Shown here: positions 1 through 64,000 of the stretch, piece after piece
Position numbering within the stretch: the first letter of the stretch is position 1
Layout: every line of letters begins with the position of its first letter
Origin: an uncultured bacterium
GTDB lineage: Bacteria > Abyssobacteria > SURF-5
Length of the DNA stretch: 64,000 nt
Assembly (NCBI GenBank): GCA_964607485.1
Contig: CAZSKP010000001.1
Location: forward strand, 153,941 to 217,940
Direction of reading: 5' to 3'
Position numbers and translations under genes: made by a program
The notes under the pieces: generated by a model
Told to the model about the DNA's origin: nothing
The model's input: only the letters and a program-made list of their open reading frames with translations
Databases searched by the model: none

Positions 1-15
1 TCAAGAGATAGGTCA

Positions 16-31
16 GTGGGGAAATATGGGG
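16..31 (+). promoter_or_regulatory. Probable MraZ autoregulatory boxes
   Basis: TGGGG at 17-21 and 27-31 (10-bp period) directly upstream of mraZ, matching the known TGGG-type direct repeats bound by MraZ; further copies may lie outside the window. Confidence 0.55.
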
Positions 32-41
32 ACTCCCTCAA

Positions 42-482
42 TTGCTACTATTCTCCGGAACCTACAAATACTCCCTTGACGAAAAAAATCGCCTGATCAT
101 TCCCGTCAAATTTCGGGAGATCCTCAGTGCCGAAGGCGTCGATAAACTGTACCTCGTCAAGGGAGATTCTCACCTCTACGTCTTCCCGCTTCCGGTTTTC
201 GTCGAACTCTCCGAAAAACTCAAATCCTGGGACTTCACCAAAGAAGCCAATCAAGACTATGTTCGACTGCTCTTCTCCGACGCGTTCGACGTCGTGCTCG
301 ACAAGCAAGGCAGGGTCATACTGCGCAAAGAGATGTGTGACGAAGTCGGCATCGACCGTGAGGCTATCATCGTCGGCGTCCTGAACCGAATGGAAATATG
401 GTCGCCTGAGCGGTGGAAAGAATTCCGAGGAAAGTCCACCCTCCGGGGATTCTCTGCGAATCTTGATGCACATTCGCAGTAA
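42..482 (+). CDS. mraZ: Division/cell wall cluster transcriptional repressor MraZ
   Basis: Two SpoVT/AbrB-type motifs (LDEKNRLIIP, LDKQGRVIL), GVLNRMEIWS; first gene of dcw cluster; TTG start. Confidence 0.95.
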   Translation: MLLFSGTYKYSLDEKNRLIIPVKFREILSAEGVDKLYLVKGDSHLYVFPLPVFVELSEKLKSWDFTKEANQDYVRLLFSDAFDVVLDKQGRVILRKEMCDEVGIDREAIIVGVLNRMEIWSPERWKEFRGKSTLRGFSANLDAHSQ

Positions 483-527
483 TAATAGCAGAACTTGGGG
501 CGAACAGTCAAAGGAGGACAAGCCAAA

Positions 528-902
528 GTGGGAGTCGAATTCGAGAAAGTGGATCGCGAACACGTATCGGTGCTGAAAATCTCGGGCAACCTCGACACCT
601 CCACCTCCAAGCTCCTCAAGAAAGCCCTCACGGAACTCATCAGAGAGGAGCACTACAACATCGTGGTGGACATGAAGAAGGTGGTGCAGATCAACTACAT
701 GGGGGTCGGCACGCTCCTCGAGCGACTGAGGCAGTTGCGAAGGCTCAGCGGCGACCTGAAGCTCGCGGGCCTGAACAGGGTCACCCGCAAGGCCCTCAGC
801 ATGGTTGGCGCGTCGAAGGTTTTCGAGACTTACGACACCGAAGATGACGCGGTAGCGAGTTTCGCGGTCAGGGAGGAAGACGCGAAGGCCGTTGGCGTCT
901 GA
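528..902 (+). CDS. STAS-domain (anti-sigma factor antagonist-like) protein
   Basis: VLKISGNLD, IVVDMKKV, GDLKLAGL, VFETYDTEDDAVASF fit the STAS fold; GTG at 528 follows SD AAGGAGG (511-517). Confidence 0.85.
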   Translation: MGVEFEKVDREHVSVLKISGNLDTSTSKLLKKALTELIREEHYNIVVDMKKVVQINYMGVGTLLERLRQLRRLSGDLKLAGLNRVTRKALSMVGASKVFETYDTEDDAVASFAVREEDAKAVGV

Positions 903-1869
903 ACGGAATAATGCGGCAAGCGGTCCGGCCCATGCGACGGTTCTGCGAGAGGCGGCAGTTGACCTGCTCGCGTGTTCGCCGGGTAACGTGGTTGTGGACG
1001 GCACGGTCGGCGGCGGGGGGCACGCCGAGCTGATTCTCGAACGAATCGGCCCGACCGGCCGCCTGATCGGAATTGATTGGGACCGCAGGGCCATCGAGCT
1101 TGCGCGCGAGCGATTGGGCGCCGCGCCCAATGTTACGCTGGTTCGCGAAAATTTTCGGAGCCTGGCGGAGATATTGGAGCGCATGGGTTTGGCCGGGATG
1201 GACTCCCTGCTATTGGATTTGGGCCTCTCCTCATTTCAACTCGAAGAAGCAAACCGGGGTTTCAGCTTCAGGGCAGAAGGCCCTCTGGACATGCGGATGA
1301 GCGAGCGGATGCAGGCCACGGCGGCCGACATAATCAACACTTATTCCGAGCGAGAAATCGCAGACCTCCTGAGGAGATTCGGAGAGGAGCCGAATGCTCG
1401 GAGGATTGCGAAGGCAGTCGTCGGGCAGCGCGCAAAGGGCGCCATCCGCACGACGAGCGAGTTGGCCGATATCGTTCGGAGATGCGCGCCGCAGCGACCT
1501 CACCGCGCCAAGATAGACCCCGCCACAAGGACGTTTCAGGCGCTTCGCATCGAGGTCAATTCGGAGCTCGACAATCTCCAAAACGTCCTGGACGACGGCA
1601 TCTCATTGCTCAGGCCGAAGGGTCGCATATGCGTGATATCGTTTCATTCGCTCGAGGACAGGATAGTCAAGCAGACGTTTGCCCGGGCCGCTCGGGGGTG
1701 TGTCTGCCCGCCCGAGCTGCCGCAGTGCGTGTGCGGACGGAAACCCGTGTTGAGGATATTGACGCCGAAACCCGTCAGACCGTCGAAAGAGGAAGTTGGG
1801 GCGAATCCTCGTTCCCGCAGCGCCAAGCTGAGGGCCGGCGAGAAGGTTGCGGGGGAGACATCGCATTGA
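892..1869 (+). CDS. rsmH: 16S rRNA m4C1402 methyltransferase
   Basis: DGTVGGGGHA, DLGLSSFQL, PLDMRM, ATRTFQALRIEVN, ISFHSLEDRIVK, NPRSRSAKLR. Confidence 0.97.
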   Translation: MASERNNAASGPAHATVLREAAVDLLACSPGNVVVDGTVGGGGHAELILERIGPTGRLIGIDWDRRAIELARERLGAAPNVTLVRENFRSLAEILERMGLAGMDSLLLDLGLSSFQLEEANRGFSFRAEGPLDMRMSERMQATAADIINTYSEREIADLLRRFGEEPNARRIAKAVVGQRAKGAIRTTSELADIVRRCAPQRPHRAKIDPATRTFQALRIEVNSELDNLQNVLDDGISLLRPKGRICVISFHSLEDRIVKQTFARAARGCVCPPELPQCVCGRKPVLRILTPKPVRPSKEEVGANPRSRSAKLRAGEKVAGETSH

Positions 1870-2372
1870 AGAGCACACAGAAAAAGAAAAAGCCGGACAA
1901 GAAAAAGAAAAGACGTCCGAAAAGCATCGCCAAGCGGAATCTGAAACATTCGCTCCGCTTTCTTCCCGCGGGTATTCTGCTTATGGTAACCGCCTTCATA
2001 TATACGTGGCAGCATACCCGCCTGACCATCATCGTGCTTCCCATCGAAGACTTGAGGGCCAAGAAAAGAGACCTCATCAAACAGAACGATTCCATCCGCC
2101 TCCGCATCGAACAATTACAAGCTCCCGCACGCATCGAATCGATTGCACGCAACAAGCTGGGGATGGTCTCGCCGCAAAAATGGCAGGTGGTGGCTCTGGA
2201 CGAGCCGACTCAACCGCCGGAAGCGGCCCCCGAGACAAACCAGCTGGCCGACCGCAGACCCCCGTCCGCTACAAAATCGGCCGGACTGTTTGGATTCCTG
2301 AAGAAACACGGAAGTCTTGGCAACACCTCGCAACAACACAAACCGCCGGAGACAACAGAGAAATCCGGTTGA
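1866..2372 (+). CDS. ftsL: Cell division protein FtsL
   Basis: TTG start overlaps rsmH stop (TTGA); basic N-tail, one TM helix, coiled coil, RIESIARNKLGM motif; lies between rsmH and ftsI. Confidence 0.85.
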   Translation: MKSTQKKKKPDKKKKRRPKSIAKRNLKHSLRFLPAGILLMVTAFIYTWQHTRLTIIVLPIEDLRAKKRDLIKQNDSIRLRIEQLQAPARIESIARNKLGMVSPQKWQVVALDEPTQPPEAAPETNQLADRRPPSATKSAGLFGFLKKHGSLGNTSQQHKPPETTEKSG

Positions 2373-2414
2373 AGCAGGTTCTGTGTTTCATCCCGTTGGT
2401 TCGTAAGCTTAGCC

Positions 2415-4456
2415 TTGGAAAGCCTGAAGATGCGAGGAGACCTGGCATTCAAGTCTCCCGGCTCGGTTCTGGCCGGAGAAAAACTGGAGAGTCCCGGCAG
2501 ATTCCGGGCCAAGCTGTGTCTGTGCCTGTTGCTCGCCGGATTCACGGCGGTGGGAATAAAGCTTGTGGACATCCAGGTCTTCCAATACGACTTCTGGGTC
2601 CGATACGTTGACGACCAGAGGAAGACCGCCATCATCATCTATCCCCAGCGGGGAACGATTTATGACCGCAACAAGAGGCCCCTGGCGACCTCGGTGGTGC
2701 AAGAGGTTCTCTGCGTGGTTCCGTCACGCGTCACCGACGTTGCGAAGCTTGCCGCCGCCCTGTCTCCGTATGCAAAGATGCCCGCCGGAAAAATTATCGA
2801 GAAGATTCGGAACACCCAGTTGTATCTGATATATCTGCGTCGGGGACTCGACGTGGAGACCGTGGAAAAAATCAAAGCGATGAAGCTCGACGGCGTCGAG
2901 TTCCGCAGCGAAAGCTCGCGTCACTATCCCAAAGGTGTTCTTGCCAGCAACGTGATGGGTTTTGCAAATCTGGACAACAAAGGGTTGGAAGGACTCGAGT
3001 ACAAATTCGACGCCCGACTTGCCGGAGAGGCTGGAAAGCAGATTGTAATCAAAGACAATTCGAGAAGAGAAATCGTGTCGCTTGCCCGAACGGTAAAGGA
3101 AGCGCGCGACGGCGACCATATCGTCTTGACAATCGACGAAATTATTCAGTATATTACCGAGAAGGCGCTTGACGGGATTGTGGAGTCGTTTTCACCCGAT
3201 AGCGTCTCGGCGGTTGTGATAGACCCGAGAACGGGCGAAGTGCTGGCCATGGCGTGCAGGCCGACCTTCGTTCCCAATAAGCCGTCCACCTACAAGGCTG
3301 AAAGGCTCCGAAACCGCGTCGTAACGGATGTATTTGAGCCGGGCTCCTCGTTCAAACCGATAGCGGCCGCTGCTGCGCTCGAGGGCAACGTGATCACTCC
3401 GGAAGATCGCGTGTACTGCGAGCTTGGCTTACTGCGATATCACGGCCATACCTTCCACGACGTCCATCCCTTCGCCGAGATATCGTTCGCCGATGTGATA
3501 GCGCAGTCGAGCAACATCGGCATGATCAAGGTTGTAAGCCTGCTCGAGCCGCAGTACCTTTACAGCTACATCAGTGGTTTCGGATTCGGAAAGCTCACCG
3601 GAATCGACCTCCCCGGAGAATCTGCTGGAATCGTCCATCCGCCGTCGAAGTGGTCAGGCCTTTCAATGGGGTCGATCCCCATCGGCCAGGAAATAAGCGT
3701 GACATGTTTGCAGCTTGCGGTCGCCTTTTCCGCCATCGCAAACGACGGGGTCCTGATGAGACCGTATCTGGTCTCGGAAGTCTTGAGTCCTAAATTGGAA
3801 ACTCTCGAAAAGAACCGTCCCCAATCCGTTCGACCGGTGATAAAGCCAAAGACCGCAAAGAGTCTGAAGAAAATGTTGGAGCGCGTGGTAACTTCCGGCA
3901 CCGGCGAGGAGGCGAGGCTCGCCGGGTACGATTGCGCGGGGAAGACGGGAACCGCGCAAAAGCCCGACCTCTTGAACGGGGGCTATTACGATCACAAATA
4001 TGTCTCCGTATTCGCAGGATTTGTCTCGGCTGAGGACACTGTGGCCTGCATAGTCGTCGTCGCGGACTCGCCCAAGGGAAAGAAATATTACGGGGGACAA
4101 GTGGCTGCCCCCGCGTTCAAGGAAATCGCGCAGGGAATACTGAATCATCTCGAGATTCCCCCCGTGAAGCCCGAGGAGCAGCTTTCTCCCGAGCCCGACA
4201 AGCCGTTGATTGCCCACACTCCGGCAACCAAGGAAGCCTACACGCGACCCCTCGTTCTCAACGACGTGGACGGCGTTCCCATAATGCCGGATGTCAGAGG
4301 GATGACGATGAGGGCGGTACTGGACTTATTGTCCGAATATTCCTCCCGCTTCGAGTTCGAGGGCTCGGGCGTTGCATTCCGTCAGGAGCCGGCTCCGAAG
4401 GAAAAGATATTGAGCGGGCACAAGTACCAGATCGCCTTCAAGAGAAGAGATGTCCG

Positions 4457-4460
<4 letters not shown>
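2415..4460 (+). CDS. ftsI: Septal class B penicillin-binding protein with C-terminal PASTA domain
   Basis: RGTIYDRN, SxxK (EPGSSFK), SSN, GKTGTAQK; MPDVRGMT PASTA; start uncertain (2415 TTG or 2430 ATG). Confidence 0.95.
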
Positions 4461-5947
<1,487 letters not shown>

Positions 5948-5950
5948 ACG

Positions 5951-7336
5951 ATGGAGAGAATGACAGTCGGTGAATTGGCCGCTCTGTGCGGGGGCAAGCT
6001 GCTGAGGGGCGACCCGAAGTGGGAAGTGCCCGGCATCTCCACCGACAGCCGGACCATTCAAAAGGGCGAGCTCTTTCTCGCCCTGAAGGGAGACCGCTTC
6101 GACGGACACGACTTCGCCGAGGCCGCTCTCGGCAGGGGTGCCGTCGGGGTCGTCGGAGAACGCCGCAGACTGACCGACCTGGCGCAGCAAGCCAATCGTC
6201 ATGCCAGTCTGATAGAGGTCGGCGACACGCTCGCCGCGCTCCATATGCTTGCACAGGGGTATCGCTCGAAGTTCCGCGCGCCGCTCGTCGCCGTGACTGG
6301 AAGCTGCGGCAAGACGACCACGAAGGATATGCTGGCCGGGATTCTCGGCCGGACCCGAAAGACCGTTAAGACGGAAGGCAACCTGAACAACCTGATAGGC
6401 GCGCCCCTGATGCTGTTCCGAATAGATTCGACCACCGAGGCGGCCGTCATCGAAATCGCCTCGAACGCGCCCGGCGAGATCGCGCGGCTCGCCCGAATTC
6501 TGAGACCCACTGCGGGGATAATCACGAACGTCGGCCCCGTGCATCTCGAGGGACTCGCCACCGTCGAGGGTGTGTTCAAGGAGAAAGCTTCCCTCATCCC
6601 TCACATTTCCGCCGACGGATTTCTCGTCGTGAATGGGGAGGACATTCCGGTCGAGCGTGTGCGCCCGATGTTCGGCGGCAAAGTGATCACGTTCGGGCTG
6701 AAGGAATCGGCCGATTTCCATCCGACCGACATCCGGCAGGACGTCAAGACCGGCACGGAATTTCTGATGAACGGCAAGGAGCCACTCCGAATTTCCACCG
6801 TCGGAACACATAACGTGCTGAACGCGCTCGCGGCGGTCGCCGCAGCGACCGTGCTCGGCGTCGATGGCGACTCAATCCGGCAGGGGTTGGAGGGATTCGC
6901 CCCCGGCAAGATGCGGATGGAGGTGCGTGAGCATCGCGGGGCGACAATCGTCAATGACGCATACAACGCCAACCCGCGCGCGATGCGCGAGTCCATCTCT
7001 ACCGTCATGGCAATGCCCGCGAAGAGGAGGATTCTCGCGCTGGGAGACATGCTGGAGCTGGGCGAACACGCGCGCGAGGAGCATCGTTCCCTCGGCCGGT
7101 TCGTCGGCCGGAGCGGCGCCGACCTGCTTTACGTGCGGGGAGACTTTAGCTCCGAAGTCAGGGACGGCGCGGTCGAGGGCGGCATGCAGTCCGAGCGAGT
7201 GTACTGCTGCGCCGACGCCGCCGAGATCGCCACATCCCTCAAGTATATTCTCGGTCCCGACGACCTGTTGCTGGTGAAAGGCTCCAGGGGGATGCGGATG
7301 GAACAGGTTGTCCAACTGCTTTTGGAAGAAGAATAA
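5951..7336 (+). CDS. murF: UDP-MurNAc-tripeptide--D-Ala-D-Ala ligase
   Basis: VTGSCGKTTTK, GNLNN, NDAYNANP, LGDMLELG, LVKGSRG. Confidence 0.97.
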   Translation: MERMTVGELAALCGGKLLRGDPKWEVPGISTDSRTIQKGELFLALKGDRFDGHDFAEAALGRGAVGVVGERRRLTDLAQQANRHASLIEVGDTLAALHMLAQGYRSKFRAPLVAVTGSCGKTTTKDMLAGILGRTRKTVKTEGNLNNLIGAPLMLFRIDSTTEAAVIEIASNAPGEIARLARILRPTAGIITNVGPVHLEGLATVEGVFKEKASLIPHISADGFLVVNGEDIPVERVRPMFGGKVITFGLKESADFHPTDIRQDVKTGTEFLMNGKEPLRISTVGTHNVLNALAAVAAATVLGVDGDSIRQGLEGFAPGKMRMEVREHRGATIVNDAYNANPRAMRESISTVMAMPAKRRILALGDMLELGEHAREEHRSLGRFVGRSGADLLYVRGDFSSEVRDGAVEGGMQSERVYCCADAAEIATSLKYILGPDDLLLVKGSRGMRMEQVVQLLLEEE

Positions 7337-8437
7337 ATGCTGCATCTGCTGCTGACAAAACTGACGCCGTACGTTTCGGCATTCAACCTGTTCAACTACA
7401 TCACGTTCCGCTCGGCGCTCGCGGCCATGACGTCGCTTGCGCTCAGCATCTTTCTCGGTCCGTGGGTGATCAGAAAGCTGAAAGCGTTGAAGGTGGGACA
7501 ACAGATACGCAGGGAGTACGTGGACGACCTTCACAAGATTCATCAGTACAAGGCAGGCACTCCCACCATGGGTGGCGTGCTCATCATAGGTTCCGTTGCT
7601 GTCGCCACGCTGCTGTGGGCGAACATTCAAAACAGGCTGGTGATAATATCGCTTCTCTGCACGGTATGGCTGGGGATAGTCGGCTTCACCGACGACCTCA
7701 TCAAGATGAGGAAGAAGCGTTCCCTGGGGTTGACTGCTCGACTGAAATTCACGGCGCAGATTGCGTTCGGGCTGGCGCTCGGCATATACCTCTACTACAA
7801 CCCGGTCAACGTGGAATACGGCACAAAGATCGAGCTTCTGTTTTTCAAGAACGTGTACATCTCGCTCGGCTGGCTTTATGTGCCCTTCGTGATTCTCGTG
7901 ATAGTCGGCACTTCGAACGCGGTAAATCTGACCGACGGACTCGACGGGCTGGCCATCGGGTCGGTTGTCATGGCGGCCCTGGCTTACACCGGCATGGCCT
8001 ACCTCGTCGGCCGCACCGACTTCGCACGATATCTCTTCGTCACCTATGTGGCCGGCGCCGGCGAGCTTGCCATTTTCCTGTCGGCGATTGCAGGAGCGGG
8101 CCTGGGATTCCTCTGGTACAACGCACACCCGGCCGACGTTTTCATGGGCGACACGGGCGCGCTTGCGTTGGGCGGCGCGCTGGGCACGGTCGCGATACTC
8201 ATCAAGCAGGAGTTGTTGCTCGTGATTGTCGGGGGTCTGTTCGTCGTCGAGGCCGCATCCGTCATCATTCAGGTGCTTTCATACAAATTGCGCGGGGGCA
8301 AGAGGGTGTTCAAGATGGCTCCGCTCCATCATCATTTCGAGCTCCTGGGCTGGTCTGAAACGAAGGTGACGGTACGGTTCTGGATTATCGCGGCAATCTT
8401 TGCGCTGCTCAGTCTCAGCACGCTGAAGGTGAGATGA
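7337..8437 (+). CDS. mraY: Phospho-MurNAc-pentapeptide transferase
   Basis: GTPTMGG, NAVNLTDGLDGL, FMGDTG, MAPLHHHFE; multi-TM. Confidence 0.98.
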   Translation: MLHLLLTKLTPYVSAFNLFNYITFRSALAAMTSLALSIFLGPWVIRKLKALKVGQQIRREYVDDLHKIHQYKAGTPTMGGVLIIGSVAVATLLWANIQNRLVIISLLCTVWLGIVGFTDDLIKMRKKRSLGLTARLKFTAQIAFGLALGIYLYYNPVNVEYGTKIELLFFKNVYISLGWLYVPFVILVIVGTSNAVNLTDGLDGLAIGSVVMAALAYTGMAYLVGRTDFARYLFVTYVAGAGELAIFLSAIAGAGLGFLWYNAHPADVFMGDTGALALGGALGTVAILIKQELLLVIVGGLFVVEAASVIIQVLSYKLRGGKRVFKMAPLHHHFELLGWSETKVTVRFWIIAAIFALLSLSTLKVR

Positions 8438-9786
8438 CTATGCTCTCGCTCTCGGGGAAGAGGGTGACCGTGGCGGGAATGGGCCTGAGCGGAGCCGCCG
8501 CCGCAAGGCTGCTTCGCAAACAAAACGCGCACGTCACTCTGACGGACGACAAGAGTGAGGACGAATTGGAAGAAGCGATGAAGACGCTTGAGGGCATCGA
8601 CGTCGAGTATCGTCTGGGCCGGATCGACTCGGACCTTCTGCTCGACTCGGACCTGGTGGTCATCAGTCCGGGAGTGCCTTCGGACTTGCCCCAGGTCGAG
8701 CGCGCGCGAAGGGCCGCCGTCGATGTCATCAGCGAGATTGAACTGGCGTACTCGTTCTGCGACGCGCCCATCGTCGCCGTCACGGGAACAAACGGCAAAA
8801 CGACTACGACGATGTTGACTCATCACATAGCCGCTCAGGCCGGACTCAAGGCCGCGCTTGCGGGGAACATCGAGATACCGTTTTCGCGAGTGGTAGGCGA
8901 AGGCCCCTTCGAGGTGGTCGTGCTCGAGGTAAGCAGCTTCCAGTTGGAAAACATAAGGCGTTTCAGGCCGCTGGTCGGAGTTCTCCTGAACATCTCGCCC
9001 GACCACCTCGACCGGTATCGAAGTGTCGACGACTACACCGAGGCCAAACTCTCCCTGTTCAGAAATCAGTCGGCAGGCGACTTCGCCGTGCTCAACCGGG
9101 ACGATGCCGCCGTGGCGCGAATCGCCGCGCGCGTGCATTCCGCGAAGCTCGAGTTCAGCATGCGCGAGGAGGTCGAGCAGGGCGCTTTTCTCCGTGGCAA
9201 CACGCTTGTCGTGCGGTTCGACGGCAGGGAAGAAGAGGTTATGGACGCCGGCGACATCCCGCTCCCCGGCCGGCACAACATAGAAAACGTGCTCGCCGCG
9301 ATAGCCGCCACATTGCCGCTCAAGGTTTCGGCGAAGCGTTGCGCGCAGGCGGTCGCAAGCTTTCCCGGCGTCGAGCACCGACTTGAAAGAGTCCGCGAGA
9401 TAAACGGCGTGCTGTTTGTCAACGATTCGAAAGCGACCAACATCGGAGCTCTCGAGAAGTCGCTCGAGAGTTTCGACAGGCCCATCATATTGATAGCGGG
9501 AGGGCGGGGGAAGAAAAGCGATTACCGAGTCCTCCGGCCGCTCATCGGAAAAAGGGTGAGGGAAATGGTAGTCATAGGCGAGGACGCTCCGCTTCTGGAG
9601 GATGCCTTCGGCGACATCGTCCCGACCCGACGGGCAGAGACTCTCCCCGAGGCCGTCAGGCAGGCGGCGTCGCTCGCGCGGTCGGGCGACTGCGTTCTGC
9701 TCGCTCCCGCGTGCGCGAGCTTCGACATGTTTCTTAACTACGAGCACAGAGGCCGAGTGTTCAAGGAGGCCGTCGAGGGGTTGTGA
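8434..9786 (+). CDS. murD: UDP-MurNAc-L-Ala--D-Glu ligase
   Basis: VTGTNGKTTT, LEVSSFQL, DHLDRY, NDSKATN, PACASFD. Confidence 0.97.
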   Translation: MTMLSLSGKRVTVAGMGLSGAAAARLLRKQNAHVTLTDDKSEDELEEAMKTLEGIDVEYRLGRIDSDLLLDSDLVVISPGVPSDLPQVERARRAAVDVISEIELAYSFCDAPIVAVTGTNGKTTTTMLTHHIAAQAGLKAALAGNIEIPFSRVVGEGPFEVVVLEVSSFQLENIRRFRPLVGVLLNISPDHLDRYRSVDDYTEAKLSLFRNQSAGDFAVLNRDDAAVARIAARVHSAKLEFSMREEVEQGAFLRGNTLVVRFDGREEEVMDAGDIPLPGRHNIENVLAAIAATLPLKVSAKRCAQAVASFPGVEHRLERVREINGVLFVNDSKATNIGALEKSLESFDRPIILIAGGRGKKSDYRVLRPLIGKRVREMVVIGEDAPLLEDAFGDIVPTRRAETLPEAVRQAASLARSGDCVLLAPACASFDMFLNYEHRGRVFKEAVEGL

Positions 9787-10913
9787 TGCGAAACGACGAA
9801 TTCAAATTTCTGCTTATCATCACGGGGCTGCTTCTCTTCTTCGGCCTCACGATGGCATACAGCGCGAGCGCGTCGGTCGGTGAGAAGATGATGGGGGATG
9901 ACTATTATTACCTCAAGCGAATGATAGCGTTTGCGGTGGTGGGCTCAATCGGGTTGATTCTCGCGGCAGTCATTCATTACGAGACGTGGACTCGACACTG
10001 GCCGATCTTTTACGGGGTTTCGGTGGTGGGTCTGCTTCTCGTGTTTACGTCTATGGGAGTACAGGTGGGCGAGGCCAGAAGGAGCCTCAACCTCGGGTTC
10101 ATTACGGTACAGCCGTCGGAGTTCGCGCGACTGGCGGCCGTGTTCTTCCTCGCGAGCTTCTGCGCGAGGAAGGCTGAGCATCTGAAAAATCTGAAGAAGG
10201 GCTTCATTCCGGCCATGGCGGCCGTGTCGGTGCTGGCGGGGCTCATTCTGGCCGGGCGCGACCTCGGCATACCGGTCACCATCGGACTGACCGCGCTCTT
10301 TGTCCTCTTCATTGCCGGCGCCAACGTTCTCCACCTGGCGGCGACCGCAGGCGCGGCGGCGGTGTCGCTGGTGCTGCTCATCGTCATCGAGCCCTATCGA
10401 ATGCACCGGCTGATAGCGTTCATCGACCCTTGGGAGGACCCCAAGCGCTATGGTTGGCAGATAATCCAGTCGATGGCAGCCCTGGGCAGCGGCGGCGTTT
10501 GGGGAGTCGGCCCCGGACGCGGACTCCAGAAGTGTCTCTATCTGCCGGCGGCGCACACCGATTTCGTTTTTTCGATTATCGGCGAGGAGCTGGGGTTGGT
10601 CGGGACAATGGTCATCAACCTCGCCTTCGCTTTGCTTGCGGTGGTCGGAACCCGCATCGCGCTGAAGGCGACCAACAGGGAGGCCTCGTTCCTCGCACTC
10701 GGGCTCAGCTTCATGATTGCCATCACTGCGTTCATCAACATGGCCGTCGCGGTTGACATGCTTCCGACGAAAGGCATCACTCTGCCGCTCGTGAGCTACG
10801 GCGGCAGCTCGCTCTTAACAAACATGATCGCGGTTGGGATACTTATGAATATTGCGCGCCTGTCGATGGAGCGGGAAAAGTTGCAGCCCATTCCGATGAT
10901 GAGCGGAATGTAA
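9783..10913 (+). CDS. ftsW: SEDS peptidoglycan polymerase FtsW
   Basis: QPSEF, YLPAAHTDF, PTKGITLPLVSYGGSS; multi-TM. Confidence 0.96.
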   Translation: MMRNDEFKFLLIITGLLLFFGLTMAYSASASVGEKMMGDDYYYLKRMIAFAVVGSIGLILAAVIHYETWTRHWPIFYGVSVVGLLLVFTSMGVQVGEARRSLNLGFITVQPSEFARLAAVFFLASFCARKAEHLKNLKKGFIPAMAAVSVLAGLILAGRDLGIPVTIGLTALFVLFIAGANVLHLAATAGAAAVSLVLLIVIEPYRMHRLIAFIDPWEDPKRYGWQIIQSMAALGSGGVWGVGPGRGLQKCLYLPAAHTDFVFSIIGEELGLVGTMVINLAFALLAVVGTRIALKATNREASFLALGLSFMIAITAFINMAVAVDMLPTKGITLPLVSYGGSSLLTNMIAVGILMNIARLSMEREKLQPIPMMSGM

Positions 10914-10940
10914 CTAGTTGTCGCAACCACAGGGTGTCTT

Positions 10941-12044
10941 ATGAAAGTCGCACTTGCCGGGGGCGGGACGGGTGGACACGTCTTCCCCGCAGTCGCCATA
11001 GCGGAAGAGCTGAAGAGGCGCGACCCGCACCTGCAGCTCATGTATCTTGGGAAAAGCGGCTCCATAGAGGAGCGGATTGCCGCCGACAAGATGATCCCGT
11101 TTCGGTCTATCATCGTCGAGGGGCTGCCCAGAGAGAACGTGCTCAAAAAGCTGCGTTCCGCCGTGAGCAGCGGGGTCGGCCTGTTGCAGTCACTGGCGAT
11201 CCTGTTTCGGTTTCGGCCGCACGTGGTCATCGGAACGGGCGGCTACGCGAGCCTTCCGCCCATACTCGCGGCGAGTATCCTACGCATTCCGACGCTGATA
11301 CACGAGCAAAACTGCGTTCCGGGCAAGGCGAATCGCCTGTGTTCGCGGTTTGCAGACATCGTCACCGTCCACTTCGAGGAATCCCAACGGTATTTCCCGG
11401 AAAAGGCGCCCCGCATTGTCGGCAACCCGATTCGCTCGGATTTTCTTCCGGAGCGGCTCAAGACAATCGACCGGGCGGAATCGAAGCGAAAGCTGGGGCT
11501 GGGTCCGGACAAGTTCACCATCTTCGTTCTGGGCGGCAGCCGCGGAGCTCATTCGCTCAACGCCGCGCTCGTCGATGCGCTTCCGCACCTCGACCCGCGC
11601 CGGTTCCAGCTCGTGTGTATGACGGGAAAGGACGATTACAGGTGGGTTCGCGACGCGTGCGAGAAGGCGGGCGTCACCGCCGCCGTCTTTCAATTCATCG
11701 ACGACATGGTGGCCGCCTACAGCGCGGCCGACCTTGCCGTTTCGCGGGCGGGAGCGAGCACGCTTGCCGAGCTCGCGGCCATGGGCCTGCCCGCGATACT
11801 GGTTCCTTACCCGCATGCGACCGACCGGCACCAGGAGCTCAACGCTCGCGCGCTGGCCGAGGCCGGCGCGGCGCAGATGATAATGAACGGCGAGCTTCGG
11901 GGAGATGTGCTCGCGGAAAAGATACAGTCGCTCGCGGGGGACGAGCAGACGCTCGACCTCATGCGCTCACGCAGCAAACGGCTCGGCAGGCCCGACGCAT
12001 CCGAGAGAGTTGTGAATATACTTTTTGAATTTGTGTTCGAATAG
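10941..12044 (+). CDS. murG: Lipid II GlcNAc transferase
   Basis: GGGTGGHVFP, GTGGY, HEQN, GGSRGA, SRAGAST, HQELNA. Confidence 0.97.
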   Translation: MKVALAGGGTGGHVFPAVAIAEELKRRDPHLQLMYLGKSGSIEERIAADKMIPFRSIIVEGLPRENVLKKLRSAVSSGVGLLQSLAILFRFRPHVVIGTGGYASLPPILAASILRIPTLIHEQNCVPGKANRLCSRFADIVTVHFEESQRYFPEKAPRIVGNPIRSDFLPERLKTIDRAESKRKLGLGPDKFTIFVLGGSRGAHSLNAALVDALPHLDPRRFQLVCMTGKDDYRWVRDACEKAGVTAAVFQFIDDMVAAYSAADLAVSRAGASTLAELAAMGLPAILVPYPHATDRHQELNARALAEAGAAQMIMNGELRGDVLAEKIQSLAGDEQTLDLMRSRSKRLGRPDASERVVNILFEFVFE

Positions 12045-12067
12045 ACTCGACGATACGGAGGAATGAA

Positions 12068-13528
12068 TTGATCAGGTCGGTCAAGAAAGTTCATTTCGTA
12101 GGCATCGGCGGCATCGGCATGAGCGGCCTGGCCGAGATACTGCTCAACCTCGGCTACCAGGTCTCCGGCTCGGACCTCAACCCCAGCGCGATCACGAACC
12201 GTTTGAAAAGGCTCGGAGCAACCTTCTACGAACGGCATTCGGCCGAAAACGTCGAGGGGGCGAGCATCGTCGTTTACTCAGCCGCCATTTCTCGGGATAA
12301 TCCGGAGCTTCTCGCGGCGCAGGCCGCCAAAATCCCGGCCATTCCCCGCAGCGAAATGCTCGCCGACCTCATGCGCCTGAAACCGAACGCCATAGCCGTC
12401 GCGGGCACGCACGGCAAAACGACCACCACGTCCATGATCGCGGCACTTCTGGAAAGGGCCGACATCGAATCCACGGCGATAATCGGGGGCATCCTGAACC
12501 GCAACGGAAGCAACGTCTCCTGGGGAACGGGCGACTTTCTGGTCGCCGAGGCCGACGAGCACGACGGCTCTTTTCTGAAATTGTTTCCGACAATCACCGT
12601 CGTGACGAGCATAGACGCCGAGCATCTCGAGTACTATGGCACGATAGACGAGATAAAGCGCGCGTTCCTCGATTTCGTCAGCCGCATTCCGTTTTACGGA
12701 TTTTCCGTCGTGAACAAGGAGGACGCCAACGTCCGCGACATCTTGCCGCACATACCCTCCAACCTGATCACGTACGCGATAAATCACCCTGCCGACCTCG
12801 AGGCCATCGACATCAAGACGAACCCGATGGTGCTTCAGAGCGGCAGGTTCGACGTGGAGCGCATGGAAACCTCTTTTGAAGTCAAGAATTCGAACAAGCA
12901 CCTGGAACCGTTGGGGACGCTCGGCCGTGTAAGGGTCAAGGCCGCCGGGAAACACAACGTCTTGAATGCGCTCGCCGCCATCGGGGTGGGCCTGGGGCTG
13001 GGGATGCCGTTCGACCAGATTTGTGAAGGGCTGCTCCTCTACGAGGGGGTCGAACGCAGGCTTCAGGTCAAGGCGAACACGGGAGGCGTGCTCGTGGTCG
13101 AGGACTACGCGCACCACCCGACCGAGATATCGGCGACCCTCGATGCGGTGTCTCACTTCGGAGCCAAGCGCATCATCGCGGTGTTTCAGCCACATCTTTA
13201 CAGCAGGACGAAGTTCTTCACGACGGAATTCGCGCAGTCGCTCTTGCCGGCGTCGAAGCTGCTTGTCACGGAAATCTATAAGGCGAGGGAGGAGCCGATG
13301 CCGGGAGTGAGCGGGCTGAATATCGTGAAGGCGGCGCGCGAGTTCGGCCATTCCGACGCCGAATTCATCGAGGATAAGTGGAGCGTGCCCGATGCCATCG
13401 AGGCCGACCTGGCGCAGGGGGATGTGGTGCTCGTGCTGGGCGCCGGCGACATATGGAAGGTGGCCGACGAGATCGCCGGCCGTGTAAAGGAGAAGTTCGG
13501 TTCGAAGGCTGAAAAGGAAGGCCGTTGA
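12068..13528 (+). CDS. murC: UDP-MurNAc--L-Ala ligase
   Basis: HFVGIGGIGMSG, AGTHGKTTT, EADE, DYAHHP, FQPH. Confidence 0.97.
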   Translation: MIRSVKKVHFVGIGGIGMSGLAEILLNLGYQVSGSDLNPSAITNRLKRLGATFYERHSAENVEGASIVVYSAAISRDNPELLAAQAAKIPAIPRSEMLADLMRLKPNAIAVAGTHGKTTTTSMIAALLERADIESTAIIGGILNRNGSNVSWGTGDFLVAEADEHDGSFLKLFPTITVVTSIDAEHLEYYGTIDEIKRAFLDFVSRIPFYGFSVVNKEDANVRDILPHIPSNLITYAINHPADLEAIDIKTNPMVLQSGRFDVERMETSFEVKNSNKHLEPLGTLGRVRVKAAGKHNVLNALAAIGVGLGLGMPFDQICEGLLLYEGVERRLQVKANTGGVLVVEDYAHHPTEISATLDAVSHFGAKRIIAVFQPHLYSRTKFFTTEFAQSLLPASKLLVTEIYKAREEPMPGVSGLNIVKAAREFGHSDAEFIEDKWSVPDAIEADLAQGDVVLVLGAGDIWKVADEIAGRVKEKFGSKAEKEGR

Positions 13529-14469
13529 GAGTTGCGATTCCTAAATCGGGAATGCGGAACATGGACAACGAGTTGCGCGAAGAAATCAGGAAACTCATCC
13601 GGGGCGAGGTGAGGAGCCGGGAGCCCATGTCCGGCCACACTTCCTTCGGCATTGGTGGTCCGGCTGACATCTGGGCTGTGCCTCAATCGCTCGAAGACCT
13701 CTTTGCGCTGCTCGACCTGTGTGAGACAAAGAAGATTCCATACATGATAATCGGACGCGGCACGAACCTGCTCGTCCGCGACGGCGGCGTTGGGGGAGTG
13801 GTCATAAGTTTGGACGATGCCTGCGGACATCTGGACGCGAACAGGGTCCGCATTGTGGCCGGCGCGGGCATTTCGCTGAATGTTTTGGTCAGATTCGCCG
13901 CCCAGCACGGGCTGCAGGGCCTCGAATTCTGCGTCGGCATACCCGGCTCTGTCGGTGGGGGGCTGGCGACGAACGCGGGAGCGTGGGGAAGCAGCCTGGG
14001 CGAGGTCGTCAAGAGCGTCGTCATCTATGATCCCAGGAAGCGGGAGACCCAAAGGCTGGCGAAGGGCGAGATAACTTTCGAATACAGGAAGAGCGACCTC
14101 GCCTCCCGCGGAGTGATACTGGAAGCGGAGTTCGAGGTGAAAGCGGCCGAGCCCGATGCGATATTCGCCCGGATGAGAGAACATCTTCTGCAGAGGTCGA
14201 ACAGCCAGCCGCTCGGATTCAAGAGCGCAGGATGTATTTTCAAAAACCCGGCCGACCGCCCGGCAGGCGCTTTGATTGAAGCACTCGGATTCAAGGGGTA
14301 CAGGCGCGGAGGCGCGGAGGTGTCCGACGTTCACGCCAACTTCATCCTCAACTCCGGTTCCGCCAGCGCGGCCGACGTGCTGGCGATAATGGCCGAGATC
14401 AAGAAGCGTTCGCTCGCTCAGGCCGGCATCGACCTGGAGGAGGAAATCGAGGTAGTGGGGAGAGATTGA
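13525..14469 (+). CDS. murB: UDP-N-acetylenolpyruvoylglucosamine reductase
   Basis: HTSFGIGGPA, GRGTNLL, GIPGSVGG..TNAGA, SAGCIFKNP, HANF; start may be 13552 or 13561. Confidence 0.96.
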   Translation: MRVAIPKSGMRNMDNELREEIRKLIRGEVRSREPMSGHTSFGIGGPADIWAVPQSLEDLFALLDLCETKKIPYMIIGRGTNLLVRDGGVGGVVISLDDACGHLDANRVRIVAGAGISLNVLVRFAAQHGLQGLEFCVGIPGSVGGGLATNAGAWGSSLGEVVKSVVIYDPRKRETQRLAKGEITFEYRKSDLASRGVILEAEFEVKAAEPDAIFARMREHLLQRSNSQPLGFKSAGCIFKNPADRPAGALIEALGFKGYRRGGAEVSDVHANFILNSGSASAADVLAIMAEIKKRSLAQAGIDLEEEIEVVGRD

Positions 14470-15434
14470 TGGCAGCGCGCAAGTCGGCAAAGAAGAGGTC
14501 GAGGCTGCTCCGCGTATGGGACAATCTGCGCGCCGTGCTGAAACGTGGAGACCCGACGCGAGTGTTCGTCGGCAAGTTGGTCAAGGAAAACACAAAGATA
14601 ATCCAGACGGCCAAGACCACTCCCCGACGCCGCCAGAAGGTGAAGCGCCGGCAGCGCGTATTGATGGCCAGGAAGAAACGAATCGCGCGGGCGGCGCTGT
14701 CCGCCGTCAAGCTTCTCCTTTTCGGCGCCGCGTTGACTGTGCTGACCGTGAACGTGCTCAGATACGTGCGTTCTTCCCCGAGGTTTTCCATCGCTCACAT
14801 TGGGGTGAAGGGGAACACGCACACCACTGCACGCGCGGTCATCCAAAAATCGGGGATAGTCGAAGGAGAAAACATCTTTCGCGTTAGCCTTGCCGACGCC
14901 AAGGCGGCCATCGAGGAGATCCCTCGGGTTCGACGCGCGCGGGTCGAAAGAAAACTACCCGACGAGATTTACATCGAGATAACAGAACGCCAGCCACTTG
15001 CGCCGCTGCTTTCGAGTGAACTTATGTGCATTGACGACGAGGGGGAGGTATTCGCTAAATTCAGCCCGTCCGAAAAGATCGACGCTCCCATAATAACGGG
15101 CAGAACGCTTGCGGGACTCAAGGTCGGCGACACCGTGAAAGCGGAGGGCATCGTCGAAGCTCTCGAGATAATCAGAATCATGAACGAAATGAACGTACGG
15201 GAGAGTATTCGAATCTCGGAGATAAACATCGACGACCCGGCCAACATACTGATGGTCGAACAACAATCGGGCGCAAACATATGTGTCGGGTCGGGGGATT
15301 TGCGGGGAAAGCTTTGGAGGCTGGCCAGGGTAGCTGAAACGATCAATCAGGACGAACGCCTTCAGATCGCCAACTTGGAGGGGATGGACATGAGGTTCGA
15401 AGCCATCGTTCCCGCCAAGTTCAAAGACAGTTGA
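14466..15434 (+). CDS. ftsQ: Cell division protein FtsQ/DivIB
   Basis: Basic N-tail, TM, POTRA-like (VKGN...ERKLPDEIYIEITER), C-terminal DMRF motif; precedes ftsA. Confidence 0.9.
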   Translation: MMAARKSAKKRSRLLRVWDNLRAVLKRGDPTRVFVGKLVKENTKIIQTAKTTPRRRQKVKRRQRVLMARKKRIARAALSAVKLLLFGAALTVLTVNVLRYVRSSPRFSIAHIGVKGNTHTTARAVIQKSGIVEGENIFRVSLADAKAAIEEIPRVRRARVERKLPDEIYIEITERQPLAPLLSSELMCIDDEGEVFAKFSPSEKIDAPIITGRTLAGLKVGDTVKAEGIVEALEIIRIMNEMNVRESIRISEINIDDPANILMVEQQSGANICVGSGDLRGKLWRLARVAETINQDERLQIANLEGMDMRFEAIVPAKFKDS

Positions 15435-15507
15435 GTCGAAAAGCGCGAGCGAATTCGGTTCCATCGGAAAGCGGAATTACATCGGAAAGGCAGGTGAAGG
15501 GGCGAAT

Positions 15508-16749
15508 ATGGCGAAAGAAGCTCCGATAGTGGCTCTGGACATCGGTACGAGCAAGGTGTGCGCGCTTATCGGAGAACCCGGACCCGACCGGACGATCAGG
15601 GTGTTGGGGTTCAGCGAGAGCAGGTCCGAGGGGTTGAGAAAGGGAATCATAGTTAATGTTGAACGGACCATCGCGGCCATCCATCAGGCGGTCGAGGAGG
15701 CCGAGAACCAGGCCGGCATCGACGTCAACTCGGTTTTCGTCGGGATCTCGGGCGGGCACATCAAGAGCTTGAACAGTCGCGGCATGACCGGCGTGGCCAG
15801 GAACGACAAGGAGATTACCCGGGATGATGTGAAGCGAGCCATCGAGGCCGCCAAGGCGGTTGCAATACCCATCGACAGGGAGGTCGTTCACGTGCTTCCC
15901 TACGGATTCATAATCGATGGTCAGGACGGCATCCGCGACCCCGTCGGAATGCTGGGCGTGCGGCTCGAGGTGGATGTGCACATCGTCACGGGATCGGTCA
16001 CGTCTGTGCAGAATCTCATGAAGAGCGTCAACCGCGCCGGGTTCGATGTCGAGGGCGTCGTTCTCGAACCCCTGGCGTCGGCGGAATCGACGCTCACCGA
16101 TGACGAGAAAGACCTCGGCGTGGCGATGATCGATATTGGCGGCGGGACATCGGACATAATCGTTTACCTGAACGGTTCCGTGCGCCACAGCGAGGTCATC
16201 GGCCTGGGGGGCGAACACGTGACGCGGGATATTTCGCTCGGACTTCGCACGCCCCACGAGAAGGCCGAGGAGATGAAGAAAGCGCACGGCTGTGCGCTTC
16301 AGTCGATGGTCCGCAACGGGCAGACGATCGCCGTGCCCAGCGTAGGCGACCGTCGCGACCGCGAGGTCGCCCTGCGGGAGATGGTCGAGATAATCGAAAT
16401 CAGGATGGACGAGCTGATGCGTCTGATCCAGATGGAAATTCAGCTCACGGGCTACGGCGAACTCATCGCGGGCGGAGTCGTTCTCACGGGAGGCGCGTCG
16501 CTCCTTCCCGGTATCGCCGAAATGAGCGAGGAGATATTCGGATGCCCCGTGAGGATAGGCGGGCCCCGATACGCGGTCAATCTCGACGAATACAAATCGT
16601 TGGCCGGACCTTCCTATGCCACGGTGACCGGCCTGGCACGTTACGGGCTCATCCAGCGTAGCAGACGCGACTCCTTTGGGCCGAACATTTTTGGAGCATT
16701 TGGGAAACTTGTCGGCCGCGTCGGGGGTTGGGTGCGGACTAATCTGTAA
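15508..16749 (+). CDS. ftsA: Cell division protein FtsA
   Basis: LDIGTSKV, DIGGGTSD, VLTGGAS, C-terminal amphipathic helix. Confidence 0.97.
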   Translation: MAKEAPIVALDIGTSKVCALIGEPGPDRTIRVLGFSESRSEGLRKGIIVNVERTIAAIHQAVEEAENQAGIDVNSVFVGISGGHIKSLNSRGMTGVARNDKEITRDDVKRAIEAAKAVAIPIDREVVHVLPYGFIIDGQDGIRDPVGMLGVRLEVDVHIVTGSVTSVQNLMKSVNRAGFDVEGVVLEPLASAESTLTDDEKDLGVAMIDIGGGTSDIIVYLNGSVRHSEVIGLGGEHVTRDISLGLRTPHEKAEEMKKAHGCALQSMVRNGQTIAVPSVGDRRDREVALREMVEIIEIRMDELMRLIQMEIQLTGYGELIAGGVVLTGGASLLPGIAEMSEEIFGCPVRIGGPRYAVNLDEYKSLAGPSYATVTGLARYGLIQRSRRDSFGPNIFGAFGKLVGRVGGWVRTNL

Positions 16750-16775
16750 GAATATTTTCCGGAAGGAGCGAGAAC

Positions 16776-17975
16776 ATGGCTTTCGAGTTCATTGACGAGC
16801 CCAACGTCGGCGGGCGTCTCATCGTCATAGGCGTGGGCGGCGGCGGCAGCAATGCCGTGGACCACATGATAGAGGCCAGAATCACTGGAGTCGAGTTCAT
16901 CGCCGTCAACACGGACGCCCAGGCGCTCGAGCGTTCGCGCGCGCCCATCAAGATGCAACTCGGCGCCGTGCTGACGAAGGGGCGCGGCTCGGGAGGCAAC
17001 CCCGAGATCGGGCGACAGGCCGCTCTGGAGGATGTGGAACTGATTCGCGAGACGCTGAAAGGGGCGGAGATGGTGTTCGTGACGGCCGGGTTCGGGGGCG
17101 GCACGGGCACCGGCGCCGGCCCGGTGATCGCCGAGGTTGCCAAGAACATGGGTGCGCTGACGGTCGCGATCGTGACGAAACCGTTCAACTTCGAAGGAAA
17201 ACCACGCCACGACAACGCCAACGCGGGCGTCGAAGAGCTGCGAGGTTGTGTGGACACGCTGATCGTCGTCCCCAACCAGAAGCTTCTCGAGGTGGAGGTG
17301 ATTGACAGGAGCACGACGATTGTCGATGCGTTCCGGATGGCCGACGACATATTGAGACAGGGAGTCGAATGCATCTCCGGCCTCATCACGATGACCGGCC
17401 TCATCAATCTCGACCTCAACGATGTCCGCCGCATCATGTCCGACACCGGGTCGGCCCTGATGGGCGTCGGCTCCGCCACGGGTGAGGGGCGGGCCGTTGC
17501 GGCGGCGAGGGGCGCCATCACCTCGCCCCTGCTCGAAAGCTCCGACATGAGCGGCGCGCGAGGAGTCATAATAAATATCGTCGGAGGCACCAGCCTCTCG
17601 CTCTACGAAGTCAACGAGGCCGCCACAATCGTATCCAGAGCCGCCGACCGCGAGGCGAATGTGATCTTCGGAGCGGTAATCGACCCGGAGCTCACCGACA
17701 AGATAAAGGTCACGGTCATAGCGACCGGGTTCCAGACGGAGGAAGAACGCGCAAAGAAGGCCGTCCCCAGCGAGCCGGGCAGGCCGATGGAACTGTTCTC
17801 CTACGAGGAGCTCGCCAGCACTCCCGCGTTCGTCAGGCATTCCGGCGGCAAGAAGGTGAAGGTGCTCTCGGCGAGAGGCAAAGAGGGGCTTTTCACGGAA
17901 AACCTGGAGATACCGACGTTTATTCGCCGGAAAAACGAGCGGAAGGTGCCGCTGGAGCAGGAGAACGCCAAATAA
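16776..17975 (+). CDS. ftsZ: Cell division GTPase FtsZ
   Basis: GVGGGGSNAV, GGGTGTG tubulin signature, C-terminal LEIPTFIRR. Confidence 0.99.
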   Translation: MAFEFIDEPNVGGRLIVIGVGGGGSNAVDHMIEARITGVEFIAVNTDAQALERSRAPIKMQLGAVLTKGRGSGGNPEIGRQAALEDVELIRETLKGAEMVFVTAGFGGGTGTGAGPVIAEVAKNMGALTVAIVTKPFNFEGKPRHDNANAGVEELRGCVDTLIVVPNQKLLEVEVIDRSTTIVDAFRMADDILRQGVECISGLITMTGLINLDLNDVRRIMSDTGSALMGVGSATGEGRAVAAARGAITSPLLESSDMSGARGVIINIVGGTSLSLYEVNEAATIVSRAADREANVIFGAVIDPELTDKIKVTVIATGFQTEEERAKKAVPSEPGRPMELFSYEELASTPAFVRHSGGKKVKVLSARGKEGLFTENLEIPTFIRRKNERKVPLEQENAK

Positions 17976-18018
17976 GCGCGGACCTGAGATCGCACTCCGG
18001 CGCCCTCCCGAAGGATGA

Positions 18019-19665
18019 ATGGGAAAGAGCCTTCGTCAGGTAGAACAGTATCGCCGGGCCAGACTCTCGGTTGAGCGGGGAATGGCGTTGAAAAAGAGCG
18101 CGCCGCTGAGAGTGTGCCTCGTCTTTCCGAACACCTACCACGCGGGAATGTCGAACCTTGCGGTACACACTCTCTACTCGATATTGAACTCAAGGAGAGA
18201 CTGCATCTGCGAGCGGAGCTTTTGCGAGGAGCCGCTGCTGGGACGTTCGCTCGAAACGGGCTCTCCATTGGGAAGCTTCCACATCGTGGCGTTTTCCATA
18301 TCGTTCGAGCTGGATTATCCCAACGTTCTCAAGACGCTGCTCGCGGCGCGCATTCCACTGCGGACCGCCGACAGGAAGGCATCGCACCCGCTCGTCATAG
18401 CGGGCGGGCCCTGCATATTCTCGAATCCGGAACCGCTTGCCGATTGCATCGACCTGTGCGCCATCGGCGAGGGTGAGGAAATCAGCAATGAGATAGTTGA
18501 CGTGTTTTCCAAGGCTCGCGCGCGCGGCCTCGACAGGACCTCCACACTTCGCGCTCTCTCGGAGATTCCGGGAGCGTATGTGCCGTCTCTTCATGAGCCC
18601 ATCTACTCGGACGGTGGGGAATTGACGGGCATGGAGAGCAAGAAAGGGGGCGGCCTTCCCGTTAAGGCGCGCGTCGTCCCGGAACTCGACAAGTACCCAT
18701 GTGCATCGGTTATAATAACCCCGGAGACCGAGTTTGCGGACATGGTCCTCATCGAGCTCGGAAGGGGATGCAGGCGGGGGTGCAAGTTCTGCTCGGCTTG
18801 TCATACGTATCTGGTGCGCAACCGTTCGCTCGATTCTCTGAAGAAGCAGATTCTTGCCGCCGAAGGGATGTCGGGCAGGCTGGGGCTTGTGACATCCGAC
18901 CTGGCGGATTATCCGCGCAGGAGGGAACTGCTCTCCTTCCTGCTGAATAAAGGCTTCGGTTTTTCAGTCTCATCCATAAGAGCCGACGCGATAACCGACG
19001 ACGTGCTCGCCGGCATGAGGGCATGCGGGCAGCGGACGCTGACGCTCGCTCCCGAGGCAGTGGGGGAAAAACTGGCCGCCCTGACCGGCAAAAGAATCAC
19101 CGCCGACATGGTCCTGAGGGCGGTCGATATGGCGCTCGACCAGCATATACCTAGCTTCCGACTGTACTTCATGATCGGTTTCCCAGGGGAGGAAGACGAC
19201 GATGTCGGGGCCATAGTCGAGCTTGCCTCGCGCGTGCAGGGATTGATGCGCCGAGCCGCGAAGGGTCTCCGGAAAATCGGCAGGCTGACCATAAGCGTGA
19301 ACCCTTTTGTACCCAAACCGTTCACACCTTTGGAATCGGCCCCGTTTGCGGGTATGTCGGTTCTTGCGAGCCGCGTCAAAATTCTGCGCCGGGGTCTGGC
19401 CCGGCTCGCAAACACGAGTCTTACGGTAGAGAGTCCCCGCATGGCCAAGCTCCAGTGCGCCTTCGCGCGTGGCGACAGGCGAGTGGCGAGTCTGGCGCAA
19501 TCGGTGGCCGAGGGCGGGACGGTCTCTCAGGCCATGCGGAGTTTTGGAGACAGGATAGAACGATATACAGGCGCCCAGCCGGAGGGCGTCGGCATGCGTC
19601 CCTGGCACACAATCGAACCGCCGGCGGCGCAAAGGAAAAGGGTTGCGAGAAAGGATCGACTTTGA
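18019..19665 (+). CDS. Radical SAM protein with N-terminal B12-binding-like domain, function unknown
   Basis: FPNTYHAGMSNL, IAGGPC..NPEP, RGCRRGCKFC (CxxxCxxC), TLAPE, YFMIG, FVPKPFTP. Confidence 0.88.
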   Translation: MGKSLRQVEQYRRARLSVERGMALKKSAPLRVCLVFPNTYHAGMSNLAVHTLYSILNSRRDCICERSFCEEPLLGRSLETGSPLGSFHIVAFSISFELDYPNVLKTLLAARIPLRTADRKASHPLVIAGGPCIFSNPEPLADCIDLCAIGEGEEISNEIVDVFSKARARGLDRTSTLRALSEIPGAYVPSLHEPIYSDGGELTGMESKKGGGLPVKARVVPELDKYPCASVIITPETEFADMVLIELGRGCRRGCKFCSACHTYLVRNRSLDSLKKQILAAEGMSGRLGLVTSDLADYPRRRELLSFLLNKGFGFSVSSIRADAITDDVLAGMRACGQRTLTLAPEAVGEKLAALTGKRITADMVLRAVDMALDQHIPSFRLYFMIGFPGEEDDDVGAIVELASRVQGLMRRAAKGLRKIGRLTISVNPFVPKPFTPLESAPFAGMSVLASRVKILRRGLARLANTSLTVESPRMAKLQCAFARGDRRVASLAQSVAEGGTVSQAMRSFGDRIERYTGAQPEGVGMRPWHTIEPPAAQRKRVARKDRL

Positions 19666-20468
19666 AAAACACACTATTTTTCATCACTATCGTATCGTTT
19701 TTGCTCGCCGGCACCATCGCCGGCGCGACAGTCGGCTCGGAGGGGGAACAAGCCATCTCCAAAGTGAAGCTCACGCAGGAGTCGTTGCCGCCTGGCATGA
19801 GAATTGCTCAAGAAGTCTGGGCTTCCGCATCACAGTTGCTCAAGATTCGGACGAGAGTGGGGTTTCCCATACAGGCTCTGCTTAGTCAAGCAATGCTGTA
19901 TGAGAACGACCAGGCGAGAGTAAACTATATGGCGGCCCCGGACGAGGAGTGGCTCAACTTCGGCTACTCGAAGCTCGTTGAAACGGATGGGGCCAAGAGC
20001 TTCATCTTCTTGAAGGATAATGTGATTGTGCAAATAGCCGCCACTACGAGAGAATTCAGCGACGAGGTCGCCCATCTGTTCAAGGCCGACCCCGTACATT
20101 ATCGCAAGATCAGGACAGACCGTTTGCCGAAAGACTGGTTCTTGTTGGGTGAAGGATTCCTGACGGGTGAGGAGGCGCAAGAATATGACCGGGAACTCGG
20201 CGGGCAGTTAGAAAGTTCGCTCATGCAGGAATTCCTTGCCAATCGCATGAGAATAAAAGTCAAATACTATGAATGCGACACACCGCGTGCAGCCGACGAG
20301 ATCGCGCAGTACATTGCAGACAAGAAAAGCCCGGGTATCAAGCGGACAGTCGAGGCTCAGGGAGCCGTCGTCGTGGTGACGGAATCTCAGAATGAGGAAC
20401 TCAACCGCCGCGCCATGTCGCTCGTGAACTGGAAGCCGAGCATCGGAGCAGGCCTTGCTCCCCGGTAA
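19662..20468 (+). CDS. Secreted hypothetical protein with probable internal duplication
   Basis: TTG start overlaps previous stop (TTGA); signal peptide MKNTLFFITIVSFLLAGTIAGA. Confidence 0.7.
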   Translation: MKNTLFFITIVSFLLAGTIAGATVGSEGEQAISKVKLTQESLPPGMRIAQEVWASASQLLKIRTRVGFPIQALLSQAMLYENDQARVNYMAAPDEEWLNFGYSKLVETDGAKSFIFLKDNVIVQIAATTREFSDEVAHLFKADPVHYRKIRTDRLPKDWFLLGEGFLTGEEAQEYDRELGGQLESSLMQEFLANRMRIKVKYYECDTPRAADEIAQYIADKKSPGIKRTVEAQGAVVVVTESQNEELNRRAMSLVNWKPSIGAGLAPR

Positions 20469-20532
20469 CGCGCGTAAAGCGCAATGCCTTGTTTGACAGG
20501 ATGTTACGGGAAGGCCTGCGGCTGGAGCATAC

Positions 20533-20561
20533 TTGAGTTTGGCCCGGTTTTGTGCTATTAT
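20533..20561 (+). promoter_or_regulatory. Sigma70-type promoter of smpB
   Basis: TTGAGT-N17-TATTAT with extended -10 TG. Confidence 0.55.
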
Positions 20562-20572
20562 ATTCTGGTGAT

Positions 20573-21025
20573 ATGAGCCAGAAAATCGTGGCGGTCAACC
20601 GCAAGGCAAGAAGAGATTATGAGATTCTCGAATCTTTCGAGGCGGGCATGGCACTGAGCGGGACGGAGGTGAAATCGCTCCGCGAAGGCAAGGCGAATCT
20701 GAAGGACAGTTACGCAAAGATACTGGGGGGCGAGGTCTTTCTCGTGAATGCGCACATAAGCCCTTACTCCCATGGGAACGTGCAAAACCATGAGCCGTTG
20801 CGTGATAGGAAACTGCTTCTGCATAAGGCCGAGATCAAGCGTCTGACGGGAAAGACCGAGGAAAAGGGGCTGACGCTCATTCCATTGAAATTGTATTTCG
20901 AGCGCGGCCGAGCCAAGGTCGAGCTTGCGCTTGCTCGCGGGAAAAGAGAGTACGACAAGCGGGAAACGATAAAGAGGAGGGATTTGCAGAGGGAGATAGA
21001 AAGGGAGCTTAAGGGCAGGAAGTAG
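20573..21025 (+). CDS. smpB: SsrA-binding protein
   Basis: [37 protein letters not shown] at 20573. Confidence 0.98.
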
Positions 21026-21044
21026 TGGGAGCAAGTCAACTCAT

Positions 21045-21397
21045 GGGGGCGAAATGGGTTCGACAGGGATAATCGCTTCCTGGGTCGCATGCCGAGCTCC
21101 CCGACCACTCGTTAAACGGGCGGGAACTAAAATGTAATTGCAGAACCACAGTTCGCAATGGCGGCCTGATAAGGCCACCCAGCCCTCCCGGCAGGCCTGC
21201 GGGCCGGGAACGGCTGTCGACGAGCAGGATAGCGTCGGCGGAATGTCCGAACCTCCGGCGTGAAACCCTTCGGGCTGGCGGTTCGTGAATCCCTCTCACG
21301 GGAGCCACGCGCCGCGAGAACAAAACGTGAGATAAGCATGTAGAAGCCCACGAGGTGGGGTCTCTGGACGGGGGTTCGATTCCCCCCGCCTCCACCA
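21045..21397 (+). ncRNA. ssrA: tmRNA; tag peptide (A)AEPQFAMAA encoded at 21140-21169
   Basis: 5' GGGGGCGAAATGGGTTCGAC; 3' T-arm GGGGTTCGATTCCCC and CCTCCACCA acceptor end; tag ORF GCA...GCG GCC TGA TAA; adjacent to smpB. Confidence 0.97.
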
Positions 21398-21461
21398 CAC
21401 CAGAGAGAGATTGGGAAACCGAAGGTTGTATAGAGAATCGCTCTTGAATGCTGGATTGACA

Positions 21462-23054
21462 ATGGTGCGAAACGGACGGAAGGATGCGATTTTGTTGCTG
21501 AGTCGAAGAGCATTAGCAGTGCTCATGGCGCTGTGTTTGGTCGTCGGGCTTTCTTCCCCCGCGCCGGCCGAATCCCTTGCGCAGGCTCACCTGGCGGAAC
21601 AAAGGGTCCCGTTGCCCGAAGCCGCCCGGTATTTCGGGGTGGAAACCTCCTGGAAACCCGCCGAACGAAGGCTGTCGTTCACTCACGAGGGTCACCGCGC
21701 GGAAATTCTCATCGGCAGTGACCGCTTGATGGTCGATGACTATCTGATGGTTCTTGCTTCTCCCGTCGTTGCCACCGGTGGGAGCATAGGCATTTCACTG
21801 GCGGATTCGGCGGAGTTGTTCTCCCGGCTGCTCGGACGACAGGTGACGGAGAAGGAAATCTCTTCGGCCGGGCTCATCCCCCGTCAGCGCTCCGAGGCGA
21901 GCGAAGCGAACCTGATCAAGAATGTGCGCTATATATCCTATCCCCGCTTCACGCGTCTCATCATCAGTGTGGTCGGCGATCGGAGTGTCGAAGACATTGA
22001 TGTGAAGTGCCTGAAGGGCGCAAAGATGTTCACGGTCGAGCTTCCGCGGTCCCGCTTCATGCAATCGGCGGAACCGATAAAAGTCGGCGACAGGATAGTG
22101 GAACAGGTCGAGCCCGTCCAAACGAACACCGACGCCAAACTCATCGTGAGAACCATCCCGGATGAGATCGATTACGAAGTTCAGAGATATGATGATCCCC
22201 CGAGGCTGGTGGTCGATATAAAGACCATCGAGCCCGCCATAGTGGCCGATTTTTCCGACACCCCCACCTTGTCCCCCCAACCCGAAGAGTGGACAGAGCA
22301 GCCGGCGATGCACAAGCCTCAGCAACTTCCCTTCACGACGATCGTGATTGACCCCGGACACGGAGGCAAAGACCAGGGAGCACGCGGCCGCGGCGGGTTG
22401 CTGGAGAAGGACGTCACCCTCGATATCGCCCTCAAGCTCAAGGAACTCATCGAAAGCGACCCCGGCATGAAGGTTGTCCTTACGCGCTCGGGCGACTATT
22501 TCGTCTCGCTCAAGGAACGCACGGCGATCGCGAACCATGCCAAGGGCGGCGCGCCCGCCGACCTGTTCATAAGCGTCCACACGAATTCGCACAAGAGTCC
22601 AAAGGTGGCGGGATTTGAAGCGTACTACATTTCGGATGCGATAGACCCGGGCTCGGAGGCCACGGCGGCGATGGAAAACGCAGTGGTTGACCTCGAATGG
22701 GATACGGGCGGCCCGGCTGAATCCGCCCTTACTCCAATACTATGGGATTTGCAGTTTACGGAGTTTATCTCCGAGAGCAGCGAGCTCGCTTTCATAGCGA
22801 AGGAAGAGTTGGCCGAACGACTCAACACACGAAACCGTGGGGTCAGGCAGGCGCAATTCATCGTGCTGGCAGGCGTGGCCATGCCCTCTATCCTCGTCGA
22901 AGTCGGGTTCATTTCGAACCGCATCGAGGAGGCAAAATTGAAGACGGCCGATTACAAGGACAAGTGCGCCGAAGCGCTCGCAGCGTCCGTGGCGACCTTC
23001 AAAGAACGCTATGAAACGAGGCTCGGGCTTCTGAACAGGAAATCAAATCCTTGA
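21462..23054 (+). CDS. N-acetylmuramoyl-L-alanine amidase (Amidase_3) with AMIN-like domain
   Basis: Signal peptide; PPRLVVDI (AMIN); VIDPGHGG, EK, LTR, FISVHTN, MPSILVEVGFISN; start uncertain. Confidence 0.93.
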   Translation: MVRNGRKDAILLLSRRALAVLMALCLVVGLSSPAPAESLAQAHLAEQRVPLPEAARYFGVETSWKPAERRLSFTHEGHRAEILIGSDRLMVDDYLMVLASPVVATGGSIGISLADSAELFSRLLGRQVTEKEISSAGLIPRQRSEASEANLIKNVRYISYPRFTRLIISVVGDRSVEDIDVKCLKGAKMFTVELPRSRFMQSAEPIKVGDRIVEQVEPVQTNTDAKLIVRTIPDEIDYEVQRYDDPPRLVVDIKTIEPAIVADFSDTPTLSPQPEEWTEQPAMHKPQQLPFTTIVIDPGHGGKDQGARGRGGLLEKDVTLDIALKLKELIESDPGMKVVLTRSGDYFVSLKERTAIANHAKGGAPADLFISVHTNSHKSPKVAGFEAYYISDAIDPGSEATAAMENAVVDLEWDTGGPAESALTPILWDLQFTEFISESSELAFIAKEELAERLNTRNRGVRQAQFIVLAGVAMPSILVEVGFISNRIEEAKLKTADYKDKCAEALAASVATFKERYETRLGLLNRKSNP

Positions 23055-23656
23055 CGAAGGAGCGCTCTCTGAAAATAGCGCTCGCGGTTCTGTGGGCGCT
23101 CGTTGTGCTTTTGCTGCTGGGATTCGGGTTGAAACTGCTGAAAGATTTCGTCCTCGCTCCGGAACAGACAACCTCTTTTCCATCGAGTCGGACTCCCCCT
23201 CGGACCGAAAAGCGTGTGATTAAGCTGTATTTTGCCGACGAAGACGCCGACGCGCTGGTTTCGGAGAAACGTTCGGTCAAGTTGGGAGCCGGAGCTTCGG
23301 CGGACGCGACGACCATAGTATCGGAGCTCATGAGGGGCCCGCAATCGGCAGGACTATTCCCGACCATACCCGCCGACACCAAGCTGCTCGATGCGTACAA
23401 GCTTGGCGACACGCTCGTTCTCGATTTCACACGCGAGCTGCAGAGCAATCACCCCGGGGGGTCCACCGGCGAGTTGCTGACCGTGTACTCTATTGTGAAC
23501 ACCATGACGGAAAACATGTACGGCATCAAAAGGGTGCAAATATTGCTGGAGGGAGAGGAAATAGAGACCCTGACGGGACACATGGACCTCACAAGGCCCC
23601 TTCCTCCCGATACGAAGTGGATGACGGCTCAGCCGCCCATCGAGCCGGGGGCCTGA
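23051..23656 (+). CDS. Membrane-anchored GerMN-domain protein
   Basis: N-terminal TM; KLYF, ELMRGP, ELLTVYSIVNTM, VQILLEG, TLTGHMDL. Confidence 0.88.
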   Translation: MTKERSLKIALAVLWALVVLLLLGFGLKLLKDFVLAPEQTTSFPSSRTPPRTEKRVIKLYFADEDADALVSEKRSVKLGAGASADATTIVSELMRGPQSAGLFPTIPADTKLLDAYKLGDTLVLDFTRELQSNHPGGSTGELLTVYSIVNTMTENMYGIKRVQILLEGEEIETLTGHMDLTRPLPPDTKWMTAQPPIEPGA

Positions 23657-23828
23657 ACGTGCCATCGGGCCTGGGGTAGGCAGGGCCGGCGCGTCACCAC
23701 CCATGTGAGTTAGCGTTGAAGGATCGCCTCACCAGCTTCCAGAGCCTCAAACCGGCCGCCTCAGAGACTTCCGGTCGATTCGGCGAAGAGAGTCGCCTCC
23801 CGAAAGCAATCATGTTATCCTGGGAATT

Positions 23829-24959
23829 GTGAATGAGATGAACCTCGACAAGAAAACCAGGGTGGCGCTGCTTGTACTGGCGCTCATCGTGTTTCTCGGA
23901 GGCACTTACTTCCTGGCCTCTCTGATTTTTCGACAGGGGACCAATGCCTCAATCTTGGCCCGGCAGGTTGATTCGATATTCTCGCACACTCTGTCGGCGG
24001 CAGGCGCGAAAACGTCGGAGATGCGGAAGAATTACGTCCATAAGCGCAGCGGCAAGCTCGACTGGGAACAAATCGAAGTCGTCGTGACCCTGGATCAATC
24101 TCAGTCATTGTATTCTTTGAGCAGAAAGCTGCGCGACAGTCTGGACATCCCAGCGCTCGCGGTCACGGAGAGAGGAATATATCAAAACCCCCCGTTCAGC
24201 GAGCTTCAACTGTCGGTTTATTTCGACGAAGTGCCCATTTACCAAATGCTCCTGAGGCAAAAGCGCGTCGCGTCGATCCCCAAGCAGAAGGTCGAAGAGA
24301 AGCGTCCCAGAATCGCTCTGGTGGTGGACGACGTGGGCTATGACATAAAGCGCGCGCTCGAGCTGCTGAATATGCGCCGTCCGATGACCATATCCATCTT
24401 TCCGCAGCTGAAATATTCGAGGCACATCGCCGAAGTCGCGCACGATATGGGATACGAGGTCATGATGCACTTGCCCATGGAGCCCGGCGAGAGACTGAGG
24501 CGCAATCCCGGCTTCATCACGCTCAATATGAAGGAAGATTCGCTCTACTGGGTGCTCGACAGGGATTTCGAATCCATCCCTTATGTTGTCGGAGTCAACA
24601 ATCATCAGGGCTCCAGAATGACCGCCGACGCGGGAGCCATGGCCCGTGTCATGCGCTATCTGGCGAAGAAAGACGTGTTCTTCATCGACAGCCGCACAAC
24701 GAGCGACTCGGTCGCCTATCAGGTCGCCAAGACCTTCGGCCTTCGGGCTGCCGAGAACGACGCGTTCCTCGACAATGAGAAGGATGTCGAATACATCAAG
24801 GGGCGAATCGAGGTGTTGATGCAGGAGGCGGAGGAAAAGGGCTCGGCGATAGGCATCTGCCACGTGCGTCCGGCCACCATGCAGGCTCTCCGGGAGATGT
24901 TCCCCGTTATAGATAAGAGAGGAATCGAGATTGTTTACGCCTCCGAATTGGTCCACTGA
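23829..24959 (+). CDS. Divergent polysaccharide deacetylase family protein (YibQ-like)
   Basis: IALVVDDVG, HLPMEP, GVNNHQGS, FIDSRT, FLDN, IGICH; N-terminal TM. Confidence 0.92.
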   Translation: MNEMNLDKKTRVALLVLALIVFLGGTYFLASLIFRQGTNASILARQVDSIFSHTLSAAGAKTSEMRKNYVHKRSGKLDWEQIEVVVTLDQSQSLYSLSRKLRDSLDIPALAVTERGIYQNPPFSELQLSVYFDEVPIYQMLLRQKRVASIPKQKVEEKRPRIALVVDDVGYDIKRALELLNMRRPMTISIFPQLKYSRHIAEVAHDMGYEVMMHLPMEPGERLRRNPGFITLNMKEDSLYWVLDRDFESIPYVVGVNNHQGSRMTADAGAMARVMRYLAKKDVFFIDSRTTSDSVAYQVAKTFGLRAAENDAFLDNEKDVEYIKGRIEVLMQEAEEKGSAIGICHVRPATMQALREMFPVIDKRGIEIVYASELVH

Positions 24960-24968
24960 GACGGGACA

Positions 24969-25997
24969 GTGCTGATTCTGGGAATCGAGACATCCTGCGA
25001 CGAAACGGGCGTGGCCGTCGTCGAGGACGGAACCCGCATACTGGCCAACGAGGTGGCCTCCCAAATCCCGCTTCACGCGCGGTTTGGAGGGGTCGTGCCC
25101 GAACTCGCCTCCCGCGCGCACATCAGAGTCATCGCACCCATGCTCCGGTCGGCGCTGGCGAAGGCCGGCTGTTCTCTCGACGAAATTGACGCCATCGCCG
25201 TGACCGTCGGGCCGGGGCTGGTCGGGTCGCTCCTCGTGGGCATCAGTTTCGCCAAATCCCTCGCCTACGTCAAACGCAAGCCGCTCGTGCCCGTCCACCA
25301 TCTCGAAGGTCACATATACGCCAACATCGTCACGGGCTCTTCCCTCCGGTTCCCGTTCGTGGCTCTCATCGCGTCCGGCGGCCACACCGACCTGATCGAA
25401 TGCCGGGAGCCGCTTCACTATCGGATTCTCGGACGCACGCGCGACGACGCGGCCGGAGAGGCGTTCGACAAGGTCGCAAAGATGCTCAGGCTCGACTATC
25501 CCGGCGGCCCGGCGATCGAGCGCGCAGCGGTCGCAGGCGACCCGCAGGCGTTCGGTTTCCCGCGGCCGATGCTCGCGGATTCGGGACTCGACTTCAGCTT
25601 CAGCGGATTGAAGACGGCGGTGCTGTATTGCCTCAACGACCTCGATAAAGCCGGTAAGACCTCCGAGAACATTCCCGACATCGCCGCGAGCTTTCAGGCC
25701 GCCGTCGCCGAAGTGCTGGCCGAGAAGGCTCGCCGCGCGGTGCTCGAGGCCGGCGTGTCGATGCTGGCGCTTGGAGGCGGCGTGATGGCGAACGAGCGCG
25801 TCAAAGAGACGATCAGAAGCCGAGCCGGATGCGAGGTGTTCGCGCCGCCGCCAGAGCTCTGCCTCGATAACGGCGCGATGACCGCCTCCGCGGGATACCG
25901 CAGGCATCTCTCCGGCTGTGTCGCCGACATGACGCTCAACGCTGAACCCAACCTTCGACTCTCCTCCGAGCTATGGAAAGAACTCGAGCGACAATAG
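24969..25997 (+). CDS. tsaD: tRNA threonylcarbamoyladenosine transferase
   Basis: LGIETSCDET, GGVVPELASR, HHLEGH, SGGHT, FSFSGLKT, DNGAM. Confidence 0.97.
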   Translation: MLILGIETSCDETGVAVVEDGTRILANEVASQIPLHARFGGVVPELASRAHIRVIAPMLRSALAKAGCSLDEIDAIAVTVGPGLVGSLLVGISFAKSLAYVKRKPLVPVHHLEGHIYANIVTGSSLRFPFVALIASGGHTDLIECREPLHYRILGRTRDDAAGEAFDKVAKMLRLDYPGGPAIERAAVAGDPQAFGFPRPMLADSGLDFSFSGLKTAVLYCLNDLDKAGKTSENIPDIAASFQAAVAEVLAEKARRAVLEAGVSMLALGGGVMANERVKETIRSRAGCEVFAPPPELCLDNGAMTASAGYRRHLSGCVADMTLNAEPNLRLSSELWKELERQ

Positions 25998-26968
25998 GCT
26001 CAGTGAACATAAGCTCTCCCGTCGTGCTCGGACCCATGTCCGGCATCACAGACATCGCGTTTCGGTTGATTGCCAAGTCCTTTGGTGCCGCACTGGTCTA
26101 TATTCCACTCATAAGCGCGAAGGCGCTCAGCCTCGGAAGCCGCAAGACGCTCGACCTGCTCGTATCCGACCCTGCCGAGCGGCCGGTCGCGGTTCAGATA
26201 TTCGGCGGCGACGTCGAAACGATAGTCGAAGCCGTAAAGGTGCTCAACGCATATCCGGTCGATATGATCGATATCAACATGGGCTGTCCCGTTCCAAAGG
26301 TGGCGGGACACGCGGGCGGCGCGTCGCTCCTGCGCGACCCGAAGCTGGCGGCCGAGATTGTGAGAGCGGCCGTCGGCGCGACCGACATGCCTGTGACCGT
26401 CAAGCTGCGCGCCGGTTGGGACGCAAGCTCGATAAACGCCCCCGAGATTGCTGGTGCCGTCGAGGAGGCTGGCGCCTCGGCGATTGCGCTGCATCCGCGC
26501 ACGAAAGCACAGGGCTTTTCTGGCAGCGCCGACTGGAGCTTGATCACCCGAACGAAACGGACCGTGAGCATTCCTGTAATCGGGAGCGGCGACGTGCGCT
26601 CTCCCGAGGATGCGAAGAAGATGCTCGAGCAGACAGCTTGCGATTTCGTGATGGTCGCGCGGGCGGCCAGGGGTAACCCATGGATTTTCAGCCGGACGCT
26701 TAAGTTGTTGCTGGAAAACAAATTTGTGCCGGAGCCGTCTCCGGGGGAGAGGCTGCACACTCTGGCCAGACACTGCACGCTTTTGGCCGGTTACGAGGGC
26801 GGGCGTCGGGCCGCGCTGAAGATGCGAAAACACGCCGGTTGGTACATAAAAGGGCTGAAAAACGCCGCAATTGCGAGGGAAAAGGTACATCGCGCCCAAA
26901 CGGTGGACGAGATAATCGACATCTGTCGGGGCCTCGAAAAAGAGTGGCATGAGTCTTGCTCCCCATAA
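25973..26968 (+). CDS. dusB: tRNA-dihydrouridine synthase B
   Basis: PMSGITD, DINMGCP, VTVKLRAG, HPRT, GNPWIF, MRKH. Confidence 0.93.
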   Translation: MERTRATIGSVNISSPVVLGPMSGITDIAFRLIAKSFGAALVYIPLISAKALSLGSRKTLDLLVSDPAERPVAVQIFGGDVETIVEAVKVLNAYPVDMIDINMGCPVPKVAGHAGGASLLRDPKLAAEIVRAAVGATDMPVTVKLRAGWDASSINAPEIAGAVEEAGASAIALHPRTKAQGFSGSADWSLITRTKRTVSIPVIGSGDVRSPEDAKKMLEQTACDFVMVARAARGNPWIFSRTLKLLLENKFVPEPSPGERLHTLARHCTLLAGYEGGRRAALKMRKHAGWYIKGLKNAAIAREKVHRAQTVDEIIDICRGLEKEWHESCSP

Positions 26969-27030
26969 ACGCCGGATACTTCTCTGTTTCCAGTGATTGA
27001 GAAACGGCTAAACGGACCGGGGAAGAGCTC

Positions 27031-28098
27031 ATGAATCTGCATGCGTTGCTTCACACCGTGGTCGGCCAATGCGGCTCCGACATTCATTTCAAGGCCGGCA
27101 ACCCGCCGGTCATCCGCTATGACGGGCGGCTGGTGAGGCTCGACTATTCGCCCCTCAGCCGGAAGGACATCGAGGAGGTGTTGCAGCAGATCCTCACCGA
27201 GGAAGAATTCAGGATATTCGAAGAGAAGCGTGAGATGGACGTCTCCTACGCGGTGTCCGACCTGTCGAGGTTTCGCGTGAACATCTGCCGTGAAATGGGA
27301 AGCGTGAGAATCGTGTTCAGGCTGATCCCGTTCGAGATTCCGACGATACGAGAGCTGAAGCTCCCGATCGTGCTCGAGGAAATCTGCAAGACTCCCCGCG
27401 GGCTGGTCCTGGTCACCGGGCCGACCGGCAGTGGAAAATCGACCACGCTCGCGGCTATGATAGCGTACATAAACTCACATCAGCCCAAGCACGTGGTGAC
27501 TATCGAGGACCCCATCGAGTTCGTTCATCCGGATAAGATGGGGATGATCACGCAGCGCCAGCTCGGGACCGACACGAATTCGTTCATCGACGCAATGCGC
27601 ACGGTTGTGCGTCAGGACCCCGATGTGATAATGTTGGGTGAAATGCGAGACGCCGAGACGGTCTTCACCGCCATGCAGGCGGCGGAAACGGGGCACCTCG
27701 TCCTGTCAACGCTCCACACGCCCGACGCGGTCGATACGGTCAACCGAATCACCGACTTCTTCGCTCCGTCTCAGCATCAGCAGGTCAGGAACCAGTTTGC
27801 TTCGAGTCTGAGAGCGGTCATCTCGCAGAGGCTCGTCCCCCGGAAATCCGGCGTGGGCAGAATCGCGGCCGTCGAGGTTCTCGTATGCACTCAGCTCGTC
27901 AGAGAGCGAATAAAGATGCAGGCCGACCCCTATCAGCTCACTGCTCTGATGACGGAAGGTCGGGACACCTACGGCATGCAGACGTTCGACCAGCACTTGT
28001 ATGAGCTGTGGGAGGCCGAGGAAATATCCGAAGAAACAGCGCTGGAGTTCGCATCGAGTCCGAAAGACCTTTCATTGAGACTGCGCGGCCTCATCTAA
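27031..28098 (+). CDS. pilT: Type IV pilus retraction ATPase, PilT/PilU family
   Basis: SDIH, Walker A GPTGSGKST, TIEDPIE, RQDPDVIMLGEMRD, AAETGHLVLSTLHT, GMQTFD. Confidence 0.9.
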   Translation: MNLHALLHTVVGQCGSDIHFKAGNPPVIRYDGRLVRLDYSPLSRKDIEEVLQQILTEEEFRIFEEKREMDVSYAVSDLSRFRVNICREMGSVRIVFRLIPFEIPTIRELKLPIVLEEICKTPRGLVLVTGPTGSGKSTTLAAMIAYINSHQPKHVVTIEDPIEFVHPDKMGMITQRQLGTDTNSFIDAMRTVVRQDPDVIMLGEMRDAETVFTAMQAAETGHLVLSTLHTPDAVDTVNRITDFFAPSQHQQVRNQFASSLRAVISQRLVPRKSGVGRIAAVEVLVCTQLVRERIKMQADPYQLTALMTEGRDTYGMQTFDQHLYELWEAEEISEETALEFASSPKDLSLRLRGLI

Positions 28099-28138
28099 CG
28101 TCGCCCGCAAATTGTTTTCGGGAGTCATGCGGAGGGTA

Positions 28139-29242
28139 ATGGACGAAGTCCGCGATTGGCTGGAGTTGAGCCTCGTTCCCGGTGTCGGCCCGAAAACTTT
28201 CTTTAAGCTGCTCAACCATTTCGGAACTGCAAGAAGAGTCCTGGAAGCTTCCCGCCCGGCGCTGAAGGAAGTGCCCGAGGTAAGCGCCGCCGTAATCGAA
28301 GCGGTCATTCTCGGCTGCAAATCCGACCTCGACAAGTCACTCAAACTCATCGAAAGACACGACGTCTCCGTCGTCACATTTAACAATCCCGCCTATCCTG
28401 AACGCCTGAAGAACATTTACGATCCCCCTCCGCTTCTGTACGTCAAGGAAGCCTTCTGCGCCGCCGACGACAACGCGATCAGCATCGTCGGTTCCAGAAG
28501 GGCCACTCATTACGGGAAGATGGCGGCGGGCAGGCTTGCCGGCGACCTCGCTCGCCTGGGCTTTACCGTGGTGAGCGGGCTCGCCCATGGAATCGACGCG
28601 GCGGCCCACAAGGGAGCGCTCGAAGCCGGCGGACGCACGATAGCCGTGCTCGGCTGCGGGGTAGATGTGGTTTATCCGAAGGCCAACGCGAAGCTCTACG
28701 AGCAGATTGTCCCATCAGGCGCACTCGTTTCCGAATTTCCAATGGGCTGCCAGCCCGACCCGGGATTCTTTCCCCTGCGCAATCGAATCATAAGCGGGCT
28801 CTCGCTGGGTACGCTCGTCGTCGAGGCGCCTCGCAAGAGCGGCGCCCTGATAACCGCCAGACACGCGCTCGAGCAGGGCCGCGAGGTCTTCGCCGTGCCG
28901 GGCAACATCTATTCGCCGTACAGCGCGGGCTGTCACAGGCTGATAAAAGACGGGGCCAAGCTTGTGGAGAGCGTTTATGATATTATAGGCGAGGTCGAGC
29001 ACAACCTTGTGGGTATCGAATCCGCCGAGCCTGCGGAAGAGCCGCCCAAACAGCTCGAAGCGCCAATGTCAGCCGACGAGAAAAGGGTTTTCAATTTCCT
29101 CTCCATGACGCCGGAACACATCGACGACATAGGGGAAGAATGCGGCCTCACCGCTTCGCAGACCGCAAGCGCGCTGATGACGCTCGAGATAAAGGGGCTG
29201 GTGCAACAGCTTTCGGGCAAACGTTTCATCCGTCACGCTTGA
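28139..29242 (+). CDS. dprA: DNA-processing protein DprA
   Basis: IVGSR, VVSGLAHGID, SEFP, FPLRNRIISGLS, SGALIT, C-terminal winged helix; ATG 28139 after GGAGG. Confidence 0.96.
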   Translation: MDEVRDWLELSLVPGVGPKTFFKLLNHFGTARRVLEASRPALKEVPEVSAAVIEAVILGCKSDLDKSLKLIERHDVSVVTFNNPAYPERLKNIYDPPPLLYVKEAFCAADDNAISIVGSRRATHYGKMAAGRLAGDLARLGFTVVSGLAHGIDAAAHKGALEAGGRTIAVLGCGVDVVYPKANAKLYEQIVPSGALVSEFPMGCQPDPGFFPLRNRIISGLSLGTLVVEAPRKSGALITARHALEQGREVFAVPGNIYSPYSAGCHRLIKDGAKLVESVYDIIGEVEHNLVGIESAEPAEEPPKQLEAPMSADEKRVFNFLSMTPEHIDDIGEECGLTASQTASALMTLEIKGLVQQLSGKRFIRHA

Positions 29243-29260
29243 CAACAACCTCCGCTCCCT

Positions 29261-30322
29261 ATGAACCGAGAACTCTACATGCGGGTCGTCTCAGGCGACG
29301 CAAAGGGAGTCGGCCCGTCGCTGGCCCGCGCTTCGCTTTCCGCCCTCTCCGCTATCTATTTGCTCGGATACACAGCGAAGCGGGCGGCGTACGACATCGG
29401 GCTCATGCGCCGGAGCAGCGTTGACGCGAGGGTGGTGAGCATCGGCAACATCACCGCCGGCGGCACGGGCAAAACGCCGGCGGCGATCTATTTCGGCCGG
29501 AAGTTCTTTGAGGAAGGGCAAAACATCGTCGTGCTCAGCCGCGGCTATGGCCGCACGACCCCGATGGACGAGCCGCTTGCGGTATCCGACCGCGCGCAGA
29601 TACTGCTCTCGCCCAAAGAGTCGGGGGACGAGCCCTATCTCATCGCGAAGAAGCTCTCCGGAGTTCCCGTCGTGGTGTGCGGAAAGAGGGTGAGGGGAGC
29701 CGCCTTCGCCATCGAAAAATTCAGCGCCGAGACCATCGTGCTCGACGACGGATTTCAGCACATCGCCATAGGCAGGGAAGAGGACATCGTGATCATCGAT
29801 TGCACGGTTCCCTTCGGCTTCGGACATCTCCTGCCGCGAGGCCTGTTGCGCGAGCCGCTTTCAGCGCTGGGTAGGGCGACCAGCTTCCTTTTGACCCGAG
29901 CCGATGAACGCGAGCACGCCCATATCGTCGAAGGCCTGAGGCGAATCAACCCAACGGCGGAAATACTCGAGAGCCGCCATCGCCCGGTGCGATTGGTCGG
30001 GCTGAAGGAAGGAATCGAGGCCCCGCTCAGCTCCCTCTCGGGCAGACGGGTGCTCGCGCTGTCGAGCATCGGCAACCCGAAGTCGTTCGAGGAAACGCTT
30101 GGGCGGCTGGGAGCCGAGGTGGTGCGTTCCCTCAGGTTTAAGGACCATCATTGGTACGATTCGGCCGACATCGAAAGGATACGGAGAGAGGCGGAGAGAT
30201 GCTCCGCCGAACACATCGTGAGCACGGAGAAGGACGGGGTCAGGCTGGCGCTCACGGCCGGGGCTCTGGAGAACGCGCTTCTGCTGGAGGTAGAGCTTGA
30301 AGTGTTCGGTCACGCCCCCTGA
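29261..30322 (+). CDS. lpxK: Tetraacyldisaccharide 4'-kinase
   Basis: SIGNITAGGTGKTP, LSRGY, GDEP, LDDGFQH, LPRGLLREP, DHH, TEKD. Confidence 0.95.
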   Translation: MNRELYMRVVSGDAKGVGPSLARASLSALSAIYLLGYTAKRAAYDIGLMRRSSVDARVVSIGNITAGGTGKTPAAIYFGRKFFEEGQNIVVLSRGYGRTTPMDEPLAVSDRAQILLSPKESGDEPYLIAKKLSGVPVVVCGKRVRGAAFAIEKFSAETIVLDDGFQHIAIGREEDIVIIDCTVPFGFGHLLPRGLLREPLSALGRATSFLLTRADEREHAHIVEGLRRINPTAEILESRHRPVRLVGLKEGIEAPLSSLSGRRVLALSSIGNPKSFEETLGRLGAEVVRSLRFKDHHWYDSADIERIRREAERCSAEHIVSTEKDGVRLALTAGALENALLLEVELEVFGHAP

Positions 30323-30330
30323 ATACAAAA

Positions 30331-30514
30331 GGCGTGTTGCCCAAATGATTCGGAGTTATTGCGAGGGAGAGTAAGGGACTCGACCGAAGCAATCCTGGGG
30401 GCGTTTCCCCAGGCCATCGGGATTGCTTCGTCGCCCGAGCTTGCAGCTCTTTGCTCCTCGCAATGACAAGGCGGGGGACCATGGTTGGGTGCGGAACCAT
30501 TTGGGTAACAAATC
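30331..30514. mobile_element. MITE-like palindromic element, copy 1 (184 bp)
   Basis: Homologous end to end with 62388-62571; ends GGCGTGTTGCCCAAATGATTC / GAACCATTTGGGTAACAAATC; nested inverted repeats ATTGCGAGG/CCTCGCAAT and CGAAGCAATCC/GGATTGCTTCG. Confidence 0.7.
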
Positions 30515-30570
30515 GAAAAGGCAACGCCCCGCCGCCATTGAGCGACGGGGCCCTGTCGAAACCTATCAGG

Positions 30571-30705
30571 TTACTCGACCACGAATTCCTCGCCGACGAC
30601 GTGCCTCTCTACGGTTATATCCTTCTTGGTTCTGGAGCAACTCATGAGCACGGTGATGAGCGCGAGTCCCACTATGATCAATGCAGCCTTGCGCAGTTTT
30701 GTCAT
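30571..30705 (-). CDS. 44-aa lipoprotein MTKLRKAALIIVGLALITVLMSCSRTKKDITVERHVVGEEFVVE
   Basis: Read manually (below ORF-track cutoff): strong SD GGAGGTG, ATG at 30705, basic n-region, hydrophobic h-region, lipobox LMSC, TAA at 30571-30573. Confidence 0.75.
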   Translation of the reverse strand: MTKLRKAALIIVGLALITVLMSCSRTKKDITVERHVVGEEFVVE

Positions 30706-30743
30706 CGATGTTCACCTCCGAGGCTTCAGTCCGTCGATTCCCG

Positions 30744-32045
30744 TTATCTGTAGTCCTTCACAATATCCCACACGCCCGACAGGGGGGCCTCCACGTCCAC
30801 TTCGACCACACCGTCGTCGAGATAGCGCGTGTCCACCTTTTTTGCGCCCCTCAAGAAGGCATCCAGCCTCGTGTTGACCTCGTCGTGCTCGGCTGCATAG
30901 TCGCGGACATACGTGGCCGAATCGACCCGGATGCCGTTAATTCTCTCGAGGAGGTTACGCTTGGCGTCCACCTCCGCCGCGCGTTCGGCCAACAGTCCCG
31001 CCTGATTGGGGTCCGTCACGTCTTCGGGCGGAATGCCCGAGCCGGTCGCACGGATGTACTGTGTCGCCCACTCGGGCTCATAAGGCGCCTCCTCCGCCGC
31101 TGCTTCCGGGACGGGGCCTGCGCTCGCGCCGTAGCTTCTGGGTACACCGGAGCCCGTCGCCACGAGCGATTTGTTCTCGTAGTAGGTGTTCACCTTGTCG
31201 AACGAGTGTTCGTGCCAGCGGCCGCCGTGGTAGTGTTCCTTCACTATCCTGCGGAGTTCCTGCTGGATTTCCTGTATCGTACATTCCACGTCAACTTCGC
31301 AGATGGGCCCGGCGACGTAACGGGTGTCGAGGATGCGGCAGCCTTTGATGAATGTGTCCAGGCTCGTGTTTATCACATCGCTCTCGGCGACGAAGTCGCG
31401 CACGTACGTCTGCGAGTCGATCTGCAATCCCTTGACGCGTTCGGCCATGTTCCGGTAGGCGTCGGCGATCGCGGCGCGTCGCGCGAGCAGCCTGTCCTGC
31501 GGAGATACGCCTTGCCAATCGGGATTCATGGCGGGCGCCGGTCTTGTCGGCGCCGGCATCGGCGGCGGAGCCGTCTCCGGTTCGAGCGGTCTGGGGGCGC
31601 CCATGCCCGTGGCCGAGATAACCTTCGGAGTGTAGTAGTCATGAATCTTGTCGAAGCTGTGCTCGTGCCAGCGGCCGCCGTGATAGTGTTCCTTCACTAT
31701 CCGCTTGAGCTCTTCCTCGACCTGTTGGATGGTGACTTCGACGTCCACCTCGCAGGAGCCGTCGGCGAGCTCGCGTTCGTCAACGACACGAACGCCCTTG
31801 ATGAACGTGTCCAGCGCGGTAGCTATCTCGTCGCTTTCGGCGACGAAGTCGCGCACATACGTGGCCGACTCTATCCGCAAACCGTTCACGCGCTCGGCGA
31901 GCTGGCGATACGCATCGGCCTTCGCCGCACGACACGCGAGCAGCCTCTGTTGAGGCGTGAGCTGGGCCTCGGCGGGAACGCCCCACGCGAGAACAAGCGC
32001 CGCCACAAGCGTGATTAAGAAAACTGAGAAAATCTTCTGCCTCAT
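30744..32045 (-). CDS. Secreted protein with three LPP20/FlgP-like domains
   Basis: ATG 32045 after AAGGAGG; signal peptide ending AEA; three RLLAxRAAxxDAxRxLxERxxG...TYVRD...GxxxxD..EVDVE units and three ATGxG strands. Confidence 0.8.
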   Translation of the reverse strand: MRQKIFSVFLITLVAALVLAWGVPAEAQLTPQQRLLACRAAKADAYRQLAERVNGLRIESATYVRDFVAESDEIATALDTFIKGVRVVDERELADGSCEVDVEVTIQQVEEELKRIVKEHYHGGRWHEHSFDKIHDYYTPKVISATGMGAPRPLEPETAPPPMPAPTRPAPAMNPDWQGVSPQDRLLARRAAIADAYRNMAERVKGLQIDSQTYVRDFVAESDVINTSLDTFIKGCRILDTRYVAGPICEVDVECTIQEIQQELRRIVKEHYHGGRWHEHSFDKVNTYYENKSLVATGSGVPRSYGASAGPVPEAAAEEAPYEPEWATQYIRATGSGIPPEDVTDPNQAGLLAERAAEVDAKRNLLERINGIRVDSATYVRDYAAEHDEVNTRLDAFLRGAKKVDTRYLDDGVVEVDVEAPLSGVWDIVKDYR

Positions 32046-32094
32046 TTCCAAGCCCTCCTTCCCTACGATTCCTGAATTCCGTCGTGCATCGTTC

Positions 32095-32117
32095 GTGCGA
32101 ATGAATTCGCACCTACA
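32095..32117 (-). repeat. GTAG-type REP-like palindrome
   Basis: Minus strand TGTAG-GTGCGAAT-TC-ATTCGCAC; intergenic. Confidence 0.6.
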
Positions 32118-32133
32118 CAATTGACGGCTTGTT

Positions 32134-32760
32134 TCACTGTCCCTCGGCCTCCGATTCTCCTTCTTCCGTTTTTTGCTTTTCCCTTTTTGCAAAAAGCTCT
32201 TGCCATTCCTCCTTGGTGATTTCGCGTCGTTCGGGCTCGACTTCGACCACGGCTACGCCGTTTTCTCTCAGGACATTCGTGAGGTTCTCGTAACTGACCG
32301 AACGGCCTCCGACGCGGCTGACGCTGACGGGCAGCTCCATATCGGCTTCGACGTGTCCGTCGTAGTAATAGCGGGTCTCGACGACGGTCGCGCCTTTCAC
32401 GAAGTCGGTGACGGATTCATAGTACGTTCTGCCGGTCAGAGAGCTCACCACCCTGCCGCGCATGGCGGCGAGCTTTCGGTAACCGTCCACGATCGCCGCC
32501 CTGCGCGCCATCAGACGTGCCTGCGGGCCCGAATGGCGCGGAGATTCGTATCCTGTGCCCGTGGCCCGGACGACCATGCTCGCCTTGTGCGCGCTCTCGC
32601 TCACTTTCTTCCTATCAACCTTCACGAACGCGTCTTCTTTCGCAAAGGCCGTGGAGGCGAAGATTGCGAGGGCTCCGACCACACAGGTCAGAACGGCAAG
32701 AGAGCCGGATTTTTTGGCATTGGGAGGCCTCATTATCGAAGCACCACCCTTACTCTTCAT
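32134..32760 (-). CDS. Secreted single-domain LPP20/FlgP-like protein
   Basis: Signal peptide ending AFA; VRATGTG...QARLMARRAAIVDGYRKLA...VKGATVVET..DGHVEADMEL. Confidence 0.72.
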   Translation of the reverse strand: MKSKGGASIMRPPNAKKSGSLAVLTCVVGALAIFASTAFAKEDAFVKVDRKKVSESAHKASMVVRATGTGYESPRHSGPQARLMARRAAIVDGYRKLAAMRGRVVSSLTGRTYYESVTDFVKGATVVETRYYYDGHVEADMELPVSVSRVGGRSVSYENLTNVLRENGVAVVEVEPERREITKEEWQELFAKREKQKTEEGESEAEGQ

Positions 32761-32774
32761 GTGTCCAGCCCGAC

Positions 32775-33719
32775 TCAGCGAGGCGGCGGAGGCGCTACCT
32801 TTCGTCGAACGATCATGCCGGGCTCGATCTTGTCCAATCCGTACAGTATCAGCGCCCGGCTGACCGTATCGTACACTTTTGTGACGCTGACTTCGCCGAC
32901 CTTGTCCTCTATCACGTGCCCGCCGGGCAGCTCTTCCTTGACGATGACTGCGAACACTTCGCCCACGAATACGGAATCGGCCATGCCCATGTCGAAGAAG
33001 ACCTCATCGCCCGTTCTCTTCAGGATCGTCGGCACGAAGAGCTTGGTCTTGGCGTTGCGGACGGCGTCGTTTATCGCGATGTCTATCGCTTCGCCGATAG
33101 CACCGCGGTTGAGCTGCCCCCATGCGATGCCGCGCGGATTGTATATGTCGAAGCCGACTCCGCTGCCGTTACGGTGGCCGGCGCCCTCGGCGATTATCTG
33201 TTCGCCCGTCTCGACGTTGATAAACGAGACCGCCACGCCGACGTCAACCTGGAAACTTGTCATGCCGAACCCGTCGGCGCCGTGGTTGCCCGTGATGGCG
33301 CCGATCAGCCCGCCGATGGGCAAGGCGTTTTGGATGAAGTTGAACTGATGAAGATTGCCGACGACGAGGTAATCAATTCCCAGCAGCTTGCCGACCTCTT
33401 TGGCGGTCGAGGGGTCCACGAGCCCGCTCAGTTCCAGGTGTTGTTCCCTCATGACGTCTTCCAGGCGGAGCCTATCGACTATCGTGAATCTCTGAGTCCT
33501 GTCCAGCGCGAGGTTGAGCTTGTCGGCGAGCCCTATGCCGACTTCCAGCGGCTTGCCGGTCGAGTTCGTGAACCGGGAGACCGCCACGACGGTCCGCTTG
33601 GGGCCTTCTTCGGATTCCTGTGCGTTCGCAGATGACGGTCGTTGGAGCGCGAGCGTCAGTACGAACACGAAGGCAAACGGCGCCAAATAATTGACAAGCC
33701 GATTCGCCGTCCTCTTCAT
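32775..33719 (-). CDS. CsgG/HfaB-like protein with C-terminal FlgT_C-like beta domain
   Basis: Signal peptide; VAVSRFTN, RFTIVDR.RLEDVMREQ.L..SGLVDPSTAKEVGKLLGIDYLVVG, FINVETGE; C-terminal FDMG..D.V.VGEVFAV. Confidence 0.8.
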   Translation of the reverse strand: MKRTANRLVNYLAPFAFVFVLTLALQRPSSANAQESEEGPKRTVVAVSRFTNSTGKPLEVGIGLADKLNLALDRTQRFTIVDRLRLEDVMREQHLELSGLVDPSTAKEVGKLLGIDYLVVGNLHQFNFIQNALPIGGLIGAITGNHGADGFGMTSFQVDVGVAVSFINVETGEQIIAEGAGHRNGSGVGFDIYNPRGIAWGQLNRGAIGEAIDIAINDAVRNAKTKLFVPTILKRTGDEVFFDMGMADSVFVGEVFAVIVKEELPGGHVIEDKVGEVSVTKVYDTVSRALILYGLDKIEPGMIVRRKVAPPPPR

Positions 33720-33751
33720 CTGGCATCTCCTCTGATGTTTTTCGCTTCGCC

Positions 33752-34900
33752 TTACTTGGCGCGCATCTCGACACGGTTTGCCGTGAGGCCGACTATTTCC
33801 AGAGTGAACGTCCCGAAGTCGGTTGCCGCCAGTTCCTCGGCGAGGCGCTCGGCGTCGGCCCGATAGTCAACGTCGAGGACGGCGGACTTGGCCGCGAAGC
33901 TGCGCTGTTGTATGTCTTGGACGCCCTTGATTTCTCTCAAAGCTTTCTTGAAGCTGGCGAGCTGGCTGAAATCGATGTTGTTGATAGTCAATTGCACACT
34001 CGCGCCGCCCACGATGTCGGCGCTCCAGCGTTTCGCTATCTGAGCTATCAGGTCGTCGGAGAGCTGCGAGGCGGCCTGCTGGACGGCCTTCTTGCCGGCG
34101 ACGGCCTCGGAGATGTCGGCTCCGCTGGCCTGTGCCGTGCCCGCGGCGATTATCTCGGCCGTGTCGCACCTGATGGCGCGGGCCTCGACGCTGCCCCGTG
34201 CCGATTCCATCCTGTAAACTTTCCCGCCGGTCTCGCTGAACGCTTTGCCGACGATGATGACCTCCGCTCCGTAGCGCAGGCCTATCTGAGCCGCCGCCGC
34301 GTCGTCACCCTGGAGAACGGCCTTCATCTCGTCGCTCTTGCGCACCTTTTCGCTCTGCGACTGGTCCACAACTTTGAATTCCTTATCGAGGAACTTCGAG
34401 ATCATCGTGGTCTCGCTGGCGGGCTGATCGACATAGCTCCACAGGTGCTGTTCGGATATGACTATCATGATGCGCGGCTTGTGCTTGGCTTCCTGGAGGA
34501 TGTTGAGCGCAATCAGGTCTTCCTCTATCGATTCGCTTGAAACGTCGCAGCGGACGTCCATCTTGTAGCGGTCGCCGAGCGAGTATTCTGAAAGAATTTC
34601 CCACCCCTTGACATAGCCGCGGGCCTTGGTGAAGATGTTGTCGTCTATTACCCGATAGTTTTGAACAAGTGTGTCGGCGGCGATGAGGGTTCCGACCCCT
34701 TGTTCCACCGCTTTTCGGAAGGCGTCGAGCAACGCGGCCTCTTTCGCCGAGTCGACGTTGCCCTGAATTATGGCCGCCTCTCCCGTTACGGTAATCGTCT
34801 CGGCGAAGAGGCGCCCCGATACGAAGACGAGCGACAAGGCCAACGCAACTGCCGCCAGGCCGCCGCCTTTGCAGAAAAAAATGCGCCCGACCCGTTTCAC
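33752..34900 (-). CDS. Secreted protein with FlgT N-terminal-like domain and CsgG-like middle domain
   Basis: GTG start after GGGAGG; signal peptide; TVTGEAAI...AKEAALLDAFRKAVEQGVGT; KPRIMIVISE...FKVVDQ...GAEVIIVGKA. Confidence 0.75.
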   Translation of the reverse strand: MKRVGRIFFCKGGGLAAVALALSLVFVSGRLFAETITVTGEAAIIQGNVDSAKEAALLDAFRKAVEQGVGTLIAADTLVQNYRVIDDNIFTKARGYVKGWEILSEYSLGDRYKMDVRCDVSSESIEEDLIALNILQEAKHKPRIMIVISEQHLWSYVDQPASETTMISKFLDKEFKVVDQSQSEKVRKSDEMKAVLQGDDAAAAQIGLRYGAEVIIVGKAFSETGGKVYRMESARGSVEARAIRCDTAEIIAAGTAQASGADISEAVAGKKAVQQAASQLSDDLIAQIAKRWSADIVGGASVQLTINNIDFSQLASFKKALREIKGVQDIQQRSFAAKSAVLDVDYRADAERLAEELAATDFGTFTLEIVGLTANRVEMRAK

Positions 34901-35031
34901 GATACAATTCCTCCCTTTCTTTTGATTGTTTTGGAATTAGACGCTCGTCGGCCGAAAATATTCACTCTTTTCCGCCTCTAAGGCCGGTTTCTTCCCGAAG
35001 AAACGGGCAACGCAGCTGGTCCGGAAACCTA

Positions 35032-35061
35032 AATATAGCACCATGTTCGGCCCTATGTCAA
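35032..35061 (-). promoter_or_regulatory. Sigma70-type promoter of the FlgT/CsgG/LPP20 operon
   Basis: Minus strand TTGACA-N18-TATATT with extended -10 TG. Confidence 0.55.
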
Positions 35062-35837
35062 TTCTGTCGCGCGGGCTTTTTGTCCGCGTCGGGGGCGACT
35101 TCGAGGAGGCTGTCGAAGGTGGGCGTGTAGGTGGAGGCGATGTGCTCCGCTTTCTTAATAAGCAGCTCAGAAGCCAGCGAGCCGACCAGCGTGACCCTGT
35201 TGTTGCGGACCTCGACGTGAGCGCCGTATATCCCCGATTCGCGGAGCTCTCTCTGTATTTCCCGGGCCAAGATGCGTGCGTTGCGCGAGCTGAGGGAGGT
35301 GAGATTGATGATGGAAGGATTGTCGCCGACGGTTCGTTCTATCTCATCCATGTCCTCGAGATAGAGCACTCTGCCATCGACGAGTATTTTGCCTTTCACC
35401 ACCTCGATATCTATGCCCTGGATGTGACCGATCTTCTTCTTGAGTTCTTTTACAAACTCATCGGGGTCGGCCACGAACACGCGAACCTTGAAAGCGACCT
35501 TCTCGCCGTTGTCCATCTGCACGATGACGCTTCCTACGCCGGGCGAGTTGGCGCTCACCACCATCTCTTGATTTGCGGAGATGAACGCGTCGGCGACTTC
35601 GGGCCGCGTGACGGCTACGTCGAGAACTTTCGCGTCGAAGTGGACCCGCCTCTTCTCGCCGACCTTTGTCTCGATTGTCTTCTCCTTGGTGATGATGGAT
35701 TCGACAGCGTCAACGGGGGAGGAAATCTCGGGCGCCTTCTCTTCGGCGGCCAGGCCGGTGCTCGGCGTCGCTACGGCCAGGCTCACAATCGCAAACAACA
35801 GCAGTCTGAGAAACTTATCCATGCCGTTCTGTTTCAT
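35058..35837 (-). CDS. Protein with CpaC/RcpA-type pilus-secretin N-terminal domain plus BON-like domains, no secretin barrel
   Basis: Signal peptide; VLDVAVTRPEVADA...VVSANSPGVGSVIV; KILVDGRV; VEVRNNRVTLVG...KKAEHIA. Confidence 0.65.
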   Translation of the reverse strand: MKQNGMDKFLRLLLFAIVSLAVATPSTGLAAEEKAPEISSPVDAVESIITKEKTIETKVGEKRRVHFDAKVLDVAVTRPEVADAFISANQEMVVSANSPGVGSVIVQMDNGEKVAFKVRVFVADPDEFVKELKKKIGHIQGIDIEVVKGKILVDGRVLYLEDMDEIERTVGDNPSIINLTSLSSRNARILAREIQRELRESGIYGAHVEVRNNRVTLVGSLASELLIKKAEHIASTYTPTFDSLLEVAPDADKKPARQN

Positions 35838-35917
35838 CGTTTTCGCTCGGGCCGGGCGGCTTCCTGCCGATTCAGCCTGAACGGAAAAGAAATCTTTCGG
35901 CGCACCGTATCAGCGAT

Positions 35918-36934
35918 TCAGACGCGCTCGCGGAAATGTTCGCCGTAGGGAAAGATGCCGGGATAGCCGCCGGTGTGCATGAATACGATGTTTTCGTCTT
36001 TGCGGAATTTACCCTTCCTGATGAGGTCGATCATGCCCGCCATGGTTTTGCCCGTGTACGTCGGGTCCAGAAAGATGCCTTCAAGCCGGGCCACGAGTTT
36101 GATTGCCTCGATGCATCCGGGCGTGATCTTGCCGTAGGCCTCGCCGTAATAATCGTAATGCACAATCACGTCGTCGGGCTTTGCGTTCGGCCGTTCTCCG
36201 ATGAGGTCGCCGATCTCGTTGACGATCACCTCGATGGGTGGCAGGCCGAGTTCTTCGAGAGAGCCCTCCTTGTTCACCCCGACGCCGTTCACTTTCGTGG
36301 GCATGTCGAGGCACTTGACTCCGGCAAGCAGGCCCGCGTGGGTGCCGCCGGTGCCCATGGCGACGAATATGTGGTCGATCCTGATGCCGTTCTCGCGAGC
36401 CTGCTCGAACAGCTCGAGCGCGGCGAGGTAGTACCCCACGTCGCCCAGCGGTGTGGAGCCTCCGGGCGGGATCATGTACACGCTGCGTCCCTTCTCGGTC
36501 AGGTCTTGCACGATGTTGAAAACCGCCAGCCGCATCTCGTCCAGCTTGGACGAATCGCTGAAGTCGGGCAGGAAGAGGTATTCGCACCCCATGATTTCAT
36601 CCAGCAGGAGGTTTCCGGTCAGTTCGCCGGACTTGTCTCCGGACAGCACGAGGAGACACTTGAGACCCAGCTTGCATGCGGCTGCGGCGGTCATGCGGCA
36701 GTGGTTGGATTGCAGCGCGCCGAACGTGAGCACTGTGTCGGCCTTGTTCTTGAGCGCGTCGGCGAGCAGGAATTCGAGCTTGCGCGCCTTGTTCCCGCCC
36801 GTGGCCAGGCCGGTCATGTCGTCGCGTTTCATCCATATCTGTGGTCCGCCGAGATGCCTTGTCAGCGCCGGCAGCGGCTCGAGAGGGGTGGGAAGAAAAG
36901 ACAGCGGTACTCGGGGAATGTCATCCAGCTTCAT
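35918..36934 (-). CDS. D-cysteine desulfhydrase / ACC deaminase family PLP enzyme
   Basis: PTPLE, KRDD.TG...GGNKARKLE, QSNH, GTGGT, LDPTYTGK, HTGG. Confidence 0.93.
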   Translation of the reverse strand: MKLDDIPRVPLSFLPTPLEPLPALTRHLGGPQIWMKRDDMTGLATGGNKARKLEFLLADALKNKADTVLTFGALQSNHCRMTAAAACKLGLKCLLVLSGDKSGELTGNLLLDEIMGCEYLFLPDFSDSSKLDEMRLAVFNIVQDLTEKGRSVYMIPPGGSTPLGDVGYYLAALELFEQARENGIRIDHIFVAMGTGGTHAGLLAGVKCLDMPTKVNGVGVNKEGSLEELGLPPIEVIVNEIGDLIGERPNAKPDDVIVHYDYYGEAYGKITPGCIEAIKLVARLEGIFLDPTYTGKTMAGMIDLIRKGKFRKDENIVFMHTGGYPGIFPYGEHFRERV

Positions 36935-36977
36935 GGAGTTCTCCTCTTTGCATCAGCACGTCTGCGCCGCGGACCGT

Positions 36978-37472
36978 TCATTTTCTCAGGAGCGCCAGAA
37001 GCTTCTCAAGATGTTCTTGTTCTTCACCGATGAGCTCGTTGATGGCGGCTCTCCCCGTCTTATCTTGCGTGTTCTGGAGGATTTCGTTGTAAAATGAGAT
37101 CGAGCGCCTTTCGACGGAGATGCCCAGCTTGAGAGCTTCCTGCGGATTGCAGAGTATGTCCGCAACGAGTTTTGGGTCCTTGAGAATATCCATCACCTTC
37201 GAGTCAACGATGTCCGTGAGGGTTTCTTCCTCGTCGAGGACGTTGTGCTTGCGGGCGAGCTCCTCGACCTTTCTCTCGAACAAGCTGACATGCTTTCGTT
37301 CATCCTTGATGAGCATTTCGAGGACTTCGCGGATTTGGGGCTTGAGCGCTTCTTCCTTCATCCGGGAGTAATAGTAAACGCCGTCTTCCTCCATTTTCCG
37401 GGCGATTCGGTAAGCTTCGAGTTCGTCGAAATCGAATATCTGAATTTCGTCGCCGCTGAAATCAACCTTCAT
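36978..37472 (-). CDS. Ferritin-like (rubrerythrin family) diiron protein
   Basis: E..G..YY, DERKH, E..SISFY, EEQEH paired diiron motifs. Confidence 0.85.
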   Translation of the reverse strand: MKVDFSGDEIQIFDFDELEAYRIARKMEEDGVYYYSRMKEEALKPQIREVLEMLIKDERKHVSLFERKVEELARKHNVLDEEETLTDIVDSKVMDILKDPKLVADILCNPQEALKLGISVERRSISFYNEILQNTQDKTGRAAINELIGEEQEHLEKLLALLRK

Positions 37473-37652
37473 CCTGCGCCTCCTTCCCCGCTCATCTGAT
37501 ATGGCGTCGTCGGTGTGAAATCGGGCGAACCTGCTTCATGCCTGGCGTGATGTTTGGACCAAGGGTGTCGATTCTCCGGGGGATCTGCCTGCATTTTTCG
37601 CTTCGGGCGAATCAACGGGCAGACAATTCCTCAATGGCGTCGGTTCGGAATC

Positions 37653-37681
37653 ATTCTAGCACAGGGATGGGGAATTGGCAA
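37653..37681 (-). promoter_or_regulatory. Sigma70-type promoter of the ferritin-like gene
   Basis: Minus strand TTGCCA-N17-TAGAAT with extended -10 TG. Confidence 0.55.
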
Positions 37682-37709
37682 ATTGCGTGCAGGGGCGCGA
37701 TGGGCGGGA

Positions 37710-40166
37710 TCAGGCTTTCTCGACGGTCTTCTGCAGGATGGCTTGTTCGAATTTTGCCTTCGTCACCTCGGCGTCTTCGTGAATTATTTGGTAGCCGAGC
37801 TCGACAATCGGCATCTTGACACCCATCCTGTTGGCCAGCCGATACAGACTGGCAATCGAGGCGAATGTCTCGATGGTCTCGTTTCTCTCCGCGAACGCCT
37901 GTGCGGCTTTGCGGGCCGGCCGCCTTTGTCCCAGCAGTTTTCCGAACTTGCTCGAACGTCCTGCCATGGCGGTGGCGTGCAAGTCGGGCCACCAGGCGTG
38001 GCTCTCGGTGAACGTTTTCGGGTCCGCTCCGAGGGCGTTTCCGAGGTTTACGATCTCTTCGGTGGCGGCCATCATGAATGCGCCGAGATAGTTTTCGCCC
38101 ATTCCGAAGGACTTGGCGGCGGCGTAGAGGGTGGCATAGGGATTCTTTGCCGCGCCGGCGAGCGAGGTTCCTATCGGATCGGTCGAGGTGTGCACGACCA
38201 TGCGGGGATTCTCGAACAGCTTCTTCAACTCGGCGACACGCTCAGGCTTTTCACCTGCGAGCTGCGTGGAACAGACTTCGCCCCGTATCACTTCCAGCGC
38301 GATGTTCGCTCCGGAAAGCACCGCGATATGGATGTTGTGTGCGAGCTTGGCCTTCTCGATTTTTTCGCGCGCCCTCACGGGCAGAAGCTCGGCGCTCTCG
38401 TGGGAGAATCCCTTTGTGGCGATGATGAGGTCGAGGTCCCGCGAGGCGTACTTGCATATGTTGTCAACCACCCGTTCGAACTGGCTGGAGGGCGTCGCTA
38501 TGATGATCACCTTCGAATCGTTTATCGCGTCCTTGTAGGAAAACTTCGGGTAGACGATCTTGGGCGCTTCCATCCCGTGGAAAAACAGTGGGTGAACGCC
38601 CTTGTACTTGAGGGCCTCGGTTATTTCCTCGCGCGTGTCGTATATGACTATGCTGTGCCGGCGATAGGCCGGGTCTTCGAGAAACTTTTTTCCGATGAGA
38701 TAGGCGATGGTGTAACCCCACTGGCCGGCTCCGATGACGCTGACCTTGTCGTCGTAGTCGGGCGAGTACAGCCGATGGTCGGTCATGTTCCCGTAATAGG
38801 CGAGCGCGGCGCGGTCGTTGACGCGGACGCGGTATCTGAAGAACACCTGGCCTCGGCTGATGATGTGCATCAGCCCCAGCTCCCTCAGGCCGGCCTCCAT
38901 GACCGTTCTGGGTCCCATCTCGAACTCATAGGAGAAATTGGGGGCGGAGCCGAACGTGTTGTGGTGGTAGTCGGTGACCTTGTCTATCTCGGCCTGAATC
39001 TGCTGAGACAGGTGGGGGATGGAAACAGCGTCGTTGCCCTCGATCGCCTCGGCGACGATGTGGCTGGGCATGACCTTCTTCACCTTCGCGATGCGGCGCA
39101 TGCTCTCCTCGGCCACCAGCCGGGCGGGCTCGGTGGCGTCGGGATGGGCGGACAGAAACTCCTTGATCGAGAAGGGCTCGCCGACGCTGGCGCACGCTCT
39201 TCCGTATATGTTCCTGTAACTCATCAGCAGACTGTATCCCATCAGATGCAGAGCGCCTCTGCCGTTCTCGTGGTCGCGGAGCAGACGAAGCGGGCGCCTG
39301 CGGTGTCGCAGAAAACGATAGGTGCCGCGTCCGTGGATGAGCTTGTAGTACTCCGGCACGCGCGAAAACGAGACGGCGATGGGGACGACTATCGCGTCTT
39401 TGGCCGAGTCGAGTATGCCGTCCACGACGCGGAGGCGTTCGGGCAGACGAAGCGTGCCGTTGCGGGTGCGCGCTCCCTGCCGATTGTTGGCCTCGGGGAA
39501 GATGAGGAAATCTTCTCCGTTGTCGGTGAGCGTCTCGCACGTTTTCTCGAGGATCGACTTATAGAGCTTCGCGTCCGTTCCTTCGCCGAGCGACCGCTTC
39601 ACCTTGATCACGTTGAGTTCCTTCATTATCTGCTCGACCTTGGCCAGGAACATCAGGTTTGCTCCTGCGGCGAAATGGCCCAGCCCGAGCCCGAACGAGT
39701 CCGAGAGCGTGCCTATCAGGATGTCGTCTATGTTCGAGGAATGATTCGCCGCTATGACGCGGCTTAGGGATGTGTCGGAGGGGATCAGGCTCAAGTTCGC
39801 GGTGTCGGCCTCTTTCTCCTTGAAGAAAGCAATCAGGCCGGAGTGGTCGAAGAAGAGGTCGAGCAGGAAATAGGCCATGTCCCTGAACCGCTGGTGAGTG
39901 ACGGGATTGTACGTCGGCAGTATATCGCGCACCCCGGCCTCGACACGGTTCCAGTCGGAAGTCGAGGGGAGTTCGTCCTCAAGGCGCGCCATCACGTCGC
40001 GCACCGTCGCCTCGGTGTCTATCGGCTGCTGAGGCGTGAAAGGCCTGACTCTCTCAATGATGCCGCTGGCGTAGGTTTCCTTTTCGATGAAATCTAAGAG
40101 TGAATCGAGCTTCCTCGAGGCGAGTCGCACGACGTGTTTTCTGAGGCTGCGAACAGAAGGCGCCAT
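37710..40166 (-). CDS. Fusion of glycerolipid acyltransferase (PlsB/PlsC superfamily) and NAD(P)H-dependent glycerol-3-phosphate dehydrogenase (GpsA-like)
   Basis: NHSSNID (HX4D), AAGANL, IFPE...RTRNG; from ~38750 down VSVIGAGQWG, ATPS, ATKG, LSGAN, GAAKN; ATG 40166 after GAGGGAG (ORF track starts 40211). Confidence 0.88.
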   Translation of the reverse strand: MAPSVRSLRKHVVRLASRKLDSLLDFIEKETYASGIIERVRPFTPQQPIDTEATVRDVMARLEDELPSTSDWNRVEAGVRDILPTYNPVTHQRFRDMAYFLLDLFFDHSGLIAFFKEKEADTANLSLIPSDTSLSRVIAANHSSNIDDILIGTLSDSFGLGLGHFAAGANLMFLAKVEQIMKELNVIKVKRSLGEGTDAKLYKSILEKTCETLTDNGEDFLIFPEANNRQGARTRNGTLRLPERLRVVDGILDSAKDAIVVPIAVSFSRVPEYYKLIHGRGTYRFLRHRRRPLRLLRDHENGRGALHLMGYSLLMSYRNIYGRACASVGEPFSIKEFLSAHPDATEPARLVAEESMRRIAKVKKVMPSHIVAEAIEGNDAVSIPHLSQQIQAEIDKVTDYHHNTFGSAPNFSYEFEMGPRTVMEAGLRELGLMHIISRGQVFFRYRVRVNDRAALAYYGNMTDHRLYSPDYDDKVSVIGAGQWGYTIAYLIGKKFLEDPAYRRHSIVIYDTREEITEALKYKGVHPLFFHGMEAPKIVYPKFSYKDAINDSKVIIIATPSSQFERVVDNICKYASRDLDLIIATKGFSHESAELLPVRAREKIEKAKLAHNIHIAVLSGANIALEVIRGEVCSTQLAGEKPERVAELKKLFENPRMVVHTSTDPIGTSLAGAAKNPYATLYAAAKSFGMGENYLGAFMMAATEEIVNLGNALGADPKTFTESHAWWPDLHATAMAGRSSKFGKLLGQRRPARKAAQAFAERNETIETFASIASLYRLANRMGVKMPIVELGYQIIHEDAEVTKAKFEQAILQKTVEKA

Positions 40167-40239
40167 TTCTCCCTCACCCGGCCCTGTCGTTTTGTTCCGC
40201 AATTCCCTCAAGGGGGAGCAATAACGATGCCATGACCCT

Positions 40240-40267
40240 ATTATATCAGCAATCTATTGATTAGCAA
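40240..40267 (-). promoter_or_regulatory. Sigma70-type promoter of the acyltransferase-GpsA fusion
   Basis: Minus strand TTGCTA-N16-TATAAT with extended -10 TG. Confidence 0.5.
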
Positions 40268-40421
40268 GTACATAGGGAGCCACGGCGCGTACCCGCCGAC
40301 CCTCCGGGCTGTCCCTTTTTTGCAGGATTGCACCTGCGCGTCGCAGGAAAAACATTGCGCCCTGCCGCCCGGGTTCAGAATTCAGAGTCTCCATTTTCGC
40401 TGGGACAAAGGGGCGCGAAGC

Positions 40422-41957
40422 TCATGCCTGTTCTTTCAGCATAAAAATTCGATATGGATGTATGTCGCAATCCACATCGACTTTCTCGTACAAATCCCAG
40501 AACCTGGGGTTTTCGAGCATATATTCGTTTGCAGCGATGCGCAGGTTGAGAGGGCGGGATATCCGCCGAAGCTCGGGGGGCGGAGGAAGAACCAATATGA
40601 CATCCGGCCTCCTGTCCAGCACATAGTCGGTGTCCGCTCTCTGGTGGCCGATTGTGCATCGCTTGTCCGTCAGGCCGTGCCGCGCAATGTGGCTGTCGGT
40701 AAGACCCAGCATATCTATCACAGTGTTTTCGGAATAATAGGGCATGATGCCGGCGGCGATCACTGCTATCGTGTCGGCCGGTTGCGTGTGCTTTTCCAGG
40801 CATCTCAACACACGCACGTTGGTCTTGTTTATTTCTTCGCACACTTGGACCCCCAGCCGCGCGTATGCCAGGCCTCGCGCCGCACCGAGCAGGAAGACAA
40901 CGATGAGCGTCGCTCCTGCGACCAGGCAGAGTGTCCTCTTAAGGAGCGAGATGTTCACCGATCTCACGCCCAGCATAACGGACAGCCGGATCAGTTCCTG
41001 AGTCAGAATGTAAATCAACGGGAGCAAGGCAAACAGAAAGCGCCCGGTGAAGACGAAATCGCCCCCTATCCCGACATTATAAAGAAACGTGGCGGCCATG
41101 ATAACGCAAAAGCATAGCGCCCACTTCTTGCGCAGCAGGAACGGCCCCGCGACCATGACGAACAATGGAATGAAGCCGGTGGAAAGAAGAAAGTGTATCG
41201 TGTAGTAGATGCCGCTCGACCAGTTGAGCGTTCCCTTGGCATAGTACGTGTTCGGCAGCCAACTATCGTAGTAACTCACCCGCCACGCCAGATGCAGCAG
41301 CACCATCGAGGCGAACACGCCCGCATACTTTGCGACCTCCGGCATCCGCTCGGATAATTTCTCCCTTTTCAACAGCGTCCATGACACGTTCATCGCAACC
41401 ATGCTACCTGCCCAGATGACTGCTTCCGGCCTGGTCAGATATCCCAATCCCAGCAGAAGACCAGTCAGGTATGGCAGCCGCGACCTACGAGTGTGGTTGA
41501 GGTACGCCGCGACACTGAGAAACATGAGCAGCGCAAAGAGAAGTGTCTCCATTCCCGACCCGATGTGTTCAATGAATACCGGATTCAGAGCCAACAGGAT
41601 GGGCGCAAGGTAGGAAAGATATGGAAACGGCGAATCCCGAAAGGAGGATTTCGAGAACAGCGCAACCGCCACAACAAGGAGGGCGGCGCAAAGGACCGAC
41701 GCCGCTCGCGCGAACGCCAGGATGTCGAAGCCGAGCTTGCGGCCGGCGGCCATGAGCACAACCCAGAGGAAGCTTGTGTAGCCTTCGACCCGCTCGCCTA
41801 CATTGTACACAAGCCCCTTGCCCTCGGCAAAATGCTTCGCGTATCTGAATGCGATGAACGCATCATCGACCGTCATGCTCAGATGACCGGACGCCATCCA
41901 GAAGAAGAGACACAGACAAACGAAGACTACAATCCATACGACAAGAGACTTCTTCAT
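40422..41957 (-). CDS. Polytopic GT-C-type glycosyltransferase (arabinofuranosyltransferase-like)
   Basis: VDDAFIAFRYA, YNVGERVEGYTS, SGMET, TRPEA, PNTYYAK, DMLGLTD; many TM helices; start may be 42017. Confidence 0.75.
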   Translation of the reverse strand: MKKSLVVWIVVFVCLCLFFWMASGHLSMTVDDAFIAFRYAKHFAEGKGLVYNVGERVEGYTSFLWVVLMAAGRKLGFDILAFARAASVLCAALLVVAVALFSKSSFRDSPFPYLSYLAPILLALNPVFIEHIGSGMETLLFALLMFLSVAAYLNHTRRSRLPYLTGLLLGLGYLTRPEAVIWAGSMVAMNVSWTLLKREKLSERMPEVAKYAGVFASMVLLHLAWRVSYYDSWLPNTYYAKGTLNWSSGIYYTIHFLLSTGFIPLFVMVAGPFLLRKKWALCFCVIMAATFLYNVGIGGDFVFTGRFLFALLPLIYILTQELIRLSVMLGVRSVNISLLKRTLCLVAGATLIVVFLLGAARGLAYARLGVQVCEEINKTNVRVLRCLEKHTQPADTIAVIAAGIMPYYSENTVIDMLGLTDSHIARHGLTDKRCTIGHQRADTDYVLDRRPDVILVLPPPPELRRISRPLNLRIAANEYMLENPRFWDLYEKVDVDCDIHPYRIFMLKEQA

Positions 41958-42098
41958 GAAAAATCCAAATCCCTCTCGGTTCTCAACAAAATATCTCAAC
42001 GAAGATTTTCCTGTCAAGCTTCAGAGAAACATTGGAGAGATTCCTTAGGGAGGATATCCGCTTAAATCCGCCATTCCGGTCGGTGGACAAGTTTTTCA

Positions 42099-42259
42099 TG
42101 CAAAGTCGCAAGGCCGCCAAGGGATTTAGCAGGGTCAAAGCACAACATTAACCACCAAGGCACCAAGACACCAAGGAAAAGGAAAAGAGAAAAGGTTTTC
42201 TTTGTGCTTTTGTGCCTTGGTGGTTCAATCCCCTCTGTGAACTCTGAGTCCTCTGTGGC
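42099..42259. repeat. Cluster of short-period (8/9-nt) triad repeats, partly forming a hairpin
   Basis: TGCAAAGT-CGCAAGGC-CGCCAAGG; CACCAAGG-CACCAAGA-CACCAAGG with inverted arm at 42200-42225; CTCTGTGAA-CTCTGAGTC-CTCTGTGGC. Confidence 0.7.
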
Positions 42260-42289
42260 GAAAAGAAGGTTTGCCTGCGGCGGAGAAGA

Positions 42290-43276
42290 TCAATCGGGGC
42301 TTTGCTCGGGGGAAACGTCGGTGCCGTAGGTGGGCTTCTTGTAGAGCACCCGCTCGAGCGCCCTCTGGTACACCGTCCATGACGATTCCGGGTCGCGGTC
42401 TTCCGAGAGCGCCCGCTTGATTACATCGACCTTCACGTCGAGGTCGTCGGCACGGTGCAGAATTTCCGCCTCCAGAAACATCGGCGGCCGCGGCGAGCCC
42501 CATTCGGTTTGACCGTGATGTGAAAGCAGCATGTGTTCGACGAGCATTCGCAGCTTGGGAGGGAAGCCGGGTATGCGCGCAATTACCTCGTCAACCATCT
42601 GGATTCCGATGGTGATGTGTCCGAGCAGGTTCCCCTCTTCGGTGTAGTTTATCGACGGCATGACTTCGAGCTCCTTCACCTTTCCGATGTCGTGAAGGAT
42701 CGCCATCGTGATGAGCAGGTCGGCGTCCACGCCCTCGTAGTGCGTCGTCAGATACTCGCATATGCGCGCGGTGGAGAGTGTGTGTTCGAGCAGCCCGCCG
42801 ACGCAGACGTGGTGTATGTTCCTTGCCGCGGGTGACGCCGCAAACTTCTTCGCGAAATCCTCGTCGAGGAAGAAACCTTCCAAAAGCGCCTTCAGGTGGG
42901 GATTATCCACGCTCTCGATGTACGACCGAAGCTCAAGCAGCATCTCCTCCGCGTCGTGCGCCGACTGGCGGAGGAAATCCGACAGGTCTATTTCGTCGGG
43001 CTCGCTCGTGCGAAGTCTGCGGACCACGAGCTGCAGCTCCTTATTGTACAGCTCCACATTCGCGTCCACCTTGATGACGTCGTTGTTTCTGAACGTCTCG
43101 TAGAATTCGATCGCGCTGTCCCACAGCTTGGCCGAGATGCTCCCGGTCTTGTCCTGCAGAATCATGCTGATATACGGCTTGCCGGACTTGGTGGTGAGGA
43201 GCTGCTTGGATTGGACGAGAAAGTGCGCAACTATCCTCTCACCTTCCGCCAGTTCGTTTATGTATCGCTTGCTCAT
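42290..43276 (-). CDS. yhaM: 3'-5' exoribonuclease YhaM family (OB fold plus HD domain)
   Basis: LQDKTG..SAKLWD, PAA..HH...GGLLEH, LHDIGK, GHI, SHHG..EWGSP, HRADDLD. Confidence 0.9.
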   Translation of the reverse strand: MSKRYINELAEGERIVAHFLVQSKQLLTTKSGKPYISMILQDKTGSISAKLWDSAIEFYETFRNNDVIKVDANVELYNKELQLVVRRLRTSEPDEIDLSDFLRQSAHDAEEMLLELRSYIESVDNPHLKALLEGFFLDEDFAKKFAASPAARNIHHVCVGGLLEHTLSTARICEYLTTHYEGVDADLLITMAILHDIGKVKELEVMPSINYTEEGNLLGHITIGIQMVDEVIARIPGFPPKLRMLVEHMLLSHHGQTEWGSPRPPMFLEAEILHRADDLDVKVDVIKRALSEDRDPESSWTVYQRALERVLYKKPTYGTDVSPEQSPD

Positions 43277-43301
43277 AGGGCAAGGGTGAAGCGTGAATGC
43301 G

Positions 43302-44588
43302 TCAGGCAATCCGGATGAGTGCGCTCTTTTCCTTCATGAACTCCATGGCGTCAATCTCCGCCAGCGCCTTTCTTACGTCGCGCTCGAGCGCCTCGTGCGT
43401 CATCATGACGACCGGCACGTGCTTTCCCCGGTGCTGCGCTTTCTGGATTACCGACGCGATGCTTATGCCGTGCTTTCCAAGGATGCCCGATATCTGACCG
43501 AGCACTCCCGGCGTATCGAGAGCGGTAAAGCGAATGTAGTAGAGCGATGTGATTTCTTCGATGCTCCTCACCCTGCTGTCGTTCACGTAGGCGAACGGCC
43601 GGACGCGCAGCGGCGAACCGGATTGTATGTTCTTGCCGATGTCGATGAGGTCGCCGACAATCGCGCTGGCGGCGGGCAGCTTGCCGGCGCCTTTGCCATA
43701 GTACATTGTGGTGCCGACGACGTCGCCCTCGACCAGCAGCGCGTTGAACTCGTCCTTCACCGACGCCAGCAGCGAATCCTTCGACACGAGCGTCGGATGG
43801 ACGCGTACCTCGATTTCGTCGCCCGTCCTCTTGGCGATTGCAAGCAGCTTGATGACATAGCCGAGTTCGTCGGCGTACTCGACGTCTTCGTGGGTGAGTC
43901 TGCCGATGCCCTCGACGTAAATCTCGGAGAGGTCCACGCGCGTATTGAATGCGATGGTGGCCAGTATCGCCAGCTTATGAGCGGAGTCGTGGCCCTCGAT
44001 GTCGAGCGTGGGATTTGCCTCGGCGAATCCCTTTTTCTGCGCCTCCTTGAGCGCCCTGTCGAAACTCATCCCGTCGTAGGTCATCCGGCTCAAGACGTAG
44101 TTGCAGGTTCCGTTGACGATGCCGTAGATGCCGCTTATGCTGTTCCCGGCCAGTCCTTCCCTGAGCGCCTTGAGAATGGGGATGCCACCCGCGACGCTGG
44201 CCTCGAAGTAGAGGTCCACTCCTTTTTCCGACGCCAGCTCAACCAGCTCGGCCCCCTGTTTTGCCAGGAGCGCCTTGTTCGCGGTGACGACGTGCTTGTG
44301 GCTGTTCAGCGAATCGACTATGTATTCCCCCGCGGGTGAATAGCCGCCGATGAGCTCGACCACGATGTCCACGGAGGCGTCGTTTATCACTTCCGTCGCG
44401 CTCTTTGTGAACACTCCGTCGGGGACGCCCAGTTGTTTGCGCCGGGATTCGTCGGTGTCGGCGGCTTTTCGGACCGCCAGCCTTACTCCCGTTCGCCGCG
44501 AGATTTCCTCGAAGTGTTGCGTCAATGTTTCGTACACACCCGAGCCGACGACGCCCAGGCCGATTATGCCGATCCCTATTTCTTTCAT
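43302..44588 (-). CDS. hom: Homoserine dehydrogenase with C-terminal ACT domain
   Basis: GLGVVG, VVTANK, EASVAGGIP, NGTCN, GFAEANP..DIEG.D, D.PGVLG. Confidence 0.97.
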   Translation of the reverse strand: MKEIGIGIIGLGVVGSGVYETLTQHFEEISRRTGVRLAVRKAADTDESRRKQLGVPDGVFTKSATEVINDASVDIVVELIGGYSPAGEYIVDSLNSHKHVVTANKALLAKQGAELVELASEKGVDLYFEASVAGGIPILKALREGLAGNSISGIYGIVNGTCNYVLSRMTYDGMSFDRALKEAQKKGFAEANPTLDIEGHDSAHKLAILATIAFNTRVDLSEIYVEGIGRLTHEDVEYADELGYVIKLLAIAKRTGDEIEVRVHPTLVSKDSLLASVKDEFNALLVEGDVVGTTMYYGKGAGKLPAASAIVGDLIDIGKNIQSGSPLRVRPFAYVNDSRVRSIEEITSLYYIRFTALDTPGVLGQISGILGKHGISIASVIQKAQHRGKHVPVVMMTHEALERDVRKALAEIDAMEFMKEKSALIRIA

Positions 44589-44589
44589 G

Positions 44590-45774
44590 TTATTGTGCCT
44601 CGCTCAAGCAGTCGGCGACCCTGCTCAGACCTTCGCGGATGTTTTTCTCCGACGTGGCGAACGAGAAACGTATGCGCGTTGAGTCGCCGAAGTCGGTGCC
44701 CGGCACGGCGGCCACTCGGGCTTTTTCGAGCAGTGTCTTGCACAGGTCGTCGGCGGTCCTCACGACGGAGCCCTGCACTTTCTTGTCGATGAACGCCGCC
44801 ATGCTCGGGAAATAGTAGAACGCGCCCTCGGGCAGGGGAGTGCTGTCTTTCAGGCATTCGTTGAGTCCCTCGGCCAGTATCCTTCTGCGTTTGTCGAACT
44901 CCCGCAGCATGTTCTCCACGAACGCATAGTCGCCCGTCAGCGCCGCCATCGCCGCCTTCTGCGAAATGGAGCAAGGGTTGGAGGTCGATTGGCTTGTGAT
45001 GTTGCCTATCGCCTTTATGTAATCCGCGGGCCCCGCCGCGTAGCCGATGCGCCAGCCGGTCATCGAATACGTTTTCGACACGGCGTTGACGGTGAACGTG
45101 AGTTCTTTGAGGGCCTTATCGAACGACGCTATGCTGTGGTGTTCGTTTCCGTCGTACAGTATCTTCTCGTAGCACTCGTCCGAGAGGATCAAGATCCGGC
45201 GCCTGAGGGCGACGTCTCCGATGGCCTCAAGCTCGCTCCTGCTGTAAACGGCGCCCGTCGGGTTGCACGGGCTGTTGAGCACGAGCATCTTCGTCTTCGG
45301 TGTGATGGCGGCCTCGAATTGCTTGGCCGTCATCTTGAAGTCGGTCGTCTCAACCAGCTTCGGCGCGCCTCCGGCCAGGCAGACCTGTTCGGGATAGCTC
45401 ACCCAGAACGGCGACGGAATCAGGACTTCGTCGCCCGGGTCGCATACGACCTGGAATATGTTGTAGATAATCTGCTTCGCTCCGCAGCCAATGGAGATCT
45501 CCGAAGTGTTGCAGTCGAGCCCGTTGTCCCTCTTGAATTTCGCCGCGACCGCGTCCTTCAATTCGGGCATGCCCGAGGCAGCCGTGTACTTGGTGAACCC
45601 CGTCCTTATCGCTTCGATTGCAGCGTCCTTGATGTGTTGGGGCGTGTCGAAATCGGGCTCGCCCGCTCCGAACCCTATCACGTCTATTCCCTCGGCCCTC
45701 ATCGCCTTGGCTTTGGCTGTGATGGCGAGCGTGGAGGAAGGTTTGAGGCAGCGCGCTCTCTCCGAAAGGGCCAT
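44590..45774 (-). CDS. aspC: Aspartate aminotransferase family (class I) PLP enzyme
   Basis: GAGEPDFDTP, NSPCNPTG, SDECY, SKTYSMTGWRIG. Confidence 0.85.
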   Translation of the reverse strand: MALSERARCLKPSSTLAITAKAKAMRAEGIDVIGFGAGEPDFDTPQHIKDAAIEAIRTGFTKYTAASGMPELKDAVAAKFKRDNGLDCNTSEISIGCGAKQIIYNIFQVVCDPGDEVLIPSPFWVSYPEQVCLAGGAPKLVETTDFKMTAKQFEAAITPKTKMLVLNSPCNPTGAVYSRSELEAIGDVALRRRILILSDECYEKILYDGNEHHSIASFDKALKELTFTVNAVSKTYSMTGWRIGYAAGPADYIKAIGNITSQSTSNPCSISQKAAMAALTGDYAFVENMLREFDKRRRILAEGLNECLKDSTPLPEGAFYYFPSMAAFIDKKVQGSVVRTADDLCKTLLEKARVAAVPGTDFGDSTRIRFSFATSEKNIREGLSRVADCLSEAQ

Positions 45775-45778
45775 GTGT

Positions 45779-47002
45779 TCATCCCTTCCTTTCCCTGGCG
45801 GCGGAAGGAGCGGTTTCGCCCGCCCTGCCCGTCTCCATCATCGTTCGTATCCCACGCAGCGCCTGCCTTATTCGGTGCTCGTTCTCGACGAGCGCCAACC
45901 TCAGGTACCCTTCCCCGACTGTCCCGAACCCTACGCCGGGCGAGGTCGCGACGAGCGCTTCTTCCAGAAGGAGTTCAGAGAATTTCATCGAACCGAGCGG
46001 CCTGAATTTCTCCGGAATGGGCGCCCAGACGTACATCGTGGCCCTCGGGAGAGGGACGTCCCATCCCATATTGTTCAGGCCGTTCACCAGGACGTCTCGA
46101 CGGCGGCTGTAAATCTGAATCTGTTCGTCAACGTACGATTGATCTCCCTTCAAGGCGGCGATTGCAGCCACCTGGATGGGGGTGAAGATGCCGTAGTCGT
46201 AGTAGCTTTTCAGTTTGGCCAGCGCGGCGATAATGTGTCGGTTCCCGAGCGCGAAGCCGACGCGCCAGCCCGGCATATTGTATGTCTTCGACAGCGAGTA
46301 GAATTCTATTCCGACATCCTTTGCGCCCTTTGCCTGGAGGAAGCTCGGAGCCTTATATCCGTCGAAGCACATCTCGCTGTAAGCCAAATCGTGCACGATC
46401 AGTATCTGCTCCCTCTTCGCAAACTCGACAACCTCCTCGAAGAACGCCAGGTCGACGACCTGCGTCGTAGGGTTGTTGGGATAGCTGAGAATCAAAATTT
46501 TCGGCCGAGGATACACTTGGTGCGTCACCTTCGAGAGGTCGGGCAAAAAGTTGCTCTCGGCGGTGAGGGGCACCGACTGCAGATGCCCACCCGCGATCAC
46601 CACGCTGTAGTAGTGTATCGGGTAACTCGGGTTGGGCACGAGGACCATGTCGCCCTCGTCGAGTATGGCGAGGAAGAGGTGACAGATGCCCTCCTTCGAG
46701 CCGATGACGGCTATCGCTTCGGTCTCGGGGTCGAGTTCGACTCCAAACCGGCTGCCGTACCATTCGGTGATTGCCCTTCTCAGGTGCGGAATGCCGCTGG
46801 AGGCCGAATACCTGTGAGACTTGGGGTCCTGCGCGACCTCGCACAGCTTCTCCACTACGTGTGGCGGCGCGGGTTGGTCGGGATTCCCCATGCCTAGGTC
46901 GATCACGTCCTTGCCCGCCCGACGCGCGTTCAGCTTCATCTGGTTGATGCGCGCGAACATGTAGGGCGGAATCTTTTCCATGTGCTTTGAAAAAAAGCGC
47001 AC
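45779..47002 (-). CDS. alaC: AlaC/YfdZ-like class I aminotransferase
   Basis: PPYMF, DLGMGNPD, YPNNPT, HDLAY, SLSKTYNMPGWRVG, KSYYDYG, ALVENEHRIRQA; family usually adjacent to hom. Confidence 0.75.
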   Translation of the reverse strand: MRFFSKHMEKIPPYMFARINQMKLNARRAGKDVIDLGMGNPDQPAPPHVVEKLCEVAQDPKSHRYSASSGIPHLRRAITEWYGSRFGVELDPETEAIAVIGSKEGICHLFLAILDEGDMVLVPNPSYPIHYYSVVIAGGHLQSVPLTAESNFLPDLSKVTHQVYPRPKILILSYPNNPTTQVVDLAFFEEVVEFAKREQILIVHDLAYSEMCFDGYKAPSFLQAKGAKDVGIEFYSLSKTYNMPGWRVGFALGNRHIIAALAKLKSYYDYGIFTPIQVAAIAALKGDQSYVDEQIQIYSRRRDVLVNGLNNMGWDVPLPRATMYVWAPIPEKFRPLGSMKFSELLLEEALVATSPGVGFGTVGEGYLRLALVENEHRIRQALRGIRTMMETGRAGETAPSAARERKG

Positions 47003-47008
47003 CGGTAT

Positions 47009-47248
47009 CTACTCCTCCTCCAATACTGCGAGCACCTCGCCCACTTTCACCGTCTCTCCCTCGTCGGCCACTATCTCCGCCAGGACGCCCGACCTCGGAG
47101 ACGGCACATTGAAGGTGGCCTTGTCGGTCGTCATCTCCACGAGGTCGTCGCCTTCATTGACCTCGTCGCCTTCCTCGAAATGCCAGAAGGAAACGGAGGC
47201 CTCATCTCCGGCATCCTCGCCTAAGTCGGGTAGTTTCACTTCGTACAT
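47009..47248 (-). CDS. Free-standing E2-type lipoyl-carrier domain
   Basis: EVKLPDLGE, EMTTDKAT (lipoyl-Lys), PSPRSGVL, G.TVKVGEVL; own SD GGAGGA; next to lipA. Confidence 0.88.
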   Translation of the reverse strand: MYEVKLPDLGEDAGDEASVSFWHFEEGDEVNEGDDLVEMTTDKATFNVPSPRSGVLAEIVADEGETVKVGEVLAVLEEE

Positions 47249-47269
47249 TATTCTCCTCCGCCAGAAAGA

Positions 47270-48142
47270 TCAGCGTGATTGTGCCTCTCTTGTCACTTCT
47301 GCCGCATTGTGAGAACTCCGCACGAACGGCCCCGATGCGACCGCCTTGAAACCCATCCGCAAGCCCAGCAGGCGGTAGCGCTCGAACTCGGACGGCTCGA
47401 CAAAGGCGGCCACGGGCAGATGGTCCGGCGACGGACTCAGGTACTGCCCGATTGTGAGAATGTCGCACCTGGCGCCCCGCAAGTCGCTCATGACGGCCTC
47501 GACTTCTTCGCCTCGCTCGCCCAGGCCCACCATCAGTCCCGATTTCGTGAGCATGTCGGGCCGAAACCGCCTTGCGAGTCGGAGCACGGCGAGTGATACG
47601 CGATAGCTCGCCTCGGGCCGCACTCTGGAATAAAGCGACGGAACCGTCTCGACGTTGTGATTGAATACATCGGGCCCGGCGTCCACGACCGTCCGGACCG
47701 ATTGTTCGCGTCCCTTGAAATCGGGGACGAGCACCTCGACCGCCGCCTGCGGATTCAGCCTTCTGAGAGCCTCGATTACCGCGGCGAAATGCGCAGCCCC
47801 TCCGTCTTCCAGGTCGTCTCGCGTGACCGATGTCACCACCACGTGCCGCAGTTTCATCTCGCCCGCGGCCAGAGCCAGTCGTTCCGCCTCCGATTCATCC
47901 AACGGCGCCGGCACGCCTCCCTCGACCGCACAGAACCGGCACGAGCGCGTGCACACGTTGCCCATTATCATGAACGTGGCCGTTCCGCTCGCGAAACATT
48001 CGCCCGTGTTGGGACAGTGCGCGCTGCGACACACGGTGTTGAGGCGGTATTTTTCCAGCACGCCCCGTGTGAAATCGGCCCGCGGGCTCGCGGGCAGCCT
48101 CTTCTTTATCCAGGGCGGAAATTTGCTTTTTACCTGCGGCAT
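47270..48142 (-). CDS. lipA: Lipoyl synthase
   Basis: [12 protein letters not shown] and [31 protein letters not shown]. Confidence 0.97.
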
Positions 48143-48175
48143 CCGGATCTTCCGTATTGGCTATCAGTTCATTGC

Positions 48176-48204
48176 TGTAAGGGCGCACGGCCGCACGCCC
48201 CTGC
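48176..48204. repeat. Degenerate GTAG-type REP-like palindrome
   Basis: GTAAGGGCGCACGGCCGCACGCCCCTGC resembles the REPs at 57388 and 57681. Confidence 0.4.
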
Positions 48205-48245
48205 GAGAATAAGTCAATGTCCAAAAACAAGTTCAATAGCGCCTT

Positions 48246-48274
48246 AGTCTAGCACAGCAAAAATGCAAATGCAA
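48246..48274 (-). promoter_or_regulatory. Sigma70-type promoter of lipA run
   Basis: Minus strand TTGCAT-N17-TAGACT with extended -10 TG. Confidence 0.55.
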
Positions 48275-48500
48275 CCATCTTGCCGGGCGCGCGCTATCTC
48301 ACCATACAGAGCGCATAGCGTCTTTAACCATCTTCGTTCTTGACAAAATATAGCACTTTGCGGATTTTCCTGTCAACGGCGGAATGATTGGAAGTCTAAC
48401 AATATTTTCGCGCTTCCCGGTGGCCACTTGAAAAGTTCTGAAAGGGAATGGTAGAGTAGTAATCGCTCCGTAAGGGAAGCAAGAGAGGACGCCAAATGCG

Positions 48501-49535
48501 ATGAGCATCCGGTTCGAAAAATATTCTCGCATAACGAAGTTTCTCGACCCTGCCCAGAACTTCGAGGAAAACGAGCGGCCGACCGAGATACGTGTTGACC
48601 CACTCACCGGTCGAACCGCGCGCGTGCTGCATTTCCCCATACGCATGCTGTCGAGGCCGGACCTGACGGAAATCGTTGAGCGCTCGCTGGAGTTCGGCTG
48701 CCCGTTTTGCCCGCAGATGAGAGAGATGGTCACGCCCAAGTTTCCGGCGGAGCTGACGAAGAAAGAGCGAATCCGGCAGGGCGACGCCGTCGTGTTTCCC
48801 AACATGTTTCCCTACGACACGTTCAGCGCGGTGGCAATATTCTCCGACGAGCACTTTAAGCCCCTGGCCGAGTTTGCGCCGGAACTGCTGCGCGACGGCT
48901 TCCGTGCGTCGCAGGAGTATCTGGCCTCCGTGAAGAAGGCCAATCCGGACGCCTCCCGATATTGCACCATAAACTGGAATTATATGCCGCTCGCCGGCGG
49001 AACGATCATACATCCGCATCTTCAGATAATCGCCGGAGAGGGCGGGACGAATTATCATCGCTCGATTCTGGATGCGAGCAGGAATTATGCGGCCGAAAAT
49101 TCCGGGTGCTATTGGGCCGACCTCATCGAGGAGGAGTCGAGGCGGGGCGAGAGGTTCATCGGCAAACTTGGGAAGGTGACCTGGCTGACCAGCTTCGCGC
49201 CCAAGGGGTTCATCGACATAACGGCGGTGTTCGAGCGAACGCCGGCCATCGCGGACATCGACGTTTCCGATTGGACGGATTTCTCGCGAGGGCTCTCGGC
49301 GGCGATGAAATACCTGGACAGCCAGGGCCTCTACAGCTTCAATATGGCCATGTATTCAGGTTTGGGAGAGGACCATTTCTGGACGCACGCCAAGCTGATT
49401 CCCAGAGCGCTCCTTCCGCCGATGAACACGAGCGACATCAATTATTTCAACACGCTTCACGACGAGGTTCTGACGATTTTCGAGCCGGAGCAGACCTGCG
49501 CCGAAGCAAGGGCATTTTTTGCCGAGATGGCGTGA
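48501..49535 (+). CDS. GalT-like nucleotidyltransferase (HIT superfamily)
   Basis: RVDPLTG, CPFCP, FPN.FPY, NWNY...GGTIIHPHLQ (HxHxQ). Confidence 0.85.
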   Translation: MSIRFEKYSRITKFLDPAQNFEENERPTEIRVDPLTGRTARVLHFPIRMLSRPDLTEIVERSLEFGCPFCPQMREMVTPKFPAELTKKERIRQGDAVVFPNMFPYDTFSAVAIFSDEHFKPLAEFAPELLRDGFRASQEYLASVKKANPDASRYCTINWNYMPLAGGTIIHPHLQIIAGEGGTNYHRSILDASRNYAAENSGCYWADLIEEESRRGERFIGKLGKVTWLTSFAPKGFIDITAVFERTPAIADIDVSDWTDFSRGLSAAMKYLDSQGLYSFNMAMYSGLGEDHFWTHAKLIPRALLPPMNTSDINYFNTLHDEVLTIFEPEQTCAEARAFFAEMA

Positions 49536-49605
49536 ACGGCTGTCGGACTGGGAGAGGAAATTCTCGGCGGAGAGTCACGAGCTTCCGAAAGGAGATAACT
49601 TCATC

Positions 49606-50052
49606 ATGCCCCGTCGCAAGACCACACCGGAATTTAGAAAATGCCAATGCGGACAATCATGGAAGACTCGGGACGATTTTCTTCACGACGGGAAAGTGAA
49701 GATAGTGGGCTATCAGCCCGATTTCGTGACGGCCAAGTACAACCACTTTTTGTTTCAGCATCGCGCGAAAAACTGCGGCCGGTTCTTCGGCGTGAGGGCG
49801 TCCGACTTCGGCGACCTTCGCGAGAAGGAGTGTCCCAATGAACTCTGCACGGGGCAAGAGGGGTGTCCGGGGTACTGCCTGAACACGTTCGACCTACGGA
49901 TCTGCTCGGTGACGTGCCGCAACGCAACCGATCGGATGCTAGCCTCGAAGCTCCGGAGCCGCCGCATACTGAGGGGCTTGAAGTCGGCGGCGGCAGGTGC
50001 CCGCCATCGTGGCAAGGGCAAAGCCAGGTCAGCGGCGGCGCGTGCTAAATAG
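49606..50052 (+). CDS. Small cysteine-rich hypothetical protein
   Basis: ATG 49606 after AAGGAG; nine Cys (CQC, NCG, CPNELC, CPGYC, CSVTC); basic C-tail. Confidence 0.7.
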   Translation: MPRRKTTPEFRKCQCGQSWKTRDDFLHDGKVKIVGYQPDFVTAKYNHFLFQHRAKNCGRFFGVRASDFGDLREKECPNELCTGQEGCPGYCLNTFDLRICSVTCRNATDRMLASKLRSRRILRGLKSAAAGARHRGKGKARSAAARAK

Positions 50053-50133
50053 CGAATTTCATTAACTTTTCGGTAGTAACGCCAGCCTTCCTGAACGTTC
50101 GGTATGCATTCCCGGCCAAATTTATCCTCTTCC

Positions 50134-50598
50134 TCAACTGACCAGCCTGCCGTGAGATATGGCCCCAATAACGTCTGTGGCGGTCACGATGCCGACCACC
50201 TTACCGTCCCTTAAGATGGGCACCCGGTGGACGCGATGCTCATGCATGGTCCTGCATATCTCATTCACCGGAGTCGACTCGGCGGCGGTATAGAGGCGGG
50301 TGGACATGATCTCCTCGACCCAGAGGTGTTTGAAGGATACTCCCTCGGCCTCCTCCGTGTTGAGGGCGGAGGAGAAGAGCTCGTAGATTTCCTGATATTC
50401 GAGGTTAGCGCCGAGAGTGCGTACCTCCTCCCTGATCAGGTCGCGCATTGAGACCATTCCGACCATTTTTTCTTCCCCGTCTATCACGGGAACGCCGGTA
50501 ATCCTCTTATCGGCAAGCAGCTTCAAGAGGTCGCGGATGGACGCCGAGACGTCTATCGTGACGACTTCGCGCGTCATGATGTCTTTCGCCAGGAGCAT
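50134..50598 (-). CDS. CBS-pair (Bateman domain) protein
   Basis: AKDIMT, ITGVPVID...VGMVS.RDL, VEEIMS, VHRVPIL..GKVVGIVT..DV. Confidence 0.92.
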   Translation of the reverse strand: MLLAKDIMTREVVTIDVSASIRDLLKLLADKRITGVPVIDGEEKMVGMVSMRDLIREEVRTLGANLEYQEIYELFSSALNTEEAEGVSFKHLWVEEIMSTRLYTAAESTPVNEICRTMHEHRVHRVPILRDGKVVGIVTATDVIGAISHGRLVS

Positions 50599-50606
50599 TT
50601 CGAACC

Positions 50607-51860
50607 TCAGCTTCCAAATCGGTAAGTGGCGCCCATCAGGTCGAGTATCGAGAGCAGAAAATCATTGGCCCTGATGCGGCAGAGCCCGCCACGCGCGCAC
50701 GCTCGTTCTCCGAAGCTTGTCACGCCATCCACGAGAACTCCCTCGCCGTGTATCAGCACGGGCACGGGGTCGGCGCTGTGTTCACGGATTGCCGACGGGG
50801 TGGAATGGTCGGCCGTGATCGCGATGTAGGTGTCCTGCGGGTCGTCGAGGCCGTCGATTATCTTTTGAAGCATGTTATCGGTGCGTTCGATGAACGCGAA
50901 CTTTTCGCGTGGTTTGTTGTCGTGGGCCATGAGGTCCATTCCCTTGATGTGGGTGGCGACGAAATCGGCCTCCTTCAGGCCCTGGAGTGTCAGCCGTGCC
51001 TTCTCGTCCAGGTCCGTATCGACGTTGGCCGTGAGCTTTTCGTTGGTCAGCACGGTGAAGCCCGCCATCTGGGCAATTCCGGCGACGGTGCTCTCTCCGG
51101 TGACACAACATCCTTTGATGTTGAACCTCTCGGCGAGGCTCCGCATCTTGACGGCCATGCCGGCCCCCCGGGTGATGACTATGTTGGCGGGAAGCAGGCC
51201 CTTTTCCACGCGCTCTTTGTTCAGGTCATGGTCTTTGAGTATGTGGTACGACTTGCGCACGAATTCGTTGACAAGGCGGGCGGTTTTCTCGGCCAGGGGT
51301 TGACCGGGCCGTTTCGATTTCACTTCTTGCACCGGTTCACCTTCGTTTGCCGGTCCAGGGTCGGAGTTGGTTATCTCCGCCGAGAGCCGTCCTCCGCCGA
51401 GCACGAGGACGGCGCGGTGTTCGGTGGCGCGCTTGAATACGGCGTTCATCCCATCGCCCAGCGGCATTCCATCCAAAGCTGCCGCGAGCGGCTCCGTGTG
51501 TCTGATTCGGCCGGCGCGGCGGTTCAGCACAATGAAATTTTCATCGACGGTCGCGAAGTTGCATCGAAGCGCGACGTCTCCCGGCTTGAGATGGATCCCG
51601 ATGCCTGCGGCTTCGATGGGGCCCCGTCCCCAGTACACCTTCAGCGGATTGTAGCCGAACAGCGCGAGGTGTCCCACGTCGGTGCCGACCCGGATTCCGG
51701 GCGAGAGCGGGTCCATCAGGCCGGTGATTCCGCCCCGTGCCAGCGCGTCGAAGCAGGGCGTGTGGGCGGCCTCAAGCGGTGTCATTCCGCCGAACACGTC
51801 GAGCGGGCGGTCGCCCAGACCGTCGAGTATCAGCATGACGGCTTTGCGGATTTTCTTCAT
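50607..51860 (-). CDS. apgM: 2,3-bisphosphoglycerate-independent phosphoglycerate mutase, archaeal ApgM type
   Basis: ILDGLGDRP, TPLEAA.TP, GTDVGHLALFGY, GRGPIEAAG, HIKGMD..AHD, TADHSTP, HSADPVP. Confidence 0.92.
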   Translation of the reverse strand: MKKIRKAVMLILDGLGDRPLDVFGGMTPLEAAHTPCFDALARGGITGLMDPLSPGIRVGTDVGHLALFGYNPLKVYWGRGPIEAAGIGIHLKPGDVALRCNFATVDENFIVLNRRAGRIRHTEPLAAALDGMPLGDGMNAVFKRATEHRAVLVLGGGRLSAEITNSDPGPANEGEPVQEVKSKRPGQPLAEKTARLVNEFVRKSYHILKDHDLNKERVEKGLLPANIVITRGAGMAVKMRSLAERFNIKGCCVTGESTVAGIAQMAGFTVLTNEKLTANVDTDLDEKARLTLQGLKEADFVATHIKGMDLMAHDNKPREKFAFIERTDNMLQKIIDGLDDPQDTYIAITADHSTPSAIREHSADPVPVLIHGEGVLVDGVTSFGERACARGGLCRIRANDFLLSILDLMGATYRFGS

Positions 51861-53230
51861 GGCGTTTTCCCTGTCTTAAAACGTTCAACAGCAAGTTCTG
51901 CCAGCCGAACGACTTCCTCGGCCAGTTTCGGTTCTCCGTCGATTTCGAGCGGGATGTTGTCGGCGTACACGACCCTCAGGTTCGCCTCGAGGCCGAGCGC
52001 GGTGGCCACGTCGATAGCCGCCGCCTTCACCTCGGTCAGCAACACTGTAGGCCTGCGGCTCTTGATGGCCTCTGCGATATCGGCCCGCAGCTTCGGCCGG
52101 TTCGACAGGTGATGGCTGACGGCCACGACCTCGCAGCCGAATTCCCGCTCCAGGCTGTTCCGAATAATTTCGCCTGCGATTTTGGGTGCCGTTGTCGCCA
52201 GGAGCACCCTCTCGTTCTTGATGTCCCCGAGCGGCTTCGGTCTGAATACGGTCTTGACCACTCTTGCCGACGGGTTCAGCGCGCGTATGCAGTCGAACAT
52301 AGCCGATATCTTCTTCGGGTCGGCCATCGGCTCCTCGCACATCGTGAGCACGCAGAGGTCGGTCTTGCGGATGCGGTAGGGGCCCATGTAATCCGTAATG
52401 TATTCGAGCGGCTGATGCGCTCCGACGGCCATCGCCCAGCCGTCGGTCGCGACGGGCGGCATCGACGCGCCGCTCCCCTCGAATATCACGAAGTCGGCAG
52501 GGAGCGTGTTGGCGACGCGGGCTCCCTCGGGAACGACCGAGGTGAACACGACGCCCGCAAATCCGCCCCCGCAGCGGCGGCAGCCTATGGTCGTCAGCCG
52601 CGTCATGAGCGCGTCCTCGTAATGGTCGCTGGCGGCGTGCTTGCCCTTGCGGCTCTCCGCCAGCAGGTGCTCGGGCGTGATGTGGATCTCCTCGCCGTGG
52701 ATAACCTCCGGCTGGGGCGGTCCGCCGCGTCCCATCGTGACGATGCAGGGTTTGTAGTCGGCCTCGATTGCTTCCTGTCCGCTCAGAACGCGGGCGATGT
52801 AGGCCGCCAGCGCCGTCTTGCCTACGCGCTTGCCGGTGCCGCCGACGGAGAGCGAGGGCTTCGCGCAAATCTTTTCGTATCGGGGAGGAGTGAACCGAAA
52901 GTCGGCCCCTTCGTAGGATACGTCGTGGCCGAGTATCAGGTTGGCGAACTCGAACCGCCTTCGGTAGCTGACCACGGGCTCGTCGCTCAGGTCCACGACC
53001 ACGTCGGGCCGAAACCGGTCGATCGCGCCTGAGATCGCCGCAAGCGGGTTTTCATCGATGACCACCGGCAGGCCGAGCTCTTTCAGGTCTTCGGGCGAGC
53101 CTATCTTCTCCATCCCGCCTATGAATACGGCCGCGGCGGCTTCATACGAGCGGCTTTGCGAAACTTCGGAGATACCGTCCCGATTGACTGGAATGTAGTG
53201 TTCTCCGTCTATCAGGAAGAGAGCTTTCAT
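51857..53230 (-). CDS. cpgS: Cyclic 2,3-diphosphoglycerate synthetase
   Basis: LIDGEHY, FIGG.EK, DLSDEPVV.Y..RF, GADF.F.P, GTGKRVGKTA, MGRGGP, HAASDH.EDALM, GCRRCGGG, EGSGA..PP, TMCEEPMA, FRPKP, LSNRP, TE.KAAA.DVAT, DN.P; colinear with Methanothermus-type cDPGS as I recall it. Confidence 0.9.
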   Translation of the reverse strand: MKALFLIDGEHYIPVNRDGISEVSQSRSYEAAAAVFIGGMEKIGSPEDLKELGLPVVIDENPLAAISGAIDRFRPDVVVDLSDEPVVSYRRRFEFANLILGHDVSYEGADFRFTPPRYEKICAKPSLSVGGTGKRVGKTALAAYIARVLSGQEAIEADYKPCIVTMGRGGPPQPEVIHGEEIHITPEHLLAESRKGKHAASDHYEDALMTRLTTIGCRRCGGGFAGVVFTSVVPEGARVANTLPADFVIFEGSGASMPPVATDGWAMAVGAHQPLEYITDYMGPYRIRKTDLCVLTMCEEPMADPKKISAMFDCIRALNPSARVVKTVFRPKPLGDIKNERVLLATTAPKIAGEIIRNSLEREFGCEVVAVSHHLSNRPKLRADIAEAIKSRRPTVLLTEVKAAAIDVATALGLEANLRVVYADNIPLEIDGEPKLAEEVVRLAELAVERFKTGKTP

Positions 53231-54408
53231 CTGGCTTTCCTGAGGGGGGGCTTGTCGTGGCTCCTGACGAAGGCGGTGAGGTGTTGTACGATGGTGGCCA
53301 CCGTCTGGTCGAAGTTCTTGCTTTCAAAAACGGGCACGTTGTGTTTGTGGGCCTGCTCCACGACGAAATCCTGTATCTTCCGTATCGAGTCGAAGTTGTC
53401 GAGATATTTCTCCGCGCCTCGGGTGGAAGCCTGCTGGCCCCGAAGGTGGAAGCGTTCGCGGTGAATGTTTTCGTCCTCGGTGGTTATCACCATCCTGAAC
53501 ACGAGCGCCTTATCGCCATAGTCCCTCTTCAGGAACCCCGGCACAAGGTGCACGCCGTCTATTATTGTGCTTATCTTCTCGTTCAGCGCGCGGTCCATCA
53601 GCGCGTATATGCCCGCCGAGACGCGCAGAGCCTGTTCCATGAACGCTGCAATGACTATGTCGTCCTGGACGCCCTTGGGCAAGTCGAACGATTTCCAGGC
53701 GTCGAACGACGACCTGTGGATGGTCGGCATCAGCTCCGGCGAGAACATGATGCGCATGACCTCCCTGACCGAATCCGTCGAGATGACGCGCGTTATGCCA
53801 AGGCGATGCGCAAGCTCGACCGCTATCGTGGACTTGCCCGTACCGGCGGTCCCGCCCAGCAGGATGATGAGCGGGGTGGCGGGGTTCTTGAGGCGCCGCC
53901 AGAGCAGATAACGATTTGCGTACGAGGAGCCGTACTTTTTTCGGAGCGTATTGACGGTCAGGTCGCGAAGCTCGTCGCGGCTGACCTCTCGGCCGCGGCG
54001 GCGCAGGAGCGCTTTCTCAATTGTCACCGCCAGTGAATGAGATATATTCGGCTCGATGCCGGAGGCCTCAAGCGACTGCGAGAGTATCCCCTTTGAGAAG
54101 GGCACGCCCGACTTGTCTCCCATCACGAGAATGGGAGAGGAGACCTTCTTCCAATCGAGGTATTTATTGGCCATATCCTGGTCGTGCTCGCTGCGCAGGA
54201 GGTCAGAGACGATTCGTCTGAGCTGGCTCTTGTCGACGCGCGCCGATTTCCTCTTCATCAGGCGCTCCTCGACCTTCTCGGCCAGCCGGTAAGCCTCGTC
54301 GGGTTCCAGGCCGATGGCGAGCAGTCCTTGCGACAATATTCCCTTGGAAAACGGGAACTGAGTGTCTTTGCTCACCACCAGAGGGTATTTGTTTCTTTGT
54401 GTTTTCAT
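53227..54408 (-). CDS. 2-phosphoglycerate kinase with two N-terminal ATP-cone-like domains
   Basis: PFSKGILSQ twice; YLLWR; LLGGTAGTGKST.A.ELAHRLGI..VISTDSVREVMR; IDGVHLVPG; HRERF; YLDNF..IRKIQ. Confidence 0.88.
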   Translation of the reverse strand: MKTQRNKYPLVVSKDTQFPFSKGILSQGLLAIGLEPDEAYRLAEKVEERLMKRKSARVDKSQLRRIVSDLLRSEHDQDMANKYLDWKKVSSPILVMGDKSGVPFSKGILSQSLEASGIEPNISHSLAVTIEKALLRRRGREVSRDELRDLTVNTLRKKYGSSYANRYLLWRRLKNPATPLIILLGGTAGTGKSTIAVELAHRLGITRVISTDSVREVMRIMFSPELMPTIHRSSFDAWKSFDLPKGVQDDIVIAAFMEQALRVSAGIYALMDRALNEKISTIIDGVHLVPGFLKRDYGDKALVFRMVITTEDENIHRERFHLRGQQASTRGAEKYLDNFDSIRKIQDFVVEQAHKHNVPVFESKNFDQTVATIVQHLTAFVRSHDKPPLRKAR

Positions 54409-54445
54409 ACGCTGAAACGGTTTGGAAATCCCCGCGTCTCAGTCA

Positions 54446-54475
54446 AGTCTAGCATAGGCTCGACCGACGTGTCAA
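54446..54475 (-). promoter_or_regulatory. Sigma70-type promoter of cDPG operon
   Basis: Minus strand TTGACA-N18-TAGACT with extended -10 TG. Confidence 0.6.
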
Positions 54476-54544
54476 AGCACGGGATTAGAGGTTTGGGAGA
54501 GTTTGTCGGCGCACGTTTCAAAGAACGAAAAAAGGGCTTAAGCC

Positions 54545-54573
54545 TTGACAAAGCATCTTTGGTTTGTTATGTT
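54545..54573 (+). promoter_or_regulatory. Sigma70-type promoter of sdh operon
   Basis: TTGACA-N17-TATGTT with extended -10 TG. Confidence 0.55.
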
Positions 54574-54647
54574 TTTTATCGACCTCAGTCGAATCTCTCA
54601 GGTGTTGAAGCTCTCATTTTTTCGGTATCGAAGGAAAAGAGCTTTCC

Positions 54648-54986
54648 ATGACTCAGCACCGCGGGCTCTTGCCCTGGCTGCTCCAACGGATAACGGGCGC
54701 CTACCTCGTCTTCGGCATGGCCGTCCACATCATCGTGCTTCCACTCGGCAAGGGAACCATAACGTTCGAAAGCGTCTCCGCGCGCCTTCAACATCCATGG
54801 TGGGCGACGTTCGACTTTCTCCTCCTTGCCGTGTGCGTGTACCACGGCTTCAACGGGCTGTGGTCGGTCTTCCTTGATTTCAACCCTTCGCCGGGGCTGC
54901 GCAGGGGTGTCGGCTGGGGGCTTGCATTGTTCGGGCTGATCTGGGTTGTGTTCGGCATCTTCGTGTTGGTTCCTTTCGCGAAATAG
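54648..54986 (+). CDS. sdhD: Succinate dehydrogenase hydrophobic anchor (SdhD-like)
   Basis: WLLQRITG, three TM helices, YHGFNG...D. Confidence 0.75.
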   Translation: MTQHRGLLPWLLQRITGAYLVFGMAVHIIVLPLGKGTITFESVSARLQHPWWATFDFLLLAVCVYHGFNGLWSVFLDFNPSPGLRRGVGWGLALFGLIWVVFGIFVLVPFAK

Positions 54987-54995
54987 GGGGCAGGC

Positions 54996-55364
54996 GTGAG
55001 CTGGCTCAAGGACTTTCTGCTGAACAGACACGAGGGACAGCCGTCGTTCGGGCTTCAGCGGATTACGGGCATCCTGCTTGCCGTCTATCTTATCCCCCAT
55101 GTCTTCCTGAACGGATACGCGCTGATGTTCGGGGCGGAGAAATACGACACGGCGACCGAGATGGCGCAGAAGCTTCACTGGCTGGAGCTGCTTATAATCC
55201 TCGGAGTCGCCTTCCACATGTTCAACGGCATCCGCATCATAGCGGTTGATTTCTTTTCGGCCACGCGCAGCCGCAAGCGCCTGTTCTGGATCGCGAGCGG
55301 GCTCACGGCGGTTGTGATGATCTACAGCATCTACGTGTACATCCCGAAGATGTTCGGACACTGA
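54996..55364 (+). CDS. sdhC: Succinate dehydrogenase cytochrome b subunit (SdhC-like)
   Basis: QRITG..L..YL.PH, FHMFNGIRII..D, three TM helices. Confidence 0.75.
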   Translation: MSWLKDFLLNRHEGQPSFGLQRITGILLAVYLIPHVFLNGYALMFGAEKYDTATEMAQKLHWLELLIILGVAFHMFNGIRIIAVDFFSATRSRKRLFWIASGLTAVVMIYSIYVYIPKMFGH

Positions 55365-55382
55365 GTGCGAACTGAGGCACGG

Positions 55383-57110
55383 ATGAAATACCATAACGTC
55401 ATAATAGTCGGCGGAGGTCTGGCCGGGCTGAGGGCGGCGCTTGAGGTCAACATGAACAACCTGCGCGCCGCAGTGCTGTCGAAAGTCTATCCCATCCGCT
55501 CTCATTCAATCGCGGCGCAGGGCGGCATCAACGCTCCGCTGGGCAATCACCCGCGAGGGGGCCACGACACGTGGGAGCGACACGCTTTCGATACCGTCAA
55601 AGGCAGCGACTACCTTGCCGACCAGGACGCCGTCGTGCGGATGGTACAGGACTCCTCGACGCGCATCATCGAGATGGAGCACTGGGGCTGCCCCTTCAGC
55701 CGGACTCCCGACGGAAAGATTGCGCAGCGTCCCTTCGGAGGAGCGGGCTTTCCGCGTACCTGTTTTGCGGCCGACAAGACCGGCCACATGCTGCTGCACA
55801 CGCTCTTCGAGCAGGCGGTCAAGTACGAGCAGGCGGCCGAGCGGGGTGAGTTGAAGATATACAACGAATGGCTCGCGACCGCGCTCGTCGTCGAGGACGG
55901 CGTGTGCCGGGGCGTGATAGCGCTCGAATTGGCGACCGGTCAGCTCGAGGCGTTCAAGGCCGACGCGGTCGTGTTCGCCACGGGCGGGGCGGGCAGGCTT
56001 TACTCCAACTCCACAAACGCGCTCATCAACACCGGCATGGGCATGGCCTTACCGTATTGGGCGGGCATTCCGCTCAAGGATATGGAATTTATCCAGTTCC
56101 ACCCCACGACGCTCTTCGGCTCGAACATTCTCATGACCGAGGGTGCGCGGGGAGAGGGCGGATACCTTACGAACAACAAGGGGGAACGCTTCCTCGCCAA
56201 TTATCCCGACAGTAGCAAGCTGATGGAGGTGGCTCCCCGCGACATCGTGGCGCGAAACATGACGACCGAAATGCTCGAAGGACGCGGGTTCGAGAACGCG
56301 TACCTGCATCTGGACCTCAGGCACCTGGGAGAAGAGAAGATCGCAACCCGCCTCCCCGGCATACGCGACATAGCAAGGAAATTCCTCGGCGTCGATCCCG
56401 TCGACGAACCTGTGCCGGTTCAGCCGGGGCAGCACTACACGATGGGCGGAATCGACTGCAACAAAGATGGGGCCTCGAGGGTGAAGGGCTTCTACGCGGC
56501 CGGCGAGGCATCGTGCGTGAGCGTGCACGGCGCAAACCGGCTGGGCGGCAATTCGCTGCTTGAGACGATCGTGTTCGGAAAGATCGCCGGAGACCACGCC
56601 TCCGAGTACGTGTCGGGAAAATCCGATGCGGGCGCCGGCGACAAAGCGCTCGAAGAAGCCCTTGCGCGGGAAGAAGAGAAACTTAAGAAACTGCTCGGTT
56701 CCGGCGGCTCGGAAGACCCGTCCGTCATCAAGGAAGAAATGCAAGCTACTATGCGTGACAAGGTCGGGATATTCCGCACCAGGGAGAGCTTGGCGCAAGC
56801 GGCGGAAAAGCTTAGGGAACTGCGGGAGCGCTACAACAAGATACGGCTGAAGCACACTGGCCGCACGTACAACTACGATCTCATGTGGAATATCGAGCTA
56901 CAAGGGAGCCTCGACGTCGCGGAGGCGGTTGTCGCCGGAGCGCTCGCGCGCGAGGAGAGCCGGGGCTCCCAATTCCGCCGCGATTTCCCTAAGCGCGACG
57001 ACGACAAGTTCCTCAAACACACGCTCGCGTATTGCACGCCCGACGGACCGAGACTGGAGTACAGCGACGTCACCCTCGGCTACTGGGAACCGCAGGAGAG
57101 GAAATATTAG
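55383..57110 (+). CDS. sdhA: Succinate dehydrogenase/fumarate reductase flavoprotein
   Basis: GGGLAG, RSHSIAAQGG (covalent FAD His), QFHPT, TEGARGEGG, HYTMGG, HGANRLGGNSL, REESRG. Confidence 0.95.
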   Translation: MKYHNVIIVGGGLAGLRAALEVNMNNLRAAVLSKVYPIRSHSIAAQGGINAPLGNHPRGGHDTWERHAFDTVKGSDYLADQDAVVRMVQDSSTRIIEMEHWGCPFSRTPDGKIAQRPFGGAGFPRTCFAADKTGHMLLHTLFEQAVKYEQAAERGELKIYNEWLATALVVEDGVCRGVIALELATGQLEAFKADAVVFATGGAGRLYSNSTNALINTGMGMALPYWAGIPLKDMEFIQFHPTTLFGSNILMTEGARGEGGYLTNNKGERFLANYPDSSKLMEVAPRDIVARNMTTEMLEGRGFENAYLHLDLRHLGEEKIATRLPGIRDIARKFLGVDPVDEPVPVQPGQHYTMGGIDCNKDGASRVKGFYAAGEASCVSVHGANRLGGNSLLETIVFGKIAGDHASEYVSGKSDAGAGDKALEEALAREEEKLKKLLGSGGSEDPSVIKEEMQATMRDKVGIFRTRESLAQAAEKLRELRERYNKIRLKHTGRTYNYDLMWNIELQGSLDVAEAVVAGALAREESRGSQFRRDFPKRDDDKFLKHTLAYCTPDGPRLEYSDVTLGYWEPQERKY

Positions 57111-57387
57111 AGGTTATCCCAATGGGAACAAGAACCCACGACCGACGATCGCTCCGGTTGCGGCATCACGATTATGCTCGTCCCGGCGCCTATCTTGTGA
57201 CGATCTGTGCACGAGATCGGCGCTGCGTGTTTGGGGAAGTAATGGATGGAGCCATACGGTTGAATGTCTCAGGGCGGATTGTTGCGGACAGTTGGGAGTG
57301 GTTGTCGCGACAATACCCTTATGTAATCACGGACATTTCAGTCATCATGCCAAACCATTTGCATGGAATCATCATGATCACCGAAGA

Positions 57388-57419
57388 TTGTAGGGGCGGT
57401 TCGCGAACCGCCCCTACAA
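57388..57419. repeat. Perfect 32-bp REP-like palindrome inside the RAYT coding sequence
   Basis: TTGTAGGGGCGGTTCG|CGAACCGCCCCTACAA is its own reverse complement. Confidence 0.9.
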
Positions 57420-57680
57420 GGAAACAAAAACCGCTGGGACGGCTAATCGGGGCATTTAAGACCATATCAACCAAACACATCAATCAAATCCGCAACACAC
57501 CTGGCACCCGCATTTGGCAACGCAATTATTATGAACATGTGATTCGAAACGAAGAAGAACTTGACAAGATCAGAGAATACATTCTCGGTGATCCAGCCCA
57601 ATGGGCCTTCGACCGGGAAAACCTGCTGGCTGAGAAGAGGCAAAGCGAACAAGAAAATGAAATAGACAATATACTGGGAA

Positions 57681-57705
57681 GGGCGCAGCATGCTCCGCCC
57701 CTACA
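57681..57705 (-). repeat. GTAG-type REP at the RAYT 3' end
   Basis: Minus strand TGTAG-GGGCGGAGCATGCTGCGCCC. Confidence 0.75.
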
Positions 57706-57800
57706 GATGTAAGACCTGGAGCCGTGACGATGCCGTAAATGTCTCTTTTCTTCTTAGCGACGGACAACCAAAAAAACAATTACTCAAGGAAGAGGAAAGC

Positions 57801-58517
57801 GTGGCTGATCTAACGTTCAAGGTGTTCAGATTCGACCCCGCCGCCGACGGCGCGCCCCGGTTCGATACGTGTCGGGTGCCGCGTTTCAAGAAGGGGTTGA
57901 CCGTGCTGGAGGGGCTCTTCTATATCCAGGAAAAACTGGACGGCTCACTTGCGTTCAGGGCGTCATGCCGCGAGGGCGTGTGCGGCTCGTGCGCGATGCA
58001 CATCAACGGTAAATACCGGCTCGCCTGCGAGACGCAGGTGGCCGACCTGGGCTCGGACACGGTCACAGTGCAACCGCTTGGCCATCTCCGGGTGCTGCGC
58101 GACCTCGTCGTCGATATGGAGCCGTTTTTTGCGAAGTACAAGTATATTAAACCGTTCCTCATGCCCGGCAGCCCGCCGCCTGAGCGTGAACGGCCGCAAA
58201 CCGTCGGCGAGCATGCGAAGGTGATGCCGTCGATAGACTGCATCCTGTGCGCGTGCTGTCATGCTTCGTGCACCGTCACGGGCACCGACCCCGAATACCT
58301 CGGCCCGGCCGCGCTCCTGTGGGCCGACCGATTCGCGCGCGACTCACGCGACAACGCCGTGGACGAACGGCTCAGGCTGGTTGACCAACTGCACGGCGTC
58401 TGGCGCTGCCACACCATCTTCTCCTGCCAGGAAGTCTGCCCCAAGGACCTCGACCCCACCGGCGCCATCGCCGACCTCAAGCGCCTGGCGATCAAGCATA
58501 AGCTGTTTGGTGGCTGA
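57801..58517 (+). CDS. sdhB: Succinate dehydrogenase iron-sulfur subunit
   Basis: SCREGVCGSC...LAC, CILCACCHASC, CHTIFSCQEVCPK; GTG 57801 after GAGGA. Confidence 0.95.
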   Translation: MADLTFKVFRFDPAADGAPRFDTCRVPRFKKGLTVLEGLFYIQEKLDGSLAFRASCREGVCGSCAMHINGKYRLACETQVADLGSDTVTVQPLGHLRVLRDLVVDMEPFFAKYKYIKPFLMPGSPPPERERPQTVGEHAKVMPSIDCILCACCHASCTVTGTDPEYLGPAALLWADRFARDSRDNAVDERLRLVDQLHGVWRCHTIFSCQEVCPKDLDPTGAIADLKRLAIKHKLFGG

Positions 58518-58529
58518 AAACAAGAGAAC

Positions 58530-58898
58530 ATGGGTCATCTAATCGTGAGATTGAAACCTTTTATTTTGTCTGCCTATGCGTTGGCTTTAGGGATGTCGGT
58601 CCTGAGTGGCTTTCTTGCTTTGCTTTGGATTGGTGACAAATCGGATCCCGACCTATGGGGAACGGTTCTTTCTGTCGGCATGATTCTATGTGTTGTGGCT
58701 GTGATGACGATACTCATTCCCATGGAGAAAGAAGGATGGCGTGGGCCAGCCATAGTGCTAATGTTGGTTGTCACGCCTTTGTATTTCCTCCTATTTTCTT
58801 CACGTGTCTCAGGTTCCGGTCTTTTGTGGGGTGGCATCTGGATATCAGCGGCATCTGTTGCCGTCATCATAAAATTGCTCATGAAAAGGGATAAATAG
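58530..58898 (+). CDS. Hypothetical 4-TM membrane protein
   Basis: 122 aa with four hydrophobic segments; AT-rich relative to neighbours. Confidence 0.55.
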   Translation: MGHLIVRLKPFILSAYALALGMSVLSGFLALLWIGDKSDPDLWGTVLSVGMILCVVAVMTILIPMEKEGWRGPAIVLMLVVTPLYFLLFSSRVSGSGLLWGGIWISAASVAVIIKLLMKRDK

Positions 58899-58916
58899 AA
58901 TATCTGCCGATTCCGG

Positions 58917-59669
58917 TCAGCCCCGGTATGCCAGATAGACACTGCCCACCAGGAGTATGGCGGTTGCAATGAGGGCCGCCCAGTCGCGAGGACGCATTCG
59001 GAGTTGGATGTAGAAGGTGCGTTTTTTGCCCGAGCCGAAGCCGCGAGCCTCGAGCGCCATGGCCATCAGGTTAGCGTTTCGTATCGACACGAGGAAGATG
59101 GGGGCCATCAGCGGGATGTAGGCCTTCATGCGTTTCCACAATGAGCCCGCGGCGGGGTCGAGCCCACGGCTCTTCTGAGCCTCGACCACCGTCGCGCCCG
59201 TGCCGGCGAACGTCGGCACGAGCCTCAGCGCGGTCGAGAACGCGAAGCACATCACATAGGGCACGCCCAGCTTGACGAGCCCGATCGTGATTTCCTCGTT
59301 CCGCGTCGTCGCAAGGAATGTGATTCCCGCTATCAGGATTGCGTCTATCTTGATCGCCGTCAGCACGCCGAAGACGACCGACTCGCGCCGTATGAACAGC
59401 CACAGGACCTCTTCCCCGCGCGGGATGATTCCCCATATCAATATTGTGAAAACGGTTATTATCAACAGGAACATGCGTATCCGGGCGACGACGGGCCAGC
59501 TCCGGGCGACGGTCACGCATACAGCGACAAGCGCCAGCACGCCGAGCGCATGAGGTACGGTCGAGGGAACGAGCGCGATGACGAATGAGGCCAGCAGTAT
59601 CAGAATCTTCGCGCGCGGGTCGAGTCGGTGGACCGGCGTATCTTTCGGTTCATAGAGGTACGGATTCAT
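58917..59669 (-). CDS. ecfT: ECF transporter T component
   Basis: HRLDPRAK, ALRLVP, AQKSRG, ALEARGF; ATG 59669 overlaps ATPase stop. Confidence 0.92.
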   Translation of the reverse strand: MNPYLYEPKDTPVHRLDPRAKILILLASFVIALVPSTVPHALGVLALVAVCVTVARSWPVVARIRMFLLIITVFTILIWGIIPRGEEVLWLFIRRESVVFGVLTAIKIDAILIAGITFLATTRNEEITIGLVKLGVPYVMCFAFSTALRLVPTFAGTGATVVEAQKSRGLDPAAGSLWKRMKAYIPLMAPIFLVSIRNANLMAMALEARGFGSGKKRTFYIQLRMRPRDWAALIATAILLVGSVYLAYRG

Positions 59670-61432
59670 TCGTCGTCCTTTTCTTCTCGCTTCTTTCTCA
59701 CGAATTTTATCCAGTCCGCATTCTGCGGGTCCTCGTCCAGATTGATGACCGTCTCCGTGCACCGCAGAAATTCCTCGACCGACAGGATTGTTGTCCCCAT
59801 CTCGTTGCTGAAGCGGACGATCTGCGGCGCGATGATGTCGGCCTGCGCGAGCAGGTCCTCGCGCGCGAACACGTCGCGCGTGGGGCCGTCGGCCACGACT
59901 TTGCCCTCGCTCATCAGGATGGTCCTGTGAGCGTACTGCGCGGCTATCCACATGCAGTGCGTGATGATGACGATGGTGTGGCCGCTCTCGTTCAGACGCT
60001 TGACGAGCGACATCATCCCTTTGAGCTCGCCGTAGTCCAGGCCCGTTGTGGGCTCGTCCATCACTATCGCGCCCGGCCTCGTCGCCAGCACGGAGGCGAC
60101 GGCCACCTTCTGCCGCAGCCCCTTGGTGAGCGTGAACGGGTCCTCGGAGCGGCGTTCCCACAGGCCGACCGTCTCCAGCGCGTCACGCGCCTGTTGTTGC
60201 GCCCGTTCGGATTCCATGCCGAGATTTTTCGGGCCGAACAGAACCTCGTCGAGGATGCTTTCCTCGAAAATCTGGTGGTCGGGATTCTGAAACACATAGC
60301 CGACGCGCCTTCCGAGTTCCGCGGCCGACATGCGGTTCGTGCCGGTTCCGCCGACTCTTACCTCGCCCCGCGTGGGCTTCAGGAGGCCGTTCAGATGCTT
60401 CGCGAGCGTCGTCTTTCCGCTTCCGTTCTGGCCCAGGATGGCGACAAATTCGCCCTCGCGAATCTGCAGGCTGACGCCGCGAAGCGCCTCGGTTCCTCCT
60501 TGATATGAGAAGTGGACGTCCTCGACTTCTATCAGCGGGCGTCCGTAGCAGCGCGTCCTCTCGGAGTCGGCCTCTTCAAGCTTTCGGCGGGCGTCGGCGG
60601 CCAGCCTGAAAGAATTCTTCTGCCAAATCTCTCTTGCTTCGTCCATGTCAAGCGGCGGTTCTCGTGCGCCGAGCCTCTCGAACAACTCGGTCAGTTGGAG
60701 CGGCATAATGCGGCATTCCTCGAGCAGCCGGGTATTGCGAAGGATTTCCTTGGGCGGGCCGACGGCGGCTATCCGGCCGTCTTGCATCAGGACGATTCTG
60801 TCCGCCCGTATGACCTCCTCGGTCTCGTGCTCGACGACGATAAGCGTCCGACTGCCGCGTTCGAACAGACGACGCGTGAGGTCGAAGACGCGGCGCTTGT
60901 TCTTCGGGTCGAGGTCGGTCGTTGGCTCGTCGAGACAGAGGATGCGTGGTTCGAGCGATAGGACCGACGCGATGGCGAGCAACTGCTTTTGTCCGCCCGA
61001 AAGCGTTGCCGGCTGTCTTCCGCGGAGAGAGTTTAGTCCCGTGAGGTCCAGCGCGCGGTCTATTCTGCCTTTTATCTCGTCTCTCGCAAGGCCGAGGTTT
61101 TCCGGGGCGAAGGCCACCTCCAGCTCGACCGCGGTCGAGAAAAGTTGCGACTCGAAGTCCTGGAACACGAGGCCGATGTGCGGGAACATATCCCTCACGG
61201 TTTTCTCACGCGTGTCCATTCCGTCGATTCTCACACGACCGCCGAGCGTGCCTTTGACGAGGTGGGGAATGAGGCCGTTCAGGGTGAAGCAGAGGGTGGA
61301 CTTGCCCGCCTCGTTCGGCCCCATGATGACGACCATCTCGCCGTCGTCGATGTTCATGCTTATGTCTTGAAGAGCGTTATCGGAGGCGGAGCGATAAAGG
61401 AAGCTGAGTGATTCTATCTCGATGACTGGCAA
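59666..61432 (-). CDS. ECF transporter fused double ATPase (EcfA-A')
   Basis: Two ABC cassettes: GPNEAGKST/LSGGQKQ/LDEPT and GQNGSGKTT/FQNPDHQ/MDEPTTGLD. Confidence 0.93.
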   Translation of the reverse strand: MPVIEIESLSFLYRSASDNALQDISMNIDDGEMVVIMGPNEAGKSTLCFTLNGLIPHLVKGTLGGRVRIDGMDTREKTVRDMFPHIGLVFQDFESQLFSTAVELEVAFAPENLGLARDEIKGRIDRALDLTGLNSLRGRQPATLSGGQKQLLAIASVLSLEPRILCLDEPTTDLDPKNKRRVFDLTRRLFERGSRTLIVVEHETEEVIRADRIVLMQDGRIAAVGPPKEILRNTRLLEECRIMPLQLTELFERLGAREPPLDMDEAREIWQKNSFRLAADARRKLEEADSERTRCYGRPLIEVEDVHFSYQGGTEALRGVSLQIREGEFVAILGQNGSGKTTLAKHLNGLLKPTRGEVRVGGTGTNRMSAAELGRRVGYVFQNPDHQIFEESILDEVLFGPKNLGMESERAQQQARDALETVGLWERRSEDPFTLTKGLRQKVAVASVLATRPGAIVMDEPTTGLDYGELKGMMSLVKRLNESGHTIVIITHCMWIAAQYAHRTILMSEGKVVADGPTRDVFAREDLLAQADIIAPQIVRFSNEMGTTILSVEEFLRCTETVINLDEDPQNADWIKFVRKKREEKDDE

Positions 61433-61469
61433 TGTCGCTTCCCGAGGGGTTTGCGTTTCAAAAGCGCGC

Positions 61470-62258
61470 CTACACCAGCAAGCATCCGAGCACCAGAATA
61501 ATCATGAACGGCGTCACGCCCAGCGCCACCGAGGGGGTCGTCGCTCCCGTGCCGAAGGTGAACAGCGTAGTGCCGCCGATACCCGCCGATAGCGCCACGC
61601 CCACGACGAACCCGCCGACGACTCCCAGCCAGATGAGCGCGGTGCCCACCTTCGGGCTTCGGCCGCGTGGCCTGTCCCGCTCGTCCATGATGGCGAACCA
61701 GACGAGGTCCCATCGGTTCAGGCGGTTATAGAGCAGGCGCATCAACGGAACCCCGAGAACGAGGCACGCGAGCGTGTTGTTGACGGCGATTATGGGACCG
61801 ATGGCCGCGAACGGCAGCAGCTTGAAAATCTCGAGAGTCCACGCTATCACCACCGCGCATGCAAGGCTGCTGAGCACGCAGACGAGGACAAAGTTCAGCA
61901 CCTTTTTCCACGAATTGATCAGCAACTCCTCCTGCGAAGACGCGAGCCCCATGTGCGCCCACACCTTGTAGCCGAGCAGGCCATAGAAGAAGTTACCGAG
62001 GAAGCCGCACAGGGTCCCCAGGCCGAACGTGCCGAAGAAATCGCCGATGACGTTCCCGAATGCCGCTCCCCATGCGCCCGCAGGGCCGAAGAGGAGTCCG
62101 AACACCACGGGCACGACCGCGCCGGGCCTGAACTCGGTGAATCCCGGTATTATGGGAATGCCTTTCAGGGGGATGACGAGGGCGGCGTAGAAGGCGGCGG
62201 TCACTGCCACGAGGACGACCATCTTGGTGTACTTCCACATTGCGAAGACTTCTCTCAA
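61470..62258 (-). CDS. ECF transporter S component (QueT-like); substrate unknown
   Basis: A..AAFYAAL, RPG..VPVVFGLLFGPAGAWGAAFGNVIGD; highly hydrophobic; first gene of ECF operon. Confidence 0.8.
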   Translation of the reverse strand: MREVFAMWKYTKMVVLVAVTAAFYAALVIPLKGIPIIPGFTEFRPGAVVPVVFGLLFGPAGAWGAAFGNVIGDFFGTFGLGTLCGFLGNFFYGLLGYKVWAHMGLASSQEELLINSWKKVLNFVLVCVLSSLACAVVIAWTLEIFKLLPFAAIGPIIAVNNTLACLVLGVPLMRLLYNRLNRWDLVWFAIMDERDRPRGRSPKVGTALIWLGVVGGFVVGVALSAGIGGTTLFTFGTGATTPSVALGVTPFMIILVLGCLLV

Positions 62259-62350
62259 TGCGACGGCCCGCCTTTCTCTTGCCTGAACGGTTTCGCGAGC
62301 AAATCCGGGTGCGTGCTGAGAAACAAAGCGGAACGGCTGTGCCGGTTATC

Positions 62351-62380
62351 AATATATATGGCGCGGCAAAATTATGTCAA
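62351..62380 (-). promoter_or_regulatory. Sigma70-type promoter of ECF operon
   Basis: Minus strand TTGACA-N18-TATATT. Confidence 0.45.
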
Positions 62381-62387
62381 ATCAAGT

Positions 62388-62571
62388 GGCGTGTTGCCCG
62401 AATGGTTCGGAGTCATTGCGAGGGAGAGCCACAGGCTCGACCGAAGCAATCCCGGGGGTGTCTTCCTCTTGCCATCGGGATTGCTTCGTCGCTCTAGCTC
62501 GCAGCCCTTTGCTCCTCGCAATGACGAGGCAGGAAACTCTATTGGGTGAGGAACCATCTGGGCAACACGCC
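62388..62571. mobile_element. MITE-like palindromic element, copy 2 (184 bp)
   Basis: 21-bp terminal inverted repeats, 19/21 match (GGCGTGTTGCCCGAATGGTTC / GAACCATCTGGGCAACACGCC); inner perfect IRs GTCATTGCGAGG/CCTCGCAATGAC and CGAAGCAATCCCG/CGGGATTGCTTCG. Confidence 0.75.
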
Positions 62572-62606
62572 CACTAGCCCTGAAACCCGAGACCGCCTCT
62601 GCTAGC

Positions 62607-62635
62607 TAGACATTAAAGGGCCGGTAGATTATAAT
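62607..62635 (+). promoter_or_regulatory. Sigma70-type promoter of nfeD
   Basis: TAGACA-N17-TATAAT. Confidence 0.6.
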
Positions 62636-62673
62636 AAGTTGAGATTTGTTAGAGGATTTGGACGACGAATAAT

Positions 62674-64000
62674 ATGCGTAAACTGCTCATCTTCTCAATT
62701 GCGGCGCTCTTTATCCCGCTGCTTATCCTCTCCGTTTCCGCCGAGGCCAGATTCGTTCGCGTCATCACCATAAATGAGGACATCATCAACCCGGTTGTCG
62801 CCGAGTACGTCTCGCAGGCGATAGACGGGGCCGAGAAGGACGGCGCTGAATGCCTCATCATCCAGCTCGACACGCCCGGCGGCCTGCTTGCGTCCACACG
62901 CATAATAGTCAAAGACTTGCTGAACGCAGAAGTTCCGGTCGTCGTGTACGTCGCTCCCAGTGGCGCCAGGGCGGGGTCGGCAGGAGTGTTCATAACGCTC
63001 GCGGCCAACATCGCGGCGATGGCTCCCTCGACCAACATCGGGGCCGCCCATCCGGTGGACCTCGGGGGCGATGGCGAGTCGTGGCGCAAGTCGATAAAAG
63101 ACCTTGAGGACAAGATGAAGGAGATGGAGCGTCGGCAGAAAGAAGGCAAGCCGACGGAGGGCGAGCCCGGGCCTCAGGAGGGAAAGAAGGAGCAGCCGGC
63201 GGAGGAGCAAACGGGAGAAGAGGAGTCCACCGGCTCGACTCTGGGCGATAAGATCATGAAAGACACCATCGCGTGGGTGCGCGGCATCGCGCGCTTACGC
63301 GGCCGCAACGAAGAGTGGGCGGTCGAGGCCGTGACGAAGAGCGTTTCCATCACCGACACCGAGGCGCTCAAGGAGAACGTAATCGACCTCGTGTGTAAAG
63401 ACCTCAACGATCTGCTTGAAAAGATAGACGGCAGAGAAGTCCAGCTTCCGAGCGGGACCGTGGTACTCCATACAAAGGGCGTCCGCATCGAGCGCATCGA
63501 TATGACCACCCGGCAGAAGATACTCAACACCATATCCAACCCGAACATCGCATACATCCTTATGATGTTGGGATTTTTCGGCCTGCTCTTCGAGGTGACC
63601 CATCCGGGAATCGGATTCCCCGGCATAGCGGGCGCAATCTGTCTGATACTCGCGTTTTACTCGTTCCAGACGCTGCCGGTCAATTATGCGGGCGTGCTGC
63701 TCATTATACTCGCGCTCGTGCTCTTCATCGCCGAGGCGAAGGTGGCGAGTTACGGACTGCTGACCATTGGAGGGCTGGTGTGCATGACACTGGGGTCGAT
63801 GATGCTGATTAACACTCCGTACGATTTCCTCAGGGTTTCCTATGGTGTCATTTTTCCGGTGGTATTCGTCACGGCCGCCATCGCCATTTTCCTGGTGACG
63901 CTCGTCGTGCGCGCGCACGCCAGAAGAAGCGTGGCCGGCCAGGAGGGTCTCGTGGGACTCATCGGGACGGCGGAGACCGACATATCGCCCGACGGTAAGG
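62674..64000 (+). CDS. nfeD: NfeD family membrane-bound ClpP-class serine protease (3' end runs off the window)
   Basis: Read manually: MRKLLIFSIAALF... signal, LDTPGGLL, VYVAPSGARAGSAG, AMAPSTNIGAAHPV, RGRN, then TM region; no stop before window end, so absent from the ORF track. Confidence 0.92.
   Translation, partial: MRKLLIFSIAALFIPLLILSVSAEARFVRVITINEDIINPVVAEYVSQAIDGAEKDGAECLIIQLDTPGGLLASTRIIVKDLLNAEVPVVVYVAPSGARAGSAGVFITLAANIAAMAPSTNIGAAHPVDLGGDGESWRKSIKDLEDKMKEMERRQKEGKPTEGEPGPQEGKKEQPAEEQTGEEESTGSTLGDKIMKDTIAWVRGIARLRGRNEEWAVEAVTKSVSITDTEALKENVIDLVCKDLNDLLEKIDGREVQLPSGTVVLHTKGVRIERIDMTTRQKILNTISNPNIAYILMMLGFFGLLFEVTHPGIGFPGIAGAICLILAFYSFQTLPVNYAGVLLIILALVLFIAEAKVASYGLLTIGGLVCMTLGSMMLINTPYDFLRVSYGVIFPVVFVTAAIAIFLVTLVVRAHARRSVAGQEGLVGLIGTAETDISPDGK

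Follow-up and report, generated by a model that had tools for sequence, protein, structure and literature searches.

What are the genes for cyclic 2,3-diphosphoglycerate (cDPG) synthesis doing in the chromosome of a diderm-type sediment bacterium? De Rose 2023 states that cDPG is exclusive to hyperthermophilic methanogens, and cDPG synthetase (cDPGS) has served evolutionary reconstruction as an indicator of a thermophilic ancestor (Abby et al. 2020). We explored this question in a 64,000-nt stretch of DNA (hereafter, the window) from a bacterium of the phylum Abyssobacteria, together with the rest of its genome, the genomes of its relatives and metagenomic loci. The reading that we favor, with a probability of roughly 0.8, is that a chromosomal, vertically inherited four-gene operon of this Abyssobacteria family diverts 3-phosphoglycerate (3PG) into cDPG.

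Layout and conservation of the operon

Inspection of the minus strand confirmed a unit at 54408-50134 of four co-oriented genes, each with an ATG start, for a 2-phosphoglycerate kinase (2PGK; 53227-54408, 393 aa), cDPGS (51857-53230, 457 aa), an ApgM-type cofactor-independent phosphoglycerate mutase (50607-51860, 417 aa) and a stand-alone CBS-pair (Bateman) protein (50134-50598, 154 aa). The tight coupling described in the first-pass annotation was read directly in the letters: ATGA overlaps join kinase to synthetase (53230-53227) and synthetase to mutase (51860-51857), and a gap of 8 bp (50606-50599) separates the mutase stop from the CBS start. A 306-aa minus-strand ORF at 54585-55505, considered as a fifth gene, was discarded as the shadow of the plus-strand genes sdhC (54648-54986) and sdhD (54996-55364). 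An Rfam search found no regulatory RNA near the operon. No RNA dataset was among the eight sequencing runs listed for the region.

The promoter proposed for the unit was recovered by a promoter scan as a sigma-70-type promoter-like site on the minus strand at 54475-54446 (TTGACA, N18, TAGACT, with TG before the -10 hexamer; 10/12 positions matching), 38 nt upstream of the kinase ATG and inside the 239-bp divergent spacer common to the kinase gene and sdhC. Such a site is not significant by itself, with four sites in 6 kb vs 1.5 ± 1.3 in shuffles; the motif TTTGACAC...CCTGTGCTAnACT upstream of the kinase gene is kept in 7/8 aligned family loci, that is, in 6/7 distinct genomes, since L006 and L013 come from one genome, and its surroundings have diverged.

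The operon occupies about 204-208 kb of contig C1, which continues for at least 9 kb past it; a dcw cluster and lpxK in the same window bear out the diderm host proposed at first reading. cDPGS is present in 9/9 other genomes of the Abyssobacteria family, which is known from groundwater, mine fluid and sediment samples, and in 0/1 of the sister family. The order 2PGK-cDPGS-ApgM-CBS holds, as far as the contigs reach, in all eight family genomes with fetched loci, complete on one contig in five of them, between conserved neighbors (sdhCDAB at one end and a DUF4931-like gene at the other); the synteny survey found the same order in an Omnitrophota MAG. The GC content of the four genes is 0.572-0.628 (genome, 0.574), codon usage is typical of the genome (percentiles 26, 15 and 49 for the three long genes) and all four genes show dN/dS values of 0.04-0.17 in comparisons with three relatives, in the range of purifying selection. 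Family-wide presence, shared flanks, host-like codon usage and low dN/dS together indicate that the operon is old, vertically inherited and not a chimera, so that the claim of long residence rather than recent transfer was upheld.

Identity of the four proteins

The kinase scored 394.7 bits against NF003259 (PRK04220; equivalog cut-off 343) over residues 93-382, which substantiates the 2-phosphoglycerate kinase identity suggested earlier. It has two tandem N-terminal ATP-cones followed by a P-loop kinase domain (Pfam: two ATP-cone stretches and AAA_18), whereas the methanogen kinase has one ATP-cone. Its residues 1-92 align to 93-180 with a score of 168 vs 24.9 ± 4.5 in shuffles, which marks the extra N-terminal ATP-cone as a duplication. 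No solved structure of any relative of the kinase was found. Both the kinase and the synthetase genes are single-copy in the genome. The kinase is predicted to convert 2-phosphoglycerate (2PG) and ATP into 2,3-DPG and ADP.

The synthetase, comprising the N-terminal domain and the P-loop core, is full length: residues 2-454 of 457 align to residues 5-458 of 459 of the Methanothermus fervidus enzyme (8ORU/8ORK; E 1.4e-137, 462 bits, phmmer), and it is 48% identical to a copy from a Methanothermobacter MAG. PF27272 is precomputed for the protein; the local Pfam and NCBIfam sets contain no cDPGS-family model, and their blank result for the synthetase and 12 relatives is thus uninformative. We then mapped the contact residues listed in section 8 of De Rose 2023. 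In the Walker A motif GTGKRVGKT, K134, R135, K138 and T139 correspond to M. fervidus K145, R146, K149 and T150; D202 corresponds to the Mg ligand D208; E41 and K42 correspond to E45 and K46, which contact 2,3-DPG from the partner subunit; and E299, T347, E400 and K402 correspond to the ADP contacts E305, T353, E404 and K406. All 11 contacts to ligand, Mg and ADP from that section that could be mapped without ambiguity are therefore identical in the two proteins. The P335 given in the same section maps to no proline under chain numbering, and the FRPKP stretch around this position is identical in both. The contact residues are kept in all 44 aligned named-locus homologues, bar one frameshifted row that lacks the C-terminal positions. 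The enzyme would convert 2,3-DPG and ATP into cDPG, ADP and Pi, with this second ATP closing the intramolecular pyrophosphate ring.

The third protein is an ApgM mutase, as the first-pass annotation had it, scoring 427.7 bits against TIGR00306 (subfamily cut-off 320) and matching PDB 2ZKT over its full length (E 1.6e-93, residues 5-416 to 5-411); its best-scoring model is NF003104, with 484.6 bits, 4.4 below the strict equivalog cut-off of 489. Of the three ApgM-family paralogues in the genome, the one in the operon most resembles canonical ApgM. It shares 57% identity with the ApgM encoded in the Omnitrophota operon, but 36% and 34% with the other two paralogues of its own genome, one of which (C40) scores best as PhpG-like and is kept in all nine other family genomes (80-88% identity across relatives), and the other of which (C27) is of the ThrB-like type and adjoins aspartate kinase. 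Neither GpmI nor GpmA was found above cut-off in the genome. The sister-family genome has none of the three ApgM paralogues and no cDPGS either, which makes this comparison uninformative on whether ApgM is dedicated. In the operon, ApgM would interconvert 3PG and 2PG and thereby feed the kinase.

The last gene encodes two CBS domains, as claimed, which account for the whole 154-aa protein (PF00571, 111.7 bits in two stretches). Its counterparts follow ApgM in the family loci (63-71% identity), and further homologues are found in the Omnitrophota operon (37%), after ApgM in the related genome G067 (39%) and before GpmI in the operon of another bacterial phylum, here called the G024 type (35%). 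The CBS protein is a putative nucleotide-sensing regulatory partner of the module.

Relatives in archaea and bacteria

In the cDPG pathway of Methanothermus fervidus and Methanothermobacter (8ORK, 8ORU), both enzymes have clear counterparts here, and the same chemistry is expected. Unlike the methanogens, the host is a diderm-type sediment bacterium, and cDPG would probably not serve heat protection in it. The arrangement differs as well: in the 18 fetched Methanobacteriales-type loci cDPGS has no adjacent kinase, whereas here the two genes overlap within an operon that also contains the mutase and the CBS protein.

In a careful tree of 36 rows (M. fervidus itself is not among them), a core clade (100/100) united Methanothermobacter and Methanobrevibacter rows with an Abyssobacteria clade (100/99), and all 21 core bacterial rows formed one clade apart from Methanobacteriales. 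The G024-type synthetases were set off from this core by a branch of 2.2 + 2.2 substitutions per site. When the tree was rooted on the G024 type, an outgroup that is itself bacterial and on a very long branch, the archaea were basal and the core bacteria formed one clade (92/95); in an unrooted quick tree the archaea formed one clade (SH-aLRT 90). The full-length M. fervidus match and the grouping with Methanothermobacter confirmed a true cDPGS rather than a member of a divergent look-alike family. The label "archaeal-type" held in part: the core enzymes do match the methanogen cDPG enzymes, but their nearest relatives are other bacteria, in a clade of their own. Nor are bacterial homologues scattered, as had been supposed; they are abundant, and NCBI and JGI already list them under the name cDPG synthetase. 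That bacterial homologues are many and automatically annotated limits the weight of the finding.

Bacterial operons related to this one fall into several layouts. The Actinomycetota-type operons, known from database annotation, tightly link counterparts of the two core enzymes (41-54% identical to the window proteins, with the same ligand residues) in an order reversed from that seen here, with cDPGS before the kinase, and their third partner is a calcineurin-like phosphoesterase, so that they read metallophosphoesterase, cDPGS, 2PGK (L017, L020, L044, L049); related layouts were seen in 14/80 metagenome loci. These operons have no mutase, and the ApgM-like gene nearby is ThrB-like, 55% identical to the C27 copy of the window's genome. 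Their phosphoesterase gave no match in that genome (one query), and no candidate cDPG hydrolase was found there.

The G024-type module, present in 8/26 genomes of its phylum, combines the same four functions in one operon with a different gene order: 2PGK (39% identical to that of the window), CBS, GpmI and a divergent cDPGS, which is 28-31% identical to the window's, exceeds it by about 50 residues and carries Q at the E305 position. Its GpmI (339.5 bits against TIGR01307; cut-off 330.65) lies directly upstream of the synthetase in 6/6 loci of this type and is a non-orthologous mutase that would fill the role of ApgM in this module. The Omnitrophota locus (L015) repeats the window operon in both gene content and gene order. 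In G067, an orthologous ApgM-CBS pair (65% and 39% identity) is on a different contig from 2PGK-cDPGS.

The recurrence of a phosphoglycerate mutase and a CBS protein in bacterial cDPG modules, with ApgM in an Omnitrophota MAG and GpmI in a third phylum, is the new element of this analysis, and on comparative grounds it supports a unit leading from 3PG to cDPG, in which flux would run from 3PG to 2PG by ApgM, to 2,3-DPG by the kinase and to cDPG by cDPGS. The tandem ATP-cones of the kinase and the CBS-pair protein, which always adjoins the mutase, probably gate this flux by energy state. We also considered ApgM as a breakdown enzyme, given that in other operon types a phosphoesterase takes its place by the CBS gene, and rejected this as the main reading: in the G024 type the same place is held by a true, non-orthologous mutase, GpmI, and the window protein aligns with solved mutases from end to end.

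Alternative readings and physiological role

That archaeal DNA was binned or assembled with a bacterial genome is hardly credible. The assembly does consist of 93 contigs, with an estimated contamination of 2.57%, and in the run that best covers the region the Logan contigs are interrupted at 52510/52511, within the synthetase gene. However, in run X1 a pair of abutting contigs connects the operon with the flank on either side, in run X4 one contig (52455-52675) spans this break without any difference, and the operon is interior to C1, between bacterial sdhCDAB and other conserved genes, with the dcw cluster and lpxK in the window. Family genomes that were assembled independently have the operon between the same flanks, and its codon usage here is genome-typical; as far as these data go, the chimera check proposed at first reading came out in favor of an intact bacterial locus. 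It is improbable, too, that the core enzymes have drifted in function, so that the pathway ends at 2,3-DPG, or the synthetase uses another substrate, and no cDPG is made. Such drift has a precedent in the same P-loop superfamily: as described in PMC11032458, the arginine synthetase ArcE (TK2200, Thermococcus kodakarensis), a distant member with low cDPGS similarity that was formerly annotated as a putative GTPase or as cDPGS-like, is widespread in bacteria, has arcB and arcC as linked genes, and converts arginine to citrulline and back. Moreover, in the literature searched the cDPGS enzymes were archaeal, apart from one heterologous production host, and neither a bacterial assay nor a bacterial cDPG measurement was found, in agreement with the earlier statement that no demonstration of native accumulation in bacteria is known. 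Against drift stand the full-length match to M. fervidus with every mapped 2,3-DPG, Mg and ADP contact identical, the grouping with Methanothermobacter and Methanobrevibacter cDPGS far from the G024-type clade, the translational coupling to the kinase that would make the substrate, and the lack of arcB- or arcC-type genes among the neighbors. As to ArcE itself, the synthetase is set apart from its published description by its neighbors (kinase, mutase and CBS protein), by its high cDPGS similarity and by the retained 2,3-DPG-binding residues; no ornithine transcarbamylase (OTC) or carbamate kinase family was found among the window ORFs scanned.

A more serious possibility, although we still consider it unlikely, is that the operon makes cDPG while ApgM is the everyday mutase of glycolysis or gluconeogenesis, has a CBS regulator of its own and merely lies downstream of the two cDPG genes. 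The genome yields no GpmI or GpmA above cut-off, and the copy closest to canonical ApgM is the one in the operon; the separation of the ApgM-CBS pair from the cDPG genes in G067 means that the mutase may be the general glycolytic mutase of the lineage; and neither ApgM nor CBS follows cDPGS in 4/4 sister-group metagenome loci with at least 4.5 kb of downstream flank. On the other hand, the ATGA overlap couples translation of ApgM to that of cDPGS, the genes stay linked throughout the family and also in an unrelated Omnitrophota MAG, another phylum has independently set GpmI directly upstream of cDPGS in all six of its loci, and the C40-type gene, conserved in 9/9 other family genomes, could be the housekeeping enzyme. 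Feeder and housekeeping roles are not mutually exclusive. The "dedicated" ApgM of the first-pass annotation stands as no more than plausible, given the three paralogues, of which the operon copy is the most like canonical ApgM, and the one related genome in which the pair lies apart.

Under the favored reading, a self-contained route from 3PG to cDPG, an intact and selected cDPG operon with a built-in mutase and CBS sensor runs through a whole bacterial family of groundwater, mine fluid and sediment, and the same four functions form one operon in two other phyla. This suggests that cDPG has a wider and different physiological role than the one known from methanogens, for example in phosphate, carbon or energy storage or as an anionic solute. 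In the present host, cDPG would accumulate most likely as a phosphate, carbon and energy reserve and anionic solute rather than for heat protection. An IVYWREL fraction of 0.415 would correspond to growth at about 54 °C; this estimate, from a crude formula applied to crude ORFs, is uncalibrated and was not relied on, and a thermal role is therefore less likely but conceivable. Recognizable polyphosphate kinases are missing from the lineage: among the 11 genomes of the phylum, PPK1 was found in none and PPK2 in one, where the single match is a contig-end fragment. The sister-family genome lacks PPK1, PPK2 and cDPGS alike, so a lack of these kinases and possession of cDPGS do not go neatly together. 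Enolase is present in the genome.

Reversal of the cDPGS reaction has been reported for the M. fervidus enzyme. One may speculate from this, in a proposal that we hold to be rather doubtful, that cDPG is a widespread bacterial phosphagen-like reserve and not an archaeal heat-protection speciality. The four-gene module would then act in Abyssobacteria, which lack polyphosphate kinases, as an energy-charge-gated shunt: the ATP-cones and the CBS protein would open the way from 3PG to cDPG when ATP is plentiful, and reversal of cDPGS would return ATP and phosphate during starvation in the energy-poor subsurface. If this were true, cDPGS would no longer be usable as a marker of thermophily. The compact four-gene cassettes also offer themselves for making cDPG, a commercially interesting extremolyte, from 3-phosphoglycerate.

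Organization of the operon and identity of its products

The four genes lie on the minus strand in the order 2-phosphoglycerate kinase (2PGK, 54408-53227, 393 aa), cyclic 2,3-diphosphoglycerate (cDPG) synthetase (cDPGS, 53230-51857, 457 aa), ApgM mutase (51860-50607, 417 aa) and CBS protein (50598-50134, 154 aa), each beginning with ATG. Direct reading of the sequence placed ATGA stop/start overlaps at 53230-53227 (kinase/synthetase) and 51860-51857 (synthetase/mutase), with an 8-bp spacer between the mutase and CBS genes, and a promoter scan returned TTGACA-N18-TAGACT, with TG upstream, at 54475-54446 (minus strand). The arrangement described by the first-pass annotation, namely four co-oriented and coupled genes with two overlaps, a short gap and a promoter-like site, was thus found intact. 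The scan gave four matches of this kind over 6 kb, and shuffled sequence 1.5 ± 1.3, so the promoter-like match taken alone is little proof. The TTTGACAC...CCTGTGCTAnACT motif was kept 5' of the kinase gene in seven of eight aligned family loci (six of seven distinct genomes, locus L011 being the exception), and the bases adjoining it had diverged. No terminator-like site was predicted 3' of the CBS gene, and an Rfam search near the operon returned no RNA element. A 306-aa ORF upstream on the operon strand merely shadows sdhC and sdhD and was rejected as a fifth gene, which leaves 239 bp between the operon and the divergently oriented sdhCDAB (54648-58517).

The kinase matched the curated 2-phosphoglycerate kinase model NF003259 over residues 93-382 (394.7 bits, cut-off 343) and carries two ATP-cone stretches (Pfam), its residues 1-92 duplicating 93-180 (alignment score 168 vs 24.9 ± 4.5 for shuffles). 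The CBS protein consists of two CBS domains and nothing more (Pfam). As families, ATP-cones and CBS pairs are nucleotide-binding regulatory modules.

The synthetase had no match in local copies of Pfam and NCBIfam, because these hold no model for the family; PF27272 is assigned to it in a large protein collection. It aligned with the Methanothermus fervidus cDPGS structures 8ORU/8ORK almost end to end (E 1.4e-137; residues 2-454 of 457 to 5-458 of 459), and also with 9SXB, a second structure entry of the same name (5e-107). Contacts with 2,3-DPG, Mg and ADP reported for the M. fervidus enzyme include E45, K46, K145, R146, K149, T150, D208, E305, T353, E404 and K406, E45 and K46 being contributed by the partner subunit (De Rose et al. 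2023). In the structure-match alignment their window counterparts (E41, K42, K134, R135, K138, T139, D202, E299, T347, E400 and K402) were all identical. The P335 cited in the same paper maps to a residue other than proline when chain numbering is used, but both proteins have the same FRPKP sequence at this site. The first-pass annotation had considered that the synthetase might cluster with a shorter cDPGS-like GTPase family, whose present name is ArcE, arginine synthetase (PMC11032458). The window protein is unlike ArcE as described in that paper, given its high similarity to cDPGS and its retained 2,3-DPG contacts; it is also translationally paired with a kinase and has no arcB or arcC neighbours.

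The mutase scored 427.7 bits against TIGR00306 apgM (cut-off 320) and 484.6 bits against the strict equivalog NF003104 (cut-off 489), and aligned along its whole length with 2ZKT, a mutase of Pyrococcus horikoshii (E 1.6e-93). Three ApgM-family genes are present in the window's genome, all of them kept in the nine other genomes of the family, and of the three it is the operon copy that best resembles canonical ApgM; neither GpmI nor GpmA was found above cut-off in this genome. With 57% identity to an Omnitrophota operon copy and 36% and 34% to its own genome's paralogues, the operon ApgM is a distinct subtype. One of these paralogues, a ThrB-like gene adjoining an aspartate kinase (G000:C27:47707-48907, loci L061/L062), is broken in this assembly by a frameshift or sequencing error, its two frames overlapping (model positions 1-289 and 278-401).

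Age and authenticity of the region

The window, 153941-217940 of contig C1, belongs to a genome of 4.70 Mb in 93 contigs, estimated as 97.5% complete with 2.6% contamination. It contains a dcw cluster (PBP, MurE, MurF, MraY, FtsW, MurG, MurC, MurB, FtsQ, FtsA and FtsZ) together with lpxK, dprA and tmRNA, which marks the host as a diderm-type bacterium. The tmRNA gene lies at 21045-21397 on the plus strand (171.4 bits, Rfam), and the minus-strand ORFs over it were discarded as spurious. The nearest named relatives of the synthetase come from 'Candidatus Abyssobacteria bacterium SURF_17' (81%) and from a groundwater MAG labelled Poribacteria (77%), close clusters bearing the NCBI names Abyssubacteria and Hydrogenedentota.

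We weighed whether the region could be an assembly chimera or a recent import. Among the 11 species genomes of the phylum in the collection, cDPGS was found in all nine other members of the window's family and was not found in the single sister family genome (96% complete). The order 2PGK-cDPGS-ApgM-CBS was kept, as far as the contigs extend, in all eight of these nine genomes whose loci were retrieved, and was complete on a single contig in five of them; in one genome, G009, the operon is divided between two contigs and its synthetase gene is interrupted by a frameshift or TGA. Flanks are common to the family: sdhB-sdhA borders the operon at one end, and a 177-aa ORF with a DUF4931-like gene at the other. 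In the best-holding run, Logan contigs covering 46000-52510 and 52511-57417 joined the operon to both flanks, and a contig from another run spanned the break (52455-52675) without difference. None of the eight sequencing runs listed for the region was an RNA run. Codon usage was typical of the genome (ranked by distance to it among 1046 ORFs of comparable length, the three long genes stood at percentiles 26, 15 and 49), and Nei-Gojobori dN/dS against three relatives was 0.04-0.17 for all four genes, at dS values of 1.1-2.8, near saturation. Family-wide presence, common flanks, bridging contigs, codon usage and dN/dS together mark the operon as a long-standing part of this lineage, inherited vertically and under selection; it is neither chimera nor recent import, and the long residence proposed by the first-pass annotation is borne out.

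A 196-aa ORF (57122-57712, plus strand) is wedged between sdhA (ending at 57110) and sdhB (starting at 57690), and has a weak match to an IS200-like Y1 transposase, its 20.2 bits (E 6.8e-4) falling short of the cut-off, 23. It encloses a perfect 28-bp palindrome, GTAGGGGCGGTTCGCGAACCGCCCCTAC (57390-57417), occurring once in the window, at which contigs of four runs pile to depths of 40-135 and then break into many different sequences. ORF and palindrome together resemble a REP/RAYT-type mobile repeat that would have inserted in the sdh operon.

Distribution of cDPGS and recruitment of the mutase

Relatives of the synthetase are numerous: at least 7997 of the 8000 matches listed had E <= 1e-10, their named hosts including Planctomycetota, Cloacimonetes, Coatesbacteria, Actinomycetota, Clostridia and Firmicutes, and a library of 1.84 billion representatives (50% identity) held 878 proteins at E <= 1e-3 and 193 at <= 1e-30. 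A careful IQ-TREE phylogeny was built from 36 rows, leaving out locus L050 (frameshifted), loci L047 and L054 (fragmented) and 13 near-duplicates (L019, L026-L028, L030, L031, L034-L037, L040, L049 and L051). The eight Abyssobacteria rows formed one clade (100/99), with L021, from an uncultured bacterium, as sister (99/94). One clade (92/95), separate from Methanobacteriales, took in all 21 core bacterial rows together with a single Thermoplasmata row. Rooting on the divergent type of G024, a member of another bacterial phylum, made the archaea basal, but that outgroup is itself bacterial and its branch is 2.2 + 2.2 substitutions per site long. In an earlier quick tree, which took in distant representatives without labels, the 11 archaeal rows had gathered in one clade (SH-aLRT 90). 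The window's gene is clearly no recent acquisition from a methanogen. Its product falls within a clade holding Methanothermobacter and Methanobrevibacter, genera with cDPG-accumulating species (Roberts 2005).

Gene order around cDPGS varied among lineages. In contrast to the window, Methanobacteriales-type loci had no kinase adjacent to cDPGS (18/18), and Actinomycetota MAGs showed the order phosphoesterase-cDPGS-kinase (L017, L020, L044 and L049), their nearby 'ApgM' being of the ThrB-like type, 55% identical to the C27 copy of the window's genome. Across 80 metagenome loci, many on short contigs and scored by same-strand tblastn matches within 3.5 kb, cDPGS stood alone in 44, followed by kinase in 10, by kinase and one or two phosphoesterase genes in 9, and by kinase, CBS gene and phosphoesterase gene(s) in 4; one was phosphoesterase-cDPGS-kinase and 12 were kinase-cDPGS. 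ApgM followed cDPGS in only three of these 12 kinase-first loci, all Abyssobacteria-like (71-81% identity), and neither ApgM nor CBS followed it in any of the four sister-group loci whose downstream flank reached 4.5 kb or more. Metallophosphoesterase gene(s) come after cDPGS-kinase in 13 of the 80 loci (L105, L107, L110, L111, L113, L114, L117, L129, L132, L135, L136, L138 and L140), with a CBS gene in between in four of the 13.

Outside the family, the full four-gene order was seen once, in the Omnitrophota MAG locus L015, whose kinase, cDPGS, ApgM and CBS products share 40%, 53%, 57% and 37% identity with those of the window. Next after the CBS gene of L015 comes one with an HD_5 phosphohydrolase domain (4484-5350, plus strand), possibly encoding a breakdown enzyme in that lineage. 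In the genome of L021, G067, an orthologous ApgM (65%) and, directly after it, a CBS gene (39%) lie on a contig apart from the kinase-cDPGS pair (L155, G067:C66, 450-1703 and 1752-2183), so that ApgM-CBS forms an independent unit. A third phylum of small genomes, the G024 type, differs in having kinase-CBS-GpmI-divergent cDPGS (L148, G024:C16:14880-26320; ORFs 2009-2905, 2924-3352, 3356-5002 and 4992-6515). Its 2PGK-like protein falls under the cut-off (292.8 bits, 343 needed), its CBS protein and that of the window share 35% identity, and its 507-aa synthetase is 28-31% identical, with Q in place of E305. This synthetase occurs in 8/26 genomes of that phylum, with GpmI directly 5' of it in 6/6 loci (further loci L149-L154).

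In the operon types compared, the CBS protein always adjoins ApgM, GpmI or a phosphoesterase, a constant placement with a phospho-transfer metalloenzyme. Judged from these gene orders, a mutase has been recruited to the cDPG module at least twice, from non-orthologous families, and this repeated recruitment is the best available support for the mutase feeding 2PG into the pathway. The ApgM feeder proposed by the first-pass annotation thereby gains support, though an exclusive role does not follow in a genome with three ApgM-family genes and no GpmI or GpmA above cut-off.

Predicted pathway and possible role of cDPG

In the proposed pathway, ApgM would convert 3PG to 2PG, the kinase would phosphorylate 2PG to 2,3-DPG using ATP, and the synthetase would close 2,3-DPG to cDPG with conversion of ATP to ADP and Pi, the last step following the mechanism that De Rose et al. 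(2023) put forward on the basis of their M. fervidus structures. The M. fervidus genes have been expressed in Thermus thermophilus (De Rose 2021, cited in De Rose et al. 2023). At high concentration cDPG is a thermoprotectant in hyperthermophiles, and in Methanothermobacter it is a carbon and phosphate store with rapid turnover; the M. fervidus synthetase is reported as reversible and could regenerate ATP (Roberts 2005). For the Abyssobacteria lineage we favour a role in storage or as an anionic solute, because members come from groundwater and sediment (record titles) and from 22 C mine fluid (Momper 2018, Table 1), and because polyphosphate kinases are nearly absent: PPK1 was found in 0/11 genomes of the phylum, and PPK2 in one, the most contaminated of them, where the match is a fragment at a contig end. 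Two caveats attach to the storage reading, namely that the sister family is without both PPKs and also without cDPGS, and that a crude composition-based temperature estimate, from an uncalibrated formula, gave ~54 C. No breakdown enzyme was evident in the window's genome, and one query with the Actinomycetota-type phosphoesterase had no match there.

cDPG is described as exclusive to hyperthermophilic methanogens by De Rose (2023) and likewise in a 2025 synthesis paper, and cDPGS has been read as a marker of thermophily when ancestors were reconstructed (Abby et al. 2020). In literature on cDPG, cDPG synthetase and 2-phosphoglycerate kinase, mostly at abstract level, we found no native bacterial pathway, and the term 'diphosphoglycerate' does not occur in the Abyssubacteria description. 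Public records already label the bacterial homologues cDPG synthetase, and the present operon is one of many; bacterial cDPG genes are nonetheless surprising against that literature, and directly testable. Notable here are the presence of the trait throughout a family of diderm bacteria and the inclusion of a mutase and a CBS sensor in the operon.

Elsewhere in the window, an 833-aa ORF (37710-40211, minus strand) fuses an acyltransferase domain to a complete NAD-dependent glycerol-3-phosphate dehydrogenase (GpsA).
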